The notes under the pieces are model-generated. The model searched no databases, was not told the DNA's origin, and worked only from the letters and a program-made list of their open reading frames with translations. From a virus (lineage: Duplodnaviria > Caudoviricetes), in the IMG/VR virus record IMGVR_UViG_3300010151_000015, positions 1 to 56,285 of that record: DNA of 56,285 bases; one strand, written 5' to 3'. This document shows positions 1-56,285 of this stretch, one piece after another. How positions within the stretch are numbered: position 1 is the stretch's first letter; every line of letters begins with the position of its first letter. The position numbers were made by a program, and so were the translations under genes.

Positions 1-741
1 GCTGATCGTGCCGTCCAGAACGATAGCTGATCCGGCTACGGGTGTCAGTGCGAGGTTGCCCACGGTGGTCACAATAGCGTCACCGTTGGTGATCTCCAGA
101 TTCGTGCCGCCTGTGGTGTTGCCTACGGCCAAGATCTCGGCCAAGGTATCGGCAGCGCCTAGTTGGGCCGCAACGTAAGTTACAACAGCAGACTCGGTAA
201 CGAGCGCCGTTGCGCTGTTTCCGCCCATGGTCCCGTCGGTGGAGAATTCCGTAACCGTTGCTCCAGCAGCAGTGGCTATGCTGGTAGATCCAGTTAACAC
301 GCCGCCGGTCAGTGCGCCAGTGGTCGTTACCGCATTGGCCTGGAAATCCCACAGAGATCCCGAATCATCATAGAGAAGCTGTAGGGTGGCCGAGCCGTAG
401 AACTCTACATCATCAGCAGCGGTCTCGGTATCACCGTGCAGGCGGATCGATGCGCCAAGGATGTTGGTCGTACCTGCCGTGATGTACAGTATGCCGTCAG
501 TATCAGCGCCACGGATCTCCGGATTCGCGTTACTGAAGTCAAGGTCACCGATCAGGGTTAGCTGGGATACCGCCTCTAGGGCTGTACCGCCAGAGTTAAC
601 CGCCACCAAGTTGCTGGAAGTCAGGGCTGGGAGCTGATCTAAAGCTGTCTCGATCAGCCCAAATTCTGTTCTCATTAGCTGGGAAGACCCAGATGAGCTT
701 GTTATCGGAGTCCCGCTGGGGACGTACCATGGAGCTGTCAT
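1..741 (-). CDS. Tail fibre/tailspike-like virion protein, N-terminal part (runs off the left edge)
   Basis: Not in the ORF track. ATG at 741 with GAGG RBS; the frame is open to position 1 (MTAPWYVPSGTPITSSSGSSQLMRTEFGLIETALDQLP...). G/T/A-rich, and lies directly after the tail tubular gene. Confidence 0.7.
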   Translation of the reverse strand, partial: MTAPWYVPSGTPITSSSGSSQLMRTEFGLIETALDQLPALTSSNLVAVNSGGTALEAVSQLTLIGDLDFSNANPEIRGADTDGILYITAGTTNILGASIRLHGDTETAADDVEFYGSATLQLLYDDSGSLWDFQANAVTTTGALTGGVLTGSTSIATAAGATVTEFSTDGTMGGNSATALVTESAVVTYVAAQLGAADTLAEILAVGNTTGGTNLEITNGDAIVTTVGNLALTPVAGSAIVLDGTIS

Positions 742-751
742 TGGGTATACC

Positions 752-2854
752 TCATGATCGTTTCTGCCTGCCTGTTGGATAGAACCGGAAGAACACGCCC
801 GAATAATCAACTGGCTTCATATAGTCTGAGCTTTTGCTCACCGTTAGAGAAATGTTTTCGCTAGATCCTGCTAGTCTTACCGTCACCGGACTAAGGTCTG
901 TCTGGTCCCAGGTGAAGGAGTCCCACACAAATTCATCCCAGCTAGATCCGCCAGTTACGGTACTGTCTACCGTTACCGACTGGGGCTGGACTGTGGAGGC
1001 AGAGCCATAGTCTAGGGAGTATGAATAGCTGAACTGGGCATATCCTTCTCCTTGGGCCTCCCAAGTAGCCGTCATCCATCGCTTCTTCATCCGCAAGGAG
1101 TTGGCGTGGTAGAAGTGGGTGACGTAAAACGCATCTATGTCCGAGCCGTCAAAGGATGTCCCCTTGTCCATCTGGTAAACGAATCCATTATCACTACCGA
1201 AATACATAGCCTCGTCACCGCTGTTGGTCTCTACAGAGCATGAGCAGATGACCTCGTCGTCAAACGAGATTGGCATTACCCCCACCGGCTTATTGTTCAG
1301 AATGGTGATGTACAGGCCGGTCTTATCGCTGAAGAAGATCCGGTACTGGTTCTTGTTTCTGGAGATCACAGAGGCCGTGATCAACAGCTTCTTGGCATTG
1401 ACCGTATCCCTGATCTGGTCCGTTATGGTGGCATCTCGGAAGTTACCGAAAGACTGGGTCGTTTTAATCGTGGTAACGCCGTACTCACCCATGAAGTATG
1501 TCTGGCCCATGACCTGGGCAGAGTCTTTATATCCGCCGATCTCATCCCTGTACTGGACAAGGTTCCAGTCCAATGAGCTGTTTCCGTAGAGCATGTAGGC
1601 AACATTGTCGTTCAGGATCAACAGGGTAGCGTTACCTTCTGACCCAGGCTGGATGGCAAAATTACTTACTAGGTCTGAAGTCGCTATCTCTGCAGCCCCC
1701 ATGACCGGCTCAAAATTGTACGGATCTCCTATCGCTGAGTGCTGTACAGAATGATTGAACGAGTAGAAGAGGTGATCCTTATGCTCTGTCACATGGTTCG
1801 GCGCATCGCTAAATCCGGACTGGTTGCCCATCCCAGTGTCGATAGGGCAGAACACCGTGCCGTCAAACTCGAATCCTCTATTAACCCCATCAACCCCGTA
1901 CATCCGATACCCGCTACCGAAGTTGGAGTTCACAAACTCATAGTCTCCAGAAGGGCTTAACGTGATGGCCGAGCTGTCTCCAGCGATAGTAGCCAGATCC
2001 CCGCCACCAGATACCTCTATCCCTTCTGACTGGAATGTTCCTGTTTGACTGGCAAAGATAAGTCTCCCTGCCGCGTCACCACCAGCCCACGATCCTGATT
2101 CAACCATTACCCTGGTGATCGTCGCAGTAGCTCCTCCAGTTAGACCGGTAATAACATCTGATTCTGCAATCGCCGTAGATCCGGAGGTGAAAGATAGCTC
2201 TTTGCCCAGAGCAACGGCAGCCCAGCCAGATGCAGTTGATTTGTATATCGCGGCAGTAGCGCCGCCAACAGCATTCCTGAATGCGTATACGATGTCGTTG
2301 AACACCCACACGCCGAGCATGTCTCCGGTTCCAGGGACCACCGTGATGTCTGACCTGTACACATCCGCCGCTAGGTTTTTGTACTGGGCCTGTAGGTTTT
2401 GCGTCGAAGCGCCATTGGGGATGCCAACAGCGTCCGTATTCCCCTGGATAACAGCGGAGACTGTAAGGTTCTCTGAAGCATTGCTGAATGTGCCTGTGGT
2501 CTTCGTCAGGATGAGATAGTCCTGCGCCCCACTCGTTACCACCCCTCCCGCCACAATCACGCCTGTAGCGCCTGTGTCGGCTCCTGTGACCGTGTCTCCA
2601 CCATTGAAGGAACCTGTGATTGTTACATCTAAAAGTATGTATGTGGCCGCTGATGGGGCAGTCTGGCCGTCAAACCGCTCATATCCCTCAATATCAACAT
2701 AGCCGCCGTCTAGGCCTATCTCGAAATTAGAGGCACTCTGCAGTGACCCAGGCTTGGCCTTCCATTTCGGAGTAACCTCATCAACACCTTTCTCAAAATC
2801 AAGGTAATCTCTTCGGACGGCAGGCAGTGGGGGGAGTTTGAATAATGCATTCAT
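752..2854 (-). CDS. Tail tubular protein B / P22 gp10-like head-stabilisation (nozzle) protein
   Basis: 700 aa, beta-rich; propeller-like segments (HKDHLFYS, YFGSDNGFVYQMDKG, C-terminal WDEFVWDSFTWD); position after the adaptor gene. Confidence 0.7.
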   Translation of the reverse strand: MNALFKLPPLPAVRRDYLDFEKGVDEVTPKWKAKPGSLQSASNFEIGLDGGYVDIEGYERFDGQTAPSAATYILLDVTITGSFNGGDTVTGADTGATGVIVAGGVVTSGAQDYLILTKTTGTFSNASENLTVSAVIQGNTDAVGIPNGASTQNLQAQYKNLAADVYRSDITVVPGTGDMLGVWVFNDIVYAFRNAVGGATAAIYKSTASGWAAVALGKELSFTSGSTAIAESDVITGLTGGATATITRVMVESGSWAGGDAAGRLIFASQTGTFQSEGIEVSGGGDLATIAGDSSAITLSPSGDYEFVNSNFGSGYRMYGVDGVNRGFEFDGTVFCPIDTGMGNQSGFSDAPNHVTEHKDHLFYSFNHSVQHSAIGDPYNFEPVMGAAEIATSDLVSNFAIQPGSEGNATLLILNDNVAYMLYGNSSLDWNLVQYRDEIGGYKDSAQVMGQTYFMGEYGVTTIKTTQSFGNFRDATITDQIRDTVNAKKLLITASVISRNKNQYRIFFSDKTGLYITILNNKPVGVMPISFDDEVICSCSVETNSGDEAMYFGSDNGFVYQMDKGTSFDGSDIDAFYVTHFYHANSLRMKKRWMTATWEAQGEGYAQFSYSYSLDYGSASTVQPQSVTVDSTVTGGSSWDEFVWDSFTWDQTDLSPVTVRLAGSSENISLTVSKSSDYMKPVDYSGVFFRFYPTGRQKRS

Positions 2855-3585
2855 GCCATCGGGCCTCTGACCCGCATAGGCTGAAGCTGATCTCCCTCTA
2901 GCTGACGCATTAGCCTAGAGCCTTCTACCCTGGCTCTGTTCAATGTCGCTTGATCTGACTCGAAATAGGCGTACTTCTCTAAAGCCTTATAGACAATGAG
3001 CTGATGGTACTGGACCGGCAAGACCGGAGTATCACTATTCGCCGCTAATACCTGCGCCCCGCCCTGGAACAGACCTGTGATCGTATACACAGCATCTGGC
3101 GCTGGGCCGATCACTAGATTGTTCTGAGGGTCCACCGAGACATGAGAGGGATAGCCGTCAGACTGAGTACCGATCTCGTAGATGTTCCGGAACCATTCCC
3201 ATGGCACATAGATCATCCAGTTCTCTGTACCAACACCGCCTGATGTCAGATATATCTTGGGCGGATCTATGCGGTCATTAACATCCCAGCTGTTAAAGGT
3301 CGTGAGAGCAGATCCTGCACCTTCGTTACCACCAGTAATATCAGTGACAGCCGCATCATCCCAGGCGTACCTGTAAGTAGATGCGACAGTGGCTATCTCA
3401 AACTCGTTCCTTAACCATCTCCAAGCGTAGCCGTGCCTATTCTGGATCTCGACATAAGCATTCGTTATCCATGTCACCATCCGCTGTAATTCGCCGGCCT
3501 GACCGGTTACCGCCGTAGGGACCGTGCCCCCGCCAGGGAGATCCGCCTCCAAACATAAGGCCTGACATAGTTCCAAATAAGTCAT
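2851..3585 (-). CDS. Tail tubular protein A / head-tail adaptor
   Basis: 244 aa with N-terminal MTYLELCQ and C-terminal P-x-LP-x-QYHQLIVYKAL, as in podovirus adaptors; coupled to the downstream gene. Confidence 0.7.
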   Translation of the reverse strand: MTYLELCQALCLEADLPGGGTVPTAVTGQAGELQRMVTWITNAYVEIQNRHGYAWRWLRNEFEIATVASTYRYAWDDAAVTDITGGNEGAGSALTTFNSWDVNDRIDPPKIYLTSGGVGTENWMIYVPWEWFRNIYEIGTQSDGYPSHVSVDPQNNLVIGPAPDAVYTITGLFQGGAQVLAANSDTPVLPVQYHQLIVYKALEKYAYFESDQATLNRARVEGSRLMRQLEGDQLQPMRVRGPMA

Positions 3586-3598
3586 GCATCTCCTTTAC

Positions 3599-4195
3599 TT
3601 AGGACGGCGCTGCAAGACACTCGGCCAGCCACGCCTTCCCTCTGGGGTTACGGTCCTCGACTACCTCAAACGGATAGCGCAGGCCCCTGTGAGCAACATA
3701 GCGCACAGATCTGGCCCCATCTCCGTCAGTGAACGGCTGGTTCTCATAATGAACCGGCTTCGCCCGAGTCAGCGCCTCAACGAAATATCTCGCCACTGTC
3801 TTGAGCTGGCCACGGATAAAGGTCTCTTTCTGACCATTGACCGAGACAATAAAGGCCCGATCAGCCTGCTTCTCAGCAGTGTCATGGACCCTGATAACCA
3901 CCGGCTCGTGATTGAACTCCTCCAGCTTCGCCTTGTCAGCAAATGCCTGGGAGTCAATGTCCGGCAAGTTTTCAGTAATCAGCTCCGGAGTATCCTCAGT
4001 ACCACCGATTGTCATCAGGGTTGTCTGATTCGGAACCTCGGCCTCTGTCGTCTTCGTCATGACAGCTGGCCGATCCTTTGCATCCATACCCGTTAACTTC
4101 TCGAGAATCGCGGCCATGTTGGCATCGGTCTTCTCGATATGGTCATTGAGCGTTTTGTTAAGCTCGAAAGTCGTTGGACTCTTAGACTTAGTCAT
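3599..4195 (-). CDS. Hypothetical protein of the morphogenesis module
   Basis: 198-aa ORF with a strong RBS (AGGAAGG/GGAG), between capsid-decoration and adaptor genes. Confidence 0.6.
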   Translation of the reverse strand: MTKSKSPTTFELNKTLNDHIEKTDANMAAILEKLTGMDAKDRPAVMTKTTEAEVPNQTTLMTIGGTEDTPELITENLPDIDSQAFADKAKLEEFNHEPVVIRVHDTAEKQADRAFIVSVNGQKETFIRGQLKTVARYFVEALTRAKPVHYENQPFTDGDGARSVRYVAHRGLRYPFEVVEDRNPRGKAWLAECLAAPS

Positions 4196-4219
4196 CTTCT
4201 ACCTTCCTCTCCTTCGTTT

Positions 4220-4240
4220 AAAAAAGCCCCCGAAGGGGCT
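4220..4240 (-). terminator. Rho-independent terminator
   Basis: On the - strand AGCCCC-TTCG-GGGGCT followed by a T run, just after the stop of 4246..5109. Confidence 0.8.
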
Positions 4241-4245
4241 AATGG

Positions 4246-5109
4246 CTACGCATTACTTGACGGACGCGCCCCTGAGAACCTGATGTAGTCAGTGGTCACA
4301 ACCGTAGCAATATCAGCATCATCGCCGCTATCGCCCCAGACATAAGGGATCAGCAATGAGGTCGTTGCAACCGCAGTCAGCCGCGTCAGTCTCAATACGC
4401 CGTTGATGTAGAACCTAGCATCACCATTCGCATCAACCTCAATCCGCAATATGTCATAGGTGTTTGCTGTCGGCCCAACAACCAGTGTTTCCTCTGCGGC
4501 GGAATTGCCCACAGTGCCAGCATTCGTGGATACCGCCTGAAACAACGTAGTCGCTGTCGCGTCAGTGGAGAACATAATGGCGATACCGTTAGTGACCCCT
4601 GCGTCATCAGTAACCGTACCAGAGTTCACCTTATAGTTGGCAACCTCTGTGGAGTTTGGTAACACATCACCAAGGCCAAAGCCCCAGCTAGTACCTGTTA
4701 TCTGGTCAAACGACACACGATATTCAACAATCGTCTTGCCGAGACTGACCAGTGAACCTTTCGCCAGCAGGATAAGGCCCAGCACAGACTTGTCATCTGC
4801 GCCACCAGTTCCGCCAGATCCCATGTTGATCGCACCTTCTGGCGCGGTGATCGTCACGCCGACTGTCGCGTCACCATCTGATCCCTCAAACACGATCCAG
4901 TTGTTCGTGGTGTCAATAGCAGCATCAAGGAAGTCATCGAAGACCTCGAAGCGGGTCTCCTGTCTGGTCTCCCTCTGGTCTGACTCTAGGGTCGTTAAGG
5001 CGATGGTTGACTCTGTCCCATCAGCGTTGTCTGTCTTGATCGCTGAGTTCTTACCCAGACGAAGCGTATTAGCAATCTTTAAGTTCCGTACCTTTTCCCA
5101 TAATCTCAT
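4246..5109 (-). CDS. Putative virion structural protein (beta-sandwich/lectin-like capsid-associated protein)
   Basis: 287 aa, T/G/A/D-rich, with a concanavalin-like C-terminus (LRIEVDANGDARFYING); located downstream of the capsid genes. Confidence 0.55.
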   Translation of the reverse strand: MRLWEKVRNLKIANTLRLGKNSAIKTDNADGTESTIALTTLESDQRETRQETRFEVFDDFLDAAIDTTNNWIVFEGSDGDATVGVTITAPEGAINMGSGGTGGADDKSVLGLILLAKGSLVSLGKTIVEYRVSFDQITGTSWGFGLGDVLPNSTEVANYKVNSGTVTDDAGVTNGIAIMFSTDATATTLFQAVSTNAGTVGNSAAEETLVVGPTANTYDILRIEVDANGDARFYINGVLRLTRLTAVATTSLLIPYVWGDSGDDADIATVVTTDYIRFSGARPSSNA

Positions 5110-5184
5110 TGTTAGTTTCCTGTGTTAGTGCGAGATTCTTGGAAGAGGGGACCGAAGCCCCCTCAACTCAAGGGTTCTTCTTGC

Positions 5185-5655
5185 TTACGATTCCTGCGGA
5201 CGTAATGGCAGGGTGGAAATATCCACCATAGTCTCGTAAGTACTCCATGTCGTGGACCCGAAATCGAAGTCCGATCCGGAGTTGTTCTTGATGATGATGT
5301 ATCCAAATGGCAGATACGTCTCAAGGTCAACCCACGGGAAGGATGGCGCGATTTTGAATGCACCAGCAGCATCCAGAGACTGGAGCGCACCTTGATGGAA
5401 CGCGATGGTTCCAGCAGCGATGATACTCGCCACAAAGACACAACCTTTGTCATCACCAATAGTGGTGAAGGTATCGCCATTGTAGTCAGTCGTGCCTGGG
5501 GCAGTGTTGGTCTGAACGGCATACGCCGTAGCCATCTTGCCAGCAATAGCGCCTGCTACTGCTACAGTCGTGGTGATCGTGGAAGTCGTTCCGGCGGTAA
5601 GGCCAGCTTTTGAGAAGCACATTGTGGCTCCTCTTATATCGTTTGCTTGCGGCAT
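5185..5655 (-). CDS. Putative capsid decoration/cement protein
   Basis: 156 aa, A/T/G-rich, immediately downstream of the MCP, with an AGGAG RBS. Confidence 0.55.
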   Translation of the reverse strand: MPQANDIRGATMCFSKAGLTAGTTSTITTTVAVAGAIAGKMATAYAVQTNTAPGTTDYNGDTFTTIGDDKGCVFVASIIAAGTIAFHQGALQSLDAAGAFKIAPSFPWVDLETYLPFGYIIIKNNSGSDFDFGSTTWSTYETMVDISTLPLRPQES

Positions 5656-5711
5656 AAATTTCTCCTGTTTAGAGTTAGGCCGTAGTCACCCTGTTTGGGC
5701 AGCTTTCACCC

Positions 5712-5736
5712 AAAAGCCCCGCACTGGGCGAGGCTT
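5712..5736 (-). terminator. Rho-independent terminator after the major capsid gene
   Basis: - strand AAGCCTCGC-CCAGT-GCGGGGCTTTT. Confidence 0.65.
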
Positions 5737-5757
5737 AGGGTCACTCTAAGTCGTTGA

Positions 5758-6798
5758 TTAAAGAGAAGTGACTCCACACTCTGCTACAGCCATCCATCCA
5801 TCGTTCTGGATAAATGGAGCGCACCAGAAGATCGCGCCGACATAGCCGCGCTGACCGTGTGGGTCATTCTTATCTTTGGTGGTGTGTGGGATGTGAGTCA
5901 CATTGAAGGAGTTGAGGCCCCGTAGAGCAACGTCTCCCCAGGCATCTTCAGCCACCACGATCATCGGGTATACGTCGATGCTCGTTCCAGTGGTAGACAG
6001 AAGTCCGGTAGAGCCTACAGCCGCTCCGGAGTCTGCGATCTCTGACAATTCAGGAGATATGATGAACCTGTATCGATCACAGGCCCCAAGCTCCATCTCG
6101 TGCATTACCTTGCGAGTACCATACGAAGCGCACTCAATGAACCCTGGCAACTCACGAATGTCATTCTCACAGTCAGTGTGACAGAACACCAAGAACCCTG
6201 CTTCTACAGAGGCGGTGTTGTAGTTTGGTGACGGCGTGAGGATCTGGGTGATCAGATCTGCCCTGTTGCTCAATAGGCTTCGGGAGATCTTTCTCAGCAA
6301 GCCAAGAGATACTGTCTCATCAACCGTGCCCCTGGTAGTGCCGCCAGCGTAGAACAGATTCGTTCCACCCTTCAGCGTGCCATACCGGATCTTCTCACGG
6401 ACTAAGCCCATTCTCTGGCCAGTCTGCTTCTTCATAGCCGCCGGAACATCGTCCTCGTACAGGTCTGCGGTCTTATCCGTATACATGTACAGGCAGCTGT
6501 ACTGATTCAGAGTGACCGTGATGTCCTGGGGAGTGATCGTATCGGCATCAGGTGTTACGCCCTCTGATGTCAGATGCGCGTTCTCATCTACTACCCAGGC
6601 GTTGATGGTGGCCGCGCTAGTAGTAGCGCCTCCATACGGAAGCCAGCGTCTGAAGACTACCGTCTCCGACTGGTTCTTGCCCATCTTGTGTTGTGTACCG
6701 GTGATTCCCAGTACTTCTCGGGGGATTGCATGCTTGAGGATTGAACCCTTTAGCTTGCCTACCCGTTCTGCTGTTGTGTCGTAATTCTGTGTCGTCAT
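5758..6798 (-). CDS. Major capsid protein (N4-gp56-like family, HK97 fold)
   Basis: 346 aa with EGVTPDADTIT..DITVTLNQY, ELG...YRFI and KNDPHGQRGYVG motifs typical of N4-gp56-type MCPs; follows the scaffold gene. Confidence 0.9.
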   Translation of the reverse strand: MTTQNYDTTAERVGKLKGSILKHAIPREVLGITGTQHKMGKNQSETVVFRRWLPYGGATTSAATINAWVVDENAHLTSEGVTPDADTITPQDITVTLNQYSCLYMYTDKTADLYEDDVPAAMKKQTGQRMGLVREKIRYGTLKGGTNLFYAGGTTRGTVDETVSLGLLRKISRSLLSNRADLITQILTPSPNYNTASVEAGFLVFCHTDCENDIRELPGFIECASYGTRKVMHEMELGACDRYRFIISPELSEIADSGAAVGSTGLLSTTGTSIDVYPMIVVAEDAWGDVALRGLNSFNVTHIPHTTKDKNDPHGQRGYVGAIFWCAPFIQNDGWMAVAECGVTSL

Positions 6799-6885
6799 GA
6801 CATTTCCTCGTTATAAAGATAAATACACCTCCCTTGTGGGGGTGCAGCTCGTTCCTCTTCTTTATAACGAAGGCACTTATGTCAT
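6797..6885 (-). promoter_or_regulatory. Long inverted repeat in the MCP 5' leader that sequesters the SD and start codon
   Basis: TCGTTATAAAGA (6808-6819) / TCTTTATAACGA (6859-6870) form a perfect 12-bp inverted repeat, flanked by ATGACAT (6797-6803) / ATGTCAT (6879-6885). Confidence 0.65.
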
Positions 6886-6926
6886 TCGTTCCGATCTGTC
6901 GGGGCGTTTACACGCGCCGTAACATT

Positions 6927-7844
6927 CTAGCCTTCCTTATAGCCTTGCTCGAATGCATCTTCCTCTGACTTAGTTGCAGGCCGTCTGTCATTGCCGCCAC
7001 CACTCGTGATGGGAACTACAGAACCTTCCAACCTCTCCTTAGCCAGTCTTGATCTTTCCTTCCGCTTTTCAGCTTTCTCTTGCGCTGCCGTCCGATCAGC
7101 CTCGAACTTATCTAGCATGGTGACAGCATCCCGCGCTTTAGGGCTATCTGCCAGCGCCTGCATATCAGGCGATTGTATCGCACTCCACTTGCGGAAGGCC
7201 GGTGTCTTTACCGTATCTTCCCAACCATCGTGCTTTAGATCCAATACAGCCATCTGTCTACCCTGCTCGGTGAGATCAGCCATCTCTCCTTTCAGGCCAG
7301 CAACCTGCTGCTGTAATTTGTCAACATTGGGTATCTTAGCCAATATTGCGTTGCCTTGCATCCCTAACTGTTCCTGAAGGACATCTGCCCACTCTGGGAA
7401 CTCTTCCTTAAACTCGTCAAACTTCTCGCCACCAGTCGCTGCTTCCATCACCTGTGCAGACGATGGTTGCCCCGATTCAGCCTTCGGGCTGGAGTCTAGC
7501 TTCTTGATCAGCTGGTTGAGCTTGCCGTTGATATCGCCGTACTGGCCCTCAAGGGTTCTGATACGTTGCCCTGATTGATCCACTGCCTGGGGTTCATCGG
7601 ACTTATCGTCGGCCTCACCCGCTGCAGCTTCGCCATCTTCCGCGAATACCTTGTCTAACTCATCTAGCTCTTCTTCTTCCTGGCCAGACTCTTCAATTAA
7701 GATTGTCGGCCTTGTTTCGTCTGCTGATGCTTCCTCATGTCCCTCAAGGAATGCCGCTTCTTCAGCCTCGGCATTTGCAGCGGCCTCTTCTAGCTCTTGT
7801 TCTTCCTGCTCTTCCGGCATGTTATCTCTTCTAAATGTATTCAA
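6927..7844 (-). CDS. Capsid scaffolding protein (start may be 7820)
   Basis: Very acidic N-terminus, helical/coiled-coil body; lies between portal-downstream ORFs and the MCP. Confidence 0.7.
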   Translation of the reverse strand: MNTFRRDNMPEEQEEQELEEAAANAEAEEAAFLEGHEEASADETRPTILIEESGQEEEELDELDKVFAEDGEAAAGEADDKSDEPQAVDQSGQRIRTLEGQYGDINGKLNQLIKKLDSSPKAESGQPSSAQVMEAATGGEKFDEFKEEFPEWADVLQEQLGMQGNAILAKIPNVDKLQQQVAGLKGEMADLTEQGRQMAVLDLKHDGWEDTVKTPAFRKWSAIQSPDMQALADSPKARDAVTMLDKFEADRTAAQEKAEKRKERSRLAKERLEGSVVPITSGGGNDRRPATKSEEDAFEQGYKEG

Positions 7845-8106
7845 CCCTGGTCAGTGTAGACTCAGGAATAACCAATGGTTCCTCATTGGCCTTCCTTAAA
7901 AACCGCTTCCATTCGTTGATCGCCCCGACTCGCTGGGCGTTCTCTATATCCGTTAATTTCGGATTATCGCCCTGAACACGCAGTTTGGCAACACGTTCTT
8001 CCGCGTAGCCGGTAATTTTCTTGTATGTCGCTGATCGATATTCTTCATCATCCAGCTCCAGTATGCTCGAACTGAGCAGCTCATCATCTAACTTTTCGGT
8101 CTTCAA
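7831..8106 (-). CDS. Hypothetical protein (small portal-downstream protein)
   Basis: 91 aa, overlaps its neighbours in the operon. Confidence 0.6.
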   Translation of the reverse strand: MKTEKLDDELLSSSILELDDEEYRSATYKKITGYAEERVAKLRVQGDNPKLTDIENAQRVGAINEWKRFLRKANEEPLVIPESTLTRVEYI

Positions 8107-8321
8107 TGGCGTGTTATCTCCGCTCTGTAGTGGAAATCGTCCCCAGGTGGCTGCGCTGTCTCGCCTGTCGTGATGCGGCCCATCGTCTCTGGATCGTCCT
8201 TGAGCATGGCTGGGACATCATCTGGGTGTACTAGGCTCCAGTCTTTAGCCTCGGCCTGCGGATCTAGTGATCTGTAGACCACCATCATGTCCGTCCTCAC
8301 TCTTGCTTTCCTCTCCATCAT
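8103..8321 (-). CDS. Hypothetical protein
   Basis: 72 aa, 4-bp overlaps with both neighbours. Confidence 0.55.
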   Translation of the reverse strand: MMERKARVRTDMMVVYRSLDPQAEAKDWSLVHPDDVPAMLKDDPETMGRITTGETAQPPGDDFHYRAEITRH

Positions 8322-10612
8322 TCTACAAATGCCTGTCCTGGGGCTGCTCGGCCCATAGGCTCTACAGCTGGTGTGGTTACTTGCGGGGACTGGCCTGCAA
8401 GCTGTTTCTGGGTCGTGAGCTTCATCACCATCTCAGTGAGTGATGCCTTGATCTTCTGCAAGACCTCCGCCTCATGGCCCTCGCGATCAAGCTCACCCAA
8501 CTCAGCGTCAACCTGCTTCATGATGGAATTGAACTCAATCTCTTTATTGGCCAGCTCAAGCTCTTGTGCCAGCTTGGCTTGGGCCAGTTCAGCCCTAAGC
8601 TGCTCTTTGCCCATCTCGCCTTCAGCCTTGATCTGCGCGACTTCAACAGACGAATCAGGTGCAGGCTGGGACATCTGCTCGACAACCTTCTTCCATTCCT
8701 CATCATCGTACTGGAATCGGGCTGGGTCAAACTTCTGGCCCTTGAGGTGTTCCTCCATCCACTTGTGTGGATCTAGGCCAAATTTCGGCTCGAGAACCAA
8801 CTCGCCCATGCTCTGGATGAATTGATTATCAGCATCTCTCTGCAGCAATCCGGCAGATCCGTGGGCCTTGATCTCGAAATCACCCTTCATCTCGTCTTCG
8901 CCGTACATGAGTAGGAACTCGTAGTACCGGCGGATGTGGGGTTCTGTGATCATGTCATCGAACAATCGAGCTATACGGCGCATCACTGTTGATGCGTTAT
9001 TGTGCAATATCTGCATGCCGCCAACCGTCTCTGGGGCCGATCCCTGCTGGCCTTGTAGGATTAAAGGCATACCGGTTACGTCTTCCGCCATCTTCAGGGC
9101 GATATCCATAATCAGCTTCAAATCATCGGTCATCATGTCCATCTGGACAAAGCGGAACGCCTTATCCACATCATTGAGATCCGCGTCTTCTCCAGCCTGC
9201 CAGCCCTTTCTCGGGGCAATCTCCAGTCTGCCGTCAATCGGTGTGACCAATCCCTGGAGAAAGATCCACATAGGCCCAGCAGCCATACCGGCGTTGTCCA
9301 TCATATTCCTGGCAGCACCGTTCACTACCCTCTGTGGGTTGCGGATCTGCCGTGATACCCCTATTCCCCATGGTCTTCCGGCCATTCTCTGCCATACCAT
9401 GAAGTCGTAAGGGATCTCTCCAGAGTCGAGCGGGTTCTTGATAGCCCTGATGACCCTGTTATTGACCATTGTTATTGCTACATCGACGTAGGACAGCGCA
9501 TCTTCTGGCGTATCCATGCCGATCCCAGTCATATCCTCTTTTGAAAGTCTGCCGTAGTAGTGCCAGATCTCGAACAGATCCATCTTCTGCTGCTCGTCCA
9601 GGCCGACCTTGTTATCTCTACCGCTGCCAGCGTCCTCGAACTTCTGGATAGCCCTGTGTGGGCCTTCAAGGATAGCCTCGCCAACCTCTTTCTCGTTGTA
9701 ATCCTCGCCTTTGGCCATCTCCTGGAGCAGCTTCTCGCCAATAAAGTCTCGTTCAAAGAAGTCGCTGCCCTTGTGGATGTTCTCCCCACAGCCGCTATCT
9801 GGGTAGCAGTTCCATGGATCAACCCTGATCGATACCGGCACGGTCTCTTCATTGACTTGAAGCTCGCCGTCTACATAGGCAATACTTCTCTTCCTCTGCG
9901 GGACTGGGCCTTTCAATACTCCAGTGCCGAGCTTGGCCGCATCATGGATGACTAAACGCATCTCGGTAATGTACTGACATTCGACATGCCAGTCCGCTAT
10001 CTGCTTCTCGGCCATCTTGGCCTTATCCCGAGCTTCCTGCATCTCGGCAGCAACCTGATCTACCAGCTCTGTTCTGGTCTTCAAAGCCGCTGTAGTGGCC
10101 CCTTCCATGTCCATATCGCCGTCATCTACTTGCTGCTGGAAGCTGCTATCGATCTGACTGTTAACCTTCTGGGGGATCTTGCCTTCTGCTATCTGGGCCA
10201 GTTCTGGGATGGGAGTAGGGGCTAGGGTCCAGCTTCTGTCCGCTGTCGGCAAAAGCATGTCCCCAACCCTGGCATCTGATGCGTCTACATAGGGACGAGT
10301 GATGTTGAAGAAGATGTCTGATCCATGGGTCTCTCCGGATCTTACGTCAGCTCGGCCCCAGGGCTTTGTTTCGGTAGTGTCGGCGCGGCTGGTATAGTCA
10401 ATACCTTCGTAGTGATCGTCGTCCTCTCGCCAGATATTCTCCATCCCAGACTCTTCTCTGTGTTGGATGGCCTTGGATCGCTTCTCGGCCAGCATTAGCC
10501 CGATCTTGTCTAGGTTCTTCTTGAGATCCTCTTCCGAAAGTTCCTTCTCAGAATAGTTCTCCTGATAGTGAAGGTCGTCGTCTTCCCGCGTGGCCAGTGG
10601 TAAGTCTGTCAT
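8318..10612 (-). CDS. Portal protein (P22/N4-like, with long C-terminal coiled-coil barrel)
   Basis: 764 aa; DAAKLGTGVLKGP, RVDPWNCYPD and PWGIGVSRQIRNPQRVVN motifs; position after TerL. Confidence 0.9.
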   Translation of the reverse strand: MTDLPLATREDDDLHYQENYSEKELSEEDLKKNLDKIGLMLAEKRSKAIQHREESGMENIWREDDDHYEGIDYTSRADTTETKPWGRADVRSGETHGSDIFFNITRPYVDASDARVGDMLLPTADRSWTLAPTPIPELAQIAEGKIPQKVNSQIDSSFQQQVDDGDMDMEGATTAALKTRTELVDQVAAEMQEARDKAKMAEKQIADWHVECQYITEMRLVIHDAAKLGTGVLKGPVPQRKRSIAYVDGELQVNEETVPVSIRVDPWNCYPDSGCGENIHKGSDFFERDFIGEKLLQEMAKGEDYNEKEVGEAILEGPHRAIQKFEDAGSGRDNKVGLDEQQKMDLFEIWHYYGRLSKEDMTGIGMDTPEDALSYVDVAITMVNNRVIRAIKNPLDSGEIPYDFMVWQRMAGRPWGIGVSRQIRNPQRVVNGAARNMMDNAGMAAGPMWIFLQGLVTPIDGRLEIAPRKGWQAGEDADLNDVDKAFRFVQMDMMTDDLKLIMDIALKMAEDVTGMPLILQGQQGSAPETVGGMQILHNNASTVMRRIARLFDDMITEPHIRRYYEFLLMYGEDEMKGDFEIKAHGSAGLLQRDADNQFIQSMGELVLEPKFGLDPHKWMEEHLKGQKFDPARFQYDDEEWKKVVEQMSQPAPDSSVEVAQIKAEGEMGKEQLRAELAQAKLAQELELANKEIEFNSIMKQVDAELGELDREGHEAEVLQKIKASLTEMVMKLTTQKQLAGQSPQVTTPAVEPMGRAAPGQAFVE

Positions 10613-10932
10613 TCGTCTGACCTCTTCATAATAGTTTTGTCGTCGTCCGGAGATCCTCCTGCCGCCAATCTAGCCTTACGCAGCTCTACATCCGCCCGTT
10701 GTCTCTCTGATTCGGCCTGCTGAATCCGGTCCTTGTGCTTGATGTTGGTATAAGACGCGAACATTAACATCACTCCTCCCAGCACACCGAAGAGATAGTG
10801 CAGGTTTGCAGGGACAACAAAGCCCCACATCTCGGCTCCCACCGCCCCAGATAACAGGACGATGCCTATAATGAACTCCAGCTTCGCAGCCGGAGGTATA
10901 TCATCGAGCAGTAGGAGGAGCGCCTTAATCAT
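10609..10932 (-). CDS. Small membrane protein (2 TM, possibly holin-like)
   Basis: Two hydrophobic segments and a charged C-terminus. Confidence 0.55.
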   Translation of the reverse strand: MIKALLLLLDDIPPAAKLEFIIGIVLLSGAVGAEMWGFVVPANLHYLFGVLGGVMLMFASYTNIKHKDRIQQAESERQRADVELRKARLAAGGSPDDDKTIMKRSDE

Positions 10933-11221
10933 TGTCTGGCAACGCCGGTTCTAGAGCGCCCACAGCGTTAGCGATGGATTTCAGGGTCAGCTTGATGTAC
11001 TTGTTGTCCTGTTTAAGCAGCTCGATCTCGGTCTCATGGTGTTGCTGAATCTTCTCCATCTCCGCCATACGGGCATGATCAGACTTCGCGTGATTCCATA
11101 TCTGATTTCTAGTGTCTTCCGCCGCCTCTGATTGTATATACCCGCCAACCAGTACGACAAAGAACCCCAGTAACATGGGCGCTAACCACTTCGGAATCTT
11201 GATCTCTTCTCCGTTTGGCAC
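10925..11221 (-). CDS. Small membrane-anchored coiled-coil protein
   Basis: One TM segment (WLAPMLLGFFVVLVGGY) followed by a coiled coil; AGGAG RBS. Confidence 0.55.
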   Translation of the reverse strand: MPNGEEIKIPKWLAPMLLGFFVVLVGGYIQSEAAEDTRNQIWNHAKSDHARMAEMEKIQQHHETEIELLKQDNKYIKLTLKSIANAVGALEPALPDND

Positions 11222-11240
11222 AACATCTCTCCTTCAGCGC

Positions 11241-11768
11241 TTAGTTCTGTTCGATGGTTAGCGTTACCGTGTAAATTTCACTCGCCACTGGGATGTAAGT
11301 ATTCCCTAGGACAGCTTGGCAGAAGATGCTCGACACGCCTGATCCCTTGACTACAGGGACATGGTGTTTCAGACCGGTGACTATCTGGGACTGATTACCA
11401 CCAGCGCCTCCCGTTCTTGAGCCTGGGAGGTAGCTACCGGTAGCGAAGTTTATCGCCCCTATCTCTGTGAGCAAGTGGGCATCTGTCGGGGTCCACGCCA
11501 CATTATCCGCAGTCTCTGTGATCGCGGTATGGAACAACCTTAGATCTATATCTGGGGCAGTTGCGACATACGAGCTGACATTGAGCCTTGCCTCCACAAT
11601 CGTACCCGTCTTCGTGTTGTCATCGAGACAGTTCAGGAAGGTGAAGAAATCGTTGGTGGTAACTTCTGATAATGCGTCACCAATGGCATATTGCGTGGTG
11701 GTGGCTGGTCTGGTGATCGAATCTGTGACGAATCGAACAGCCCTGGTTAACTGGACTCTTTGTGGCAT
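11241..11768 (-). CDS. Hypothetical, probably virion-associated beta-rich protein
   Basis: 175 aa, T-rich, AGGAG RBS, between TerL and portal. Confidence 0.55.
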   Translation of the reverse strand: MPQRVQLTRAVRFVTDSITRPATTTQYAIGDALSEVTTNDFFTFLNCLDDNTKTGTIVEARLNVSSYVATAPDIDLRLFHTAITETADNVAWTPTDAHLLTEIGAINFATGSYLPGSRTGGAGGNQSQIVTGLKHHVPVVKGSGVSSIFCQAVLGNTYIPVASEIYTVTLTIEQN

Positions 11769-11803
11769 GACTATCTCCTAACGCAATCTAATTGTAGTTT
11801 TGT

Positions 11804-13390
11804 TTAGTAACCGACTCCCGCATCGGTCATCCTCCTCGGTACAACAACGAGAGGGGGAGGCTCTCGTTTTGGCGCTACAGTCTTTATGTCCTCATCACAT
11901 AATCTACTCATCATATCAAGAAAATCATCGAACTCTGCTAGAGGAAAGTTCCCGTACTCCTCTTCAATAATGTCTTTTATGATATCACGGGCCGATCCGT
12001 CAACCATTGTTTTGAACATCGTCTGGGGTAACCAGATCCTCGATGCCGCGAACAAGGGGATTAATCGCCGGATTCTGTCCTCTTTCACCATCTTGCCGCC
12101 AAGTTCTATGATCTTGAACCGGTAGTCCAGCTGCTCCATCTGAGTTTGAATATGAGCGATGTCAGTCTGTGCGCCGTACTGCTCATATCCTACCGCTACG
12201 GGCCTATACTGCTCATGCCATTCAAAGAGCTGCTTGGTCCTCTCGACAAGGTTTAAACGGTCCCTGATCCCGTCTAGCAAGTAATAGTTCCCATCCGGCG
12301 CGTAGGAGAATACCCCCATGGCCGTGTTATCTCTCCGGCCTTTGACCCCAGGCTTTCTCTCTCCTGCTGGATCTACGAGGATTATCTTGTTGCCTCTTCG
12401 CGGCATCTTAGTGTAATAGTTCAGCCAGGACATCTGCAGCTCACCACCACCCTTCGGAGTAGGTCTTTGCTGATACTGTCCTGCAGTAACGTATGGACCC
12501 CAGACTTCCTTCTGGGCCGTGATGGCTTTCTCGTCCACCATCCCCCTGAACAGTAATTCACCTGGGGAAGTTCTCGGATCAACAATATCAGGCCTATCGA
12601 TGTCCCGATCCGCATTGAAGATAATATCTGGATCGTATTCCATGGGAATGACGAGATTGACCCACTTCAGTTCTTTGTAGGCCAACAGGTGGCCGGTGAT
12701 GTCCTTCGCATGCAACCTCTGCATGATGACAATTACAGCAGATTCGTTGGCAGAGTTAAGGCGAGAAGACCAAGCATTATCCCAGCGATCAAGAATATTT
12801 TCTCTCTCTCTATCGGATTCGGTTCCTTGCGCGTCATGAGGGTCATCCCATATTACCGTGTCACCACGTTTACCAGTAACCTTGGCCGTCACACCCTGTG
12901 ATAGCCTTAATCCCTGCTGTGTGTTGGTGAACAGGGTTTTCTCGCCCTGCTCCTTGGATATCGAGACCGTATCTCCCCAGTTCTCCTGATACCACTCGGA
13001 ATCAATCAGCTGGCGCATCTTCAATGCGTCTCTGGTGGCCAATGTCCCCTCGTTACTGCCGCACAAGAATCTATGCGGAGCGTCCCTTGTCCATACCCAG
13101 GCAGGGTAGAACACCGAGACAATCAGGCTCTTCATCATGCCTGGGGGAATGTTGATGATTAATCGCCGGATCTTCTCGGCCCTGACCGCTTCAAGATAAG
13201 CGCATAGCACATCGAGATGCCAGTTCCACTTCAGCTCGGTCCCAGGCTCTAATATAGACCATGCTGCCCTGATAAACTCTGCTAGGGATTCTTCCTGCTT
13301 GCGCTTGTTGTTGCGGATCTTGACCTGCTCCAACATGGCATGGAGGTCTTCATCCCCCAGACTTGATAGATCTAGCTGTGCTTCACTCAT
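11804..13390 (-). CDS. terL: Terminase large subunit
   Basis: RLIINIPPGMMKS (Walker A region), GKRGDTVIWDDPH (Walker B), IVIMQRLH, YQQRP; nuclease domain with ILVDPA and FDDFLDMMS. Confidence 0.95.
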   Translation of the reverse strand: MSEAQLDLSSLGDEDLHAMLEQVKIRNNKRKQEESLAEFIRAAWSILEPGTELKWNWHLDVLCAYLEAVRAEKIRRLIINIPPGMMKSLIVSVFYPAWVWTRDAPHRFLCGSNEGTLATRDALKMRQLIDSEWYQENWGDTVSISKEQGEKTLFTNTQQGLRLSQGVTAKVTGKRGDTVIWDDPHDAQGTESDRERENILDRWDNAWSSRLNSANESAVIVIMQRLHAKDITGHLLAYKELKWVNLVIPMEYDPDIIFNADRDIDRPDIVDPRTSPGELLFRGMVDEKAITAQKEVWGPYVTAGQYQQRPTPKGGGELQMSWLNYYTKMPRRGNKIILVDPAGERKPGVKGRRDNTAMGVFSYAPDGNYYLLDGIRDRLNLVERTKQLFEWHEQYRPVAVGYEQYGAQTDIAHIQTQMEQLDYRFKIIELGGKMVKEDRIRRLIPLFAASRIWLPQTMFKTMVDGSARDIIKDIIEEEYGNFPLAEFDDFLDMMSRLCDEDIKTVAPKREPPPLVVVPRRMTDAGVGY

Positions 13391-13489
13391 ATACCGCCGT
13401 CACTTTGCAGGCCGCACCAAGCTCTGCCGCTATCTCATTCCCAGAGGAATCAACAATGACCGCTTCTTTACTCCGCCCTATAGGTCTCA

Positions 13490-13783
13490 TCAGCCCTGCG
13501 CCATCGGTTTGAAAGTGAGGGTGATATTGCCAGTACCAGAAGCATTCGGCACGACAATGAGATTGTCAGTGAATTCGGCGTTGTCGCAGTCGTATGAATT
13601 ACCAGCCGCTGCTGACGCAGGAATGGTGAATAGGGTGTCGGTGCCGTTCTTGATTGCTACCGAATGGGCGCTGAGAACAACATTAATGAACACGCCACTG
13701 AGCGTCACGGCCTTCTCGGAGACCGTTATTGTCCCGTTTGAGAGGTCTACCGCTTTAGGTGTGGTGCCTTTATTTCCAGCCAT
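13490..13783 (-). CDS. Hypothetical small beta-rich protein
   Basis: 97-aa ORF upstream of terL. Confidence 0.5.
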   Translation of the reverse strand: MAGNKGTTPKAVDLSNGTITVSEKAVTLSGVFINVVLSAHSVAIKNGTDTLFTIPASAAAGNSYDCDNAEFTDNLIVVPNASGTGNITLTFKPMAQG

Positions 13784-13803
13784 CCGCGCAGTATAGCGCG
13801 AAT

Positions 13804-15213
13804 TTAATCGTATCTCCTACAACAATACCCTGTGAACGATCCTTGAAGCAGGGTGACATTGAAGAACTGGGCTAGGATCTGCTGCCACTGCTTCGGGGTT
13901 TTATGCTCCCGATTGCCACATGCAGCCGTCCCACTCAGGGCCGCTTCGGACACAACGGCGATCAGCGCGGTTCCCCCAGGCTTCAACAGGTGATAGATAT
14001 TCACGAGTATCAGGTCGATTAAATGATCACTTGGTTGAACATTGAGGACATAGTTGCACATGACCGTGTCATACTGGATTAGTAACACCTCCGGATCTGG
14101 ATGAGTGATCATGTCGTACTTCTCAAACTCATGCTCCTCCTTGCCGCACCCATAGTCCAATATGGCCCCTTGAAGGAGTTCTTCGTTCCGGTAATACCGT
14201 AAGGGGGATGATCCCCTAGAAAGTGCCGTAGCACCCCCATATTCCCCATCGTCACGCTTCTCAGGGGGTTCTTCAACCACAAAGAGCTTCTGGATCTCGT
14301 CTTCCGCAAATCCGGTCTGGGTCAGGTCTGTAACGTCCATATCCCCCAGGTCCGTGATCTCAAGCCGCAATAATTCGTCATTCCACTCAGCCGCTTCCCC
14401 AACCTTGTTATCCGCGATCCGGTACGCCTTTACCTGGGCCGGAGTCAGTTTATCCGCCACAATGACCGGCATCTCCAGCCAAGCCAAGGATAACGCAGCC
14501 AAATACCTTGTATGGCCTACAATGATCACACCGTCACTATCCACAACAATCGGCTGCTGCCAGCCATACTCTTTCAGGGATACCGCCACCTTCTGGATGG
14601 CTGATGCGTTATCGCGGGGATTCCTGTGATATGGGTGGATCTTATCGGATGACCATGTCTGGACGTTCATTGATGGAGATGGATGATCCTTGACCACTCT
14701 GAGATCCGGCTTCACTGGCTCGTCAATGAGATGCTCGAGCGGTAGGCCGAACTTCATCAACTGGGTCTCCCAGGCTTTAATCGATCCACCCTTGGCCGGT
14801 TCAGTCAGAGTCTGGAGCCACTGGAATGACCAGTTATAGGCCTCCTCGACATCAAATCCCTCGTAATCATCCTTTACCCAGAGCCACTTGTGATGCCATA
14901 CCCCGCAACTGGCCCCGAGCTTTACCTCACCCTCGTGCATATAGGTTAAGGTCTTGCCCACCGTAGGCTCCCTGGCCGTATCAAAGTCTGGGGCCTCATC
15001 CAGTCGAACCTTGCCACTCCTCAGATCCACCATCACGCAATCGAACAGAAAGGCCTCAGTATCAGCCGCCGACAGTATCCTCTCCCAAGTCCCTGGATCG
15101 ATGTACTCCTCCCAATACTGCCGGTGAAAGTACAACTTCCCACTGATCTCCTTGCCGACATTATCTCCGGCCCTCTTGATCACAGACCCCTTCAGCGTTC
15201 TCAACTCCTTCAT
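13804..15213 (-). CDS. Three-domain protein: Dnd-associated methyltransferase accessory domain + ParB/Srx-like domain + SAM-dependent methyltransferase
   Basis: ParB-N motifs PYHRNPR, EYGWQQPIVVD..GVIIVGHTRYLAA, AYRIADNK; MTase motifs ILDYGCG and YDTVMCNYVLNV. ATG at 15213 overlaps the upstream stop (ATGA); the ORF track uses 15219. Confidence 0.8.
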   Translation of the reverse strand: MKELRTLKGSVIKRAGDNVGKEISGKLYFHRQYWEEYIDPGTWERILSAADTEAFLFDCVMVDLRSGKVRLDEAPDFDTAREPTVGKTLTYMHEGEVKLGASCGVWHHKWLWVKDDYEGFDVEEAYNWSFQWLQTLTEPAKGGSIKAWETQLMKFGLPLEHLIDEPVKPDLRVVKDHPSPSMNVQTWSSDKIHPYHRNPRDNASAIQKVAVSLKEYGWQQPIVVDSDGVIIVGHTRYLAALSLAWLEMPVIVADKLTPAQVKAYRIADNKVGEAAEWNDELLRLEITDLGDMDVTDLTQTGFAEDEIQKLFVVEEPPEKRDDGEYGGATALSRGSSPLRYYRNEELLQGAILDYGCGKEEHEFEKYDMITHPDPEVLLIQYDTVMCNYVLNVQPSDHLIDLILVNIYHLLKPGGTALIAVVSEAALSGTAACGNREHKTPKQWQQILAQFFNVTLLQGSFTGYCCRRYD

Positions 15214-15365
15214 TTCCAATCCTCTATACTGATGCGTAAATGCCTGATCTCTACAGACATATCGTGTATCTCATCTACTAGCTGCCTCACGGCCATGGCA
15301 ATAACAATGGCCGATAGCCCTATCTCGAAAACGAGAGCAAGCAGCAGCCACCAGTATGCTGTCAT
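15210..15365 (-). CDS. Small membrane protein (51 aa)
   Basis: MTAYWWLLLALVFEIGLSAIVIAMAVRQLVDE...; GGAGG RBS and ATGA coupling at both ends; below the ORF-track size limit. Confidence 0.5.
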   Translation of the reverse strand: MTAYWWLLLALVFEIGLSAIVIAMAVRQLVDEIHDMSVEIRHLRISIEDWK

Positions 15366-15523
15366 TCAGCCTCCAACTCAGCAATCCTGCCTAACGCAAC
15401 ACTAAAGAATCGCCCTTCCCTCATTGCTTCCCTTGCCCAATCAGGCATCAGCGTCACGGCCTATGTTATATCCCACCCAACACCCGATAATGAAACTCAC
15501 CACCGCTAGCATTATTGTCTCAA

Positions 15524-16150
15524 TCATTTCGCTGGCCCTATCCGTAGGCTAATCGTAAACCCTTTCCATGCTTTTTGAATGTCGGTACTCCAATCGTGAG
15601 TGTTGTGCCACATTTCAATCTTGTGGCCGATCCGGAAAGCAAACGCCGCCTTACGCCCGATCTTCTTAACAATGTAGTAGCTGTAGTAGTGGAATCTCTG
15701 GTCGTCGGCCCGAAGGAACTGCCAGCCGTAAACTCCTCTGGAATCATGGACATACTGCTGCCCAGCCAGAACTCGGGTCTTGGCTTCACGCATATTGACC
15801 GATAGCCCCCTGGTAAATCGCATGTTGTTCACAGGGTTCCGGACAGCCAGCCACCACCATTGATTCAGGAACTGGTCAGATCCGCCCCAGACAATCCCAT
15901 TCGCATCCCAGTAGCCCCGCCGGTCTCCCTTGGCCCCCTCTCTATCATTTCCCCAGATCCACGCCCACCTAGGTAGAGAGACAAGCCACCAAGATCTGCC
16001 GGTGTTGTACTCCGTAAACGGGTCTTTGAGCGATGATTCCGTCTTGAACAACAGCGCCACCGGCACTACGAACAACCCCAAAAACATCAGCGGTATCCGG
16101 ATCAATGCCAGTACCGTCCACTGCAACACAACCTCAAGTAGTATCTTCAT
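15524..16150 (-). CDS. Hypothetical Trp-rich membrane-associated phage protein
   Basis: 208 aa with an N-terminal TM segment, LPRWAWIWGND and WWWLAVRNPVNN; GGAGG RBS. Confidence 0.65.
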   Translation of the reverse strand: MKILLEVVLQWTVLALIRIPLMFLGLFVVPVALLFKTESSLKDPFTEYNTGRSWWLVSLPRWAWIWGNDREGAKGDRRGYWDANGIVWGGSDQFLNQWWWLAVRNPVNNMRFTRGLSVNMREAKTRVLAGQQYVHDSRGVYGWQFLRADDQRFHYYSYYIVKKIGRKAAFAFRIGHKIEMWHNTHDWSTDIQKAWKGFTISLRIGPAK

Positions 16151-16228
16151 AGCTCCTCCGTTAGTGTGGGCCTGCCAGACAACTCCGCCTCAACACGGCA
16201 TATTTCATAAACCAACTCCGCAATAATA

Positions 16229-16555
16229 TCACTCATCACTCTTCCCCTTCTCAGCCGCCCTCTTCCGCTTCATGTAATTAGCATGCTTCTCCCGACGAGC
16301 AGTGCATACAGCACAATCACCACCAGACCCACTCAGCGACTTCTCCAATACCGCAATCCTTAAATCGCGCTCCTCGCACCCAAGACACGCTTCAAGACTA
16401 TCAACCACCTTCTGGGCCATATCATCCACCCCCTTCTTCGTCACCTTAACTTTGACAGCCGGAGTCTTCACCTTCTCATCCGGCCAAATATGTGCCTCGC
16501 TACTCCAATGCTTACTACCGCATACCGAACACTTCGGCGCTCCTGTCTCTCCCAT
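16229..16555 (-). CDS. Small Cys-rich (Zn-binding), basic putative DNA-binding protein
   Basis: CSVC..H, CLGC and CAVC, then REKHANYMKRKRA. Confidence 0.6.
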   Translation of the reverse strand: MGETGAPKCSVCGSKHWSSEAHIWPDEKVKTPAVKVKVTKKGVDDMAQKVVDSLEACLGCEERDLRIAVLEKSLSGSGGDCAVCTARREKHANYMKRKRAAEKGKSDE

Positions 16556-16558
16556 CTC

Positions 16559-16672
16559 TGTGAACTCACTGTGAACTCACAAACCACAATATACCCCTGT
16601 GAACTCACATTCAACCCATTTGTGAACTCACAACCCCCTTTTGTGAACTCACATCAGGATATGTGAACTCAC
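16559..16672. repeat. Six copies of TGTGAACTCAC(A) (operator/iteron-like)
   Basis: Exact 11-mers start at 16559, 16570, 16598, 16621, 16642 and 16662; the 12-mer TGTGA-AC-TCACA has palindromic arms. Confidence 0.9.
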
Positions 16673-17058
16673 ATACCAATGCTGCTCAACACAATCCCCT
16701 ACACAGCCCAGCAGCTCTGGGTAAAGCACATCACACAATTACTTGGAAAATTTTGTGAAAATTGAGACGGGCATCCTATAAGAATTGAACAAGGCGCGGC
16801 GCGGCCTGTAAAAGGGGGGTCGGGGGGGGTCCGAAAGCCATAGAATGCGGCCTCCAGGGGAAAAGAAAGTTTCACACCTGCACATAAATAGTGGCCTCTA
16901 GCCGATCCGCAACCTTTATCGTGATGCACGAGACCTCCTATTGATGCGTCAATGAGCCGTCAATCACCACTATCATCCCCGTGAATGGGGCCTTGGATCT
17001 GGTGGATCTAGCCTGGGGTCAGGTGTTGATCCCAATAGAATCAATGACTTAGCTGCCT

Positions 17059-17086
17059 ATTTAACATAATGTTTATTACACGCACT
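17059..17086 (-). promoter_or_regulatory. dif: dif-like XerC/XerD recombination site
   Basis: - strand AGTGCGTGTAA-TAAACA-TTATGTTAAAT. The XerD arm is identical to E. coli dif (TTATGTTAAAT), the XerC arm matches 8/11 to GGTGCGCATAA, the spacer is 6 bp, and the site is intergenic. Confidence 0.85.
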
Positions 17087-17201
17087 CTCTATCCCCCAGC
17101 ACCTACTTACCCTGGAGGCCAATGAATACGGGGAGGTTGCCCCAACCCAGTGTTACCTGGGTCAAGGACTGCTACGGCCTCGAAGAGGAGGGAAGCCGTC
17201 A

Positions 17202-17945
17202 TTAATGCTGAGAGTCGCGCCGTTCCTGGCTCTCAGCCTGAAGCTGCTGCTCGAGGGCCATGAGGGCCGTTGGGTCCATATTGTCCAGAACCCTTGCTGA
17301 ATGGGCCTGCTGGGCATTGTCCTCTTTAAAGAGACCGCCTAGCTTCGCCAGGAGCTGCCACGCTGATGTCCTGGCACTCGAATTGGTGTCAGGCCCCTCT
17401 CCACGGGCTTCTACAAGCAATCCGGTGCTGACAAGCTCCACCGTTATGCCTGCTGCTCGGGAAATCTCACGCTCCAACGCCCAGATATGTCTTTTTATCT
17501 TCGGGTTCTTAAGCAGTGCGGAGGCTTGGCTTGCTGCTGACTTTTCGCTGTACCCTGCTTTAATAGCGGCTTGTGTGCCATTGTTGGATACGACCCACTC
17601 TCTGATGAAAGCTCTTTGGAACTTGTTAAGGTCCTGATCAGAGTCTAGGTCTACAGGAGGAGGTTCAATGGTTTCCTGGGGTTTGGTGAGCATTCCGGCC
17701 ATAAGACGCTGTAAACGGTCTGCAGCGGCCTGATACGGGCTTTCTGAGAGCTTTGTACCGTTTCGGACTACTGGACCCAGTTCCACCACTTTCTGGAGGT
17801 TGTACTTCCATTGGGCAAAGTTCTCGCAATAGGCCAGTAGGACTGGGGGAGAGTCAAGTATATCCTGGCCTTCAAGGAGATCGATGATAGTGGGCCAGTA
17901 TGCCTGGGCCTCTTTACTCAATCCGGCTGGTTGCTTGGTTGTCAT
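17202..17945 (-). CDS. terS: Terminase small subunit (P27-like N-terminal half + Terminase_2 HTH C-terminal half)
   Basis: C-half: QRAFIREWVVSNNGTQAAIKAGYSEKSAASQASALLKNPKI (classic TerS HTH). N-half: LSKEAQAYW...LLAYCENFAQW...GPVV...ESPY. Confidence 0.85.
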   Translation of the reverse strand: MTTKQPAGLSKEAQAYWPTIIDLLEGQDILDSPPVLLAYCENFAQWKYNLQKVVELGPVVRNGTKLSESPYQAAADRLQRLMAGMLTKPQETIEPPPVDLDSDQDLNKFQRAFIREWVVSNNGTQAAIKAGYSEKSAASQASALLKNPKIKRHIWALEREISRAAGITVELVSTGLLVEARGEGPDTNSSARTSAWQLLAKLGGLFKEDNAQQAHSARVLDNMDPTALMALEQQLQAESQERRDSQH

Positions 17946-18502
17946 GGCTTTCGGCCTCCAAGTAGAGAAGCGATGATCCCGCCAAAACCTGGGATCTGAT
18001 CTGGTGTGCCTCCGGCTGCAACCGCCATTCTCATTGCCTTCTCGGACGATCGCACTCCAATATATTTGTTCACTGGCACACTGAATATTGACAGCATTGA
18101 CGCGATACCCAGGCCGAGCTGCAGAACTCCGCTGGCATGTTCAAGCCCTTCGGTCCACAGGGCAATAAAAATGGCACTCACAGTGATTAGGGTGACTGAT
18201 GACATCGTGTAGATGCAGACCCTGGCGATCATCGGTCTCGTGCTGCTCCCAGGCCCGTCCATCTCAGCCAAGATCCGGAGCTGCTCGGTGTGTTCCTGTT
18301 CTAGCCCCAACTCCGCATCCAGCTTGGCCTGGACCTCGGTTGACTGCCTGGATATGAGATCGATTGCCTGCTGGCCGGTGTTAGCTGGGGTCAGGTCTTG
18401 ACCATCCGGCAAAATGGCGTTGATAACTGGTATGAGCGGTGCGAGTGGAGTTGCTCCCAGGGCTAGGCTGGCAAAGGGCAGTAGCCGTTTCAGGAACTTC
18501 AC
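17942..18502 (-). CDS. Putative holin
   Basis: STRPMIARVC followed by two TM helices and YIGVRSSEK, resembling 3TM-type holins; adjacent to the endolysin candidate. Confidence 0.65.
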   Translation of the reverse strand: MKFLKRLLPFASLALGATPLAPLIPVINAILPDGQDLTPANTGQQAIDLISRQSTEVQAKLDAELGLEQEHTEQLRILAEMDGPGSSTRPMIARVCIYTMSSVTLITVSAIFIALWTEGLEHASGVLQLGLGIASMLSIFSVPVNKYIGVRSSEKAMRMAVAAGGTPDQIPGFGGIIASLLGGRKP

Positions 18503-18933
18503 CGCTTGACCTCTAGTAGTGGGCCTGTTGCGATGTCCAGGGTCAGGTGTTGAATGTCTTTGGTCAGTGCGTAGAAATCAGTGATGGATGTCCGCGAATG
18601 CCCTACTCCGGCCAGATCCGCCATTAAGCTGGACCCCAGGCCGATACAGCCCTGCAGGTCCTTGGCCCAGTTCGCTATGTGGATCAGGATCGCACTCCGG
18701 CCTGGGACCTCGGCCACTTCCCAGAGTTGGCCCTGGTATGCGCTGTCAGCCCCGAATCTAGGGCTGTCTACGCGAATCATGGAGTATGACGCACCTGGGA
18801 TACAGGAGACGTTGGCCATATTGTCGAGCCAGGGCCGCTCGATTGAGTACCAGATCCGGTCCTGAAATTGCCACTTTCCCAGAACACGGTCCGGAAAATG
18901 GGCAAATCTGGTCATTTTTACAGTGTCAGACAA
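18499..18933 (-). CDS. DUF5675-family protein (putative L,D-peptidase-type endolysin)
   Basis: SIERPW.DN..NVSCIP.G.Y and VPGRSAILIHIANWAKDLQGCIGLG, with a His...Cys catalytic pattern. Confidence 0.75.
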   Translation of the reverse strand: MSDTVKMTRFAHFPDRVLGKWQFQDRIWYSIERPWLDNMANVSCIPGASYSMIRVDSPRFGADSAYQGQLWEVAEVPGRSAILIHIANWAKDLQGCIGLGSSLMADLAGVGHSRTSITDFYALTKDIQHLTLDIATGPLLEVKR

Positions 18934-19020
18934 AATATATTTTCTCCTCTACAACCCGCATTTTAGCTGGTCCCAGTCACCTTTTCACTACTTATCTGGG
19001 CCTAATTCGGAAATAGGGGG

Positions 19021-19049
19021 TTGCAATACGAAGGATCTTTCGCTAATGT
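19021..19049 (+). promoter_or_regulatory. Sigma70-like promoter of the + strand early operon, with a palindromic operator in its spacer
   Basis: TTGCAA-17 bp-TAATGT; the spacer contains the near-palindrome CGAAGGATCTTTCG. Confidence 0.6.
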
Positions 19050-19089
19050 TCGGCATTCCGAACACACGCAAGCCAAGGAGAACGACAGA

Positions 19090-20052
19090 ATGACTAAGCT
19101 ACAAGAGATTACAGACCGTAAGATTGAAGCCCAGATTTGGGACCTCGCCAACCAGGGAGCCATTTTCTATGTCTCTCATTCTGGGGGCAAAGATTCCCAG
19201 GCAACCTACCTCTACCTATCCAGTGGCCTCCATATCCCTACAAGCCAGATCGTGGTTGTCCACGCTGACCTGGGTGAAGTCGAGTGGACTGGGGTGAAGG
19301 ACCATATCCGAAACACCATCCTCCATCCCCTCAATGTAGTAAGTGCGATTTACAAGGATGGATCTGAAAAGACCCTGCTCAATCTTGTTGAGAAGCGATT
19401 CGACACAAGGCCCGAAGCTCCCTCCTGGCCCAGCAGCGCAGCCCGATACTGCACTTCAGATCTGAAGCGCGGCCCGATTGAGAAGTTCATCCGCAATGAC
19501 CTCAAGGCCAGGGGCAAGACCCTCGCCGTCAATGTATGTGGAATCAGGGCTGAAGAGTCATCTGCCAGGGCCAAGAAGGTCCCGTTTCAGCAGAATGACC
19601 GGCTCTCCATCGCCAGCCGCACGGTTTATGACTGGTATCCCATCTTCGACTGGTCAACTGATGAGGTGTTCCAGTGCATCGCTGATTACGATGAGAAGCC
19701 TTTCTGGGCCTACGCTGAAGGGAATGACCGCCTGAGCTGCGTGTTCTGCGTGTTCGGATCTAAGGGTGATATCGCCAGGGGCCGCAAGTATCGTCCCGAG
19801 CTGTTCGCCAAGTACGTTGCCCTGGAGGAGAAGACTGGGTACTCAGTATTCGCCAAGGAATCGATCATCGCCAGGAGCAGCCAGTTCACTGTTACGGTAA
19901 CCCACAGGGAAGGCCTGGACACTGAGCAGGTCCAGTTCTTCACCGAGGCCGAGGTCAGGGCATTCACCAGGGAAGAGGTGAAATGGCAGTACACTGATCG
20001 AGTCATCTGCGAAGCCCTGGATATCGATGAGGCTGGTGACTGGACCGCATAG
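19090..20052 (+). CDS. PAPS reductase-family (PP-loop, Fe-S) protein 1
   Basis: VSHSGGKDS PP-loop, RYCTSDLKRGPI, GIRAEESSAR, YPIFDW and RLSCVFC. ATG at 19090 has an AAGGAG RBS; the track's TTG start at 19021 coincides with the -35 box. Confidence 0.9.
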   Translation: MTKLQEITDRKIEAQIWDLANQGAIFYVSHSGGKDSQATYLYLSSGLHIPTSQIVVVHADLGEVEWTGVKDHIRNTILHPLNVVSAIYKDGSEKTLLNLVEKRFDTRPEAPSWPSSAARYCTSDLKRGPIEKFIRNDLKARGKTLAVNVCGIRAEESSARAKKVPFQQNDRLSIASRTVYDWYPIFDWSTDEVFQCIADYDEKPFWAYAEGNDRLSCVFCVFGSKGDIARGRKYRPELFAKYVALEEKTGYSVFAKESIIARSSQFTVTVTHREGLDTEQVQFFTEAEVRAFTREEVKWQYTDRVICEALDIDEAGDWTA

Positions 20053-20106
20053 TCTGACTGATGAGGCCTGAATGGCCGAAACCCCCGAGACCTGGGGGTC
20101 TTAGAC
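20052..20106 (+). ncRNA. Hammerhead ribozyme 1 (type I), predicted cleavage after C20100 (GUC)
   Basis: Stem I GTCTGA/TTAGAC; core CTGATGA (20058-64); stem II GGCC-TGAAT-GGCC; GAAA (20078-81); stem III CCCCC-GAGACCT-GGGGG; then TC. Confidence 0.93.
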
Positions 20107-20136
20107 AATTAACATAAACTGATTAGGAGTACGAAA

Positions 20137-21147
20137 ATGAGGCAACTGATTACATCCGATAGACTGCAAGACCTCAAGGCCCTGGTAGCCAAAGGCCACA
20201 AGATCAACCTGTGCAACGGCCTGGGAGTCGATTCCACCGCTGTATCTGTCCTGCTGCACAGTGAGGGCATCCGGCCTGATGTCATCACCTTTGCCGATAC
20301 AGGAGGTGAGAAGCCTGAGACACTGGCACACCGGCATATTCTGAACGAATGGTACGCCTCGATTGGCTGGCCCCAGATCACTGTCTGCGCCAAGGTCACC
20401 TTGCCTTCCACCAGCTATGAAGACCTGACTGGGAACTGCCACGATAACGAGACTCTGCCTTCCCTGGCCTTCGGCAAGAAATCCTGCAGCATCAAGTGGA
20501 AGCAAATCCCCCAGGACTATTTTCTGAAGGGCTGCAAGGCTCCGCACAACCCGATCCCAGTCCATCCTCTCTGGGCCGAGTATCAGGAGACCGGCCTCAA
20601 GATCATCAAGATCATTGGATACGATGCTGGCCGTGCTGACATCAGGCGATCCAAGAAACTCAAGGGTGAAGACAATGACTTCATTTTCAACTATCCGCTG
20701 CAGAGTGTGGGCTGGGCCAGGGCTGAGTGCGTTGCAGCAATCACTGAGGCGGGACTGCCAGTGCCTGTGAAATCCGCATGTTATTACTGCCCAGCGTCGC
20801 AAAAATGGGAGCTGTTCTGGTTAGCAGGCACTCACCCCCATCTGTTCCTGAATGCCCTGCAGCTTGAGCGCGGTGCATTGACTGGTCACCACAGTCGATT
20901 CGCAGACGATGTTGACTGGATCACCTGGGAAGATCTGGTCAGCGATTACGATGAGTACCCCAGCCTGAATACCTGCGTTGGCCTGGGCAGATCCTTTGCC
21001 TGGAACCAGTGGGCCAGGATCGAAGGGATCGTGGATCGTGACGGCAAGTTCATTGGCAACCGCACCGAGCTTCTCAGGAAGGCTACCGAGCCGCGAGAGG
21101 CCAAGGAAGCCACAGGCGGCAACGCACAAGATGCGAGGACCTGCTAG
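20137..21147 (+). CDS. PAPS reductase-like / adenine-nucleotide alpha-hydrolase protein 2
   Basis: NGLGVDST PP-loop variant, FADTGGEKPET, SCSIKWK, IIGYDA, YPL and PVKSACYYCP. Confidence 0.85.
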   Translation: MRQLITSDRLQDLKALVAKGHKINLCNGLGVDSTAVSVLLHSEGIRPDVITFADTGGEKPETLAHRHILNEWYASIGWPQITVCAKVTLPSTSYEDLTGNCHDNETLPSLAFGKKSCSIKWKQIPQDYFLKGCKAPHNPIPVHPLWAEYQETGLKIIKIIGYDAGRADIRRSKKLKGEDNDFIFNYPLQSVGWARAECVAAITEAGLPVPVKSACYYCPASQKWELFWLAGTHPHLFLNALQLERGALTGHHSRFADDVDWITWEDLVSDYDEYPSLNTCVGLGRSFAWNQWARIEGIVDRDGKFIGNRTELLRKATEPREAKEATGGNAQDARTC

Positions 21148-21167
21148 GTCCCAGGGGCTTCGGCCCC

Positions 21168-21219
21168 GCTGTCGAGAGGTGATGCACCTCTCCTGATGAG
21201 GCCCCCAGGCCGAAACAGC
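21168..21219 (+). ncRNA. Hammerhead ribozyme 2 (type III), predicted cleavage after C21173 (GUC)
   Basis: Stem III GCTG/CAGC; TC; stem I GAGAGGTG-ATG-CACCTCTC; core CTGATGA (21193-99); stem II GGCC-CCCA-GGCC; GAAA (21212-15). Confidence 0.93.
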
Positions 21220-21296
21220 TAAAGAAGTATCTTTCGCAGTATAATTATGCGATGATGCGTCAATACGAACCGAAACTGACTAGGAGAACGACAATT

Positions 21297-22352
21297 ATGA
21301 TGAACCTTCCACAAATTAACCTGGGCCAAGCCACGGAGTTTCTGACTTCATGGTGGGCTGCAGGCAATACGAAGCCGGTAACGCTTTGGGGACCTCCAGG
21401 CGTTGGTAAGTCTGCCGGTATCGCTGCAGTACCAGCCCGACTCGAAGAGATCCAGGGTCAGCCCTGGGGCTTCATCGATGCCCGATTGAGCCAGATGGAC
21501 GCAGTGGATCTGCGCGGTGTGCCATCAATCGAGAACGGCATCACCACTTGGAATACGCCATCCTGGCTCCCCAACGTCGAGCGAGACGGCCCCAGGGGGA
21601 TTCTGTTTCTGGATGAGCTGTTCCTGGCATCCCCTTCCACCCTGGCCGGAGCGTATCAACTGCTCCATGATCGATGCCTGGGTGACTATGTTCTGCCCGA
21701 GGGCTGGGTTGTCGTAGCGGCCAGCAACAGGCCCGAAGACAAGGCTGGCCTGACCAGTAACTTCAATACGGCGGTCAGCAATCGATTCGCCACTCACTTC
21801 AACATCATCTGTGATGTTGTCGTCTGGACTGCCTGGGCCGCGCCTCACGGGGTCCTGGCCGAGGTCATCGCTTTCCTGGGTTTCTGTCCCGAACTGATCC
21901 ATGAATACCCCAACGGCCTGGGCAAGGAAAAAGGGGTCATCGGATTCGGTAGCCCCCGTTCCTATGAGGCTGCAAGCGATATCCTGAAGCTGGGCCTGCC
22001 GATAGATCTGGAACATGCCGCCCTCCAGGGTTGCCTGGGATTCGGTATATCTGCCCAGCTTATCGGGTTCATCAAGATCATCCGCAACCTCCCAGATGTT
22101 GCCGGTATCCTGTCAGATCCTGATAACGCGCCAATACCTTCGGCTCCTGATACCCAGTACGCCCTGGCCGCTTTGTTTGCCAGGAAAGCTACCAGGGAGA
22201 ACCTGGGGGCCGTCATCCGGTTTCTGGATCGCATCAGCTCAGAGTTTACCATGCTCACAGTGCTTACAGCGACTGCCCGTGACCCTGAGTTGAAGGAGAC
22301 CCAGGCCTACATCGATCACAAGATCGCCAACAAGGAGGGCTATGTGGGCTAA
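21297..22352 (+). CDS. MoxR-like AAA+ ATPase
   Basis: Walker A GPPGVGKS, DLRGVP, Walker B ILFLDE, VVAASN, NRF and SPRSYE. Start placed at ATG 21297 after a TAGGAG RBS. Confidence 0.9.
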   Translation: MMNLPQINLGQATEFLTSWWAAGNTKPVTLWGPPGVGKSAGIAAVPARLEEIQGQPWGFIDARLSQMDAVDLRGVPSIENGITTWNTPSWLPNVERDGPRGILFLDELFLASPSTLAGAYQLLHDRCLGDYVLPEGWVVVAASNRPEDKAGLTSNFNTAVSNRFATHFNIICDVVVWTAWAAPHGVLAEVIAFLGFCPELIHEYPNGLGKEKGVIGFGSPRSYEAASDILKLGLPIDLEHAALQGCLGFGISAQLIGFIKIIRNLPDVAGILSDPDNAPIPSAPDTQYALAALFARKATRENLGAVIRFLDRISSEFTMLTVLTATARDPELKETQAYIDHKIANKEGYVG

Positions 22353-22353
22353 C

Positions 22354-22411
22354 GTCCTACTGACGATCTGGGATGGTGACCCAGTGAAAGCCCCGAGAGG
22401 GGCTATAGGAT
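22354..22411 (+). ncRNA. Hammerhead ribozyme 3 (type I, U-U at 10.1/11.1), predicted cleavage after A22405 (CUA)
   Basis: Stem I GTCCTA/TAGGAT; core CTGACGA (22360-66); T-CTGGG-ATGGTGA-CCCAG-T; GAAA (22386-89); stem III GCCCC-GAGA-GGGGC; then TA. Confidence 0.88.
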
Positions 22412-22442
22412 AACCACTTAAACTGATACGGAGAACGACATT

Positions 22443-23315
22443 ATGAGGATTCAAGAACAGGCGTTGCTGGTTAGCGTCACCCTCCACTACTGGAGAAATC
22501 GCAAGCTCGACAAGCGATTGACTGCCAAGGTCAACAAGCAGACCAAGGCCAAGAAAGGGACCATTGGAGTCACTAAGGATCTGGTGGACTGTGCGGAGGT
22601 CAAGCAACTCAAGACCCTCCAGGGCCATATCCGAAACAACATCGTGGATCATTTGACCGTCCCCTGGGGCGATCATGGCCAACGGTTGATCACGGTAGAG
22701 CTGCTGGATCGATTTGAAGATGAGCTGGCCCAGGCCGTGCTTGACTGGGATACGCTGCTTCATGACCTGAAGACCAGCTACCCGATTGCAGTGGCAAACT
22801 CTGCTGACCTGCTCGGGACCGCTCACAATCCAGCGGACTACCCGACTACTGACCAGATCATTGCCAAGTACGGCATTGAGGTTAAATACTGCCATCTGCC
22901 AGATAGCGGTGACATCCGAGTGGATCTGCCCCAGTCCAAGATCGATAAGATTGTCAACAGTGTTGATGATCAGGTGACTGCCGGAATCAAGGAAAGCACC
23001 ACTCGAATCCACAAGCGCCTGACAGACAAGCTCGGGGCGCTGATCGAGAAGCTCAGTGGGTACACGGTAGATGCGAAGACCGGCAAGGCTACTGGGAATT
23101 TTGCTCCTACCCTGGTAACCAACCTGACGGATCTGGTAGACATTCTCCCAGCTCTGAATGTGACCGGCGATCCTGCACTGGCCCAGGCCACTGATGAGAT
23201 CGTGGCCCAGTTGGGTGACCTCAAGCCTGAAGCACTCAAGACCAATGAGTCCTACAGGAAGGATACTATCGCAAAGGCCAAGACCATCGCGTCAAGCCTG
23301 GAGGGCCTGTACTAA
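22443..23315 (+). CDS. Helical phage protein often found with AAA/vWA pairs (DUF3150-like)
   Basis: 290 aa; TVPWGDHGQRL, DYPT..QI..KY and LPALNVTGDP.L; coupled to the vWA gene via TAATG. Confidence 0.6.
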   Translation: MRIQEQALLVSVTLHYWRNRKLDKRLTAKVNKQTKAKKGTIGVTKDLVDCAEVKQLKTLQGHIRNNIVDHLTVPWGDHGQRLITVELLDRFEDELAQAVLDWDTLLHDLKTSYPIAVANSADLLGTAHNPADYPTTDQIIAKYGIEVKYCHLPDSGDIRVDLPQSKIDKIVNSVDDQVTAGIKESTTRIHKRLTDKLGALIEKLSGYTVDAKTGKATGNFAPTLVTNLTDLVDILPALNVTGDPALAQATDEIVAQLGDLKPEALKTNESYRKDTIAKAKTIASSLEGLY

Positions 23316-24784
23316 TGAGCGCCGAAGCACTTGCTAAGGTAACCCAGGCCAGGAAGCGGCTCATCCGAGTCGCTCCGTTCTTTGCCCACAAGGCACTGAG
23401 TCTCCGCCTGGAAGAGTCTACACTGACTGAGACAATGGCCACAGACGGGACCTGCGTTTTTTACAACGTGGATTTTGTCCTGGCCATCTCAATCGTGGAG
23501 CTGTTCACAGTTTTCGCCCATGAGGTATGCCATGTAATCCTGTGTCACCATACCCGCCGAGGAACCAGAGACCCCAAAGAATGGAACGTCTCCTGTGATT
23601 TTGCGGCCAACCTGATCATCGATGCCTACCAGCTTTTTCAGCTCCCCCAGGGTGCTTTGCTGGATCAGGCATACAAGGGCCTGAGTGCCGAGAAGATCCA
23701 CACGATCATCTTTGGTAACAGGCCCCAGGAAGATCCTTCAGATGACTCTCAGGAGCCACAGGAGAGCGATTCGGATGAAGAGGGTGATGATACCTCCGAA
23801 GGCGAGAACGCTCCCCAGGATGACCAGGGCGAGGATGAGGGTGATTCTGAAGAGGGTTCTGAGTCCCAGGCCGGCGATGAGGGTGACCAGGGTGATGACC
23901 AGGGTGATTCCGAGTCTGGATCTGGTGATGATGGCCAGGGTGATGATGGTGATGATGCCGGTGATTCAGCCGGATCTGGTGACCAGGGTGACGATGATTC
24001 TGGCAACGGATTAGGCGAGGCCGAAGGTGAAGGCGAGGGCGAAGCTCCTGCCGGTTCCCCAGGCGAAGGCTCTGCTCCTGGCGAGATCTGGGATGCCGTC
24101 AATGACGATGGTGAGCCGCTGACCCCTTCCGAGATCGAGACTGAAGAGCGCGAAATCGCTGCCCAGGTCTTCCAGGCCCATCAGGCCGAGAAGGCAATGG
24201 GCAAAGGTGCTGGCAACGTCCTCGGTGTTCTCGAAGACAAGCTGGAGCAGCCACTGCCCTGGAATGAGATCCTGCAGGAATATTTTTCTGACATGATCTC
24301 TTACGATTCCACATTCGCTAGGCCTAACCGTAGGTTCCTGCACTCTGGCCTGATCCTACCTGGGCCTGATCAGCAGCCCAACGGGGAGCTGGTACTGAGT
24401 ATCGATACTAGCTGCAGCCTGGGCCAGGATGAGTTGGAGACGATAGCCGGTCATATTAACGAGTTAATAGACACGATCCAGCCAAGCCAGACCACTGTGA
24501 TTTACTGTGATGCGGTTGTACAGCATGTCGATGTATTCGAGCGCGGTGAAGAGGTGGAGCTGGTACTGCACGGCGGCGGCGGCACTCGATTCGATCCAGT
24601 GTTTGAGTACTGCGAAGCCGAGGACATCCAGCCGGATGCGCTGATCTACTTCACTGACGGGTACGGATATGTGACAGTCGAAGAGCCAGAGTATCCTGTG
24701 ATCTGGGTGACCACTGCAGTAGCTCCCAGGTTCCAACGAGAAGCTGACCGATTCGGGGAGGTGATCGAAGTCGAGGCCTACTGA
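23315..24784 (+). CDS. Metallopeptidase-like (DUF2201-type) + acidic linker + vWA domain protein
   Basis: TMATDG, HEVCH zincin motif, WNVSCDFAAN; about 110-aa D/E/G/S low-complexity linker; vWA MIDAS-like IDTSCS, GGGTRF and LIYFTDGY. Confidence 0.9.
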   Translation: MSAEALAKVTQARKRLIRVAPFFAHKALSLRLEESTLTETMATDGTCVFYNVDFVLAISIVELFTVFAHEVCHVILCHHTRRGTRDPKEWNVSCDFAANLIIDAYQLFQLPQGALLDQAYKGLSAEKIHTIIFGNRPQEDPSDDSQEPQESDSDEEGDDTSEGENAPQDDQGEDEGDSEEGSESQAGDEGDQGDDQGDSESGSGDDGQGDDGDDAGDSAGSGDQGDDDSGNGLGEAEGEGEGEAPAGSPGEGSAPGEIWDAVNDDGEPLTPSEIETEEREIAAQVFQAHQAEKAMGKGAGNVLGVLEDKLEQPLPWNEILQEYFSDMISYDSTFARPNRRFLHSGLILPGPDQQPNGELVLSIDTSCSLGQDELETIAGHINELIDTIQPSQTTVIYCDAVVQHVDVFERGEEVELVLHGGGGTRFDPVFEYCEAEDIQPDALIYFTDGYGYVTVEEPEYPVIWVTTAVAPRFQREADRFGEVIEVEAY

Positions 24785-24833
24785 TGATCTGGGGCGGTTC
24801 CCCAGTGAAAACGCCCTTCGGGGCGTTATAGGC
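24776..24833 (+). ncRNA. Hammerhead ribozyme 4 (type I, U-U at 10.1/11.1), predicted cleavage after A24828 (UUA)
   Basis: Stem I GCCTA/TAGGC; core CTGATGA (24781-87, containing the vWA gene TGA stop); T-CTGGGG-CGGTT-CCCCAG-T; GAAA (24807-10); stem III ACGCCC-TTCG-GGGCGT; then TA. Confidence 0.9.
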
Positions 24834-24859
24834 AAACCAACTTAACTAGGAGTTTTATT

Positions 24860-25075
24860 ATGGCAAACCATTACATCACGCTCACCGGAGCGGCCCCAGG
24901 AGATGCTGGGGATGAGGCCAGGACATCGTCCCTGGTAATCACTGGCGGGGAACCTGGGATCAAGGTCCTGGGCGAACTGCCTCACGGCTACATCTTCACT
25001 CCGGCAACGGACGAGGACCGCTACGCGCTTTGCGAGTGGCTGCTGAACCTCGAGTACCCCGAGGAGAAGTCATGA
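24860..25075 (+). CDS. Hypothetical protein
   Basis: 71 aa, TAGGAG RBS directly after ribozyme 4. Confidence 0.7.
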   Translation: MANHYITLTGAAPGDAGDEARTSSLVITGGEPGIKVLGELPHGYIFTPATDEDRYALCEWLLNLEYPEEKS

Positions 25076-25326
25076 ACGTACAGACAGGCATCAGCGGATC
25101 TCAGCCAGGGGTTGGGTCCTTTATCGCCCACACAACGCCGGACGGCCAGGACTGGTGTATCCAGGCGGTCATCAATGATGAGGTCATCGAGAGATGGTGC
25201 AGCACTTGGAGTGCGGCCAACTGCAACGGCCTGACCAAGGTCTACGCCATCCTGAGAGAATTGGGGTTCACCCTGGAAGGATTCCAGACCGCCGAGGTTC
25301 TACCCTTGCGCGTCAATATTGATTAG
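25072..25326 (+). CDS. Hypothetical protein
   Basis: ATG at 25072 overlaps the upstream stop (ATGA) and has a GAGGAG RBS. Confidence 0.65.
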   Translation: MNVQTGISGSQPGVGSFIAHTTPDGQDWCIQAVINDEVIERWCSTWSAANCNGLTKVYAILRELGFTLEGFQTAEVLPLRVNID

Positions 25327-25335
25327 GGAAGACAG

Positions 25336-25351
25336 GGTTTCATGTGAAACC
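25336..25351. promoter_or_regulatory. parS-like palindrome
   Basis: GGTTTCATGTGAAACC matches 13/16 to the parS consensus TGTTTCACGTGAAACA; intergenic. Confidence 0.4.
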
Positions 25352-25388
25352 GAAATATGTGTCATAATAGGGCCAGAGGTACAGGAAT

Positions 25389-25634
25389 ATGGACATGAAA
25401 GTTAGTACAAGTAGAGAATTGGTGAGCAGCCTGGGCGATGATCTGCCAGTCACGATCCTGTTCGACTACCAGCCATACGAGAAACCTACGCTTGAATACC
25501 CAGGCTATCACGAGTCTGTCGTTGTCGAGGCCGTCATGATCAATGAGGTTGATGTGATCGAGCTTCTCAGCAGATGCGCCGTGAAGGGCCTGGAAGAAAA
25601 ATGCCTCACCAGTATCCACGAGGAGGGGCCATAG
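25389..25634 (+). CDS. Hypothetical acidic protein
   Basis: 81 aa (VTILFDYQPYEKPTLEYPGY), last ORF of the + strand unit. Confidence 0.65.
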   Translation: MDMKVSTSRELVSSLGDDLPVTILFDYQPYEKPTLEYPGYHESVVVEAVMINEVDVIELLSRCAVKGLEEKCLTSIHEEGP

Positions 25635-25774
25635 TCGGAAACCCTGCTGGCAGGGGTCCTTTCGGGGAGTAGGCCAGACAGTCCCAGCGGACGGTGGGCT
25701 GCATATGAAAAACATCCGTAGTTGACAAGGTGAGGGTAAATGGTTGTACCCCGCCCCACTGAGGTTAACGAGAA

Positions 25775-25805
25775 GCCTGCCCATCGTGAGATGCGCGGGT
25801 TTTTT
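25775..25805 (+). terminator. Rho-independent terminator of the + strand operon
   Basis: GCCTGC-C-CATC-GTGA-GATG-C-GCGGGT hairpin followed by a T run. Confidence 0.65.
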
Positions 25806-25868
25806 CTTGCCTGGAGAATAATCCGGAAACAAAAAGGCCTATTTCTTTTCCGCTTTTCCTGCTCCAGA

Positions 25869-25975
25869 TGTGATAGGACCGCAGATTGTCAATACCGTCT
25901 GCTTAGCAGAGTGTAGTTTGTGACAAGCCTTGTGACACAAAACAAATGTTGTGACACAAATGAGTGTGTGATAGG
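25869..25975. repeat. Cluster of TGTGA-containing repeats
   Basis: TTGTGACA at 25918, 25930 and 25949 (the last two form the palindrome TTGTG-A-CACAA), bracketed by TGTGATAGG at 25869 and 25967. Confidence 0.65.
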
Positions 25976-26069
25976 CGCGGCAATCGGGGATTTTCAAGGA
26001 TTACAAGCCCAAAGCCCCGCTCTATGCGGCCCCCAGCCAGAATGAATCGAGGGTTATCGAGGATCTATG

Positions 26070-26630
26070 TTATGTCACATCACATAGCTCATGGTACTTC
26101 GCCTTCCAGCAGTCCCGCTCCTTCTCCAGTTCTTCGATAGTCCATTTCCTGGGTGGATGAGCTGACTCGAGATCCTCTACAGCATCCAGGCCTATCTTCC
26201 TGATCAGGCGGATTCTGTACTCGGTCTGGTTGCCGCTCTTGATTGTGTTGCACTGGCTGCATTGTCTGTGACAGTTGTCTGGGTGGAAGCGCAACTCTGG
26301 TGCGGCCCCAACCGACCTGTAGTGGCCAGCATGGAATTGATTCGACGGATTCGAGGTATCGCAGCTAATACACGCCTGGGTGGAAACGCTATCACGTTCT
26401 CGGATGTACTTGTTGAACCAGTAGGCGGTAGATCCTTTGTTGTTGGACCCGAACCACCAGCTTCGCTGCCGCTGGTTGAATTCTGCCTTGGCCTTTCGGG
26501 CATCCTTAGACTTCTGCTTCTTACGGTCCTGAATGACCAGCTCATACGCGCAATCAACATGGCATCTCTGGCCCATGCGCTTCTTCTCAAACTCCTCACC
26601 ACACACCTCACACTTTTTTTTTCTTGGCAT
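26070..26630 (-). CDS. ninG: NinG/Rap-family recombination endonuclease
   Basis: FNKYIRERD, CISC, HAGHYRSVGAAPELRFHPDNCHRQCSQCN, KSGN..EYRIRLIRKIG. Confidence 0.93.
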   Translation of the reverse strand: MPRKKKCEVCGEEFEKKRMGQRCHVDCAYELVIQDRKKQKSKDARKAKAEFNQRQRSWWFGSNNKGSTAYWFNKYIRERDSVSTQACISCDTSNPSNQFHAGHYRSVGAAPELRFHPDNCHRQCSQCNTIKSGNQTEYRIRLIRKIGLDAVEDLESAHPPRKWTIEELEKERDCWKAKYHELCDVT

Positions 26631-27090
26631 CCGCTTCTTCCATCATGCGTGTCTTCCAGTTTGGGTCTGGATCTGGGACCACTAACCCAATCGTCTGGGC
26701 CGTGTGGCGCTGCACAAAATCATAGAACTCGATGAATCTATCTACCGAGATAGGATCTGAATGACCCTCCTCGTCCTTGGTTGTCGTCCTGATGGCCTTC
26801 TTCTTCCGCTGGCCCAGGACAGTATACTCTTCCCAGCCGAAGAACTCGCCACAAAACATCTGATGCAGGTCATCCTGATCGTTCCCTGTCTCGTCATGGA
26901 GGAATTTATAAGCACAACCCCAGAGGGCTTTCCGCTGTTGATTGCTGGCTTCCTTCCTGGGCTTGGTGATCTCCACCATCCAGCCGACATGATCTGGTAG
27001 TGACCTCATCATCAGCACAACGGACCTGATGGCCTGATCGACATCATCCTTGGATCGCTTAGGCTGCAGGATTATCTTCTGGCTTGTCAA
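26608..27090 (-). CDS. NinB/YbcN-like recombination protein
   Basis: SNQQRKALW, TG...DDLH..F, RTT and F.EF.D.V pattern; adjacent to ninG. Confidence 0.7.
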   Translation of the reverse strand: MTSQKIILQPKRSKDDVDQAIRSVVLMMRSLPDHVGWMVEITKPRKEASNQQRKALWGCAYKFLHDETGNDQDDLHQMFCGEFFGWEEYTVLGQRKKKAIRTTTKDEEGHSDPISVDRFIEFYDFVQRHTAQTIGLVVPDPDPNWKTRMMEEADAKKKKV

Positions 27091-27350
27091 AACAGATCCT
27101 TCTGGCTGGCGCTCATCAACCGGAACTTGTCGATAATCGCGTCAATGGTAGGCACAAAAGATTCTGGGTATACCGCGAAACAGTGAGACCCAGGGCCTTT
27201 GGTCTTGCCCCGAAGCTCTTTGTCAGGAAGCTCAGAGTGTTCTAGCACCCAGGCATCCCTCACCATGGCTCCGATTGTCCAGCTCTGGTTGTCGGTTGCT
27301 TGTAGTTGCTTAAACTTGATCCGGTCCATTACCGTGCATCGTCTGCTCAT
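27087..27350 (-). CDS. Hypothetical protein
   Basis: 87 aa, coupled overlaps with neighbours. Confidence 0.6.
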   Translation of the reverse strand: MSRRCTVMDRIKFKQLQATDNQSWTIGAMVRDAWVLEHSELPDKELRGKTKGPGSHCFAVYPESFVPTIDAIIDKFRLMSASQKDLF

Positions 27351-28231
27351 TGTCCTACCACCTCATAGTCTTTGTAAACGCGCCCCTTGCTCGGATCCCC
27401 GCGATTGTGCGCGGCCCTAAATACTTTGGTCTTGCCCTGATTTGGCCCAGACTTGATCTCATGATCGTAGTGAACGTAGTGACCCCTGACTCCATGGTAT
27501 CGGTTCTTCCTGCCAGTAGCTTGGCTCTCACCGGTATACCGGACGCGAGGCTTGTCAGCATGGATACGGACGGTCCTAAAGATATTGGTCACGCCATCAG
27601 CTTCCTGACCCTGATAATCCAGATCATAGAACCGCTCGATCTCTTCAATCGCTCGATCCTTGTGCAGCAGATATTGCATGTATGAAAACCAAGTCAGCAC
27701 ATAATTTTCCATATCCCTAGAAAGCTTATATCCAGACTCAAGCGCCACATCAATTCTCCTTGGGTCTTCATTCCTAGTCAGGATTGCTTTTGGCGCAGCG
27801 AGGTTACACGCATCTTCTCCATCCGCATCCAACCCGCTAAGAAATATGACAACAGATATCCGTCCAGTGCCAATCTGCTCGGCAATAATTGTCACCTCGG
27901 ATGGACCGACAATACTCACCCCTTCGCGATGAGCTGATGTATTCTTATCTTCTGAAATATATACCACCGCCTTATTGGGCAATTTGAATATATCAAATCC
28001 TTCGCCAAGAGATTTCTTGAGAGAATCAAAGTCCCCGTCATAATCAGCGCCTTCAAAATAATATCTTGCCGCCCTTGGTAGAGTGTGCGCCAGGGTTCTC
28101 ATGCCTCGCATGACAGCCTTTTCTCTCTTGGCCGCAGAAGGAGACCGCGACCTTTTCCACGTATTCAAGACCCCTTTCTTGATGGCTTTAAGGACCGCGT
28201 TGTAAGCCTTGATATGCCTATGTAAGCTCAT
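27347..28231 (-). CDS. Hypothetical phage protein
   Basis: 294 aa; C-terminal RYHGVRGHY...HNRGDPSKG.V.KDY motif common in phage hypotheticals. Confidence 0.7.
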   Translation of the reverse strand: MSLHRHIKAYNAVLKAIKKGVLNTWKRSRSPSAAKREKAVMRGMRTLAHTLPRAARYYFEGADYDGDFDSLKKSLGEGFDIFKLPNKAVVYISEDKNTSAHREGVSIVGPSEVTIIAEQIGTGRISVVIFLSGLDADGEDACNLAAPKAILTRNEDPRRIDVALESGYKLSRDMENYVLTWFSYMQYLLHKDRAIEEIERFYDLDYQGQEADGVTNIFRTVRIHADKPRVRYTGESQATGRKNRYHGVRGHYVHYDHEIKSGPNQGKTKVFRAAHNRGDPSKGRVYKDYEVVGQ

Positions 28232-30009
28232 TGTCCTACCACCCTCATCTGGCTGTAGATCTCAGCCTCCTGCAGCTCGTTCTGGGTGTACTGGTTGGCT
28301 CCATCGTGCCACCACAGGGTAGCCTGGAGTTCCCAGGACCCGTTGCGTTGTTTGTCACAGTACAGTATCGCGTCAGGGGCGTTCTTGAGATCCGGCGGCA
28401 TGTCTTCATGCATGGCCTGGGCGCGGCTCTTCTCGGCCTCCTTCTTTTTGTTCCGGAAAATTGTGAGCAGCGTATCGCAGAGATCACTGATGGCCCCAGC
28501 TCCACGGACATCCATCTTTCCTGTCCGCTGGAACTCGTTGTCACCCTTCCGAGAGTGGGTTACCAGAAAGATCGTGACTCCGAACTGGTTCTTGAAATCA
28601 CACAGGGCCTCGACAAACGCTTTTTGACCTGAGTAATCATCATCAGCAATTCCGCATTTTAATAAGCTGTCTACCACGAACACATCTACCCCGTACCGGC
28701 GGTGGGTGTACTCAAAGACCTCCAGCATGCGCTCAGTCTTGGCCACGCCTGTGATGTTGAACAACCAGAGCCGATCCATGTACCAGTCGTGAGCCGTCCG
28801 GATCTGTTGCGGAGTTGGCTCCTTCAGACCGGTAGCCTGACGCGTTAGCCTGTATAGCAATCGCTTAGGAGGCATCTCGCCGCTGAAGATGCAGACCTTC
28901 TTGTCCTGGGTGATGGCCGACAGAGTAAGCTGTCCACAAAGTTGGCTTTTCCCATGTCCGTTAATTCCATTGAGCAAGCAAAGTTCGGCCTCACGAAAGC
29001 GCAGCTTCCCATCCAGCTTAGACCAGGGAGAATTGAACCCAGGCCCAGCGTCCTCTCCCAAGAGGAACATCTCAATGACTTCATCGACATACGAGCTGGC
29101 TTGTCTCAGCTCTGCAGGATCTATGGACTTGGCTGCGTTGACATACGCATCAGCAGTCTGACCAGAGATCACGATGTCATTGGCATCCTCGAACTCCTCG
29201 GTATCGACCAGCAGGCATCTCTCCAGGCCGAGTCTGTTTGCCAGGGCCAACGCCCCCTCTCGTCCTGGGCCGTCAGTGTCGAAAGCGATATAGATTTTGT
29301 CGAACCTCTCAAGTCGTTCATACTCGAACTCAACCCAGCTATGGCCCTGCGCTCCGTTGGGTACGCTCATTGCAGGAAACCCCAGGTCCCACCAACTTAG
29401 GGCATCGATCTCACCCTCGCAGATGATCACTGTCCTGTCCCCTTTCGGTATAGCTTGCCAGCCGAACAGACACGCCTGACTGCCTGATTGCACTCGCATT
29501 TTCTTCTTGTCGAGGATGCTGCGGAATTTGCAGAAAACTAACTCCTCATCGATTAGGCTGGGGAAGACAACCTCGTTCCCGTTGGCCGACACCTGATACT
29601 CGATGACGGATTCAACACTCAGCCCCCTCTCGACAGTGAGCCACTCCATCACTGATCCGGTTGGATAACTGACATCTGGGACCGCTGGTCTAGTCTGTGG
29701 CTTGCTGAATGAGGTGACTACTGGATCTACCACACCCAGGTATCGCTTGGCCTCGGCCATGGCATCGATCATGGACAGGTGATTCACTGCCACCCACAGA
29801 TCCAACAGGTCACCGCCAATGTCTGAAGCGAAGTCAGACCACACTCCTGCCTTGGTTCCAGAGAGGTGGACCTTCAATGACTTCCCTGGTGATGCGTCAA
29901 TACCGCCTACCTCATACTCAGATCCGACGATCTTCCCGCCTGGGAGTAAGTGCCTTGCTACATCGTCAGCCCTCATGGCCAACCCTTGCGCGATCTCTTT
30001 TGCTTTCAT
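28228..30009 (-). CDS. Bifunctional primase-helicase (TOPRIM + SF4 helicase, T7 gp4/Twinkle-like)
   Basis: IICEGEIDALS, SVPNGA and FDTDGPG (TOPRIM); GINGHGKS Walker A, VVDSL, LVTHSRK and DVRGAGAISD. Confidence 0.95.
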   Translation of the reverse strand: MKAKEIAQGLAMRADDVARHLLPGGKIVGSEYEVGGIDASPGKSLKVHLSGTKAGVWSDFASDIGGDLLDLWVAVNHLSMIDAMAEAKRYLGVVDPVVTSFSKPQTRPAVPDVSYPTGSVMEWLTVERGLSVESVIEYQVSANGNEVVFPSLIDEELVFCKFRSILDKKKMRVQSGSQACLFGWQAIPKGDRTVIICEGEIDALSWWDLGFPAMSVPNGAQGHSWVEFEYERLERFDKIYIAFDTDGPGREGALALANRLGLERCLLVDTEEFEDANDIVISGQTADAYVNAAKSIDPAELRQASSYVDEVIEMFLLGEDAGPGFNSPWSKLDGKLRFREAELCLLNGINGHGKSQLCGQLTLSAITQDKKVCIFSGEMPPKRLLYRLTRQATGLKEPTPQQIRTAHDWYMDRLWLFNITGVAKTERMLEVFEYTHRRYGVDVFVVDSLLKCGIADDDYSGQKAFVEALCDFKNQFGVTIFLVTHSRKGDNEFQRTGKMDVRGAGAISDLCDTLLTIFRNKKKEAEKSRAQAMHEDMPPDLKNAPDAILYCDKQRNGSWELQATLWWHDGANQYTQNELQEAEIYSQMRVVGQ

Positions 30010-30707
30010 AGGTCTAGATACTCCGTGCTAACACCCGCTTCAACCCAGGTCTCTTTGAAGTGAAGCCCTGGCCCGAGGAATGTACTCATCTGCATAACGA
30101 ACTCTGTCCCGACAGATCCCTTGGCCGTCAGGAAAGAATTGTACCGAACCAGTCCGGCTGATATTTCTTCAGGGTTATGCTTCTCGGCCATCCTGGCCTT
30201 CCAGGCTGACAACGCTCTGTTCTTTGGATTACTCCCCAATCTTGCAGGCCTCAGTTCCCAGATCTTCTCGAACTCAGGATCGACTTTTTTCTTCTTGGAG
30301 GCGGGAGGTTTTTTAGGTTGAGCCGGAGGCGTAATATCTACCTCTGTCTCTACCTCTGTCTCTACCTCTGGTGCGTCACTTTGTCCTGTAGTGGTTACCA
30401 CATGGTTACCACATGGTAACCGCTTGGTTTCCAAGAAGCCTAAGTCCTTGAATCTATTGACATCAGGGGCATCGTCAAGAAGGCACATTTTCCTGAGAAG
30501 CGCAGGACTGGAGGGAATCGTTCCACCTTTGTCGGCAGCGAGTAACCAGATCGATACCAACTGGCCTTTCTCTGCATCCGACAAAATAGCCCACTCTGGA
30601 TTGCTCATCAGGTTACGATGGACCTTAATCCATGGAGGCGATCCTCTGTCCTTTCGGTAGGTCTGCCAGACATCCCAACTCGTCACACATAAGCATTCCG
30701 TGGTCAC
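30006..30707 (-). CDS. Phage replication initiator protein (lambda O-like architecture)
   Basis: N-terminal PPWIKVHRNLM..EW..LSD.EKGQL; central repeats; C-terminal FEKIWELRP...A..AW...QMSTFL. Confidence 0.75.
   Translation of the reverse strand: MTTECLCVTSWDVWQTYRKDRGSPPWIKVHRNLMSNPEWAILSDAEKGQLVSIWLLAADKGGTIPSSPALLRKMCLLDDAPDVNRFKDLGFLETKRLPCGNHVVTTTGQSDAPEVETEVETEVDITPPAQPKKPPASKKKKVDPEFEKIWELRPARLGSNPKNRALSAWKARMAEKHNPEEISAGLVRYNSFLTAKGSVGTEFVMQMSTFLGPGLHFKETWVEAGVSTEYLDL
30337..30421. repeat. Short direct repeats inside the initiator gene (possible ori iterons)
   Basis: TCTACCTCTG(TC) x3 at 30337-30370; TGGTTACCACA x2 plus TGGTAACC at 30392-30421. Confidence 0.5.
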
Positions 30708-30719
30708 TATTGCGTTCTC

Positions 30720-30977
30720 CTAGTCGATTTCTTTTAACTGCTTCAGCAGGTCCTTCCTTCTGTTATCCTTCGCGGCCAGTTCCCTCTCAGCTTTATCCAG
30801 GGCAACGTGCAGGGTCACACACTTCTTGACCGAGGGATCTTTGATCTGTGCCGACATGACGTAGTGAAACCAGCGAGTTGTGATGCCAGTGGCCTGGGAC
30901 AATGCGGTGTAGGTGATAGGACATTCCTTTAGTCTAAGGATCGTGTCCTCGTAGAGAGTTTCTATCCTCAATTCCAT
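30720..30977 (-). CDS. Cro-like HTH transcriptional regulator
   Basis: YTALSQATGITTRWF...IKDPSV, an XRE-like HTH; first gene of the divergent replication operon. Confidence 0.7.
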   Translation of the reverse strand: MELRIETLYEDTILRLKECPITYTALSQATGITTRWFHYVMSAQIKDPSVKKCVTLHVALDKAERELAAKDNRRKDLLKQLKEID

Positions 30978-31005
30978 AACATACCTCTTCTAATTGATGG
31001 CGGTA

Positions 31006-31034
31006 ATCCTGTCACAATCCTTCATGGATATCAA
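31006..31034 (-). promoter_or_regulatory. Leftward sigma70-like promoter (cro/replication operon)
   Basis: - strand TTGATA-17 bp-CAGGAT with an extended TG; overlaps a TTGTGACA motif. Confidence 0.4.
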
Positions 31035-31068
31035 CATATCTATATGAGATATTCTTCAGAATAAGTGC

Positions 31069-31097
31069 TTGCCTCTACCCTGGCATAAGCGCATAAT
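31069..31097 (+). promoter_or_regulatory. Rightward sigma70-like promoter (recombination operon)
   Basis: TTGCCT-17 bp-CATAAT upstream of erf. Confidence 0.6.
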
Positions 31098-31131
31098 TCG
31101 GTTTTACTTTTCACTTTGAGCAGGAGAACGA

Positions 31132-31965
31132 ATGTCAGACCAAGACACTTTACCCGTCGAAATAACCCAACACCCAGTAGCAGAAGTCAGCGAGAACCCG
31201 ACTCACGCTACGATGCAGATCATTGCACAAGCCAGTGCCAACCCAGCCACAGACACCGAGAAGATGCAGCTCCTGCTGAATATGCGGCGAGATATGGAGC
31301 AGTACGAGTCCGAGAAGGCCTTCTGGAAGGCGTTTCCGGCCATGCAGAACTCTCTGCCCACCATCCCCAAGCGGGGGGTTATGAAGCAAAGTGGGAAGAA
31401 TGGTAACACCTGGGAAATCCCCTTCGCACGTTTTGAGGATGTCATTGAGACGATACGCCCCATCTTGAAGAAGCATGGCTTCGGATTAACCTTCAAGCAC
31501 AAGCAATTAGAGGGGGGTGTTCTACAGACCACGGGTATCCTGAGTCACAAGGGAGGCCACGTTGAGACAGATGAATTCGAGGCTCCCCATGACACATCAG
31601 GGAGCAAGAATGCTACCCAGGCTATCGGCTCGTCCAGGGCGTATGGCAAGCGATACACTACCGGATCTCTCCTGGGTCTAGCGTTTGGCGGAGAGGACGA
31701 TGATGGGTCAGCCTCTTCTCCAATCGATCAGCCCCCAGCACAAAAGCAGACTGTAAGTAAGTCGTCTCCTAGCGATTCACAGCCTGCTGCTGGGGCGTTG
31801 GTCACCGAGGGTCAGGTCAGGATGCTGAGAGCCAAGTGCAGTAAGCACGGGGTTGTAGAGGCAGATCTAGCGAAGGAGGCCGGCGTTAAAGCTATTGCCG
31901 AGATCCCCAGGCCGCAGATCAACACGCTGATTGAGTGGGTAGAGGGGCATCCTACTGATGGGTGA
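31132..31965 (+). CDS. erf: ERF-family single-strand annealing protein
   Basis: FARFEDVIETIRPILKKHGF, TGILSHKGGH, QAIGSSRAYGKRY and EDDDG. Confidence 0.92.
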   Translation: MSDQDTLPVEITQHPVAEVSENPTHATMQIIAQASANPATDTEKMQLLLNMRRDMEQYESEKAFWKAFPAMQNSLPTIPKRGVMKQSGKNGNTWEIPFARFEDVIETIRPILKKHGFGLTFKHKQLEGGVLQTTGILSHKGGHVETDEFEAPHDTSGSKNATQAIGSSRAYGKRYTTGSLLGLAFGGEDDDGSASSPIDQPPAQKQTVSKSSPSDSQPAAGALVTEGQVRMLRAKCSKHGVVEADLAKEAGVKAIAEIPRPQINTLIEWVEGHPTDG

Positions 31966-32296
31966 AGACAAGGGGTGGGACGAGGTTCTGGAAGAGATAG
32001 GAGATCGACTCAACGAAGAGGTCGAGGCAAGATTCCTGCGCCACAGCGTAGTGGCCTGGGAATTATTGATGGGAGACTGGGGAGATATCGAAATTGATCG
32101 CGTTATAAGCCTTATCCAGAAACAGGTAGGGGAATACAGCGGGTCTATCCTTATCATGTATATGTTTGCGCGACTGTGGGAGAAAGGGACTATCACCGCA
32201 GTAACCAGTGAGCTTCACGGTTCACCTGAAGCGCGGAGGCATTGTCACCAATGGCGCGTCCCACTAAGGGGGCGGTCTTCGAAGGACCGGAGGTAG
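31958..32296 (+). CDS. Hypothetical protein
   Basis: 112-aa ORF overlapping the erf stop. Confidence 0.45.
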   Translation: MGEDKGWDEVLEEIGDRLNEEVEARFLRHSVVAWELLMGDWGDIEIDRVISLIQKQVGEYSGSILIMYMFARLWEKGTITAVTSELHGSPEARRHCHQWRVPLRGRSSKDRR

Positions 32297-32300
32297 CGTA

Positions 32301-32558
32301 ATGAGTGAACACGATTTTTGCAGGAATCTGTACGGCCACACGATGGCGGATGTTCGCAAGGCGACCACCGCCGAACAACGTAAGAAATCTTGGGGCTACA
32401 AATTCTCGGGTTCCGTTGAATTCCACGGGCCTGACGACTACTACTGGCATGGGGGCGGATGCTGCCTCTGGTCAGCCAAGGAACAAGGGTGGTATGCCTG
32501 GATGGAATCCAAAGGGATGTATAACGAAGATGGTGAATTCATAGGGAGAAAGGAATGA
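32301..32558 (+). CDS. Hypothetical protein
   Basis: 85 aa with a GGAGG RBS. Confidence 0.65.
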   Translation: MSEHDFCRNLYGHTMADVRKATTAEQRKKSWGYKFSGSVEFHGPDDYYWHGGGCCLWSAKEQGWYAWMESKGMYNEDGEFIGRKE

Positions 32559-32641
32559 AAATCAGAAAGAAACCAGCTGCTTTGTGGACAGAGAAGAGTC
32601 TTACATCAATGTCGATTTCGCGGTAGACAAGAGATTAGAGG

Positions 32642-33229
32642 ATGCTTGAGTTCAGAGAAGCAGACCATGTATATACATGGAATGGGGAGAGGGTAGTGTC
32701 AGTGACACAGGCCCTTGACCCGCTCAGTGATTATGGTGACATCCCAGACTGGATCATGGCCAAGGCTGCTGCCAGGGGCACATCCGTTCACCTGATCACT
32801 GAGTACTATGACAACGGTATGCTCGGAGACTATCCGGACGAACTAGAGCCTTATTTGTCCGCCTGGGAAAAGTTCCTGGCCGATACCGAGTTCGAGATCG
32901 AGCAGGTGGAGAACAGGGTTTATCACACCTTGTACCAGTATGCAGGCTGCATTGACAGGGTAGGCCGGTTCCCGAAGAGTAAGAAGCAGCCCAAGGCTAT
33001 ACTGGACATAAAGACGACAGCGAAGCTCATGCCCCAGGCAGGGCCACAACTGGCAGCATACCTCGAAGCGTACAACCTAACGAACAAGGAAGATCCCGCT
33101 ACTCAGCGATGGATTTGCCAGTTGAAGGACGATGGCACATACATATTGGCGCAGCACACGGACAAGACAGACCTGTCTACCTTCCTGAGTTGCCTGAACA
33201 TTTCTAAGTGGAGAGAGAGGAATCTATGA
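32642..33229 (+). CDS. PD-(D/E)XK exonuclease-like protein
   Basis: SVTQAL, AARGTSVH, YAGCIDR, ILDIKT and QLAAY. Confidence 0.88.
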   Translation: MLEFREADHVYTWNGERVVSVTQALDPLSDYGDIPDWIMAKAAARGTSVHLITEYYDNGMLGDYPDELEPYLSAWEKFLADTEFEIEQVENRVYHTLYQYAGCIDRVGRFPKSKKQPKAILDIKTTAKLMPQAGPQLAAYLEAYNLTNKEDPATQRWICQLKDDGTYILAQHTDKTDLSTFLSCLNISKWRERNL

Positions 33230-34047
33230 TCGTGAAAGAGCCGAAGAAGTTTATTAACTACTACAACACAGAGTCATGGCAGTTGCTCAAACATGCCGCG
33301 CATATCAGGGACAGGTGGGCCTGCATAATTTGCGGACATCACATTGAGGATTCCGCAGACATCGTAATAGACGGTCACCATAGGTTTTACTACCACCATA
33401 GGCCGGAGTTCAAGGGCCTGGAATACCCTCTTGAGTCCATCGCCACTCTCTGCAGGGCCTGCCATGACAAGGTGACGGCTCTGAATGAGAACCTTTACCG
33501 CAACAATTTCGGTGAAGTGGAGCTGAACAATGATGACTGGGCGGAAGAGATGAGGGTGAAGTTATTCCCTGGGGAGACAACTAAGTGGGATTTCAACGCG
33601 ATTACAGAGCGCCAGCTAACCCTGGTAGAACCCGTAACACCCGTAACAGTGGAGGACATAACCCAGGCCAAGCCTATCGGTGGCCTCCGAAAGAATGGTG
33701 GGCCAGCAATAGTCTATGACGCGATATGGGACCAGGGAAAACATGCGCTTGTGCCGAGAAGGGATATAGACAAAGCAGTTACCGGCAGACTAAAGACTGG
33801 GCTGAAGACAGAAGATGCGTATATCACTGATACGCTCTCCGCCTTGGTTCGCAATAACCATATCGGGATGGAGTTAAATCATTCCAAAGAGAGGGTGTAC
33901 TTAATCCCCGATCTGGAAGCCCAGGCCCTGGTACAGGAGAACGACATCCCTCCGCAGAAGCGGAACGTGAAAGATATTTTTATCAGTGTGGCGGCGGTGT
34001 TCATCATCGCGGCCTGCGCTGCAGTGACGTATACAGTACTTACTTAA
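33226..34047 (+). CDS. HNH-endonuclease-domain protein with C-terminal TM anchor
   Basis: YYNTESW...RDRWACIICG...GHHRFY...TLCRACHDKV; C-terminal IFISVAAVFIIAACAAVTYTVLT. Confidence 0.75.
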   Translation: MIVKEPKKFINYYNTESWQLLKHAAHIRDRWACIICGHHIEDSADIVIDGHHRFYYHHRPEFKGLEYPLESIATLCRACHDKVTALNENLYRNNFGEVELNNDDWAEEMRVKLFPGETTKWDFNAITERQLTLVEPVTPVTVEDITQAKPIGGLRKNGGPAIVYDAIWDQGKHALVPRRDIDKAVTGRLKTGLKTEDAYITDTLSALVRNNHIGMELNHSKERVYLIPDLEAQALVQENDIPPQKRNVKDIFISVAAVFIIAACAAVTYTVLT

Positions 34048-34062
34048 CCAAGGAGAACGTAA

Positions 34063-34755
34063 ATGACAGAGTTTAATACCGAGATCCCAGCAGAGTTCAG
34101 CCAACTAGCTGACGCGATCAGCAAGATCTTCGACAACATGCCGGACCTACTAAAGATAGAGGATGACACCCACTATCAATACGTCAACGAGCAGTGCGTC
34201 AATATCAAGGCCTCCCTGAAGAAGGTCAAGCGCCTGGAGAAGGACCTCACAAAGCCGCTTAATGATGCGAAGAACGAGATCATTGCCCATTTCAAGCCGA
34301 CAGTGAAGGACTGGGAAGCCTCTGAGAAGCAGATGAAGGACGCAATGATTGCGTACACGCAGGAGCAAGAACGCAAGCGCCAGCAGGCTGAAGCAGAAGC
34401 TGTTGATAAGGAGCGCAAGGCCAGGGAGCGACTAGAGAAGAGGGCTGAAAAAGCCATCGAGAAGGGGGACGTGTCGAAGGCCGAAAACCTGCTGAGTCAA
34501 GCAGGCAGTGTAACGTCTGCCGTAAAGGCTCCGGAGGCTGTCAAGGCGGAAGGACAGTCTGTGAGAGAGAAGTGGACAGCAGAAGTCACGGATCTCATGG
34601 CATTAGTACAAGCTGTTGCTGCGGGGACTGTCCCCATTAACGCGCTAATAGCCAACCAATCATTCCTCGATTCCCAGGCCAAGGCTATGAAAGAAACCTT
34701 GAGCTACCCCGGAGTAGAGGCTAACAAGAAACTATCATTAGTGGTGAGATCATGA
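34063..34755 (+). CDS. Coiled-coil phage recombination-module protein
   Basis: 230 aa; TKPLNDAK, long coiled coil, REKWTAEVTD and YPGV; AGGAG RBS. Confidence 0.7.
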   Translation: MTEFNTEIPAEFSQLADAISKIFDNMPDLLKIEDDTHYQYVNEQCVNIKASLKKVKRLEKDLTKPLNDAKNEIIAHFKPTVKDWEASEKQMKDAMIAYTQEQERKRQQAEAEAVDKERKARERLEKRAEKAIEKGDVSKAENLLSQAGSVTSAVKAPEAVKAEGQSVREKWTAEVTDLMALVQAVAAGTVPINALIANQSFLDSQAKAMKETLSYPGVEANKKLSLVVRS

Positions 34756-35078
34756 GCAAGAATAATACCAACCATTGTATTTTTAGTGGCAACCTGGGCA
34801 GAGATCCAGAGATCAGGTATCTGGATGACGGTACAGCGGTGTGTGATTTTCCGCTGGCTGTAGGCTGGAAGACCAAAACGAAAGAAGGGACCGAGTGGGT
34901 TAACTGTGTGGCCTGGGGAAAATTGGCCGAAATTTGCGGCGAGTACCTCAAGAAAGGGGCCTTCGTTATTGTCGAGGGACAGCAGCGTACTCGTAGCTGG
35001 GAGAAGGATGGCCAGAAGCACTACAAGACCGAGACGGTTCTGGATAAGATGGAAATGGCTGGGCCGAGGGAAGGCTGA
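34752..35078 (+). CDS. ssb: Single-stranded DNA-binding protein
   Basis: GNLGRDPEIRY, TEWVNCVAWGKLAEICGEYLKKG..V.VEG..RTRSWEKDGQKHYKTE. Confidence 0.95.
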   Translation: MSKNNTNHCIFSGNLGRDPEIRYLDDGTAVCDFPLAVGWKTKTKEGTEWVNCVAWGKLAEICGEYLKKGAFVIVEGQQRTRSWEKDGQKHYKTETVLDKMEMAGPREG

Positions 35079-35386
35079 TGCAGGATCTAGGTGATGCTAC
35101 ACACTATAGCGTAGGGCTTGGAGAGTGGTTTAGGGTAGGCCGACACGGCATGCTCTTCAGATGGCTCAACGGTGGCTGGCAAAGAACCAGTGTCGAGAAG
35201 ACGACTCTACTCACAAGAGAAGAGTATGAGGACTACCGCCACCGAGGGCAGATTAGAAAGGAGCAGCAGGCAGCAAGAGATCGCAGGAAGAGGGAGGCGC
35301 GTTCGGCAGCAGCATGCGATGTTGTACAACAGCTTAAGCTAGAAGGCTCGGCGGAAACGAGCGCGATGGGTGCAGAACAACCGTAA
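35078..35386 (+). CDS. Hypothetical protein
   Basis: 102 aa, TGATG-coupled to ssb. Confidence 0.6.
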   Translation: MQDLGDATHYSVGLGEWFRVGRHGMLFRWLNGGWQRTSVEKTTLLTREEYEDYRHRGQIRKEQQAARDRRKREARSAAACDVVQQLKLEGSAETSAMGAEQP

Positions 35387-35480
35387 AAAGTAACCATGCT
35401 GGATGGCCGTCATTTGCATCAGCCGCGATTGACGCTTAGGGTCCGTGGCCCACATCCGGCTCCATTATTAAGGGGAGATT

Positions 35481-35675
35481 ATGCAGATAAGAGTCAGAGA
35501 AGACGGCGGAGCGATGATCATCAGCGCAGGCAGGATGTTTGAGATCCAGCCCGACATGGTCGTGAGAGGAGGGGAGGTACTCCACGGCATTAAGGTCACC
35601 GTGAAAAACGAGGGTGACGATGGAGACCCCATCTGTGTCCTGCCAAAGTCTCACCAGTGCATTGAGATCTATTAG
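35481..35675 (+). CDS. Hypothetical protein
   Basis: 64 aa with a GGGGAG RBS. Confidence 0.55.
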   Translation: MQIRVREDGGAMIISAGRMFEIQPDMVVRGGEVLHGIKVTVKNEGDDGDPICVLPKSHQCIEIY

Positions 35676-35834
35676 TGCCGAAGAAGAAAAAGATCCAGTT
35701 ACCTCCGGCCAACTTCGGTCATAAGAACGGGATACTGGTGTTCTCTGCCCCCAGGGAGAACCTAAATCCTCTCCTGGGGAATCATGTCACTGGGCCTGAT
35801 GGCAAGTGCGAGGCCTGTGAAGAGTTGAAGAAAC

Positions 35835-38800
35835 TTAAAAGTTGTCCTTCGTAGCATCGTGAATGATCTTGGTCAGCTTGGCCTTCCGGATCTTTATCAG
35901 CGATAGCTCCTGAGTTTTCTTGGGACCGCTCTTCTTCGTACTGGAATGGATGATCTTCATCCTCCGGTTGAGCTTCCCCAGCTCTAGCCTCTGCTTGTTG
36001 TAGTAGTCCTCCAGGCCCATGATGTCATTGTTCTTCTTCATCAACCTCTCGGCCTTATCCCACTCCTGATTTTCCCTGGCCTGCCTTATAGCCCCAGCAA
36101 CCATACTGATCTCATCCCCACGCTCATAGAACAGGGAGGTGTACTTGGTATTGTTCGGGTTGGGGTCCTTGGCAAACCGCTTTATGATTGGATAATCTCT
36201 CCATGTCATCGATGGTGCAGTCGGTGCGTCAGTCAGTGGTCTGGTGATCACCGTATCAGCAAGTCCTATGGCAGAGGCCCCCAGCCATCCCAGGTAGCCC
36301 CTGGTGAGGTGTTCTATCTGTACAGGGGAGAATGTGAGCTTCTCATGCATCACCGCTCCCATGGCTTCTGAGGCCTTTATAGCGGTAGGACTTGTCCAGG
36401 GCCGCTTCCTCGATGTAGCCGGTAAATTCTGCAGATCCATACCCAAGGATTCAATCCGCCTGCCGGTATACCAGTTGGTGTTGGTCATCACTTCAGCATA
36501 AGGCTTGGCGATCTGTGGCACTGGGTTGAATGCAAACGTGTCCAGCAGCACATGGCCCAGGCGCTCCCCGAGTAGACTCAGGTTGGCCTCATCATCAGCG
36601 AACTGCTCAACAACCCGCTCTGCTATCGTTGCGAATGCTCCTACCTCGAAAGGCCTGGGCAATGCCCACAGGGTTCCGGTAGGGTCACCTGGGATCTTGA
36701 ACAGGTGATAAGCGTCACGCTCCCACTGCTCTCGTTCCTTGTAATCCTCGTCGTCTTTCATTGACAGGTACATCACCACGGATGCTGCAGCATAAGCCGT
36801 AGTGACCCCTATCCATTGCTTCTTCTGGTTCGGATCTACAGCGGCACGGTAGTTCTTGTCCAGGCCCTGGAGTCTGGCGTTCAGGAAAGGTACTGTCTGG
36901 GATAGATACCTGATGGCCCAGCTAGACCCAGTCCTGTCAAAGGCAAGGTGATCCCGTGCCTCAAAGTTGCGGTCAAGGCGGTTACCAGTTGACTGCACAT
37001 AGTTAGCCGCACGGTTGACATTCTCACCCCGTACACCCAGGTCCTGATACTTGTTGTATGGAGTGGCAACCAGCTTCCGGAGCATGTTCTTGATCTTGTT
37101 ACGGCTATCGAGAATGTTGTCTCGGCCCACACCATTGGACATTAACCGGTCAATAGCATCCTTATCTCCACCATGGACATAGCCTGCATCGCCAAAGATC
37201 CCGCCGCCGGCCAGCATCTCAAGGTAGGTCTTGCCTTCCTTGTCAGTAGCCTGCCAGCCCTGGTAGATGTTCTTCGCAGGATTGACGCTCATGTTGGCAA
37301 CAGCCATCGCCTGGATCGAGTCTCTCAGGAGGTTGGCTATCTTAAATTCTGGGCTAAGGGTCACACCAAAGGTCAGCGCCCTCTTGAATGCCCTGGTCGT
37401 CTTCATCACCCCGTTGTTCAGGCCGTTCCAGTTCAGGGCCGTCAGCGAATCCAGTACCAGCTTGCCCTCTGGTGACTCGTCAATGTTCCACCACTGCTCC
37501 TGGCCGTTGACCATAGTGAAGATGGATTTACTCCCCCTTCCCTTGCGATTTATCTTCTTGGCCAGGGGTACGCCGTTAGTGGTGACCATGTTCTGGGCAG
37601 AGTTAAGCGCAGCGTTGGCCGCATTGTTCTTCAGAGTGGCCGATATCAGGTGATGCCAGTTGGACATGACGTTAGCCAGGGGGTCCTTCAGTGCGCTGTC
37701 CCTGCCGGTCAGTTCCTTGAAGGCCTTCTGTCTGATCAGTCCAGCATCACTGCCGCCTATCATCCTGGGGCCTGCTACATTAGCCTCCTCCATCAGTACA
37801 CGGTAGAAGGGGACATAGAATCCATCGTTCCTCCACTCCATGGCCTGCTTCTTATCTATCAGTCCGGACTCAATCGCCATATCGTAGACAGAGTTCTGCA
37901 GCTCCTCGAAATCCTTGCGAACATCCTCGAACATCTGCTCGTTACCCTTGTTCAGGGTCTTGAGCGCAGCGATCTGTTGATCAGTGAAGTGCTTCTCTTT
38001 GCTGGTCCCGTCCTCGTTGGTCTGGCCCTTCAGCTTCTCAGCCCTATGACCTATCTGCCACCACAACCACTTGTTGAGCAGCTCACCCTTCAGCGGAGCA
38101 GCCAGCTCTTGGAAGCTCTTAGAGCCTTCCTTGATCCCGATAGCCCCGTCCTCCATTATGAGACCAGCGCCTATAACCTTACCCTTATGCGCGGTTCCCA
38201 TGAGGACCTGCATCGCGCCGACTGCAGAGTTGGTCATGTTGGCCATCTTCCATGTCTTGTCACTCTTCAGGACGCTATTAAAGCTGGCGTACTGATCCAC
38301 CATGCCCTGGCGGAATACCTTGGCCCCGTGACTGGCCATCTCTTTCACCCCAGATAGATCCTTGAAAGTCTCTACCATGGACTGAATGCTTTCTTTTACC
38401 TGGGTGGCTACGGTTGGTGGACCCTGGGTCCTGCCTCCACCGTGAGTGATGGCCTCGTCCTGCTCTGGGGTGTACCGCGAGTCCTCATCTTCGGAGAACT
38501 GGGTATCGCCCATCCCCAGGGAACTCATTACCTCTTCCCTGCTGTACCTCTGGTCAGGGGATAATATGTCATCCAGGCCAACGGATTCTAGCTCCCCCTT
38601 TTTTATCCCAGGCAATCTCGAAATTTTACGCAAAATTTCGCGGCCTCGTGCCGACTTCCCAGCAGCCCACTGTGGGAGCTTCATCTCAGAAATCGCTTTT
38701 TGTATGCCGCCCATCACAGGTGACACAGGTTTTTCAGTCTCAGGAGCATTTTCCTGGGAGAATAATGTCTGCCCCTCCATAGCCTTCTGGCGCATCTTGT

Positions 38801-41800
38801 CGGTGATGGGGATGGTCTGGACTTCTAGTGCAGTCTCTGGTGGCTCTCTCCAATCAATGATTGAATCAACAGAGGGAGGCCCAGTCGGAGCCTCGGCTTC
38901 TCGTGTTTGTATGCTAGTGGTCCCCAGCCTAGCCTTCTTGTCCAGCTTACGAGCAGCGTCCTTCATTAGGTTGGGGACTAGGCGATCATAGAAATTCTTC
39001 ATGCCCTTGCCGCCAACATTCAGATCCAAACCAGACAGAACCTTGATCTGCCCCCATTGCTTGTCCTGTTCGCCATTCACTATCTTCTCTGTCAGCTCCT
39101 TGCCAAAGATGCCGGCCATCTTCTTCTCCGGAACCGAAGACATATCCTGACCACCGACACGATCCAAAGCAGCCGCGTCTGGGCCTGCTCCCTTTCGAGT
39201 AACGAATACCTTGTATGTCCCGTCATCGTTTTTCTGGTAAGCAATTTTTTCTACATGCTCTTCCAGCCGGTATCTGTCAGCTTGTGTCTGGCCATCAGTC
39301 CAAGCCACCTGATCATATCCACCCTCCGCCGCCATACGCAGAGCCTTCTTCAGACCCAGAGCCACCCAGTCATTACCTTTGAACGGACCATCGGGCGGGG
39401 CGTATGTCCATGCAGCATCGTGCATCTTCTTGTGTTCTTTCGCTAACGCTATAGTCTCAGGAGTAGCGTCCTTCTTGGAATCGTACTCCTCGTTTTCGCG
39501 GATGAACCTCATCGCTTGGAACGTGGTGTCGTAACCCCAGTTATTCTCCTCCTTCAATTTGTTTCTCAAATCAAGGGCGGTCTTCTTTTTACGCTCCCTA
39601 GTCTTCTCGGTGACTGTCTCCTTATATCCGGAGTCCTTCCCCTTTTGATGCCAGTCGCTCTGGATCTCCTCGATGAATAAGATCCTCTCACCATTGCTGG
39701 TGGTGCGATCATCGACTCGCATGTGCATTATTACGTTAGGCTTTTCTCTACCGTAGTGGCCGCTCTCATAATTACGAGGAACCCCAGCGTCTATGTTTGC
39801 GCGAACCAACGCCCTCCTCTCATTCAGCGCGGACATTTCTCGGCCTGTTGGCGTTGTTACCTTCCACCAGCCTTTATCATTATCGGGAATCTCTTCTGCC
39901 GTATACCCTTCCGGCATGGTCGTGCCTCTCTCAGGCAGACTCAACAGGATTTCTCTATAGTTCTCACCGCCAGGGACAATCAGCGATCCTTTCCCGTAAT
40001 GGGCCGTGGTTAGAGCAACGCCGGTATGCTCAATATATTCTCTGGCGAGTTCATCAAGGGCGTCTTCCTCTTCCTCCCAGTATCTATCTTCTCCGTAGTC
40101 ATCCCCTAACGTCTCTTCGGTGGCCTTATCTACGGCGTAGACCTTGCCGGTTCTCGCTCGAACACGGAACTCGGTTCTCTCAGCCACTTTCTCCATTGCC
40201 CTCTCGTGACGCTCCTCCTCAGAGATTTCACCGAGCCTTGTGGTCTCGATCTGTATACCGTTGTTATCCACATAGGCCTGCAGCTCTTCGAGAGATAGCT
40301 TGCCCTTGTGTGCATCGATGAACTCCTCCAGATCCAGAGCCTCGATCTCAGCCTGCTTGACCCCAGGTAGCCCCTTCAATGTGTTGAACATCTGTCGGGC
40401 CGGACCTTTGGTCTGCTTCATACTGGACACAGCCCTGGATAGGCCGGAGAAGAAACCATCGTTCACTGGCGCGTCATCCTGGGAGAACAATGGCTGTCCA
40501 CCCATAGCGCCTTCACGCATCTTGTCTGTGATCTGGATCTTGTGGATGCCGACCATGCCCAACTCAGTAGGCACACCCATACCGTCCCACTCAACCCTGG
40601 CCTTCTTGTCTAGCTTCCGGCCCACAGTCTTCATCAGGTTAGGCACAGTCTTGTCGTAGAAGGAGATCATCCCCTCACCACCAACGTCCAGATCCAGGCC
40701 TTTTATCCTAGAGGCACTTGACTCAATGGAGTTCGGCGGGTTCTTCTGGCCCTCGTCATTAACGATCCGCTGCGCGAGTTCCTTGCCAACTACCTTGTTC
40801 AGCTCTTCAGCCGTGTAGGTATCATCGATAGCCATGGCAGAAGAAATAGCACCCTTGCCTGTGGCTGATATCTTGTAACGATCAACAGGAGCAATGTCCA
40901 GATCAAGATCATCGTTCTCCTCTATCATGAAGTCTCTTTCTTGCTCGGCTACTTCCCTGGTGGCGTAGATTTTCTTCACCTTGCCGTCAAGGGTCACCCC
41001 GAAGTGGCCCACCTTCTCGTAAGTGACGCTCGTTATGTTCTGTCGGAGGTTGTACCTGTCGGCCTGGGTGTTGCCGGTTGTCCATGCAACAGAGTCGTAC
41101 CCGCCCTCTGCCGCCATGCGTAACGCCTTCTTCATCCCAAGCTCTACCCAGGAGTTGTTCTTGAAGGGGGTTGGACTGGGCCTGTTCTCCCTGGCGAAGT
41201 GTTCGTCAGAGGACATCATCCCTTCCTCGTCCCATCGAGCATCAGCCTTGTTCGCGTCATTCTCGGCAGCCCACCAGTCACTCTGGATCTCTTCCAAGAA
41301 AAGTATCTTCTCTCTCCTGGCAGAAGTTCTATCATTGACGCGCAAATGCAGCAGCAGGTTGGGGGAGTCTGGGAAGTGACTGCCAGTATAATCCTCAGTA
41401 CCTTTCTTCACTTTATCCACCTTGTTAATGGATAATGGATAGGCCTCAAGGCGCTGAGTAATCACATCTCCCGCTGGGCGCTCTCCAACATGCAGGTTCT
41501 GATTATCATTGTCGGGGTCATATTGTTCTGTCCATGCCTGTTCCGCCTCTTCTTGAGTAGCATAGGCCTCGATAATGTTGCCATCATCAAACAGCCCCCA
41601 CCTCCTAGTTAGGCTTTCATATTGATCCACATGAGCCTCGGCCTCTTCTCTAGTAGAGAAATCAGCAGGGAACGCTCCTTCAACCTCGAAGTAATCTGTC
41701 TCGGACTCTTGTCTTGACGGCAGGGTAAACAGGATTTCCCTGTAGTTGTCTCCGCCTGGGAGGTTGAGCAAGTGGCTGCTGTATTCTGTCTCATCCTTGC

Positions 41801-44800
41801 CGAACTTGTTCTGCTTCCACTCAAAGTCAGACATCTCATCGAACTCTTCGTCGGTCAGAGAAGATTCATTAAGAGGGGGCCTTGGGCCAAGGGGGTCCAC
41901 ACCCTCCTTATCCGCCAGCTCCTGCCATCGGGCAGTCTCCCTAGCGGTCAGAGCCTTAACTTTACCCAGGGTCTTAGTCTCAACCTGCACACCATTGGCG
42001 TCAACGTACTCTTGTAGCTGCTCCTTGGTGAGCTTGCCCTCATGGGCCTCAATGAACTCTTCCAGATCCAGGGCCTTGATCTCATCTTGCTTGACCCCAG
42101 GCATCTTCTTCAGCGTCTCGAACATCTGCTTGGCTGGACCCTTGCCCTGCTTCATATTCGATACAGCGCGGGATAGGCCAGAGAAAAAGCCCTCCTTGTC
42201 TTGGGTGTCAGTGTCCTGGGAGAGTTGTGAAGGGAACTGCCTGACGTTGTCTACTTTCCAATACTTGTTGATCAATGTTGCGAGGTATTCATTGGCGTGT
42301 TCTGCCAGTGCCGCTGACTCGTTACCCCTCTGCTCCAGTAGATCCTTACCCGCAGCAGGCTTCCCATCTCCAGCCTGCCTTCTCTTGGTTGCGATCCATG
42401 TAGCAATTCGGCGCTTGTCAATGCTTGGCCCCGTCCCAGGCTCAGAGATACTACCCATCTCTATCGCAGGATATCCTGTGAGATCCCCAGTCCGGAGAAA
42501 CTCTATCATCGCTTGGGGATCGTTCTTGAAGGCCTTCTCTTCCGGCGCTCGAACAGTATCGTGATACTCGCCCAGCTCTTTCATTGACCAGCCACCCATC
42601 AACGCCGTCTGGGCCTTCTCCAATCTGTCCGGATCATTAGACTTACTGGTTGCCTCAAGGATGGTCTGCACATCAGCATTGGGCAGGAACGATAGGCTCT
42701 CTACTCGCTCGTTGAATGCTGCATTAGGATCGTTGTCCTGGGACAGGCTGATGTTAGGCTTGCCCTTGAAGTCTGGATCAAACGCAGCAGTCGCTGCTCG
42801 GACCTCTCCAGTACCGAACATGCCTACATTGCGCTCATCAAACTGGGGGTTGTCCTCGTCCGGATGGTAGTAGCCCTCATGGACGTAGAACCCTGAGTAG
42901 CCAGACTCCATTAGCGTGTCAATGACGATAGGATCTTCGATGTCGCTGAACAAAGCATTGCTCTGAACAATCCCTTCCACTATCTCCGCCGCATCTTTTG
43001 CCGGATCATCATAGGCCAGCCCCTTTAGGTGGTCTTCTAATCGCAGTAAGAGATCTTCGTTATGCTCTTCGTTGTTGGTGTCGAACACATCGTCAGTGTT
43101 GATCAGGACCTTGGTGATCGCCGGAGCGTCATCCGGCTTGGCCATCTGGGAATTAGGAGGTGGAACCCTGGAAAAGTCTTCCGCAACTGTGGTCTCGTGA
43201 GAGAAGAACAGGATGCCTGGGTGGGTATCCATGTTGCGATCTGCCCTCTGGCCTCTGAACCAGGGGTTGTCTGGGTCCATGCCCATAGACACAGCTCTCT
43301 TCATGCGAGAGACCATGTCCATAGGTAAGCCCTTGTCTACTGCTTGCTGATACTCCTCTGCTACCTCTTGGGATAGCTGGGCATCTAAGTCTTGCGGCTC
43401 GGTATCTTCATCCCTACCTGATAGCGCGTCTCGTCCGGTGAGCTTCTGTCCAGGCCTGCTTTGATACCGGCCAATTGCCTCTTGTAGGCTTTCAGTGCGT
43501 GAGGACGGGAACCGGATTTCTCCAGCCGCTTTATCCCCGCCTCTAGTTGAGCTTTTAGTGAATTGGTCATAATTCTCTATCCCTATTACCAAAGTATCGT
43601 ACTTGTACGTTGAAGTATACGCGACAGATTCTTCCTGTTCAAGCACATCTACGATGTCATCCAACGCCTCTTCAGCCTTGGTGTACTCTGCCTCGATAGC
43701 CTCCGGCGTAGACATCTCCGCCTGGAAGTCCTCGCTCCACCGAGCAGAGAACTCCGGTATGTGCTGATGCCTGAAGCCTATGAACCTATCCTTGTCCCCC
43801 CTGGCGTCAGCCCTGGGGTCTACGATCAGCGTGAAGCCTTTAATACCAGCGTCTCTAGCGATATCTACTATCTTCTCGGCGTCAACCTGATCCAGATCTT
43901 GCTTAAAGTAGACCTCGAACCCAGGCCTAGCGTTGTCGCTCTCTTCTTCCGGACCCATTATGCGAGAAACAAACGTATCCCACTGGTCATTCTCCTTGGA
44001 GATCTGGGCTACTTCTTGGATGAATGATCGTTCATCAAAGTCTGTCTTGCTGGCAGTAACCTCTAGGTCAAATGCCCTCTCATAATCACCATCGTATTCG
44101 CCAACGGAATCCGCAGCACGGAAGATCTTGACTCCCGTCATAGCCCCCAGGCTGTCAACCAACCTCCTGGCCACAGTGAACATCTTCTTGTCTCTGACCT
44201 TGTTCTTCTTCTGCACTGACAGTCCGGACATCCACCTTCCCAAGTGAGCCTTGGCCAGCTCTCCCTCGAAAGATCCTCCGGCAGCACCGACCTTGGTAGT
44301 CCAGTCGTTCTTCGGATCGCCCCATAATTCTTTCTCCATGAACCACGCCAGGGCTTGCAATTCGTGCGGCTCCATCTCAAGCTCATCAGCCGCCAGCTTG
44401 AATACGTCCTGCCCAAACCTGAACTGTCCTCCTGGGGTAAGGTCTTTCTTTATCTCTCCGGTGACGCCACGCTCCACAATAGTGGGGACACGCTTCTCTC
44501 CCGCCAACCTCTGCAGCATCCTCGCTGCCCATACATCTATTGTTGCGTCATTGAGAGCGCCTATCAGATTCTGAGCAAAGGTCTTGGCCTTCGGCGCACC
44601 CTCGCGCTTGAACTGTCTGAACAAATTTAACAGCCCATCCATGACCCCCTTCTGCTTGGCCCAGGTTCCGAACCCTTTGCCATTAGGCCTTGTAGGCTGC
44701 ATTCCATTAAAGGCCTTGTAGTCCTCTTCCTTCTGGCTCCCTCCCTCGTCAAGGTACATCTGGTAGTCGGCAAGCGCCCCCATGATCTTGGGGTCCTTGT

Positions 44801-47800
44801 CAGACATCATCTCAAGAACGAGTAACATTTCTTCAAAGTTGGACGGCGCTGCCGTGTTAGGACTGAGCGCCCCCAGGAAATCTGCCGAAGCATCAGACGC
44901 TCCTCCAAATACAGCACGGAGAGAGGTCCGCATACCTGAGTACCATCTCTGCTGCCGCTTGATTACTCTGGAGTTCCTATCGGTCCTGGCCTGCAGGGCT
45001 TTGACCTCGGCTACCATCTTCGTTGCCAGCTTCTGCGGGTCCTTCCCGTTCTGGTATGTGTATGATTGTTTCTTAAACTCTATCGCAATCTCGCCCTTCT
45101 TATTCCTGCTGGCCTTGTGTAGCTCATTAACCCTGGCCCATCCGTCCTTCGCCGCGAAGGGAGCGATCTTGTTTGCCACCGCATCGGTGAGCAGCTTCCG
45201 AGAAATTCCGGATTGTTCTGCCACTATCGCAATACTGGTATGGAGGCTGCGACTAATCCTGGCCCTGGCCTTCGGCGTGGCATTCTTCACCGGCTCGTAA
45301 GTCAGTGTATGCTCGGCCTCTATTGCCTCCATCCTGGCCCTCTCCTCCGGAGTAAGGCCGTCATCGTCTTCCGATAACTGGGTTCCCTCTGTTCCCTCTG
45401 TTCCCTCACGCGTCAATGAGTCTTCTGACTTCTGCAGAATGGTATCGATCTCGGTCATGCTGAACGGACCACGGGGATTGATCACCCGCATCTTCTTCAG
45501 CCCAGCAATAATCTTGTTCACACTGTCACGATAGTACCGGCCTATGGCTCCCGCCTTCTCCCTGCGCTCGGCAGCAATAGCCAGGAACTCCTTGACCTCA
45601 GTACCAGGGGAGAGTTCCTTTCCGTAACGTCTGGTCAGCTCCTCATGGATGCTGTTAAACCTACGGCCACCCTTGCTCTTCATCTGCTGGTAACCGTTCC
45701 ACATGGCATTCCAATCAGCCACAATATTGTTGATCCCGAAGTGACCTATCGCCTCGTGAGCAAGCTGTACCTGGGTGTCCCTGGAGTTCTTGAGGTTGTC
45801 GTGAACAATGTAGATGTTCTTGCCCTGGATAAAGCCCTTAACAATCTTGCCCTTCTGCTGCTCTATCCCGTACTTGCCTAGCTCATTAGAGCCAATGACC
45901 TTGACGATCATTCCGGATTCTTTCCAGGCGTTCAGTGTGCCAGCAATGGCTATGTTCGCCTGATCCTTGGTGATCCCTCCCTCCCGTAGCGGAGCCTGAT
46001 CTGTGCTTGGGGTATCATCAGCTAGGCCAGTGGTTTCCTCGTCCCCGTAGTAATCCCCGTCCTCATCGTACTCGTAGGGATCTTCTGTAACCTCATCTTC
46101 AGCAGGCTCTGCCTTCTGTTCCTCTGCTTCTTCGGTCTGTTCTGTGGTATCAGAATCCGGAGTCATCTGACGCTCTACAGCACCATCGTCTACCCCTTCA
46201 GTACCGAACACATTGTTTCGCCCAAGAGGCCTTACGTCCCCATTGGCCGCAACTGTCCACGATTTAAGATTCTTGCCAACCTTAACGAGCAGCTTGCCGC
46301 CGTCACGCTGCATAATAGGGACAGTGGTCTTCTTCCCATTCCTGTTGATGTAGGTGAGCTTGCCTATTTCTTTCAGGTCCTTCGCTCTCGTAGGAGCTTC
46401 CTCTACTTGCTCCTCTGTCGCTTCCTGGCCAACAGAATCATAGCCATGCAGATATGGACCGGACTGATTCTCCTGCTTCTTCTTCCCAGCCTTGGCGTCC
46501 TCTACCCCCCGTAGGGCCTCCTTCATATCCCCATCGACAACAGTCTTGATAGACTGCTCCCTGTTAGGGTCATCAGGATTCATGGTATCCCTGCGATATT
46601 TTTCAAAAAATTTGCGGAGCTTTGAGGTCGAGTCTTCTGCCTGTTCTGTGGCGGCAGGCTCGGCTTTCTTCTCAGTCTTAGCCTGGGCCGTCTCAGCCTT
46701 GGGTTTTTCTGTCTTAGCCTTAACCGGCGCAGCCTTGGCCTGGGGAGCAGCCATGCCCTTAGTCCCGCCCTGGTCCTGGCCCTTCTTGTTAATGACCACT
46801 ACGGGGATCTTCTCCATCCCCATCTGCTCGGCTGCTATAGCCCGTCTGTTCCCTTCCTGCTGATCGAAGTTGTAATCAAGGTACGGGGCAGTGAACTTGG
46901 TCCCCGCTTCCATGGCATCCTTCATCTCACCCAGGTATTCACCCTCTGCCTCACGGGTAGTCCTCAAGGATTCAGGCGTTACCTCAAACTCTTCCTGGCC
47001 GTTCAGTATCTCAGCAGATCTATCCAAGTATTCTTGCGGAGTCATCTCCACAATCTCTACCTCAATACCTTTGCTCTCCCTATAATCCTCCTCGGTAAGA
47101 GCTTCATGCTTGGGATGCTGCAGGCCTTCTTCTGATGGCGTATCAGTAACGAATATTGACTCGTCAGTGGCGGCTTCCTCTACCGGAGCCTCCTCACTCT
47201 TGGCCTTGGCCGCTTCCTCTTTCCTGGCGTTCTTCTGCTGCCGCTTTATCGCAGCTCGGAATGTCTTCTCGTCCTTGTAATTCTTGTCGTATCTCTGATC
47301 AAAGATCCTTTCACCGGCCTCATCAACCCCACTGACCGAGAAAATCATCTCTCCTTTCGCCGCCAATTCTGGATTCGTATGCGGTCCTGCAGTGTAAGTC
47401 AGGGTCTTGTTGCCCAGCTTGACGATTATTGTCTCGTCCTTGTCAGCCTTCTGTGCCTTCTCAGCCTCCTTCTGCATCTTCTGAGTGGTTTTAGCTTGAG
47501 CCTCACTCTCGGCCTGGGTAGCTGCGGAATCAGCTCCTGCGGCCTGTGCTGAAGCCAGGGACTGTCCTGAAGCGTTGGTTGCGGCTAATGCCTGGGCCGC
47601 AGCCTCATCCGCTGTCAGATTCGGGTCCATCCCCTTGTCCGCAATAGCGGCCAGCTCCGTCTCATCGCTATAATTCTCAGCGTTCTCTGCCGGTGACGCG
47701 CCAGGAGGCGGAGGAGGTTCTTTATTGTCCACCGCATCCTCTGTGTAGATCCTGCCGTTAGCCGAGACAGTAGCCTTCGTCCCATCAAGGAGCGTGGTCT

Positions 47801-48947
47801 CAACCTGATTAGCCCCTTCTGCTGGAGCCTCTGCCCCACTAACAAGCCCAGCAGCACCACCGAACAACGCGCCACCAAGTCCGCCAAGACCGCCGGCCTC
47901 ACCACTACCCTCGAATGGGTCCTGATCTGGATCGATAACGCCCAGGCCCATGTTCGCGGCCACTTTAGTGAACCATTCTTCTACCGATTCTTGGAGACCC
48001 TCACCGACAACACCCTTGGCCGCGCCTTTTAGCAATCCATCGCCGGTCTTTCCTGCACCACCAGCAAGTTTCCTCTCAAGGATTCTGCCCCAAGGGAATA
48101 CCGCGTTAGTGATACCGGAAACAACGGCTGCTGCTGAGAATGATTTCCTGGCGATCCCGATAGAGATCTGATGCTTGGCCACCTCCGGATCTACACCGTC
48201 ATCGGTCAGCATCTTGTAGTCTGGATTGACATCCCAGAGCTTTTGGTCGAGCCTCATTAACTCGTCATAGGCGTCTTTGCTGGCATCAGCGCCAGTCATT
48301 GGCATGCCGGTAGCCACAGCTCCAGCAGTACCTGCAGCGCCCTGGGCCTTCTTGCTTAATCCAGCAGCCTTGGCTCCCAGTGCAGCGGTTCTACCGGCCC
48401 CAGCTATAGGTAGCAAATAAATCCCCTGCTCCGCAACGAATGCGGACAGTAATGATGCAGAGGAAAGGGTCTCCCAGGCCGCGACTCCAGCCTTGGCGAA
48501 CTCACCGTCAGCTTCAGCCACACGCTTGGCGCGTTGGGCCTCGAGCTGCTTTAGGTGTTCTGACTTGCCCTCTTCCCAGTACTCCCTGCCTATCTCTCCC
48601 TGGTGGGTAGCCCAGTTCTTCTTGTCACCGGTAGCCAGGGCATAGACTTCGCCGCCAATACCGATCAGGGAATTGACAGATCCAGCCGCAGCACGGCCCA
48701 TGTCAGCCACACCTGTGCCGATAGCCTCAACGTATCCGCGTTCTTCTGGCTCTGGATCTGGACGAGAAAATGAAGGAGCCTCGTCTTCCCAGGTAGACAT
48801 ATCAAATGAGGATATCGCGTCAGTGAGGTCTCTAGGTTCTTCTTCTGGGGTAGATAGCTCCTCGTTAGGAGAGGCTAAGTCGTCCTCCCAGGTATCTAGG
48901 TCAAAGTTATTGAGCGCAGCAAAAACATCTTGGTCGTATTCGGCCAC
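35835..48947 (-). CDS. Giant polyvalent (injected virion) protein: ParB-like, zincin metallopeptidase, HhH-like, ADP-ribosyltransferase-like, duplicated large domain, C-terminal LPD38-like
   Basis: 4370 aa. QEGNRRAIAA..MG..KIPVVVI; LAHEAIGH; ALSP/TIDVWAAR/LQALAW; GLPMD..SRMKRA..MG.D..PWFRG..FFS..AAFDP; two IEEIQSDW domains; C-terminal PFLNARLQG, WERD, LPRPFE and SPVQIEHL.RGYLG. Confidence 0.85.
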   Translation of the reverse strand: MAEYDQDVFAALNNFDLDTWEDDLASPNEELSTPEEEPRDLTDAISSFDMSTWEDEAPSFSRPDPEPEERGYVEAIGTGVADMGRAAAGSVNSLIGIGGEVYALATGDKKNWATHQGEIGREYWEEGKSEHLKQLEAQRAKRVAEADGEFAKAGVAAWETLSSASLLSAFVAEQGIYLLPIAGAGRTAALGAKAAGLSKKAQGAAGTAGAVATGMPMTGADASKDAYDELMRLDQKLWDVNPDYKMLTDDGVDPEVAKHQISIGIARKSFSAAAVVSGITNAVFPWGRILERKLAGGAGKTGDGLLKGAAKGVVGEGLQESVEEWFTKVAANMGLGVIDPDQDPFEGSGEAGGLGGLGGALFGGAAGLVSGAEAPAEGANQVETTLLDGTKATVSANGRIYTEDAVDNKEPPPPPGASPAENAENYSDETELAAIADKGMDPNLTADEAAAQALAATNASGQSLASAQAAGADSAATQAESEAQAKTTQKMQKEAEKAQKADKDETIIVKLGNKTLTYTAGPHTNPELAAKGEMIFSVSGVDEAGERIFDQRYDKNYKDEKTFRAAIKRQQKNARKEEAAKAKSEEAPVEEAATDESIFVTDTPSEEGLQHPKHEALTEEDYRESKGIEVEIVEMTPQEYLDRSAEILNGQEEFEVTPESLRTTREAEGEYLGEMKDAMEAGTKFTAPYLDYNFDQQEGNRRAIAAEQMGMEKIPVVVINKKGQDQGGTKGMAAPQAKAAPVKAKTEKPKAETAQAKTEKKAEPAATEQAEDSTSKLRKFFEKYRRDTMNPDDPNREQSIKTVVDGDMKEALRGVEDAKAGKKKQENQSGPYLHGYDSVGQEATEEQVEEAPTRAKDLKEIGKLTYINRNGKKTTVPIMQRDGGKLLVKVGKNLKSWTVAANGDVRPLGRNNVFGTEGVDDGAVERQMTPDSDTTEQTEEAEEQKAEPAEDEVTEDPYEYDEDGDYYGDEETTGLADDTPSTDQAPLREGGITKDQANIAIAGTLNAWKESGMIVKVIGSNELGKYGIEQQKGKIVKGFIQGKNIYIVHDNLKNSRDTQVQLAHEAIGHFGINNIVADWNAMWNGYQQMKSKGGRRFNSIHEELTRRYGKELSPGTEVKEFLAIAAERREKAGAIGRYYRDSVNKIIAGLKKMRVINPRGPFSMTEIDTILQKSEDSLTREGTEGTEGTQLSEDDDGLTPEERARMEAIEAEHTLTYEPVKNATPKARARISRSLHTSIAIVAEQSGISRKLLTDAVANKIAPFAAKDGWARVNELHKASRNKKGEIAIEFKKQSYTYQNGKDPQKLATKMVAEVKALQARTDRNSRVIKRQQRWYSGMRTSLRAVFGGASDASADFLGALSPNTAAPSNFEEMLLVLEMMSDKDPKIMGALADYQMYLDEGGSQKEEDYKAFNGMQPTRPNGKGFGTWAKQKGVMDGLLNLFRQFKREGAPKAKTFAQNLIGALNDATIDVWAARMLQRLAGEKRVPTIVERGVTGEIKKDLTPGGQFRFGQDVFKLAADELEMEPHELQALAWFMEKELWGDPKNDWTTKVGAAGGSFEGELAKAHLGRWMSGLSVQKKNKVRDKKMFTVARRLVDSLGAMTGVKIFRAADSVGEYDGDYERAFDLEVTASKTDFDERSFIQEVAQISKENDQWDTFVSRIMGPEEESDNARPGFEVYFKQDLDQVDAEKIVDIARDAGIKGFTLIVDPRADARGDKDRFIGFRHQHIPEFSARWSEDFQAEMSTPEAIEAEYTKAEEALDDIVDVLEQEESVAYTSTYKYDTLVIGIENYDQFTKSSTRGGDKAAGEIRFPSSRTESLQEAIGRYQSRPGQKLTGRDALSGRDEDTEPQDLDAQLSQEVAEEYQQAVDKGLPMDMVSRMKRAVSMGMDPDNPWFRGQRADRNMDTHPGILFFSHETTVAEDFSRVPPPNSQMAKPDDAPAITKVLINTDDVFDTNNEEHNEDLLLRLEDHLKGLAYDDPAKDAAEIVEGIVQSNALFSDIEDPIVIDTLMESGYSGFYVHEGYYHPDEDNPQFDERNVGMFGTGEVRAATAAFDPDFKGKPNISLSQDNDPNAAFNERVESLSFLPNADVQTILEATSKSNDPDRLEKAQTALMGGWSMKELGEYHDTVRAPEEKAFKNDPQAMIEFLRTGDLTGYPAIEMGSISEPGTGPSIDKRRIATWIATKRRQAGDGKPAAGKDLLEQRGNESAALAEHANEYLATLINKYWKVDNVRQFPSQLSQDTDTQDKEGFFSGLSRAVSNMKQGKGPAKQMFETLKKMPGVKQDEIKALDLEEFIEAHEGKLTKEQLQEYVDANGVQVETKTLGKVKALTARETARWQELADKEGVDPLGPRPPLNESSLTDEEFDEMSDFEWKQNKFGKDETEYSSHLLNLPGGDNYREILFTLPSRQESETDYFEVEGAFPADFSTREEAEAHVDQYESLTRRWGLFDDGNIIEAYATQEEAEQAWTEQYDPDNDNQNLHVGERPAGDVITQRLEAYPLSINKVDKVKKGTEDYTGSHFPDSPNLLLHLRVNDRTSARREKILFLEEIQSDWWAAENDANKADARWDEEGMMSSDEHFARENRPSPTPFKNNSWVELGMKKALRMAAEGGYDSVAWTTGNTQADRYNLRQNITSVTYEKVGHFGVTLDGKVKKIYATREVAEQERDFMIEENDDLDLDIAPVDRYKISATGKGAISSAMAIDDTYTAEELNKVVGKELAQRIVNDEGQKNPPNSIESSASRIKGLDLDVGGEGMISFYDKTVPNLMKTVGRKLDKKARVEWDGMGVPTELGMVGIHKIQITDKMREGAMGGQPLFSQDDAPVNDGFFSGLSRAVSSMKQTKGPARQMFNTLKGLPGVKQAEIEALDLEEFIDAHKGKLSLEELQAYVDNNGIQIETTRLGEISEEERHERAMEKVAERTEFRVRARTGKVYAVDKATEETLGDDYGEDRYWEEEEDALDELAREYIEHTGVALTTAHYGKGSLIVPGGENYREILLSLPERGTTMPEGYTAEEIPDNDKGWWKVTTPTGREMSALNERRALVRANIDAGVPRNYESGHYGREKPNVIMHMRVDDRTTSNGERILFIEEIQSDWHQKGKDSGYKETVTEKTRERKKKTALDLRNKLKEENNWGYDTTFQAMRFIRENEEYDSKKDATPETIALAKEHKKMHDAAWTYAPPDGPFKGNDWVALGLKKALRMAAEGGYDQVAWTDGQTQADRYRLEEHVEKIAYQKNDDGTYKVFVTRKGAGPDAAALDRVGGQDMSSVPEKKMAGIFGKELTEKIVNGEQDKQWGQIKVLSGLDLNVGGKGMKNFYDRLVPNLMKDAARKLDKKARLGTTSIQTREAEAPTGPPSVDSIIDWREPPETALEVQTIPITDKMRQKAMEGQTLFSQENAPETEKPVSPVMGGIQKAISEMKLPQWAAGKSARGREILRKISRLPGIKKGELESVGLDDILSPDQRYSREEVMSSLGMGDTQFSEDEDSRYTPEQDEAITHGGGRTQGPPTVATQVKESIQSMVETFKDLSGVKEMASHGAKVFRQGMVDQYASFNSVLKSDKTWKMANMTNSAVGAMQVLMGTAHKGKVIGAGLIMEDGAIGIKEGSKSFQELAAPLKGELLNKWLWWQIGHRAEKLKGQTNEDGTSKEKHFTDQQIAALKTLNKGNEQMFEDVRKDFEELQNSVYDMAIESGLIDKKQAMEWRNDGFYVPFYRVLMEEANVAGPRMIGGSDAGLIRQKAFKELTGRDSALKDPLANVMSNWHHLISATLKNNAANAALNSAQNMVTTNGVPLAKKINRKGRGSKSIFTMVNGQEQWWNIDESPEGKLVLDSLTALNWNGLNNGVMKTTRAFKRALTFGVTLSPEFKIANLLRDSIQAMAVANMSVNPAKNIYQGWQATDKEGKTYLEMLAGGGIFGDAGYVHGGDKDAIDRLMSNGVGRDNILDSRNKIKNMLRKLVATPYNKYQDLGVRGENVNRAANYVQSTGNRLDRNFEARDHLAFDRTGSSWAIRYLSQTVPFLNARLQGLDKNYRAAVDPNQKKQWIGVTTAYAAASVVMYLSMKDDEDYKEREQWERDAYHLFKIPGDPTGTLWALPRPFEVGAFATIAERVVEQFADDEANLSLLGERLGHVLLDTFAFNPVPQIAKPYAEVMTNTNWYTGRRIESLGMDLQNLPATSRKRPWTSPTAIKASEAMGAVMHEKLTFSPVQIEHLTRGYLGWLGASAIGLADTVITRPLTDAPTAPSMTWRDYPIIKRFAKDPNPNNTKYTSLFYERGDEISMVAGAIRQARENQEWDKAERLMKKNNDIMGLEDYYNKQRLELGKLNRRMKIIHSSTKKSGPKKTQELSLIKIRKAKLTKIIHDATKDNF

Positions 48948-48948
48948 A

Positions 48949-49713
48949 CTAATTAGCCCTCATGATTTGCTTCAGGATAGCATCTTGGTGGGACTGTGGC
49001 AGTTTGGCCATAGCCGCGTTCTGCTCCTCTGGAGGTAATCCTTGTATCCTGGCAAGAGCCTCCTTGGCAGTTTCTTTCTGGCCTGGGAGACGAGGGATTG
49101 GGATTCCCGCCATGCCATATGCAACATTACGCCGCTCTTCAACAGTAGGCCTGTCTTCGGGATTAACAAACAATGCTTCGTTTTGCTCCTTCAGGTCGTC
49201 CATTATCTGTCTTGCATTCTTATGCCTGTCGCTCAACGACAGCTTGGATTCTACCCACTGCTCTTTCTTGTAGTCCCATTCGTGACCGGCAGTCGGGCGA
49301 GTGCTGCTTCTGCGCTGCAGTTCCCTATCCTTCTTGGTCATCAACTTCCCGCCCCAGGCTTCCGCAGTAAAGAAGGCCCTCTCTTGATCATTAAGATCCG
49401 GATCTGCTTTGATATCCTCTATCGCGGCCTTTATCGCTGCAGTCTTCGCTTGAGCGTTCTCCAGAGTTATCCTGTCAGCCTCTCTGCTGTTGGCCTGCGC
49501 GTAAAAGTTCCGATCCGAAATCTCGCGTTCCGCTTCCCTGCGAAGAAGCCCTTCTTCCGCCCTGCCCTCTCGGTCCAGCCTGTTCTCCCTGCTCTGATGG
49601 GCATGGAGTCGCTTCTCCCTCTCAAGAAGGATCGCTTCCTTCTCCTGCAAGCCCATCGACTCAGCCATCGATCCAGAGAAGCCTCTCGCAAATTTTCGTA
49701 ATAATCCGGCCAC
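48949..49713 (-). CDS. Putative internal virion protein
   Basis: 254 aa; MAGLLRKFARGFSG N-terminus then charged helical body; upstream of the giant protein. Confidence 0.6.
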   Translation of the reverse strand: MAGLLRKFARGFSGSMAESMGLQEKEAILLEREKRLHAHQSRENRLDREGRAEEGLLRREAEREISDRNFYAQANSREADRITLENAQAKTAAIKAAIEDIKADPDLNDQERAFFTAEAWGGKLMTKKDRELQRRSSTRPTAGHEWDYKKEQWVESKLSLSDRHKNARQIMDDLKEQNEALFVNPEDRPTVEERRNVAYGMAGIPIPRLPGQKETAKEALARIQGLPPEEQNAAMAKLPQSHQDAILKQIMRAN

Positions 49714-49714
49714 G

Positions 49715-50242
49715 TTACATGCCTCCTTGGGCGGAGGAAACTAACCCTCCGGCTGGCGGTCCTTGTGGTGCGCCCTGCGGCATCCCCTGTCCCATTTCTT
49801 CCGGCGCTCCTTCTGGGCCAGCCTGTGCTTCAGGAGATTCAGGCGGTGAAGAGAGAGACTGGGCTACTGCCTGGGCTATCTGTGTGAACATTGACTCGTC
49901 AAGGGTGAAGATGCCCTGCTTCTCGGCCAGCTCCGCGATCATAGCAATGACTTCCATCATCGCTCCTTGGAGGATCTCCGGAGTGATGTTCCCTTTCGAG
50001 GACTTTCTCAGCATCATCAGGATCTGCTGGGCCACCATAGCCACAGCCCCGATAGGGTCATCCTTACCCTGCTCGAGTACAGCCATGACCTTCTCGAAAG
50101 AACCCTCAGAGTACAGCATCTTCATAGCGCCCATAACGGTACGCTCGTAGACGTTGGCTTCCTCCTCGGTAGGATCTCGAGTGCCTTCTGGTGAGGCTTC
50201 TTGTCCAGCCTCTGCTGGTATATTTGGATTAGCCGGATGCAT
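49715..50242 (-). CDS. Hypothetical virion-associated protein
   Basis: 175 aa, helical core with a Q/P/G-rich C-terminus. Confidence 0.6.
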   Translation of the reverse strand: MHPANPNIPAEAGQEASPEGTRDPTEEEANVYERTVMGAMKMLYSEGSFEKVMAVLEQGKDDPIGAVAMVAQQILMMLRKSSKGNITPEILQGAMMEVIAMIAELAEKQGIFTLDESMFTQIAQAVAQSLSSPPESPEAQAGPEGAPEEMGQGMPQGAPQGPPAGGLVSSAQGGM

Positions 50243-52907
50243 TGCCTATCAGACCTCCCTGCCGTCTCTTCAATCTTCTGGATTCTATCGCACTGTTTGA
50301 TTCAGCAACTCTATCAGCTACAGAGGCCCTCTGCACGTTGCTGGCTACTGTTCCTCCCTCTGCAGCAGAGATCAATCCCTGCCTGCCACTGAGACGGCTT
50401 GCAGCCACACCTCCGGTCTGGTCGTAGATCAGGTTGCCAGAGGTGTCCCTGATGGGCTTGGTCTTGGTCTTACCGAAACCTTTGATTCCTCCCATGCCGC
50501 CGAGGTTCTTGTTCTGTTGAGCAATTTTCGCCTGCTCAAGCTCGTAGGCCAGCTTCAGCTCGTCTAGTTTGTCTGGCTCGTCACTGAACAGGCCGAAGAG
50601 GCCTGTCCAGAGCGCCTTTCCAACGGTTGCCTTGGCTTCGTCACCAAAGAGCGCATCCTTAGTCCATTCCCAAATACCTGTTTTCTCCTCTTCTGTCGCA
50701 GTGCCTCCGCTCTCCCCAGCCTTGATTATTTGGCCAGCAACGTCCCCACCCCAGTCAATGGGAGGAATCAGGATAGTGCCAAGCCTGCCTTCAGCAAGGC
50801 CACCCCCCCATGGAGCGTCTGGGTCATCCTCCCATGGATCGTCTGGGTTTTCGGAGACCACATCAGCATCATCAGATCCGTCCTTAGCAATGATCTTCCC
50901 TTTCTCGTCTACGTCAAAATAGTCGTCGTCAGTAACCACATTGCCGTCAGGAGTCCCGTCACCGACAATGTCAGGCTCCCCTTCAGACCCTTCGGCGATT
51001 ATCAATACTTCTTCCCGCACATTTGGGTTCCTGTGGTTTATTACTCTGGACCACAGGTATGGACCGAGAACTCTTTGAGCCTCTCTGCCAAGACCACGCA
51101 GTATCCACAACAGATTTGTATCAGAACCACCCGGTCCGTCGAGGATCGCTCTAGCGGCTTCCTTCTTGGCTACCTCGTCATCTGTCAGGTCTAGATTCTC
51201 GTCAGCAATCGTGTCCTCACCTTGGGCTGCGGTTGCATCAGGCGGCGTGGTGTCAGTTCCGTCAGGCGGCGTGGTGTCAGTTCCGTCAGGCGGCGTGGTG
51301 TCAGTTCCGTCAGGTGGCGTGGTGTCAGTTCCGTCAGGTGGCGTGGTGTCAGTTCCGTCAGGTGGCGTGGTGTCAGTGGTTACATCAGTGTCAACGCCAT
51401 CAGTTTTCCCTGCATCCTTAAACTTGGCTAATCTGTTAGTAATAATCGCGGCAAAATTAGGAATTGTTGAAACCATTCTAGGAAGAACATCCCAGCGAAT
51501 CCTCCCTACAGTACTATCAAGCACACTATCAGATAATAATGGCTCGGACCCAGGCGTAAATCCGCCGGGAACCCTGAAGATATCCCTCATAAACTGCTTT
51601 CTTCGCGCCTCATCTACAGTCCCCCACCAATCATCAGCAAGGAGCTGTATTTCCTCCTGCTGATCTGGAGTCAAATCGTCCAGCTCTGTTTTGGCATTCT
51701 TTGTATCCACAGCCAACTGCTCGTCTTTGTTGAGTGCGCCGACACGCAGTGGATTGTCAATCCAGCTGCCGTCATTGTCCTGAACAATCTTATCTTCTGC
51801 AGGGTCTTCGCTTGGCTTCCGTTTTCCGGAGAGGAGGTCTGTCACGCTCTGCGGAACGCCCCTATCGCTGGCCAAGAAGCGGTCCTGTAACACGCCCAGC
51901 GTTCCTTGGGCTGTCTCTACCAGCCCTTTCCTGTACGCCTTCCCTCTCGCAACGCGGTCAGCCATGTTTTCCGCTTTTGTATCTCGGATGGCCTGAGATG
52001 CGCGTAAACGGGCCTCTGCAGGATCGTCTACACCGCCAGTGCCGGCGGCCTCAGACCTCTCCGGATGATTTTCATCAACCCACTTCTCAAAGTCTGTCAA
52101 TCTCTGCTTGGCCGCTGCTTCTCTCTCTGAAGTGGCGTAAGTAACGCTTCCCTGGACTCCGACACGCTCTCCGTTATTACCTATGATTCTGCTGTCATAA
52201 TTTGGATCGAGATGTCCTCTCATGTAGCCGATAAAATCCGCCTCTTCTGGGAAAACCTTTTTGAAGTACTCCTCCAGAACACCGAAATCGGACGGATCTT
52301 TGTCATCAGCTACTATCGCATTGTGGACTTTAACCATCCCAAGATCCGAAGCCTCGGTAGGGAAGGAGGCCTGTGCCAAGAATCCAGGGTCTCCTTGCCT
52401 GGGGCGAATATCTGCTGATGGATCGCCTGCCTGCCCGTAATCTATACCTGAACCAAATGCTGCATCGTCAGTCATAGGCCCGTCAGTCATAGGTGCCGAT
52501 CCAGACCTGTCAGCCGCTGTCCAATTATCCCGAGCTCTCTGCCAAGACGAATAGCTCTGCGTACCGCCATTATCCTTATAATCTTGATAGGTATTGTAAC
52601 TGCCAGGGAAGTCAGGAGTTTCTTGACCCGCAGTGCTTCTCAGCGCCGTAGCCTGATTCTGGCCCCCTCCCGCAACAGTAGCCGCTACCTCATCGAGGTT
52701 GACGTTGGATAGACGGTATTCAGTCGTGGTTTGGAAGTTAACCAGCTCACCGGCCAAGGAGCCGGTAGACATGGGCTTGGGCACAGACCCTGCTGTTGAT
52801 GGCGCGATAGGGCTAGCGCCACGGCCACTCGCACTCTGTATCAGACCGATTATATATGGACTAAGGCTCATTATTGCGCTCCTAAAATTGATCCCAGTAT
52901 GGATCAC
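50229..52907 (-). CDS. Putative internal virion/ejection protein (start may be 52871)
   Basis: 892 aa, D/G/T-rich, contains (DTTPPDGT)n. Confidence 0.6.
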   Translation of the reverse strand: MIHTGINFRSAIMSLSPYIIGLIQSASGRGASPIAPSTAGSVPKPMSTGSLAGELVNFQTTTEYRLSNVNLDEVAATVAGGGQNQATALRSTAGQETPDFPGSYNTYQDYKDNGGTQSYSSWQRARDNWTAADRSGSAPMTDGPMTDDAAFGSGIDYGQAGDPSADIRPRQGDPGFLAQASFPTEASDLGMVKVHNAIVADDKDPSDFGVLEEYFKKVFPEEADFIGYMRGHLDPNYDSRIIGNNGERVGVQGSVTYATSEREAAAKQRLTDFEKWVDENHPERSEAAGTGGVDDPAEARLRASQAIRDTKAENMADRVARGKAYRKGLVETAQGTLGVLQDRFLASDRGVPQSVTDLLSGKRKPSEDPAEDKIVQDNDGSWIDNPLRVGALNKDEQLAVDTKNAKTELDDLTPDQQEEIQLLADDWWGTVDEARRKQFMRDIFRVPGGFTPGSEPLLSDSVLDSTVGRIRWDVLPRMVSTIPNFAAIITNRLAKFKDAGKTDGVDTDVTTDTTPPDGTDTTPPDGTDTTPPDGTDTTPPDGTDTTPPDGTDTTPPDATAAQGEDTIADENLDLTDDEVAKKEAARAILDGPGGSDTNLLWILRGLGREAQRVLGPYLWSRVINHRNPNVREEVLIIAEGSEGEPDIVGDGTPDGNVVTDDDYFDVDEKGKIIAKDGSDDADVVSENPDDPWEDDPDAPWGGGLAEGRLGTILIPPIDWGGDVAGQIIKAGESGGTATEEEKTGIWEWTKDALFGDEAKATVGKALWTGLFGLFSDEPDKLDELKLAYELEQAKIAQQNKNLGGMGGIKGFGKTKTKPIRDTSGNLIYDQTGGVAASRLSGRQGLISAAEGGTVASNVQRASVADRVAESNSAIESRRLKRRQGGLIGNASG
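51238..51377. repeat. 24-bp tandem repeat (5 full + 1 partial) encoding DTTPPDGT
   Basis: Unit TCAGGYGGCGTGGTGTCAGTTCCG. Confidence 0.95.
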
Positions 52908-55731
52908 CTTTGCCTGGGGGAGGAGTGCCCATCATGCCAGCGGCCACCCACGCATCCTGCGCGGCCCTCCAGTCTGTCGCTCCATAATACTTGGTCGGGG
53001 CGGTAGAGCCATCACCGGCTACCACCGGGTCAGCCCGTTCAGGGCCTTCAAGAACCACCGGGTCAGCCCGTTCAGGGTCTTCAAGAACGCTTCCATCTTC
53101 GTTAAGCGCAACAGCATCGCTAGTTTGCGCTCCCGATATCACGCCCGAAGAATAGTCGTAGGTTGAAGGATCTCCATGCGGCCATGTCTTCGTCATCAGA
53201 CCTTTGATTATGTCCTTTTCATCCTGCGTCAATCGAGGATCGTCAACGCCCATTTGCAGGACATCATAGATCATCTTCTGTAGATGCGGCTCGTATCCTC
53301 TCCAAAGACCGCTAGTGCCAGAAGCTCCTTCTCGTTGCTGGTACTTGATCCACTCATCGATGGTGACTTTCCTGTTGCCGTCATCGTCAAGTGTCGCACC
53401 GAGGCTAGCAGGCTCTCCTTGATATGCCTTGCCAGAGATTGGGTTATATCCTAATCCGCCTTCAGCTAGATCACCGTACTGCTCTGGACCGGCGTAATAC
53501 TCATGTATCGAAGGATCTCCTTGCGGCCATGTCTCTTTTATCTTGGCCTCAATGTTATCCTGCTGCTCTTCGGTCAGGCGAGGGTCTTTCGTCCCCATCG
53601 TCAGGACATCGAAGATCTGCTTCTGAGTGGCTGCCGATCCAGATCGCCATACGCCTCTCAGCCCAGCCGCACCCTCTCTTTGCTGGAACTTATACCACTC
53701 ATCGACGGTTACCTCTTTGTTCCCGTCAGCGTCAAGGGTCACCCCGAGATTGGCAGGCTGGCCAGAGTAGGCCTCTCCGGAGATTGGGTTGTAGCCTATG
53801 CCTCCTGTCGGGTCACCGTACTTCTCTGGGCCGGTGTACTCACCTCCGCTATCGCTTCCGAGGTATTCCGCTACTTCAGCCTTCAGGTCTGGATCATGGT
53901 CAAACTCCCCGTCATCCAAAGCCGTCTGCAAGGTATCCTTATGCCCTTCTGGCTGATTAGTGGTTAGATCAGAGAACCACTCGTCAGCAGCTTTGCCGTC
54001 TATAGTTCCGTCTCCGTAAGAACTTCCGTCCCCTCCCGTTACCTTCTCCCAGCCTTCTGGCGCAGTCCATCCTCCGGTAGAAGAAGACCATGTTTCCCCT
54101 GTCTCAGTGTTTCTGAACGTCTCCACCATTGTTGTGGCCGCGTCTCCATCAGGGCTGGCGAACCCAGGAGGAGCGTTGTCATTGCCATTTTGGCCATTCC
54201 ATGTCCCGCCAGCGCCACTGTCAGCGGGAGACTTGGTATAATCATTAACATTCCACGGGTCACCCAAGTTGTTTTCCGCAAAATATGCGTCCACAGCGGC
54301 CTTATCAGGGAAGTCACCAACCCCTTCTATCTTGTATCTGCCGTCTTCGTAGCGGGATATATCGCTACTCCAGTTCGACTGGCGATGCATCTGCACTTCA
54401 CCGTCAGCAGGGGCACTTCCATCCGGATTCAGCCCCAGGTAAGCTCGGACCTGTTCTCGGAGGTTCTTGTCTGCAGCGAAGAGATCGTTGAGAGAACCCT
54501 TCTCATAAGCATTCCGGACCATTTCCATGTCATCGCCTATAGTCAGCTGGTAGTTAAGCCACTCTATCGGCTCGACAAATCCATTATTATTGCCGCGAAG
54601 CCCAGCATTGACCCACTCGGTCCTCATCTCCGGAGTAATAGAAACGTCCGTCCCAGGGATAATGCCAATATTAAACTCACCTCTAGCGTCAGGCGGGAAG
54701 ACCACATCGTTTATATCCACGTTGGTCATGGACCCGATCATGGCTAGGCCGGCCTCGACCCCTTCCATCATCTTGTCGATCACTACCTGCTTGGCCTCTG
54801 GGGTCATGTCACCGTTGTTCCAGACCTCATTCATCTGGGTGGCCATCTGGGAATAGAAGTATGCCGCCGTTCTGCTTGACTCGATCAGCGCATCGTATTC
54901 GTTGTTGATTATGGCCAGCCGCTCCTTACTCGCGTTATTGAGGTTGGTCACATCGATGTTGGTATCGTTCTTCAGGATCTGCAGCTCCAGATCTATATCG
55001 CCCTTCTCGCCCTGGAGGAGCTTCTTCTCAGCATACTCTGCCGTCATGAGGGCCTTATCAGCATCCTTCCGCGCAGAGATCAGCAGCTTCTCGTCTTCCG
55101 TCTTTTCTGCCAGGGTCTTCCTTTCCTGCACACCGCTGGCTCTAATGCCAAGCCGCTCGTTGATTCCCTGAACCCCTAGATTCAATCGCGTCTGAGCGCC
55201 GGTATCAGCGATGGCCTTCCTTTCTTGCAGGCCTCTCTCCCCTACGGTAAGCCTCTCTTCTGTGCCAGTGTCAGCGATGTTTAAACGGGCCTCCTTCCCG
55301 GTCTCTTGGATCTTGGCTATGTCCTGCTCACCCTGGATATTCAACAGGCCAAATTTATTCCGCTCAGCGGCATTGAACTGGCCTTCAGTATTAGCCGCTT
55401 CCTGATTCCTGAACTTGGCCTGCTGCATAGCCGCTGCATCCGGTGTAGCCCACTTCCCAGCCGCATCATAGACCTGTCTCTCGCCCTCACCTTGCGCTAT
55501 TGACGAGTTAACCAACCCTCGGCCTTGCATGCCCTGAGTCGCACGGGTCCGCGCAGACCGCATGGGTGCCGAATTTTTTGCAATAATTCCCTGGACCCTG
55601 CCCTCAACTGTATCTGTCGTGGGATCTAGGGAGACATCCTCATGGGTATAAGTGCTGGCCGTGTTACCAGGGCCTACATTATTCAGAGGATCATCGTCTG
55701 TGGTGGTATCTGTAGCGGTATCAGCCATCAT
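52882..55731 (-). CDS. Putative DNA ejection/pilot protein with 11-residue repeats and a duplicated EF-hand-like module
   Basis: 949 aa; N-terminal RGLVNSSIA motif typical of podovirus internal proteins; IxxxGxxxRxx repeats; about 115-aa internal duplication. Confidence 0.65.
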   Translation of the reverse strand: MMADTATDTTTDDDPLNNVGPGNTASTYTHEDVSLDPTTDTVEGRVQGIIAKNSAPMRSARTRATQGMQGRGLVNSSIAQGEGERQVYDAAGKWATPDAAAMQQAKFRNQEAANTEGQFNAAERNKFGLLNIQGEQDIAKIQETGKEARLNIADTGTEERLTVGERGLQERKAIADTGAQTRLNLGVQGINERLGIRASGVQERKTLAEKTEDEKLLISARKDADKALMTAEYAEKKLLQGEKGDIDLELQILKNDTNIDVTNLNNASKERLAIINNEYDALIESSRTAAYFYSQMATQMNEVWNNGDMTPEAKQVVIDKMMEGVEAGLAMIGSMTNVDINDVVFPPDARGEFNIGIIPGTDVSITPEMRTEWVNAGLRGNNNGFVEPIEWLNYQLTIGDDMEMVRNAYEKGSLNDLFAADKNLREQVRAYLGLNPDGSAPADGEVQMHRQSNWSSDISRYEDGRYKIEGVGDFPDKAAVDAYFAENNLGDPWNVNDYTKSPADSGAGGTWNGQNGNDNAPPGFASPDGDAATTMVETFRNTETGETWSSSTGGWTAPEGWEKVTGGDGSSYGDGTIDGKAADEWFSDLTTNQPEGHKDTLQTALDDGEFDHDPDLKAEVAEYLGSDSGGEYTGPEKYGDPTGGIGYNPISGEAYSGQPANLGVTLDADGNKEVTVDEWYKFQQREGAAGLRGVWRSGSAATQKQIFDVLTMGTKDPRLTEEQQDNIEAKIKETWPQGDPSIHEYYAGPEQYGDLAEGGLGYNPISGKAYQGEPASLGATLDDDGNRKVTIDEWIKYQQREGASGTSGLWRGYEPHLQKMIYDVLQMGVDDPRLTQDEKDIIKGLMTKTWPHGDPSTYDYSSGVISGAQTSDAVALNEDGSVLEDPERADPVVLEGPERADPVVAGDGSTAPTKYYGATDWRAAQDAWVAAGMMGTPPPGKGDPYWDQF
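53021..53088. repeat. 33-bp tandem duplication
   Basis: ACCACCGGGTCAGCCCGTTCAGGGYCTTCAAGA x2, encoding VLE(D/G)PERADPV. Confidence 0.9.
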
Positions 55732-56005
55732 TCTTCCCCACTGTCTTCAGGTCAGGCTCTGGGGTCTCCCCTTTCAGCTCTGCTATCTCTTCCTTCAGTT
55801 CCACGATCCCTTTCTGCAGGGCCTGGATCTCCATACCCGCTGCCGCCAACTGCACAAAGTGAGCCACGGAATCCTCTAGGGCAGCATCCCTCTGCTTCGT
55901 CAGATAACTGATTCTCGATATTAACTCACTGGCCTTGATCTCTGGCATGCTGTCTCCTAGTACTCGTAGTCCATTGCTGGTGAGGAGTATACTCCGATCT
56001 TCCAC
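55721..56005 (-). CDS. Small coiled-coil protein
   Basis: 94 aa in the ORF track; the true start is probably the internal MPEIK with a GGAG RBS. Confidence 0.5.
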   Translation of the reverse strand: MEDRSILLTSNGLRVLGDSMPEIKASELISRISYLTKQRDAALEDSVAHFVQLAAAGMEIQALQKGIVELKEEIAELKGETPEPDLKTVGKNDG

Positions 56006-56050
56006 TTCTCAGTAATCGTCCTGCTTGCCAACTGTCCTAGAACTATTACT

Positions 56051-56285
56051 TTATCCCACATAACAATACCTCACAATACGTTCCATCCAAGGAGCCGGAT
56101 TGTCTTCATCCCCAAACACCTTGAAGCTGTGTCCGTGACCGTTCACAACATGCAGCTCTCCGCCATGTTTTTGATGCATCTTGGATGACTGTGACAGCTG
56201 TACGTGTTCATCTTCTGCCCCGTGGAACAACAAAAAGGATTCTGGGAATGATCTGTACATGGGGGAGCCGCCTTGCAGTTTGTCA
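56051..56285 (-). CDS. Alpha/beta-hydrolase (esterase/peptidase) C-terminal fragment, runs off the right edge
   Basis: Frame is open to the window end; SP...FLLFHGAEDEHVQLSQS...GHGHSF carries the catalytic Asp and His motifs. Confidence 0.7.
   Translation of the reverse strand, partial: DKLQGGSPMYRSFPESFLLFHGAEDEHVQLSQSSKMHQKHGGELHVVNGHGHSFKVFGDEDNPAPWMERIVRYCYVG

Follow-up and report, generated by a model that had tools for sequence, protein, structure and literature searches.

What is a recombination site of the host Xer type doing in a tailed phage that has no recombinase gene of its own? The question is raised by a marine tailed phage represented by a linear IMG/VR virus record (CheckV completeness 93%); the whole stretch analyzed, 56,285 bp long, is called the window below. 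Read directly, its minus strand from 17086 to 17059 is AGTGCGTGTAA-TAAACA-TTATGTTAAAT, a dif-like core. Xer-dependent integration has been described for inoviruses, double jelly-roll phages, microviruses and genomic islands (PMC12715192, PMC5357621, and PMC2731167, in their accessible parts), and the Xer-like recombinases of Bacillus plasmid prophages are phage-encoded, according to the accessible part of PMC9703825. The portion available of a review on phage-plasmids treats multimer resolution as a plasmid-like function and, within that portion, does not mention Xer (PMC11652158). In the literature searched, with sequences given only in figures or supplements lying outside its scope, we came across no account of tailed phages that carry host Xer sites.

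A XerC/XerD-Type Core Beside the Small Terminase Gene

The initial annotation of this DNA reported a dif-like site after terS with a perfect E. coli-type XerD arm, and both direct reading and a pattern search bear it out. The core and its neighboring features are as follows.

17059-17086, minus strand: 28-bp XerC/XerD-type core site, from the sequence and a degenerate dif pattern
17086-17076, minus strand: XerC-type arm AGTGCGTGTAA of the 28-bp core
17075-17070, minus strand: 6-bp center TAAACA of the 28-bp core
17069-17059, minus strand: XerD-type arm TTATGTTAAAT of the 28-bp core
17202-17945, minus strand: terS, small terminase subunit, directly upstream of the site (PHROG phrog_51, 1.1e-20; Pfam Terminase_2 PF03592, 2.5e-18)
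17087-17201, minus strand: XerC-side flank from the terS stop to the site, about 115 bp with two small hairpins (blastn and alignment with the sister lineage)
17146-17161 and 17129-17144, minus strand: the hairpins in the XerC-side flank (terminator-like hairpin after terS)
16884-17058, minus strand: lineage-specific XerD-side segment of 175 bp containing AATCAATGACTTAG, with an unrelated 123 bp in its place in the sister lineage
16559-16672, minus strand: six exact copies of GTGAGTTCACA (six matches; 0 of 100 shuffles reach six)

The dif site of E. coli K12 is printed as GGTGCGCATAATGTATATTATGTTAAAT in the accessible part of Carnoy and Roten (2009; PMC2731167), and the phage site agrees with it at 22 of 28 positions (XerD arm 11/11, XerC arm 8/11, center 3/6). 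Agreement with the Hahella chejuensis dif printed there reaches 24/28, with 9/11 in the XerC arm and a match that includes the first two center bases on the XerC side. The same XerD arm, at 11/11, is given in that source for E. coli K12, Yersinia, Pseudomonas, Neisseria and other dif sites. The XerC arm of the phage site is weaker than in chromosomal dif, and the 11-6-11 spacing is correct. A degenerate dif pattern allowing up to three mismatches matched the window once and none of 100 dinucleotide-preserving shuffles, so the quality of the match exceeds chance. Judged by its sequence, the 28 bp is a genuine XerC/XerD-type core. It is also the one full site in the window: a second XerD-like 11-mer (20107-20117, one mismatch) overlaps a ribosome-binding site, and no convincing XerC arm was found beside it.

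At a distance of 6 bp from the XerD arm, at 17039-17052 of the plus strand, is an AATCAATGACTTAG motif that may resemble an IHF-type site, just where the initial annotation had placed it. Its suggested role as an accessory site found no support, as the motif is not conserved and the segment holding it is wholly replaced in the sister lineage.

Surroundings of the Site and Gene Content of the Phage

The site sits within a 646-bp gap that is bounded by terS on one side and by a 108-aa ORF (16229-16555, minus strand) on the other, and no Rfam match was found in this gap, including its block at 16700-16883. The two lineages agree at 95% across this non-coding block, which includes the G-rich run GGGGGGTCGGGGGGGGTCC (plus strand), against just 71% in their terS genes. 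In the segment at 16884-17058 there are several ATTGA(T/C)/ATCAAT-like words, and the unrelated segment of the sister lineage also has ATCAAT repeats. On the XerC side, the hairpin at 17146-17161 reads CCCAG-GTAACA-CTGGG on the minus strand and CTGGG-GTAACA-CCCAG in the sister lineage. The loop is identical while 5/5 stem pairs are swapped, which argues that the hairpin after terS is a selected structure. A 14-nt inverted repeat (16849-16862 and 17107-17120, 93% complementary) brackets the Xer site together with the variable segment, and it is kept in the sister lineage with a matching change in both arms (CAGGG to CAGCG). We rejected these repeats as the ends of a mobile cassette, since the homology boundaries fall elsewhere.

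The six copies of GTGAGTTCACA are spaced 11-28 nt apart, just upstream of the 108-aa ORF, which is Cys-rich, and about 390-530 bp from the Xer site. They are conserved in two contigs of the sister lineage (L004 and L136). They are treated as neighbors of the Xer site, and they could be terS (pac), operator or iteron sites. Past the repeats come the 108-aa ORF, a DUF7338 gene, a ParB-N/methyltransferase gene and terL (11804-13390).

Among its other genes the phage has an SU10-type portal, a replication initiator, a primase-helicase and an SSB, as well as the recombination genes Erf, exonuclease, NinB and NinG. A 4,370-aa ORF (35835-48947, minus strand) has an LPD38 'large polyvalent protein' domain and DUF7178. 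A cluster at 19021-24784 (plus strand), with two PAPS-reductase-like genes, a CobS/MoxR-like ATPase and a DUF2201 metallopeptidase with a VWA domain, likely consists of DNA-modification or auxiliary genes.

We scanned 49 distinct ORFs, each against Pfam, PHROGs or both. As the initial annotation had stated, the window has no recombinase gene: six-frame searches found neither a tyrosine recombinase (PF00589) nor a serine recombinase (PF00239). Six-frame searches of the window likewise gave no match to XafT (DUF3653, PF12375) and none to ParA-type ATPase, S24 repressor or HTH_3 families, and with the ORF scans they turned up no plasmid-partition or lysogeny gene there.

The initial annotation had also proposed looking for an integrase in the unsequenced remainder of the genome. 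The last 235 bp of the window (56051-56285) are the end of an alpha/beta-hydrolase gene that is 95-100% identical in other SU10-like phage contigs, where it is preceded by a different tail-fiber cassette. A 31-nt word from the end of the window matched three contigs. One contig running past the window's end (L184) continues beyond the shared hydrolase with an SU10-type adaptor, tail genes, an RCC1-repeat fiber gene and a methyltransferase, and there is no recombinase among its 10 ORFs. On this basis the missing part is probably a variable tail-fiber cassette, which is likely a host-range cassette and the reason for the assembly break. A scan with a 949-aa protein, meant to bridge the missing ~7%, gave no match.

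Conservation of the Site in Close Relatives

A terS search of IMG/VR returned one relative (L004, 71% identity), and a terS-profile search of metagenome contigs returned eight loci, six of them close. The initial annotation had made presence in close relatives a test of the site. It is found at the same place in all seven of them (terS 71-98%) and is intact in six, in contigs that are possibly not independent. They fall into two lineages.

Lineage A (the window, L133 and L134; terS 98%): AGTGCGTGTAA-TAAACA-TTATGTTAAAT
Lineage B, the sister lineage (L004, L135, L137 and L138; terS 71%): AGTGCACGTAA-TCTGTA-TTATGTTAAAT
Lineage B, damaged (L136): as lineage B minus one base in the XerD arm

In the damaged copy (L136, about 4180-4206) the XerD arm reads TTAT-TTAAAT, which may be a real loss or a sequencing error.

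When L004 is aligned with the window by blastn, identity of about 70% runs from terS through the site and breaks off at 17059, precisely where the XerD arm ends on its outer side. Beyond this point lie unrelated sequences, 123 bp in L004 and 175 bp in the window, and past the replaced segment the two are 95% identical over 3.7 kb. Within the aligned region, the lineages share without change the 18 nt leading into the XerC arm and the 12 nt from the last center base through the XerD arm (11/11). The site itself has six differences, two in the XerC arm and four in the center (4/6 bases). Such conservation of the arms around a differing center looks like a purifying pattern, and it fits a site that would need to match only its own copy.

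Among the relatives compared, the site is restricted to the close ones. It is absent within 10 kb of terL both in L005 (terL 51%, a gammaproteobacterial MAG) and in L006 (terL 40%, a Cellvibrionaceae MAG), and from five IMG/VR records with the same tail protein, two of which are 97-100% complete. The distant relatives found via the tail protein have only structural genes in common with the window.

Host Type, Chromosomal dif and the Search for Integrated Forms

The arms fit the beta-/gammaproteobacterial type, judging from their letters. This agrees with the gammaproteobacterial-type host first proposed, in that the accessible part of PMC2731167 gives this XerD arm, letter for letter, for many dif sites of beta- and gammaproteobacteria. 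The nearest terL relatives found in genomes are gammaproteobacterial MAGs.

The initial annotation offered integration at the host dif as one of two options. Several elements without an integrase behave in this way: CTXphi, VGJphi, TLCphi, the dif-type double jelly-roll vibriophages and the gonococcal genetic island, collectively IMEXs, have, like the window phage, a dif-like site as attP (PMC5357621 and PMC12715192, accessible parts). By analogy, host XerCD would integrate the phage at the chromosomal dif after circularization. The lack of an integrase in the window and among the ORFs of L184 is what this reading would expect, as is the 24/28 agreement with the H. chejuensis dif that extends to two center bases on the XerC side (PMC2731167, accessible part), and size is no obstacle given large IMEXs such as the 57-kb gonococcal island (PMC5357621, in its accessible part). 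We found no description of a tailed IMEX of ~56-60 kb in the literature searched.

The comparison with sampled dif sites speaks against it. We searched twice through 401 genomes drawn from the class to which the L005 MAG belongs, which may not be the class of the host. The first search yielded 22 GTGC-type dif sites with arms GTGCG[C/T]ATAA, whose centers were TGTATA in 16 cases, TATATA in three and others in three, with neither TAAACA nor TCTGTA among them. The second, for a center family covering both phage types, gave 55 matches in 53 genomes, two of which are unpublished (G143 and G310) and enter the count only; 43 had TATATA, one had TAAACA and none had TCTGTA. We rejected the single TAAACA match (G394) as a host dif: no XerC-like arm accompanies it, the DNA around it is AT-rich and without phage homology, and it is put down to chance. 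The phage spacers, proposed as something to look for in candidate host dif sites, are thus absent from credible chromosomal dif in the 401 genomes. TAAACA agrees with TATATA-type centers at 4/6 positions and with TGTATA at 3/6, in sampled dif sites that may not be those of the host. That the site might itself be a chromosomal dif or lie in a host flank was rejected as well, with the record viral, phage genes on both sides and a center that is not TGTATA-like.

Integrated forms did not appear either. In all eight contigs (the window and seven relatives) the DNA on either side of the site is that of the phage, and an IMG/VR scan for phage flank plus site found only the contig of L004, which is unintegrated. 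The stretch or part of it occurs in 20 metagenome runs, marine or seawater, that belong to 18 studies, and six of the runs may be its source. In Logan contigs from four runs the site is bridged by phage DNA on both sides (one contig spans 16176-18061 with no difference), and no host junction or loose end toward host DNA was found in these contigs, which drop rare forms. Lineage B occurs beside lineage A in three of the four runs, the replaced form joining 16836/16868 to 17075. Contig depth was tried as a clue to DNA ends and was uninformative. The same holds for KOPS polarity: the word GGGNAGGG has four copies, rarer than the shuffle mean of 13.6, all on one strand and not converging on the site.

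Compared with known IMEXs, then, the window phage is tailed, ~56-60 kb in size, without an integrated form found, with a center unlike sampled dif and without XafT, the TLC-type factor. Further points against integration are that the centers differ between sister lineages, that the window has no repressor, and that a phage with its own integrase (Mulock, below) has the same site design. We consider integration at dif unlikely; it keeps some weight because the phage has no integrase and because the sampled dif sites may not be those of its host.

As a side observation, a Cellvibrionaceae MAG has two dif-like sites with center TCTATA on one strand, 10.8 kb apart (G002:C64, 11245-11271 and 22040-22066); the pair could mark an element integrated at dif.

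Similar Sites in Plasmids and Cultured Tailed Phages

With a 61-nt query, sites identical at 25 of 28 positions turned up in E. coli plasmids, pCP53-mcr among them. On this plasmid (L002), dif-like sites in opposite orientation at 685-711 and 3002-3028 enclose genes for an ISKpn21 transposase and a DUF6904 protein, a layout that resembles a dif module. In such modules (pdif), pairs of opposite sites bound a gene module, whereas the window phage has one full site only. The E. coli STEC383 chromosome (L003, 3000-3027) has GGTGCGTGTAA-GGACCA-TTATGTTAAAT in a satellite-like element with a VapE primase and a portal, just upstream of the small genes that precede the element's portal gene. Plasmid kinship of the helicase was rejected: its best PLSDB matches were 40-52 kb, and the one examined is a P22-like phage circle with an integrase and without the site.

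A shorter, 36-nt query matched 1,647 PLSDB plasmid records and 51 GenBank phage records, 30 of the latter over at least 80% of the query. The sites in cultured phages are listed below.

Klebsiella phage Mulock: GGTGCGGGTAA-CAGTCA-TTATGTTAAAT, between terL and portal
Sodalis phiSG1: GGTGCGGGTAA-CACAAA-TTATGTTAAAT, between head genes
Vibrio phage VPHZ6: center TGACCA, beside ParA
Vibrio phage 10N.237.312.C11_PE002A: center TGACCA, beside ParA and plasmid-replication genes
Cronobacter phage CR3 (Vequintavirinae): AGTGCGTATAA-GGTGTA-TTATGTTAAAT, in a non-coding gap
Cronobacter PBES 02: match at BLAST level, about 450 nt or less from the record start
Vibrio RYC: XerD arm with one mismatch, about 450 nt or less from the record start
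Yersinia phage YP3: center GAACCC, in repeated copies

The sites of the Mulock group, phiSG1, VPHZ6, PE002A, CR3/PBES 02 and YP3 lie in non-coding gaps and combine a GTGCG-type XerC arm with a non-dif center, as in the window phage. The XerD arm is exact (11/11) in the sites read from Mulock, phiSG1, VPHZ6, PE002A, CR3 and YP3, and in three of the six phage groups with such sites the gap is in the head or packaging module. No second copy was found in the CR3, PBES 02 and RYC records. In YP3 (L187) sites identical together with their flanks stand in direct repeat 2.4 kb apart (599-626 and 3000-3027), around two head-module genes; BLAST places the site three times in the record, which could be a duplication or an assembly artifact.

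These cultured phages have enterobacterial or vibrio hosts, some have an integrase or ParA/RepA, and none is a sequence relative of the window phage. They are informative about function, as tailed phages in which Xer integration would be unnecessary or unlikely, the two Vibrio phages with ParA and the Vequintavirinae member CR3 included. Mulock has its own integrase along with an excisionase, a cII-like activator, O/P replication genes and NinG, and phiSG1 is described as an extrachromosomally replicating phage-derived element (PMC3091646) whose center, CACAAA, differs from that of the Sodalis dif, TGTAGA, as given in the accessible part of PMC2731167.

An IMG/VR scan for GTGC-type sites extended the pattern to at least 120 stretches, with 126 sites among the matches listed. 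Only nine of those 126 have the center TGTATA, which indicates that viral contigs hold many Xer-type sites that do not copy chromosomal dif. The commonest arms among the 126 sites listed were GGTGCGGGTAA (45) and AGTGCGTATAA (22), with centers such as CAGTCA, CACCCA and CGACCA.

Proposed Recombination Between the Phage's Own Sites

Our preferred reading, held tentatively and at a little short of even chances, is that host XerC and XerD recombine two copies of the phage's own site to give monomeric circles. The 28 bp would be a working site for binding and recombination by the host enzymes, which would turn two phage sites in direct repeat into one and release a monomeric circle. Direct-repeat pairs could come from dimers or multimers of a circular replicating genome, or from the terminal redundancy of freshly injected DNA, and the non-dif center would keep the site from productive recombination with the chromosomal dif. 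We infer XerCD binding, the self-with-self reaction and the life-cycle stage from the DNA sequence. As to stage, we are about evenly divided between multimer resolution of circular or carrier-state forms and cyclization after injection. The second option in the initial annotation, resolution of circular multimers by host XerCD, comes close to this reading.

We favor a reaction between the phage's own sites over one with the host dif because the arms are kept while the center drifts, because the center is unlike those of sampled dif sites, because counterparts occur in phages that integrate by an enzyme of their own or do not integrate, and because no host junction was found. Packaging usually starts in the region of terS, and with its position ~115 bp past that gene the site could fall in a terminal redundancy. 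No partition or lysogeny gene was found, which leaves a stable plasmid state without support.

The nearest known counterparts are plasmid Xer sites (cer of ColE1, psi of pSC101 and the dif-like sites of large plasmids), where, as proposed here, a replicon without a recombinase borrows host XerC and XerD. They have in common with the phage site an 11-6-11 core, a well-kept XerD arm, a weaker XerC arm, a non-dif center and a conserved flank on the XerC side. The carrier here differs from those of cer and psi in being a tailed phage in which no partition or maintenance genes were found, with the site in the packaging module. Compared with a stable circular replicon, it has its own replication initiator and primase-helicase but no ParA-type gene. 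At cer and psi, PepA together with ArgR or ArcA binds an accessory sequence of ~180 bp on the XerC side; the phage flank is 115 bp long, ~70% conserved and has two hairpins. Phage P1 makes monomer circles from dimers or from terminally redundant linear DNA by means of Cre-loxP. That system, too, is a recombination site in a tailed phage, whereas the recombinase here would be the host's.

Some observations weigh against our reading. Erf, exonuclease, NinB and NinG already supply the phage with recombination functions, and the site is missing from L005, L006 and the five IMG/VR records, with a damaged XerD arm in L136. According to the accessible part of PMC5357621, sites other than dif normally recombine by Xer with the help of FtsK or of accessory sequences and proteins; both multimer resolution and cyclization would presumably need such help, which counts against them.

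The site might instead dock XerC and XerD without productive recombination, as a roadblock, as a regulatory complex between operons or as a means of recruiting FtsK. Its position between the terminator-like hairpin after terS and the next operon would suit this role, and the accessible part of PMC2800217 reports that FtsK stops at XerCD-dif. The single full site in the window and the retention of the full two-arm geometry with its 6-bp spacing, unneeded for binding alone, make docking improbable in our view.

We give still less credence to a hot spot at which host XerCD join co-infecting phages, plasmids and satellites for module exchange or co-integrate formation. The lineage comparison invites such an idea, with homology ending exactly at the outer end of the XerD arm, ~70% identity on one side, unrelated DNA followed by 95% identity on the other, and lineages A and B co-occurring in the same runs; site pairs also bound a module on pCP53-mcr. 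The different centers of the two lineages should, however, block exchange between them, one site alone bounds no module, and the second boundary, at 16883, has no Xer-like site. That the site is a chance look-alike or functionless relic, as the one-base deletion in L136 and the distant relatives without a site might suggest, is very improbable when no shuffle matches, the arms are conserved while adjacent non-coding DNA is replaced, and the design recurs in many phages.

The preferred reading, recombination between the phage's own sites, has a broader version that we regard as speculative and probably wrong in its full extent. It holds that many tailed phages carry undescribed host-Xer sites with non-dif centers, beside packaging genes or in end repeats, and that host XerC and XerD use two copies in the terminal redundancy to circularize the injected genome. 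Should it be true, circularization by host XerC/XerD would be the host-supplied equivalent of P1 Cre-loxP.

Implications for Tailed Phages

Use of host XerC/XerD is established for plasmids and for filamentous, double jelly-roll and micro-phages, and in the literature searched we found no paper that extends it to tailed phages. The case presented here is a conserved Xer-type site in a phage in which no recombinase, repressor or partition gene was found. The design has gone unannotated in cultured phages of Klebsiella, Sodalis, Vibrio, Cronobacter and Yersinia and in at least 120 IMG/VR stretches. If these sites work, their arms would report the Xer type of the host and so provide a new host-range marker, and tailed phages would have an overlooked step that depends on host Xer, be it genome closure, monomerization or carriage.

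Follow-up and report, generated by a model that had tools for sequence, protein, structure and literature searches.

Why should the genes of one phage operon be parted, at junction after junction, by the fold of a self-cleaving RNA? The window analysed here (56,285 bases) is the whole record of a marine phage, about 93% complete, and within 4.8 kb of it four hammerhead folds stand at gene junctions, all on the coding strand (+). They are confirmed as hammerheads by every sequence test applied, and our main reading, to which we assign a probability of about 0.7, is that four cis-acting hammerheads (three type I and one type III) in one rightward operon self-cut the polycistronic RNA into separately stabilized and translated pieces. 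The arrangement is already known, the processing hypothesis having been published by Perreault et al. (2011). Genes and RNA elements are given below in order, with the supporting matches; R1 is a covariance model derived from six type I elements in other phages, with none taken from the window.

19090..20052, +, PAPS-reductase-like gene 1 (Pfam PAPS_reduct, E 5e-7; PHROG 424, E 1.9e-37)
20052-20106, +, HH1, type I hammerhead (descriptor; R1 26.8 bits, E 1.7e-4; MFE is the hammerhead fold)
20137..21147, +, PAPS-reductase-like gene 2, divergent (PHROG 424, E 6.5e-13)
21154..21167, +, GC hairpin of 5 bp with a UUCG loop (sequence, fold), directly abutting stem III of HH2
21168-21219, +, HH2, type III hammerhead (descriptor; Rfam Hammerhead_3 40.9 bits, E 1.5e-6; MFE)
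21297..22352, +, AAA+ ATPase, MoxR/AAA_5-like (Pfam AAA_5, E 1.4e-5; PHROG 1297, E 1.1e-67)
22354-22411, +, HH3, type I hammerhead (descriptor; R1 21.7 bits, E 3.3e-3)
22443..23315, +, 290-aa protein (tblastn: found in most of 80 related loci)
23315..24784, +, DUF2201_N metallopeptidase-like plus VWA-like (DUF2201) protein (Pfam, E 2.9e-41 and 2.1e-19)
24776-24833, +, HH4, type I hammerhead (descriptor; R1 29.7 bits, E 3e-5)
24860-25075 and 25072-25326, +, two small ORFs (coupled by ATGA; no hammerhead between them)

The start of gene 1 was set at the ATG at 19090, downstream of an AGGAG. PAPS-reductase-like gene 2 (20137..21147) has no Pfam match, and the 290-aa protein (22443..23315) has no family in Pfam or PHROGs; its gene is the conserved partner of the DUF2201/VWA gene downstream, whose start overlaps its stop (TAATG at 23315). 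The initial annotation had read this coupling correctly, and its label "DUF3150-like" in this part of the operon finds no support in Pfam. The TGA stop of the DUF2201/VWA gene (24782-24784) lies inside the CUGAUGA core of HH4. A hammerhead had been claimed for every uncoupled junction, which holds within the span then considered; further downstream the same-strand junction from 25326 to 25389 (62 nt) is without one by the descriptor. Each element was also said to end just before the next ribosome-binding site, and a similar standard leader follows the predicted cuts in HH1, HH3 and HH4; HH2 departs from this, with 63 nt between its end and the next site and 77 nt up to the ATG at 21297. The Shine-Dalgarno leader is intact, 26-77 nt ahead of each downstream start.

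All four elements carry the core C3 U4 G5 A6 N7 G8 A9, as well as G12 A13 A14, the A15.1-U16.1 pair and a non-G H17 (C, C, A and A from HH1 to HH4). HH1 (CUGAUGA, GAAA, GUC), whose first base is the final base of the upstream TAG stop, has its predicted cut at 20100/20101; those of HH2 (CUGAUGA, GUC), HH3 (CUGACGA, UA) and HH4 (CUGAUGA, UA) fall at 21173/21174, 22405/22406 and 24828/24829. Stems I/II/III measure 6/4/7 bp in HH1, 8/4/5 in HH2, 6/5/6 in HH3 and 5/6/7 in HH4, and at 10.1-11.1 HH1 and HH2 have G-C where HH3 and HH4 have a U-U mismatch. In the latter two the mismatch falls at the base of stem II, on its most conserved pair.

A strict descriptor, which allows no deviation in the core and demands three unbroken stems, pairing of A15.1 with U16.1 and H17, was run on both strands of the 56,285 bases and returned exactly four matches, all on the + strand. 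The coordinates, the strand and, as read from the sequence, the cleavage positions given by the initial annotation are all right. Dinucleotide shuffling yields a mean of 0.02 matches by chance (200 shuffles, four of which gave one). With filters off, the three best R1 matches in the window are HH4, HH1 and HH3, followed by a fourth at 10.8 bits (E 2).

The MFE fold of the isolated element is a three-way junction in all four cases. When 30 nt of flanking sequence are added at either end, it keeps stems II and III and replaces stem I with other pairings in HH1, HH3 and HH4, so that folding may depend on co-transcriptional order or tertiary contacts. Candidate pseudoknots are present in HH3, where loop II UGGU (22374-22377) is able to pair with ACCA (22413-22416), and in HH4, where GGUU (24796-24799) is able to pair with AACC (24835-24838). 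In these two and in relatives with a "UGGU loop", loop II could form 4-5 bp with the tail that immediately follows stem I on its 3' side, and L039 shows one apparent double change (UGGAU/AUCCA). For the full set of 31 type I copies, real tails give no better a helix (length 3.65) than shuffled ones (3.67).

The Rfam search proposed by the initial annotation gave a different picture, none of the four elements in the window reaching a gathering score. HH2 came closest (40.9 bits against a cut-off of 48.5), its alignment spanning the full Hammerhead_3 model (positions 1-54); HH1 has a weak, partial match to RAGATH-1-hammerhead (22.8 bits against 56.3), and HH3 and HH4 have no match to a hammerhead family in Rfam at E<=10. 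The Rfam models of twister, pistol and hatchet found no match in the window. The related loci behave alike: 13 that are rich in hammerheads gave no match at gathering level, the best scores below threshold being 47.5 against 48.5 and 30.6 against 37. The gathering cut-offs miss this whole population, and routine annotation therefore under-reports such ribozymes.

Relatives were drawn from 80 viral loci with a DUF2201 homologue (824,639 bases), in which the strict descriptor found 69 matches on the gene strand and one on the opposite strand. The U10.1-U11.1 variant, described as a natural and the most active mispair by Perreault et al. (2011, PMC3088659), is carried by 26 of the 69. Adding L001 and L004 makes a set of 82 loci, with at least one strict match in 33 and none in 49. 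As in the window, hammerheads recur on the coding strand at non-overlapping junctions. The junction of the 290-aa gene to the DUF2201 gene could be assessed in 63 loci; a hammerhead stands upstream of the 290-aa gene in only 16 of these (13 type III and three type I, the window having type I), so the gene cassette works without hammerheads.

The stems of the four elements had been said to differ in sequence and to keep their pairing. Within the window the first part is only partly true, HH3 and HH4 having most of stems I and II in common and HH1 and HH2 stem II; the evidence for covariation comes from the relatives. Run on 83 sources, R1 recovers 49 copies (E<=0.1), whose alignment, which is fitted to that model, has pairing in 97.9% of cells and two-sided changes in 16 of 20 pairs. 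Cells with such a two-sided change number 211; shuffling gives 56 +/- 6.3, with none of 500 shuffles attaining the observed value, and sliding the partners gives no more than 36. The A15.1-U16.1 pair is invariant in all 43 distinct rows. The check on related contigs that had been called for thus bore out both the siting at junctions and the compensatory changes.

Placement at non-overlapping junctions also holds in L085, a relative that is 96-98% identical. Its HH4 is identical to that of the window, and the five changes in its HH3 all fall at unconstrained positions, N7 and loop III. HH2 is less well kept, with a G-C to G-U change and, next to A9 of the core, an additional A, which may weaken it, so that HH2 may be dispensable.

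The position of a hammerhead relative to the upstream gene depends on its type. In the first of two samples of phage contigs, 36 of 44 type I elements (null 4.2%) and all five of type II start between -12 and +5 nt from the upstream stop, as do none of the 31 of type III, 28 of which lie 20-102 nt past the stop. A strong hairpin occupies the spacer before type III in 21 of 22 cases (HH2 of the window and 21 in related loci; mean z -5.1). An independent sample of 120 viral loci, picked by core pattern only, placed 71 of 113 type I elements (null 5.2%) and two of 45 type III elements at the stop; over the 40 nt upstream, mean z is -2.73 before type III elements and -0.76 before those of type I. 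The elements in the window conform to this rule. With types I and II at the stop and type III behind a hairpin, each cut would give the upstream product a 3' end that carries a hairpin. In types I and II at the stop, the core's own UGA often serves as the stop codon.

We tentatively suggest that phage hammerheads may obey an "end-protection grammar" matched to topology, in which types I and II keep stem III upstream at the stop and type III is given a dedicated hairpin; a type III cut lacking this addition would leave the upstream product bare. Were this so, each cut would produce a cyclic-phosphate 3' end capped by a hairpin upstream and a 5'-OH mRNA downstream, the purpose of the ribozymes would be host-independent mRNA maturation with built-in 3' protection, and the persistence of all three permutations would be accounted for. 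We did not find the type-dependent rule in the main text of Perreault et al. (2011, PMC3088659). Drawn from some 200 phage hammerheads, it gives the processing hypothesis a testable prediction, namely that the upstream 3' hairpin matters.

Cutting of a polycistronic phage message by ribozymes is plausible. Hammerhead cleavage leaves a 2',3'-cyclic phosphate and a 5'-OH. We predict that after transcription of an operon ordered as PAPS-reductase-like 1, PAPS-reductase-like 2, AAA ATPase, 290-aa plus DUF2201/VWA and small ORFs, each element folds and self-cuts 3' of GUC or UA in the infected cell, so that the polycistronic RNA falls into pieces of one or two cistrons, each of which would have its own stability and translation. 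The upstream piece would end in a stable hairpin, formed by stems II and III of the ribozyme in type I and by the added UUCG hairpin in type III, and the downstream piece would carry its 5'-OH ahead of a short standard Shine-Dalgarno leader; HH2 would be the exception, its downstream piece bearing the ribozyme body as a 5' structure. As described in PMC3997798, upstream RNA fragments are cleared by 3' exonucleases and a 5' monophosphate stimulates RNase E. Where the host possesses RNase J, decay can start from a 5'-OH end, glmS being the case in point (PMC3997798), so that any stabilization is host-dependent.

That dependence bears on a first rival, which accepts that the hammerheads cleave and holds that they lower or differentiate expression, each cut exposing one product to decay, as in glmS, and leaving the genes expressed in unequal amounts. 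In B. subtilis, RNase J1 degrades the 5'-OH fragment that self-cleavage of glmS produces (PMC3997798). We nevertheless consider this reading unlikely, since a hairpin on each upstream 3' end together with an intact Shine-Dalgarno leader looks built to keep both products usable.

A second rival would make each unit of hammerhead and leader a joint between modules at the DNA level, serving cassette exchange, with RNA cleavage secondary. In L085 and one X14 contig, positions 19095-21149 of the window (gene 1, HH1 and gene 2) are exchanged for 2864 other bases. One break point coincides with the start codon of gene 1, and the other falls 3 nt past the stop of gene 2, just ahead of the hairpin and HH2; in L085 the replacement cassette consists of three closely packed genes, with a gap of 2 nt and an overlap of 38 nt, and hammerheads are absent from between them. 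The different hammerhead types found upstream of the 290-aa gene in different phages would suit such joints as well. Yet this is the one swap seen, the compensatory changes in 16 of 20 pairs place RNA pairing under selection, and DNA-level joints do not require a strand bias of 69 to 1; we therefore regard the idea as improbable.

Ligation of the segments between hammerheads into circular or spliced RNAs, by the reverse reaction on 5'-OH and cyclic-phosphate ends, is chemically allowed and was raised as a possibility by Perreault et al. (2011), who report having detected neither spliced nor circular products (PMC3088659); in the window no segment end pairs with its own start, and we judge this reading very improbable. 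That the elements are chance motifs or decayed, inactive relics, as the lack of a gathering-level Rfam match and the U-U mismatch in two of them might suggest, is scarcely credible against four matches seen where 0.02 are expected, the recovery of the three type I elements by the independent model R1, the covariation in the alignment of relatives and the unconstrained positions of the changes in L085.

Processing by self-cleavage, the reading that we prefer, has a close protein-dependent parallel in the early mRNA of T7, which RNase III cuts between genes into gene-sized mRNAs ending in hairpins. Intergenic cuts would likewise split one long phage transcript into hairpin-ended pieces in the window; RNase III, however, is a host protein enzyme acting on double-stranded hairpins, whereas cleavage in the window would be carried out by the RNA itself, with 5'-OH and cyclic-phosphate ends as the outcome. 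RiboJ is an engineered insulator of the hammerhead type that is placed before a gene and standardizes its 5' leader. The window would hold its natural counterpart, a comparable standard leader following three of the four predicted cuts. The elements match the Rfam families Hammerhead_3 (RF00008), Hammerhead_II (RF02276) and RAGATH-1-hammerhead (RF03152) in core, three stems and cleavage triplet, and differ from them in that all four, like their relatives, score below the gathering cut-offs. Rfam clan CL00010 covers RF00008 and RF02276.

The glmS ribozyme, as treated in PMC3997798, is similarly a self-cleaving RNA within a bacterial mRNA whose downstream product bears a 5'-OH; it is ligand-activated, is located in a 5' UTR and brings about decay through RNase J1, whereas the elements in the window lie between genes and have no ligand domain. 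Bacterial twister and hammerhead ribozymes also adjoin phage-related genes (Roth 2014; Weinberg 2015, both via the review PMC6765202), as the hammerheads of the window do, and the reason for hammerhead gene associations is stated as undetermined in that 2019 review.

The nearest likeness is to the prophage clusters of Perreault et al. (2011), in which multiple hammerheads flank genes and for which processing of a long phage transcript was proposed; cleavage of clustered elements was observed in vitro for three arrangements and inside E. coli for one (PMC3088659). The window shares with them several complete, co-oriented hammerheads within a few kilobases, flanking single genes or short blocks, and the mixture of types; tertiary contacts of the pseudoknot type and the U10.1-U11.1 variant are among the features reported there (PMC3088659). 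It differs in its gene cargo and in belonging to an uncultured marine phage, and the authors themselves remark that the identities of genes beside hammerheads are not constant (PMC3088659). Set beside these clusters, the locus is one more clean ribozyme-punctuated phage operon, in an abundant lineage of marine phages.

The window covers the whole virus record (56,285 bases), with a completeness estimate of 93%, and the runs containing its DNA are marine metagenomes, with no RNA run among the 20 listed. Minus-strand genes extend as far as 18933 and are followed by a divergent intergenic region and then by a plus-strand block, with family assignments taken from Pfam and PHROGs.

Genes and terminal hairpin of the plus-strand block
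19090-20052, plus strand, PAPS-reductase-like gene 1
20137-21147, plus strand, PAPS-reductase-like gene 2, divergent
21297-22352, plus strand, AAA ATPase
22443-23315, plus strand, 290-aa protein of no known family
23315-24784, plus strand, DUF2201_N plus VWA-like protein
24860-25075 and 25072-25326, plus strand, two small ORFs, ATGA-coupled
25389-25634, plus strand, further small ORF
near 25784-25805, terminator-like hairpin and T run

The label "DUF3150-like" in the initial annotation gets no support for the 290-aa protein, which lacks a DUF3150 match in Pfam even at E<=10. The DUF2201 protein has an acidic, Gly/Asp/Glu-rich low-complexity insert with GGTGATGA-like repeats (window 23730-24060), which attracts very deep unrelated contigs of run X12 (bin 23896-24099), a mapping artefact. 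Near-identical ribosome-binding leaders, (A/C)GGAGAACGACA followed by 2-3 bases and ATG, occur at 19076-19092, 21283-21299 and 22430-22445, one at the operon head and two 3' of a hammerhead. The gap 3' of the last small ORF holds a sub-threshold, full-length match to the Rfam Proteo-phage-1 RNA (25641-25723, plus strand; 34.6 bits against a gathering score of 42, E 0.015) in a region no stabler than shuffles (z -0.76). No tRNA or tRNA-like genes were found within the window, promoter and terminator consensus scans gave matches at chance level, and blastn of 19000-25100 against GenBank phages returned no match.

Four hammerhead folds (HH1-HH4) lie within this block, one of them preceded by a separate hairpin.

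Hammerhead folds of the operon and the accessory hairpin
20052-20106, plus strand, HH1, type I, open at stem I, predicted cut 20100/1
21154-21167, plus strand, GC hairpin with UUCG loop, before HH2
21168-21219, plus strand, HH2, type III, open at stem III, predicted cut 21173/4
22354-22411, plus strand, HH3, type I, open at stem I, predicted cut 22405/6
24776-24833, plus strand, HH4, type I, open at stem I, predicted cut 24828/9

The folds and cut positions claimed in the initial annotation were recovered at the same coordinates on re-reading the sequence, and the four-hammerhead observation itself is confirmed. By inspection, every element shows three helices, CUGANGA and GAAA, together with the A15.1-U16.1 pair and a base other than G at position 17. 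A strict descriptor (perfect core, three contiguous stems, A15.1-U16.1, H17) applied to both strands of the whole window returned HH1-HH4 and nothing else, compared with a mean of 0.02 matches in dinucleotide shuffles (n=200, four of which contained one). The signal resides in the stems, because CUGANGA...GAAA searched without stem requirements shows an enrichment of no more than about twofold (13 vs 5.6). Folded in isolation, all four elements adopt the hammerhead junction as their minimum-energy structure, and the whole 149-nt spacer containing HH2 folds into hairpin plus hammerhead (z -3.57). When 30-nt flanks are added, HH1, HH3 and HH4 lose stem I from their minimum-energy folds, so it may matter when folding takes place relative to translation.

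Hammerheads with covarying stems, for which the initial annotation had suggested checking related contigs, are present there. A single DUF2201 protein as query against viral contigs retrieved one distant locus; an alignment of 25 homologues was used instead and fetched 80 viral loci, in most of which the 290-aa and DUF2201 genes stay together. The strict descriptor, run over the 824,639 bases of these loci, found 69 gene-strand hammerheads and one on the opposite strand, against a chance expectation of about 0.3 at the shuffle rate; next to the lone exception is a copy of the 290-aa gene in inverted orientation. At least one match occurs in 33 of 82 loci (the 80 plus L001 and L004), with a maximum of five per locus; descriptor matches longer than 110 nt were discarded here and in the placement counts below. 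A covariance model built from six type I hammerheads of relatives, the window excluded (R1), ranked HH4, HH1 and HH3 as its top three matches in the window with filters off (29.7, 26.8 and 21.7 bits; E 3e-5, 1.7e-4 and 3.3e-3), followed by a match at 10.8 bits. Over 83 sources R1 found 49 copies at E<=0.1. Of the cells in their alignment 97.9% are paired, and both sides change in 16 of the 20 pairs. Cells with such changes number 211; shuffling gave 56 +/- 6.3 and sliding the partners no more than 36, and although fitting the alignment to the model favours pairing, the slid controls carry the same bias. A15.1-U16.1 is invariant throughout. The R1 matches include five type I hammerheads within 1.7 kb at L025:1526-3161, each 3' of a very small gene, an arrangement denser than that of the window.

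HH3 and HH4 share a U10.1-U11.1 mismatch that also occurs in 26 of the 69 descriptor matches of relatives and is a natural variant reported to be more active than other mispairs (Perreault et al. 2011, PMC3088659). Their exact stem II variant pattern was found at one locus (L004) across viral contigs. The same paper describes the U-U variant alongside pseudoknot contacts; over all type I copies here the pseudoknot statistic was no better than with shuffled or permuted tails (3.65 vs 3.67 and 3.45), so that the pseudoknot stays a candidate in the UGGU-loop subgroup alone.

The Rfam hammerhead models proposed as a check do not call the four elements. At gathering score the window has no match to any Rfam family. 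At relaxed thresholds HH2 aligns to the full length of Hammerhead_3 (40.9 bits vs a cut-off of 48.5, E 1.5e-6), HH1 has a partial RAGATH-1-hammerhead match only (22.8 bits), and HH3 and HH4 have no hammerhead-family match. The misses reflect the cut-offs and not the elements themselves: 13 hammerhead-rich related loci (L012, L017, L018, L020, L022, L025, L026, L031, L033, L034, L043, L044 and L047) are likewise without a gathering-level match. These loci hold dozens of hammerheads by descriptor and by R1, several of them barely below the cut-off; clear copies of type III and type II reach 47.5 (cut-off 48.5) and 30.6 (cut-off 37). For the same reason, that Rfam also misses clear hammerheads, gathering-score blanks say little about the 14 related loci without strict hammerheads, where twister, pistol, hatchet and other ribozymes were sought at the same junctions with no match. 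Hammerheads of this marine phage population would thus escape standard annotation.

A close relative, metagenome contig L085 (96-98% identity to the window), preserves HH4 without change and HH3 with five changes confined to the free position N7 and loop III. In its HH2 a stem I G-C pair has become G-U and an additional A stands beside A9, which may or may not be tolerated. Both L085 and a contig from run X14 have exchanged window 19095-21149, comprising gene 1, HH1 and gene 2, for 2864 other bases (L085:2844-5707); the swap emerged from DNA contigs of runs X12, X14, X17 and X19 mapped to the window. Its break points fall at the gene 1 start codon and 3 nt past the gene 2 stop, directly before the hairpin and HH2. 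The replacement in L085 encodes three ORFs, the last PAPS-reductase-like, with a gap of 2 nt at one junction and an overlap of 38 nt at the other; no hammerhead was found between them. In L085 too, then, hammerheads accompany non-overlapping junctions. Elsewhere, 27367-28225 of the window has no counterpart in L085, where the flanking blastn pieces abut, which makes it an indel distinguishing two close phages.

The view that a hammerhead marks each uncoupled junction holds in part. At the junction of the 290-aa and DUF2201 genes, the gap measures 96-146 nt in the 4 of 63 loci that have a hammerhead, and 28 nt or less in 46 of the 59 loci without one. This pattern fits the rule, yet partly trivially, since a 55-nt ribozyme needs room. 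Against it stands the 62-nt junction 25326->25389 in the window, which has no hammerhead; the hammerhead-free intervals 25327-25388 and 25635-25739 are no more structured than shuffles (z -0.10 and -0.76).

A more specific regularity is the position of each hammerhead type relative to the upstream stop codon. The first placement set comprised the 80 loci plus the window, with ORFs of at least 50 codons; it excluded near-duplicates (L010, L014, L019, L046), window pieces L002/L003, unoriented L004, and L085, and left out hammerheads less than 200 nt from a locus start. Type I elements start -12 to +5 nt from the upstream stop in 36 of 44 cases and type II in 5/5 (random-position null 4.2%), compared with 0/31 for type III, of which 28 start 20-102 nt past the stop (null 20%). 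A distance of -9 is frequent, the UGA of the CUGANGA core being the stop codon itself, as in HH4. The second set, 120 viral stretches collected by a generic core pattern independently of gene content (limit 150 nt from the start), may overlap the 80 loci; among its 166 distinct hammerheads, 71 of 113 type I lie at the stop (null 5.2%), and type III lie there in 2/45 and 15-110 nt past it in 33/45. The spacer 5' of type III elements contains a strong hairpin ending at or next to the ribozyme in 21 of 22 examined (HH2 and 21 in related loci; mean z -5.1). Consistently, the 40 nt upstream of set 2 hammerheads have a mean folding energy of -14.2 kcal/mol (z -2.73) for type III vs -7.3 kcal/mol (z -0.76) for type I. 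HH1-HH4 all obey this placement rule, at distances of -1, +20 (with hairpin), +1 and -9. In relatives, long AT-rich hairpins 5' of type III hammerheads commonly carry an ACUGGU or ACUAGU loop (L017:3953-4003, L034:4786-4846, L033:4729-4789, L044:2680-2743 and others), a recurrence more suggestive of a specific contact or a binding site than of a generic stem.

These placements can be read as an end-protection grammar for phage mRNA maturation, in which hammerhead type and accessory hairpin together determine the ends produced; we regard this general reading as tentative, with a probability of roughly one in three. A type I or II cut would leave stem III with the upstream RNA, and type I would keep stem II there too. 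After a type III cut the upstream RNA would keep merely a few unpaired bases, and the added hairpin would supply what type III lacks. In bacteria, 3' exonucleases remove the upstream fragments of mRNA cuts, a 5' monophosphate stimulates RNase E and structures near the 5' end can stabilise mRNA (PMC3997798). From these decay rules we infer that the upstream mRNA of each cut would end in a hairpin and a cyclic phosphate, and that the downstream mRNA would begin with a 5'-OH followed by a short leader, 26-77 nt before the start, that carries AGGAG-type ribosome binding sites. Where the host has RNase J, a 5'-OH can promote decay instead (PMC3997798). The upstream stop codon touches or falls within the ribozyme in three of the four elements, so a ribosome terminating there would occupy the core and stem I.

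The placement rule goes beyond the finding of the initial annotation. It was not found in the main text of Perreault et al. 2011 (PMC3088659) or in a full-text literature search, and we make no claim that it is unpublished. The idea of self-cleaving RNAs as operon punctuation is partly supported by our results and is not new, having been published as a hypothesis by Perreault et al. 2011 (PMC3088659). That paper reports prophage genes or short gene blocks flanked by multiple hammerheads and shows that three tandem arrangements cleave in vitro and one in E. coli; according to the same account, neither circular nor spliced products were detectable. A 2019 review restates the processing idea and calls the purpose still undefined (PMC6765202). 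Judged from its sequence, the hammerhead-punctuated operon of the window, with predicted cleavage, is a further case of this known phage arrangement.

Follow-up and report, generated by a model that had tools for sequence, protein, structure and literature searches.

Why would a single phage operon carry hammerhead (HH) motifs in its intergenic gaps, and what would they do to its transcript? The window that we analyzed (56,285 nt) is a 93%-complete record of an uncultured marine phage, whose phage nature was borne out. Four HH motifs occupy intergenic gaps of one ~6.5-kb plus-strand operon, within a cassette that extends from ~19091 to ~25808 and has minus-strand genes on both sides (Table 1). 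A terminator-like hairpin with a U run is the probable end of this plus-strand unit; a promoter scan stayed at chance level (4 found versus 4.6 expected). The motifs fill the space from a stop codon to the ribosome site that follows. HH1 begins on the final base of the stop codon upstream, and the core of HH4 contains the TGA stop of the DUF2201/VWA gene.

Table 1. Features of the plus-strand cassette, in order of position in the window
Feature	Coordinates	Strand	Details
PAPS-reductase-like gene 1	19091..20052	+	PF01507 E 5e-7; phrog_424 E 1.7e-38
HH1, type I	20052..20106	+	core CUGAUGA ... GAAA; GUC; predicted cut after C20100
Shared 18-nt leader motif with Shine-Dalgarno sequence, copy 1 of 3	20117..20134	+	
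PAPS-reductase-like gene 2	20137..21147	+	PHROG only: phrog_424 E 6.5e-13
GGGGCUUCGGCCCC hairpin, immediately ahead of HH2	21154..21167	+	
HH2, type III	21168..21219	+	GUC; predicted cut after C21173
MoxR-like AAA+ ATPase gene	21252..22352	+	Pfam AAA_5; phrog_1297 E 1e-67
Shared 18-nt leader motif, copy 2 of 3	21274..21291	+	
HH3, type I	22354..22411	+	core CUGACGA; CUA; predicted cut after A22405
Shared 18-nt leader motif, copy 3 of 3	22421..22438	+	
290-aa protein, DUF3150-like	22443..23315	+	ESM Atlas neighbours only
DUF2201_N metallopeptidase-like + DUF2201 VWA-like protein	23315..24784	+	E 2.9e-41 and 2.1e-19; phrog_1314
HH4, type I	24776..24833	+	UUA; predicted cut after A24828
Two small ORFs (71 aa, 98 aa), on last cleavage product	24860..25326	+	
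Terminator-like hairpin + U run	25784..25808	+	

The gene labels of the first-pass annotation stand on unequal ground. The AAA ATPase and the vWA (DUF2201) protein are supported by Pfam, whereas the second PAPS reductase was recognized by PHROG only, with no match in the Pfam search. The DUF3150-like label comes only from ESM Atlas neighbors of the 290-aa protein: the nearest clusters (0.97-0.98) carry DUF3150 in 12-41% of their members, and neither Pfam (including DUF3150) nor PHROG gave a match. Pfam and PHROG found no family for the two small distal ORFs. For the first PAPS-reductase gene, the ATG at 19091, which is preceded by AAGGAGAACGACAGA, is a likelier start than the TTG at 19021 given in the ORF list. 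The DUF2201/VWA gene begins with a one-base overlap with the stop of the 290-aa gene. The segments between predicted cuts hold complete ORFs with ribosome sites, as had been noted; the first ORF of each has GGAG or AGGAG 6-10 nt ahead of its ATG. The 18-nt leader motif has three matches versus 0.04 expected.

To define an HH, we took the conserved-core criterion from the methods of Perreault et al. (PMC3088659). All four motifs have the full core (C3 U4 G5 A6 N7 G8 A9, G12 A13 A14, A15.1-U16.1 and H17, the last being C, C, A and A in HH1-HH4), surrounded by three helices with stems of 4-8 bp. The three-way junction is both the MFE and the centroid fold in every case. Fold z-scores are -4.37, -3.43, -2.47 and -2.50 for HH1 through HH4, and equally good folding was seen in 0, 0, 2 and 3 of 200 shuffles, respectively. 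The pair 10.1-11.1 closing stem II is G-C in HH1 and HH2 and a U-U mismatch in HH3 and HH4. This mismatch does not bar HH3 and HH4 from the class, because U10.1-U11.1 is reported to occur naturally and to retain more activity than the other mispairs do (PMC3088659).

When the 56-kb record was scanned with a strict descriptor covering three topologies (types I, II and III) and requiring the core, there were four matches, every one of them on the plus strand and within this cassette. There were no matches in any of 20 shuffles of ~190 kb, in 927 kb of sequence from 80 real bacterial loci, or in five shuffles of these loci. At the Rfam gathering score, none of the four HHs had a match. When an E-value threshold was applied, the sole convincing Rfam match was that of HH2 to RF00008 (40.9 bits against a gathering score of 48.5, E 2e-6); HH1 gave only insignificant partial matches (20-22 bits, E 0.6-9), and HH3 and HH4 gave none at E<=10. 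The four cut sites proposed in the first-pass annotation coincide with those obtained from both our reading of the motifs and the descriptor. By core, fold, placement and recurrence in relatives, the four motifs are, as judged from sequence, hammerhead ribozymes.

Possible tertiary contacts are seen in two of them. Loop II of HH3 (UGGU) can form 4 bp with leader ACCA (22413-22416), and loop II of HH4 (GGUU) can likewise form 4 bp with leader AACC (24835-24838). This predicted pseudoknot recurs in related phages, and the paired sequences are either GGUU/AACC-like or GGAU/AUCC. On average, the longest loop II-leader helix measures 4.125, compared with 3.23 +/- 0.29 for shuffled leaders, a value reached by 9 of 2000 shuffles. 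The corresponding pairing in HH1 is only 3 bp, and HH2 has no clear tertiary pairing.

Relatives of the cassette show which of these features recur. A type I HH lies directly ahead of the AAA gene in five of ten viral loci having an AAA homologue (L004, L005, L006, L008 and L013), unlike the window, where this junction carries a type III HH. In other words, the site predicted to be cut ahead of the AAA gene persists while the HH topology changes. Across three complete related records, every coding-strand match to the core pattern (3, 2 and 1) falls in the AAA cassette. All 15 distinct HHs of the strict scan (4 in the window, 11 in relatives) are followed by GGAG or AGGAG and then ATG, and this strict coding-strand placement before ribosome sites points to a role at the RNA level. 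Presence is nonetheless patchy: the strict HH is absent from three of the ten viral AAA loci, from three other viral loci and from three cultured-phage loci (two of them classed as Schitoviridae). The 40-nt gap between the AAA gene and the gene for the 290-aa protein has no HH in more distant relatives, and the hairpin ahead of HH2 is not general among relatives with type III motifs.

The 97%-identical relative L096 is a natural variant without HH1 and with an altered HH2. Its HH4 is identical to that of the window, its HH3 differs only at N7 and loop III, and its HH2 has an extra A after A9, that is, an insertion in the core; the GGGGCUUCGGCCCC hairpin ahead of HH2 is retained. The stretch 19094-21150, from the start codon of the first PAPS-reductase gene to the stop of the second, is replaced by 2864 other bases, with the boundary just before the hairpin and HH2. 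The PAPS-reductase genes of L096 number three, packed closely together and not separated by any HH. Since these genes do without an HH and HH2 bears a core insertion, HH processing at each junction is not indispensable.

What, then, might the ribozymes do? Most likely, and we hold this with some confidence, one transcript is chopped by the HHs into separate linear messages. The cassette from ~19091 to ~25808 would be transcribed as one polycistronic RNA, and each ~55-nt HH would fold and cut itself once the intergenic spacer has left the polymerase. Five linear messages would result: PAPS-reductase 1; PAPS-reductase 2 (S1, 20101-21173, 1073 nt); the AAA ATPase (S2, 21174-22405, 1232 nt); the 290-aa protein with DUF2201/VWA (S3, 22406-24828, 2423 nt); and the small distal ORFs. 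The three segment lengths had been given correctly before. Downstream products would begin with a 5'-OH and a fixed 31-78 nt leader bearing the ribosome site, and upstream products would carry a stable hairpin near the 3' end, 1-6 nt away from the 2',3'-cyclic phosphate. Because each product would get a defined leader and a hairpin-capped end, the HHs may act as host-independent processing sites, uncoupling the cistrons and fixing the message ends. It is plausible that the operon RNA is cut in this way into gene-length messages whose ends are structured; co-transcription, cleavage in vivo and any effect on stability or translation are inferred.

The early polycistronic mRNA of phage T7 offers a parallel: RNase III sites between its cistrons give rise to separate messages with hairpin-capped 3' ends. 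There, a host protein enzyme makes the cuts and leaves 5'-P and 3'-OH ends, whereas here the RNA is predicted to cut itself, leaving 5'-OH and 2',3'-cyclic phosphate. By analogy, the HH array most likely works like the T7 processing sites. The effect on leaders resembles that of the RiboJ insulator, in which an HH just before the ribosome site gives messages one defined 5' leader. RiboJ is engineered and used singly behind a promoter; here we have a natural array inside an operon.

Neither the layout nor this interpretation is new. HHs within phage operons have been known since 2011, and it has already been proposed that polycistronic RNAs of phages are processed to give messages that differ in stability (PMC3088659, PMC6765202). 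The clusters described by Perreault et al. in phages and prophages have the same layout as ours, and the same reading is in print: several coding-strand HHs of mixed topology separate co-oriented genes and bracket one gene or a short run of genes, and three tandem arrangements cleaved in vitro (PMC3088659). Here, too, several coding-strand HHs occupy spacers within a set of co-oriented phage genes. According to the same report, the proposed role is again the production of gene-length mRNAs, and it describes both the U10.1-U11.1 variant and stabilizing pseudoknots. The differences are the lineage, here an uncultured marine phage, and the gene set, which comprises two PAPS reductases, a MoxR AAA ATPase, a DUF3150-like protein and DUF2201/VWA; genes flanked by phage HHs are described as not constant (PMC3088659).

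Cleavage might instead lower or tune expression, either because a host with RNase J decays 5'-OH messages or because the slower U-U motifs HH3 and HH4 cut conditionally, setting the ratio of the ATPase to its VWA partner. The glmS ribozyme provides the precedent. It, too, cleaves itself in an mRNA leader, so that the coding part then starts with a 5'-OH, and RNase J1 quickly degrades this product (PMC3997798, PMC6765202). Perreault et al. suggested that slower phage HH variants might be regulated (PMC3088659), and the U-U mismatches in HH3 and HH4, together with the core insertion in HH2 of L096, would fit such a role. However, glmS depends on a metabolite and destabilizes its own mRNA, while nothing resembling a ligand-binding or switch element is seen next to the ribozymes here. 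The active shape is the MFE fold for all four HHs, and it is hard to rationalize why a phage would destroy four successive messages of its own operon. We therefore consider tuning unlikely. The glmS case also qualifies the earlier suggestion of unusually stable mRNAs: the stable hairpin at the end of each upstream product speaks for it, but a 5'-OH is not always protective, so the effect of an HH on mRNA stability would depend on the host.

The HHs might also have little or no role in expression, being passengers or boundary marks of DNA modules swapped between phages. The replacement in L096, which stops just before the hairpin and HH2, and the patchy presence of HHs among relatives are what one would expect of such modules. 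Yet L096 keeps the core and stems while loops and N7 vary, the predicted cut site ahead of the AAA gene persists across a change of topology, and coding-strand placement just ahead of ribosome sites is without exception. Given these constraints, mere passengers or boundary marks appear quite improbable.

Circular, translatable mRNAs, formed when a host RtcB-type ligase or the reverse HH reaction joins segments head to tail, had been raised in the first-pass annotation. The chemistry was stated correctly there, as the predicted 5'-OH and 2',3'-cyclic phosphate ends are the substrate pair of RtcB (PMC8782182), and tandem ribozymes yield circles in retrozymes (PMC5680766, PMC4918200). For S3 there is a structural argument too. 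HH3 and HH4 have stem I CCUA/UAGG in common and the HH3 leader also carries AACC in the same register as in the HH4 leader, so the ends of 22406-24828 could rebuild an HH; the HH4 body and the HH3 leader cofold into the HH shape with a ddG of -3.6 kcal/mol. This docking is, however, weaker than the cognate one (-7.4 kcal/mol), and a rejoined S3 would be an active HH predicted to cut again. S1 runs from a type I to a type III HH and S2 from a type III to a type I HH; as the topologies flanking them differ, neither segment can re-form a ribozyme, leaving S3, with its 4-bp stem I, as the only candidate. End-to-end pairing was at least as good in 278, 150 and 158 of 300 shuffles for S1, S2 and S3, respectively. 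Other ribozyme-flanked segments in relatives are, by inspection, also bounded by mismatched ribozymes, and the two type I HHs in L008 have stem I CCUA versus CACA. RtcB and Rnl2-type ligases (PF01139, PF09414) are absent from the 93%-complete record, in line with the earlier remark that no RNA ligase was visible; the Rnl1-type profile (PF09511) had no match either, although its control search likewise found nothing anywhere.

Retrozymes and viroid-like circular RNAs resemble our segments in that two ribozymes bracket a segment with ligatable ends (PMC5680766, PMC4918200, PMC7761336, PMC13725137). As described in these reports, they are small (spacings of ~190-1000 nt), mostly non-coding and rod-like, with repeats of one ribozyme, whereas the segments here are 1.1-2.4 kb coding mRNAs with non-complementary ends and, in two of three cases, a different type of ribozyme on each side. 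Circular or spliced products were considered possible by Perreault et al., who reported, as data not shown, that they had not detected any (PMC3088659). Circular messages are thus very improbable; none of our tests supports them, and the earlier interpretation is only partly supported. Since HH3 and HH4 are interchangeable in stem I and loop II-leader register, it is conceivable, if extremely doubtful, that the HH4 body docks the 5' end of its own segment to give a 2.4-kb circular bicistronic mRNA, or that the HH3 body joins the HH4 leader and splices S3 out. If true, either event would mean that ribozymes rearrange RNA in the operon of a DNA phage, with no protein ligase involved; circles or ribozyme-mediated rearrangement, if found, would be new for DNA phages.

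The biological role of phage and bacterial HHs is still called an open question in reviews (PMC6155905, PMC6765202). Cutting into linear messages, the reading we favor, leaves the existing picture unchanged, and the locus supports the view that what matters is cleavage at the junction and not the particular motif. It is a compact natural test case: one 6.5-kb operon has four ribozymes of two topologies, two of them with the U-U mismatch; a nearly identical variant lacks HH1 and carries an altered HH2; and relatives swap the HH type before the ATPase gene but keep the predicted cut site.

The four motifs in the intergenic spacers of the plus-strand cassette are, on the strength of their sequence and predicted folds, confirmed as hammerheads (HH1-HH4, Table). 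The CUGANGA and GAAA elements, the A15.1-U16.1 pair, H17 and three helices could be read from the spacers in each of them, and this reading recovered the same four cut sites that the first-pass annotation had named. The lengths it gave for the predicted cleavage segments S1 (20101-21173), S2 (21174-22405) and S3 (22406-24828), namely 1073, 1232 and 2423 nt, are likewise correct. A strict descriptor, that is a pattern scan for the full core and three helices in three topologies, returned HH1-HH4 and no other match in the 56-kb window, each on the plus strand, and nothing in 20 shuffles of ~190 kb of sequence. The three-way junction is both the minimum-energy and the centroid fold for all four (z of -4.4, -3.4, -2.5 and -2.5 for HH1 to HH4). 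Rfam at its gathering score gave no match on the window or on 14 related loci. At an E-value threshold, HH2 alone was clear (RF00008, 40.9 bits against 48.5, E 2e-6), HH3 and HH4 went unreported even at E<=10, and five related loci yielded just two matches, both of type III and both sub-threshold. HH3 and HH4 carry a U-U mismatch at 10.1-11.1, which served Perreault et al. (PMC3088659) as a rejection criterion and is also reported by them as a natural variant retaining more activity than other mispairs. Rfam also aligned a type II core to CUGAUUAG-like letters of the 18-nt leader motif (22 bits, E 0.61); this candidate was rejected, since it has another base in place of G8 and could form no more than ~2 bp of stem II.

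Table. Hammerhead motifs, genes and leader motifs of the cassette
Feature	Position	Strand	Class or support	Triplet	Predicted cut
HH1	20052-20106	+	type I	GUC	after C20100
HH2	21168-21219	+	type III	GUC	after C21173
HH3	22354-22411	+	type I	CUA	after A22405
HH4	24776-24833	+	type I	UUA	after A24828
PAPS-reductase-like gene 1	19021/19091-20052	+	Pfam E 5e-7; phrog_424		
PAPS-reductase-like gene 2	20137-21147	+	PHROG only, E 6.5e-13		
MoxR-like AAA ATPase	21252-22352	+			
p290 (290-aa protein)	22443-23315	+	nearest ESM Atlas clusters: DUF3150 in 12-41% of members		
DUF2201_N + VWA-like DUF2201 domain protein	23315-24784	+			
18-nt leader motif, copy 1	20117-20134	+			
18-nt leader motif, copy 2	21274-21291	+			
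18-nt leader motif, copy 3	22421-22438	+			

The segments do hold complete ORFs with ribosome sites, as had been claimed: GGAG or AGGAG stands ahead of the ATG in the first ORF of every unit, and cleavage would remove the stop codon from none of the ORFs, that of the DUF2201 gene lying within the HH4 core. The leaders, counted from the cut to the start codon, measure 36, 78, 37 and 31 nt. Exactly three copies of the 18-nt motif AACUGAYWMGGAGWACGA, which includes the Shine-Dalgarno sequence, are present in the window against 0.04 expected. Every copy follows a hammerhead cut site and precedes a start codon, and the shorter core GGAGAACGACA of the motif is found also before the start of the first PAPS-reductase gene (19077-19087) and at 33936-33946. 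For that gene the ORF list gives a TTG start at 19021. The true start is probably 19091, since the ATG there shares its AAGGAGAACGACA leader with the other genes of the cassette, and the homology to the variant contig L096 stops at 19094. The earlier label 'DUF3150-like' for p290 is a fair lead because of the DUF3150 members in its nearest ESM Atlas clusters; p290 itself matches neither Pfam nor PHROG. A promoter/terminator scan performed no better than chance. A sub-threshold Rfam match to Proteo-phage-1 RNA (RF03044, 34.6 bits against 42, E 0.002-0.015) lies at 25641-25723 (+), directly after the last plus-strand ORF; since a hairpin resembling a terminator and followed by a U run (25784-25808) comes next, this region may represent an RNA in the 3' UTR of that transcription unit.

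A block-replacement variant of the cassette is represented by metagenome contig L096, which is the same variant as a 15-kb contig in run X14, and it was also revealed by reads mapped from four DNA runs, at the DNA level only. From 21150 onward L096 is 97% identical to the window, whereas window positions 19094-21150, from the start codon of the first PAPS-reductase gene to just past the stop of the second, correspond to 2864 different bases (972-3835). The right-hand boundary falls just ahead of the hairpin and HH2. The replacement contains three tightly packed PAPS-reductase paralogues, one of them 48% identical to the second copy of the window, with neither spacer nor hammerhead; the variant thus shows HH1 to be dispensable. 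In L096, HH4 is identical, HH3 has no differences other than those in loop III and at N7, which is a free position, and HH2 has an additional A following A9 plus a single loop change; core and stems are thus conserved. Within the DUF2201 gene, a short GAT/GGT-rich codon repeat (~23922-23957) draws hundreds of unrelated metagenome contigs, and for this reason the read depth there (38,581 in run X12) is meaningless.

The ribozymes follow a phage lineage. Ten further viral loci (L004-L006, L008-L012, L014, L015) show synteny of the AAA-p290-DUF2201 triad, with identities of 23-47%. Searching with the AAA protein also found 10 viral loci (L004-L013), and the strict scan identified hammerheads in 7 of them. 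Inspection of the AAA start codon in L004-L006, L008, L009 and L011-L013 showed it to be immediately preceded by a type I hammerhead in 5 of the 10 loci (L004, L005, L006, L008, L013), those of L004 and L006 having a bulged stem II and being missed by the strict scan; L009, L011 and L012 have none. At the same junction the window has a type III hammerhead, so that the position of the cut is retained under a different architecture. The 40-nt gap between AAA and p290 in the relatives contains no hammerhead. Matches to a core pattern on the coding strand of three whole related records number 3, 2 and 1, and they all fall in the same short region. Each of the 15 distinct strict-scan hammerheads has a ribosome site and an ATG a few tens of bases or less downstream. 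Strict hammerheads are absent from three cultured-phage loci with an AAA homologue (two classed as Schitoviridae) and from three other viral loci. They are also absent from 80 bacterial loci (927 kb), the best of 476 loci confirmed in an AAA-alignment scan of genome contigs, many of which are probably cellular CbbQ/NorQ-like, and from five shuffles of these. On this distribution we assign the ribozymes to a phage lineage and not to the gene family, which fits the statement in PMC3088659 that genes flanked by phage hammerheads are not constant. In further searches, a megablast comparison of the cassette with 50,697 phage records found no match, an exact search of viral contigs for the HH3/HH4-type pattern found one locus, the p290 protein two viral loci, and the DUF2201 protein one distant viral and one metagenome locus.

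The record itself, which the window covers in full, is an IMG/VR virus entry of 56,285 bases with an estimated completeness of 93%. It encodes large and small terminase, portal/adaptor and major head proteins as well as a ParB-like/methyltransferase gene, a primase-helicase and Erf, and the cassette is flanked on both sides by minus-strand genes. Runs with DNA of this phage are marine metagenomes only (all 20 listed). Bacterial hammerhead and twister ribozymes typically have PAPS-reductase-like and ParB-like genes next to them, and this gene pair is also typical of phage regions rich in ribozymes; a literature search on either ribozyme together with the full name of PAPS reductase found no paper containing that name. 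Here, an ORF at 13804-15219 (-) has a ParB-like nuclease or partition domain and DNA-methyltransferase PHROG matches, and the PAPS-reductase genes are a few kb away. Isolate homologues of the AAA ATPase are mostly from N4-like (Schitoviridae) phages, which possess giant virion proteins. The record has a single ORF of 4370 aa at 35835-48947 (-), whose PHROG matches are confined to its C-terminal part (phrog_18222, unknown function, E 7e-111) and an endolysin-like stretch.

The first-pass annotation suggested that the released segments become unusually stable, possibly circular, mRNAs. Circularization is named as a possibility, together with splicing, in PMC3088659, where such products went undetected (data not shown), but we regard it as very improbable here, as all indirect tests that we ran point against it. 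Pairing between the first 40 and last 60 nt was equalled or bettered by 278, 150 and 158 of 300 shuffles for S1, S2 and S3, respectively. S1 is bounded by a type I hammerhead upstream and a type III hammerhead downstream, S2 by the reverse pair; with such unlike ends, neither junction is able to rebuild a ribozyme. S3 is an exception in that its ends could rebuild a hammerhead: HH3 and HH4 have stem I CCUA/UAGG in common, AACC of the HH3 leader stands in the register of the HH4 leader, and the HH4 body is modelled to cofold with the HH3 leader into a hammerhead shape (ddG -3.6 kcal/mol versus -7.4 with the cognate leader). Such a circle is predicted to be unstable, because the active hammerhead inside would recut it. 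The HH3/HH4 compatibility looks like shared ancestry and not design, since L003 and L008a, hammerheads from other phages, have the same stem I. By inspection, the ends of the other segments that ribozymes flank in relatives also carry unlike ribozymes, and in L008 stem I of the two type I hammerheads is CCUA versus CACA. In agreement with the earlier remark that the window holds no RNA ligase, neither RtcB nor an Rnl2-type ligase was found in the record; an Rnl1 search was also empty, its control having matched nothing anywhere.

The suggestion also concerned stability. Upstream products of type I hammerheads would end in the strong stem III hairpin with a 1-nt overhang, and that at HH2 in a GGGGCUUCGGCCCC hairpin with a 6-nt tail; all would carry a terminal cyclic phosphate, and all downstream products would start with 5'-OH. 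The HH2 hairpin is unmatched among type III relatives, where no significant protective hairpin precedes the hammerhead. According to PMC3997798, RNase E is stimulated by a 5'-monophosphate, which a 5'-OH end lacks, and the 5'-OH glmS product is rapidly degraded by RNase J1. Structured 3' ends, cyclic phosphate and the missing RNase E stimulus make protection of the cleaved messages plausible, an idea already published (PMC6765202). As the RNase J1 example shows, any protection depends on the host. Beyond PMC3088659, PMC6765202, PMC3997798 and the other papers cited, the literature search on phage hammerheads in vivo, circles and stability found nothing.

Loop II of the type I hammerheads can form a helix with leader bases that begin two to three positions past stem I: UGGU/ACCA in HH3 and L008a, GGUU/AACC in HH4 (five pairs in L003), UGGAU/AUCCA in L005 and L008b and GGAU/AUCC in L013 and L006, with just 3 bp in HH1. 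The longest Watson-Crick helix averages 4.125 against 3.23 +/- 0.29 with shuffled leaders and is reached by 9 of 2000 shuffles, a count that constitutes the whole of the formal covariation test and, because its eight sequences are related and non-independent, is supportive only. PMC3088659 describes such pseudoknots as common stabilisers. Clustered phage hammerheads are a known kind, described in 2011 in that paper, and the window is a clean four-member example of it. The most likely meaning of the arrangement, in our opinion, is co-transcriptional self-processing, by which one operon transcript of this phage would be divided into five linear messages with fixed and structured ends.
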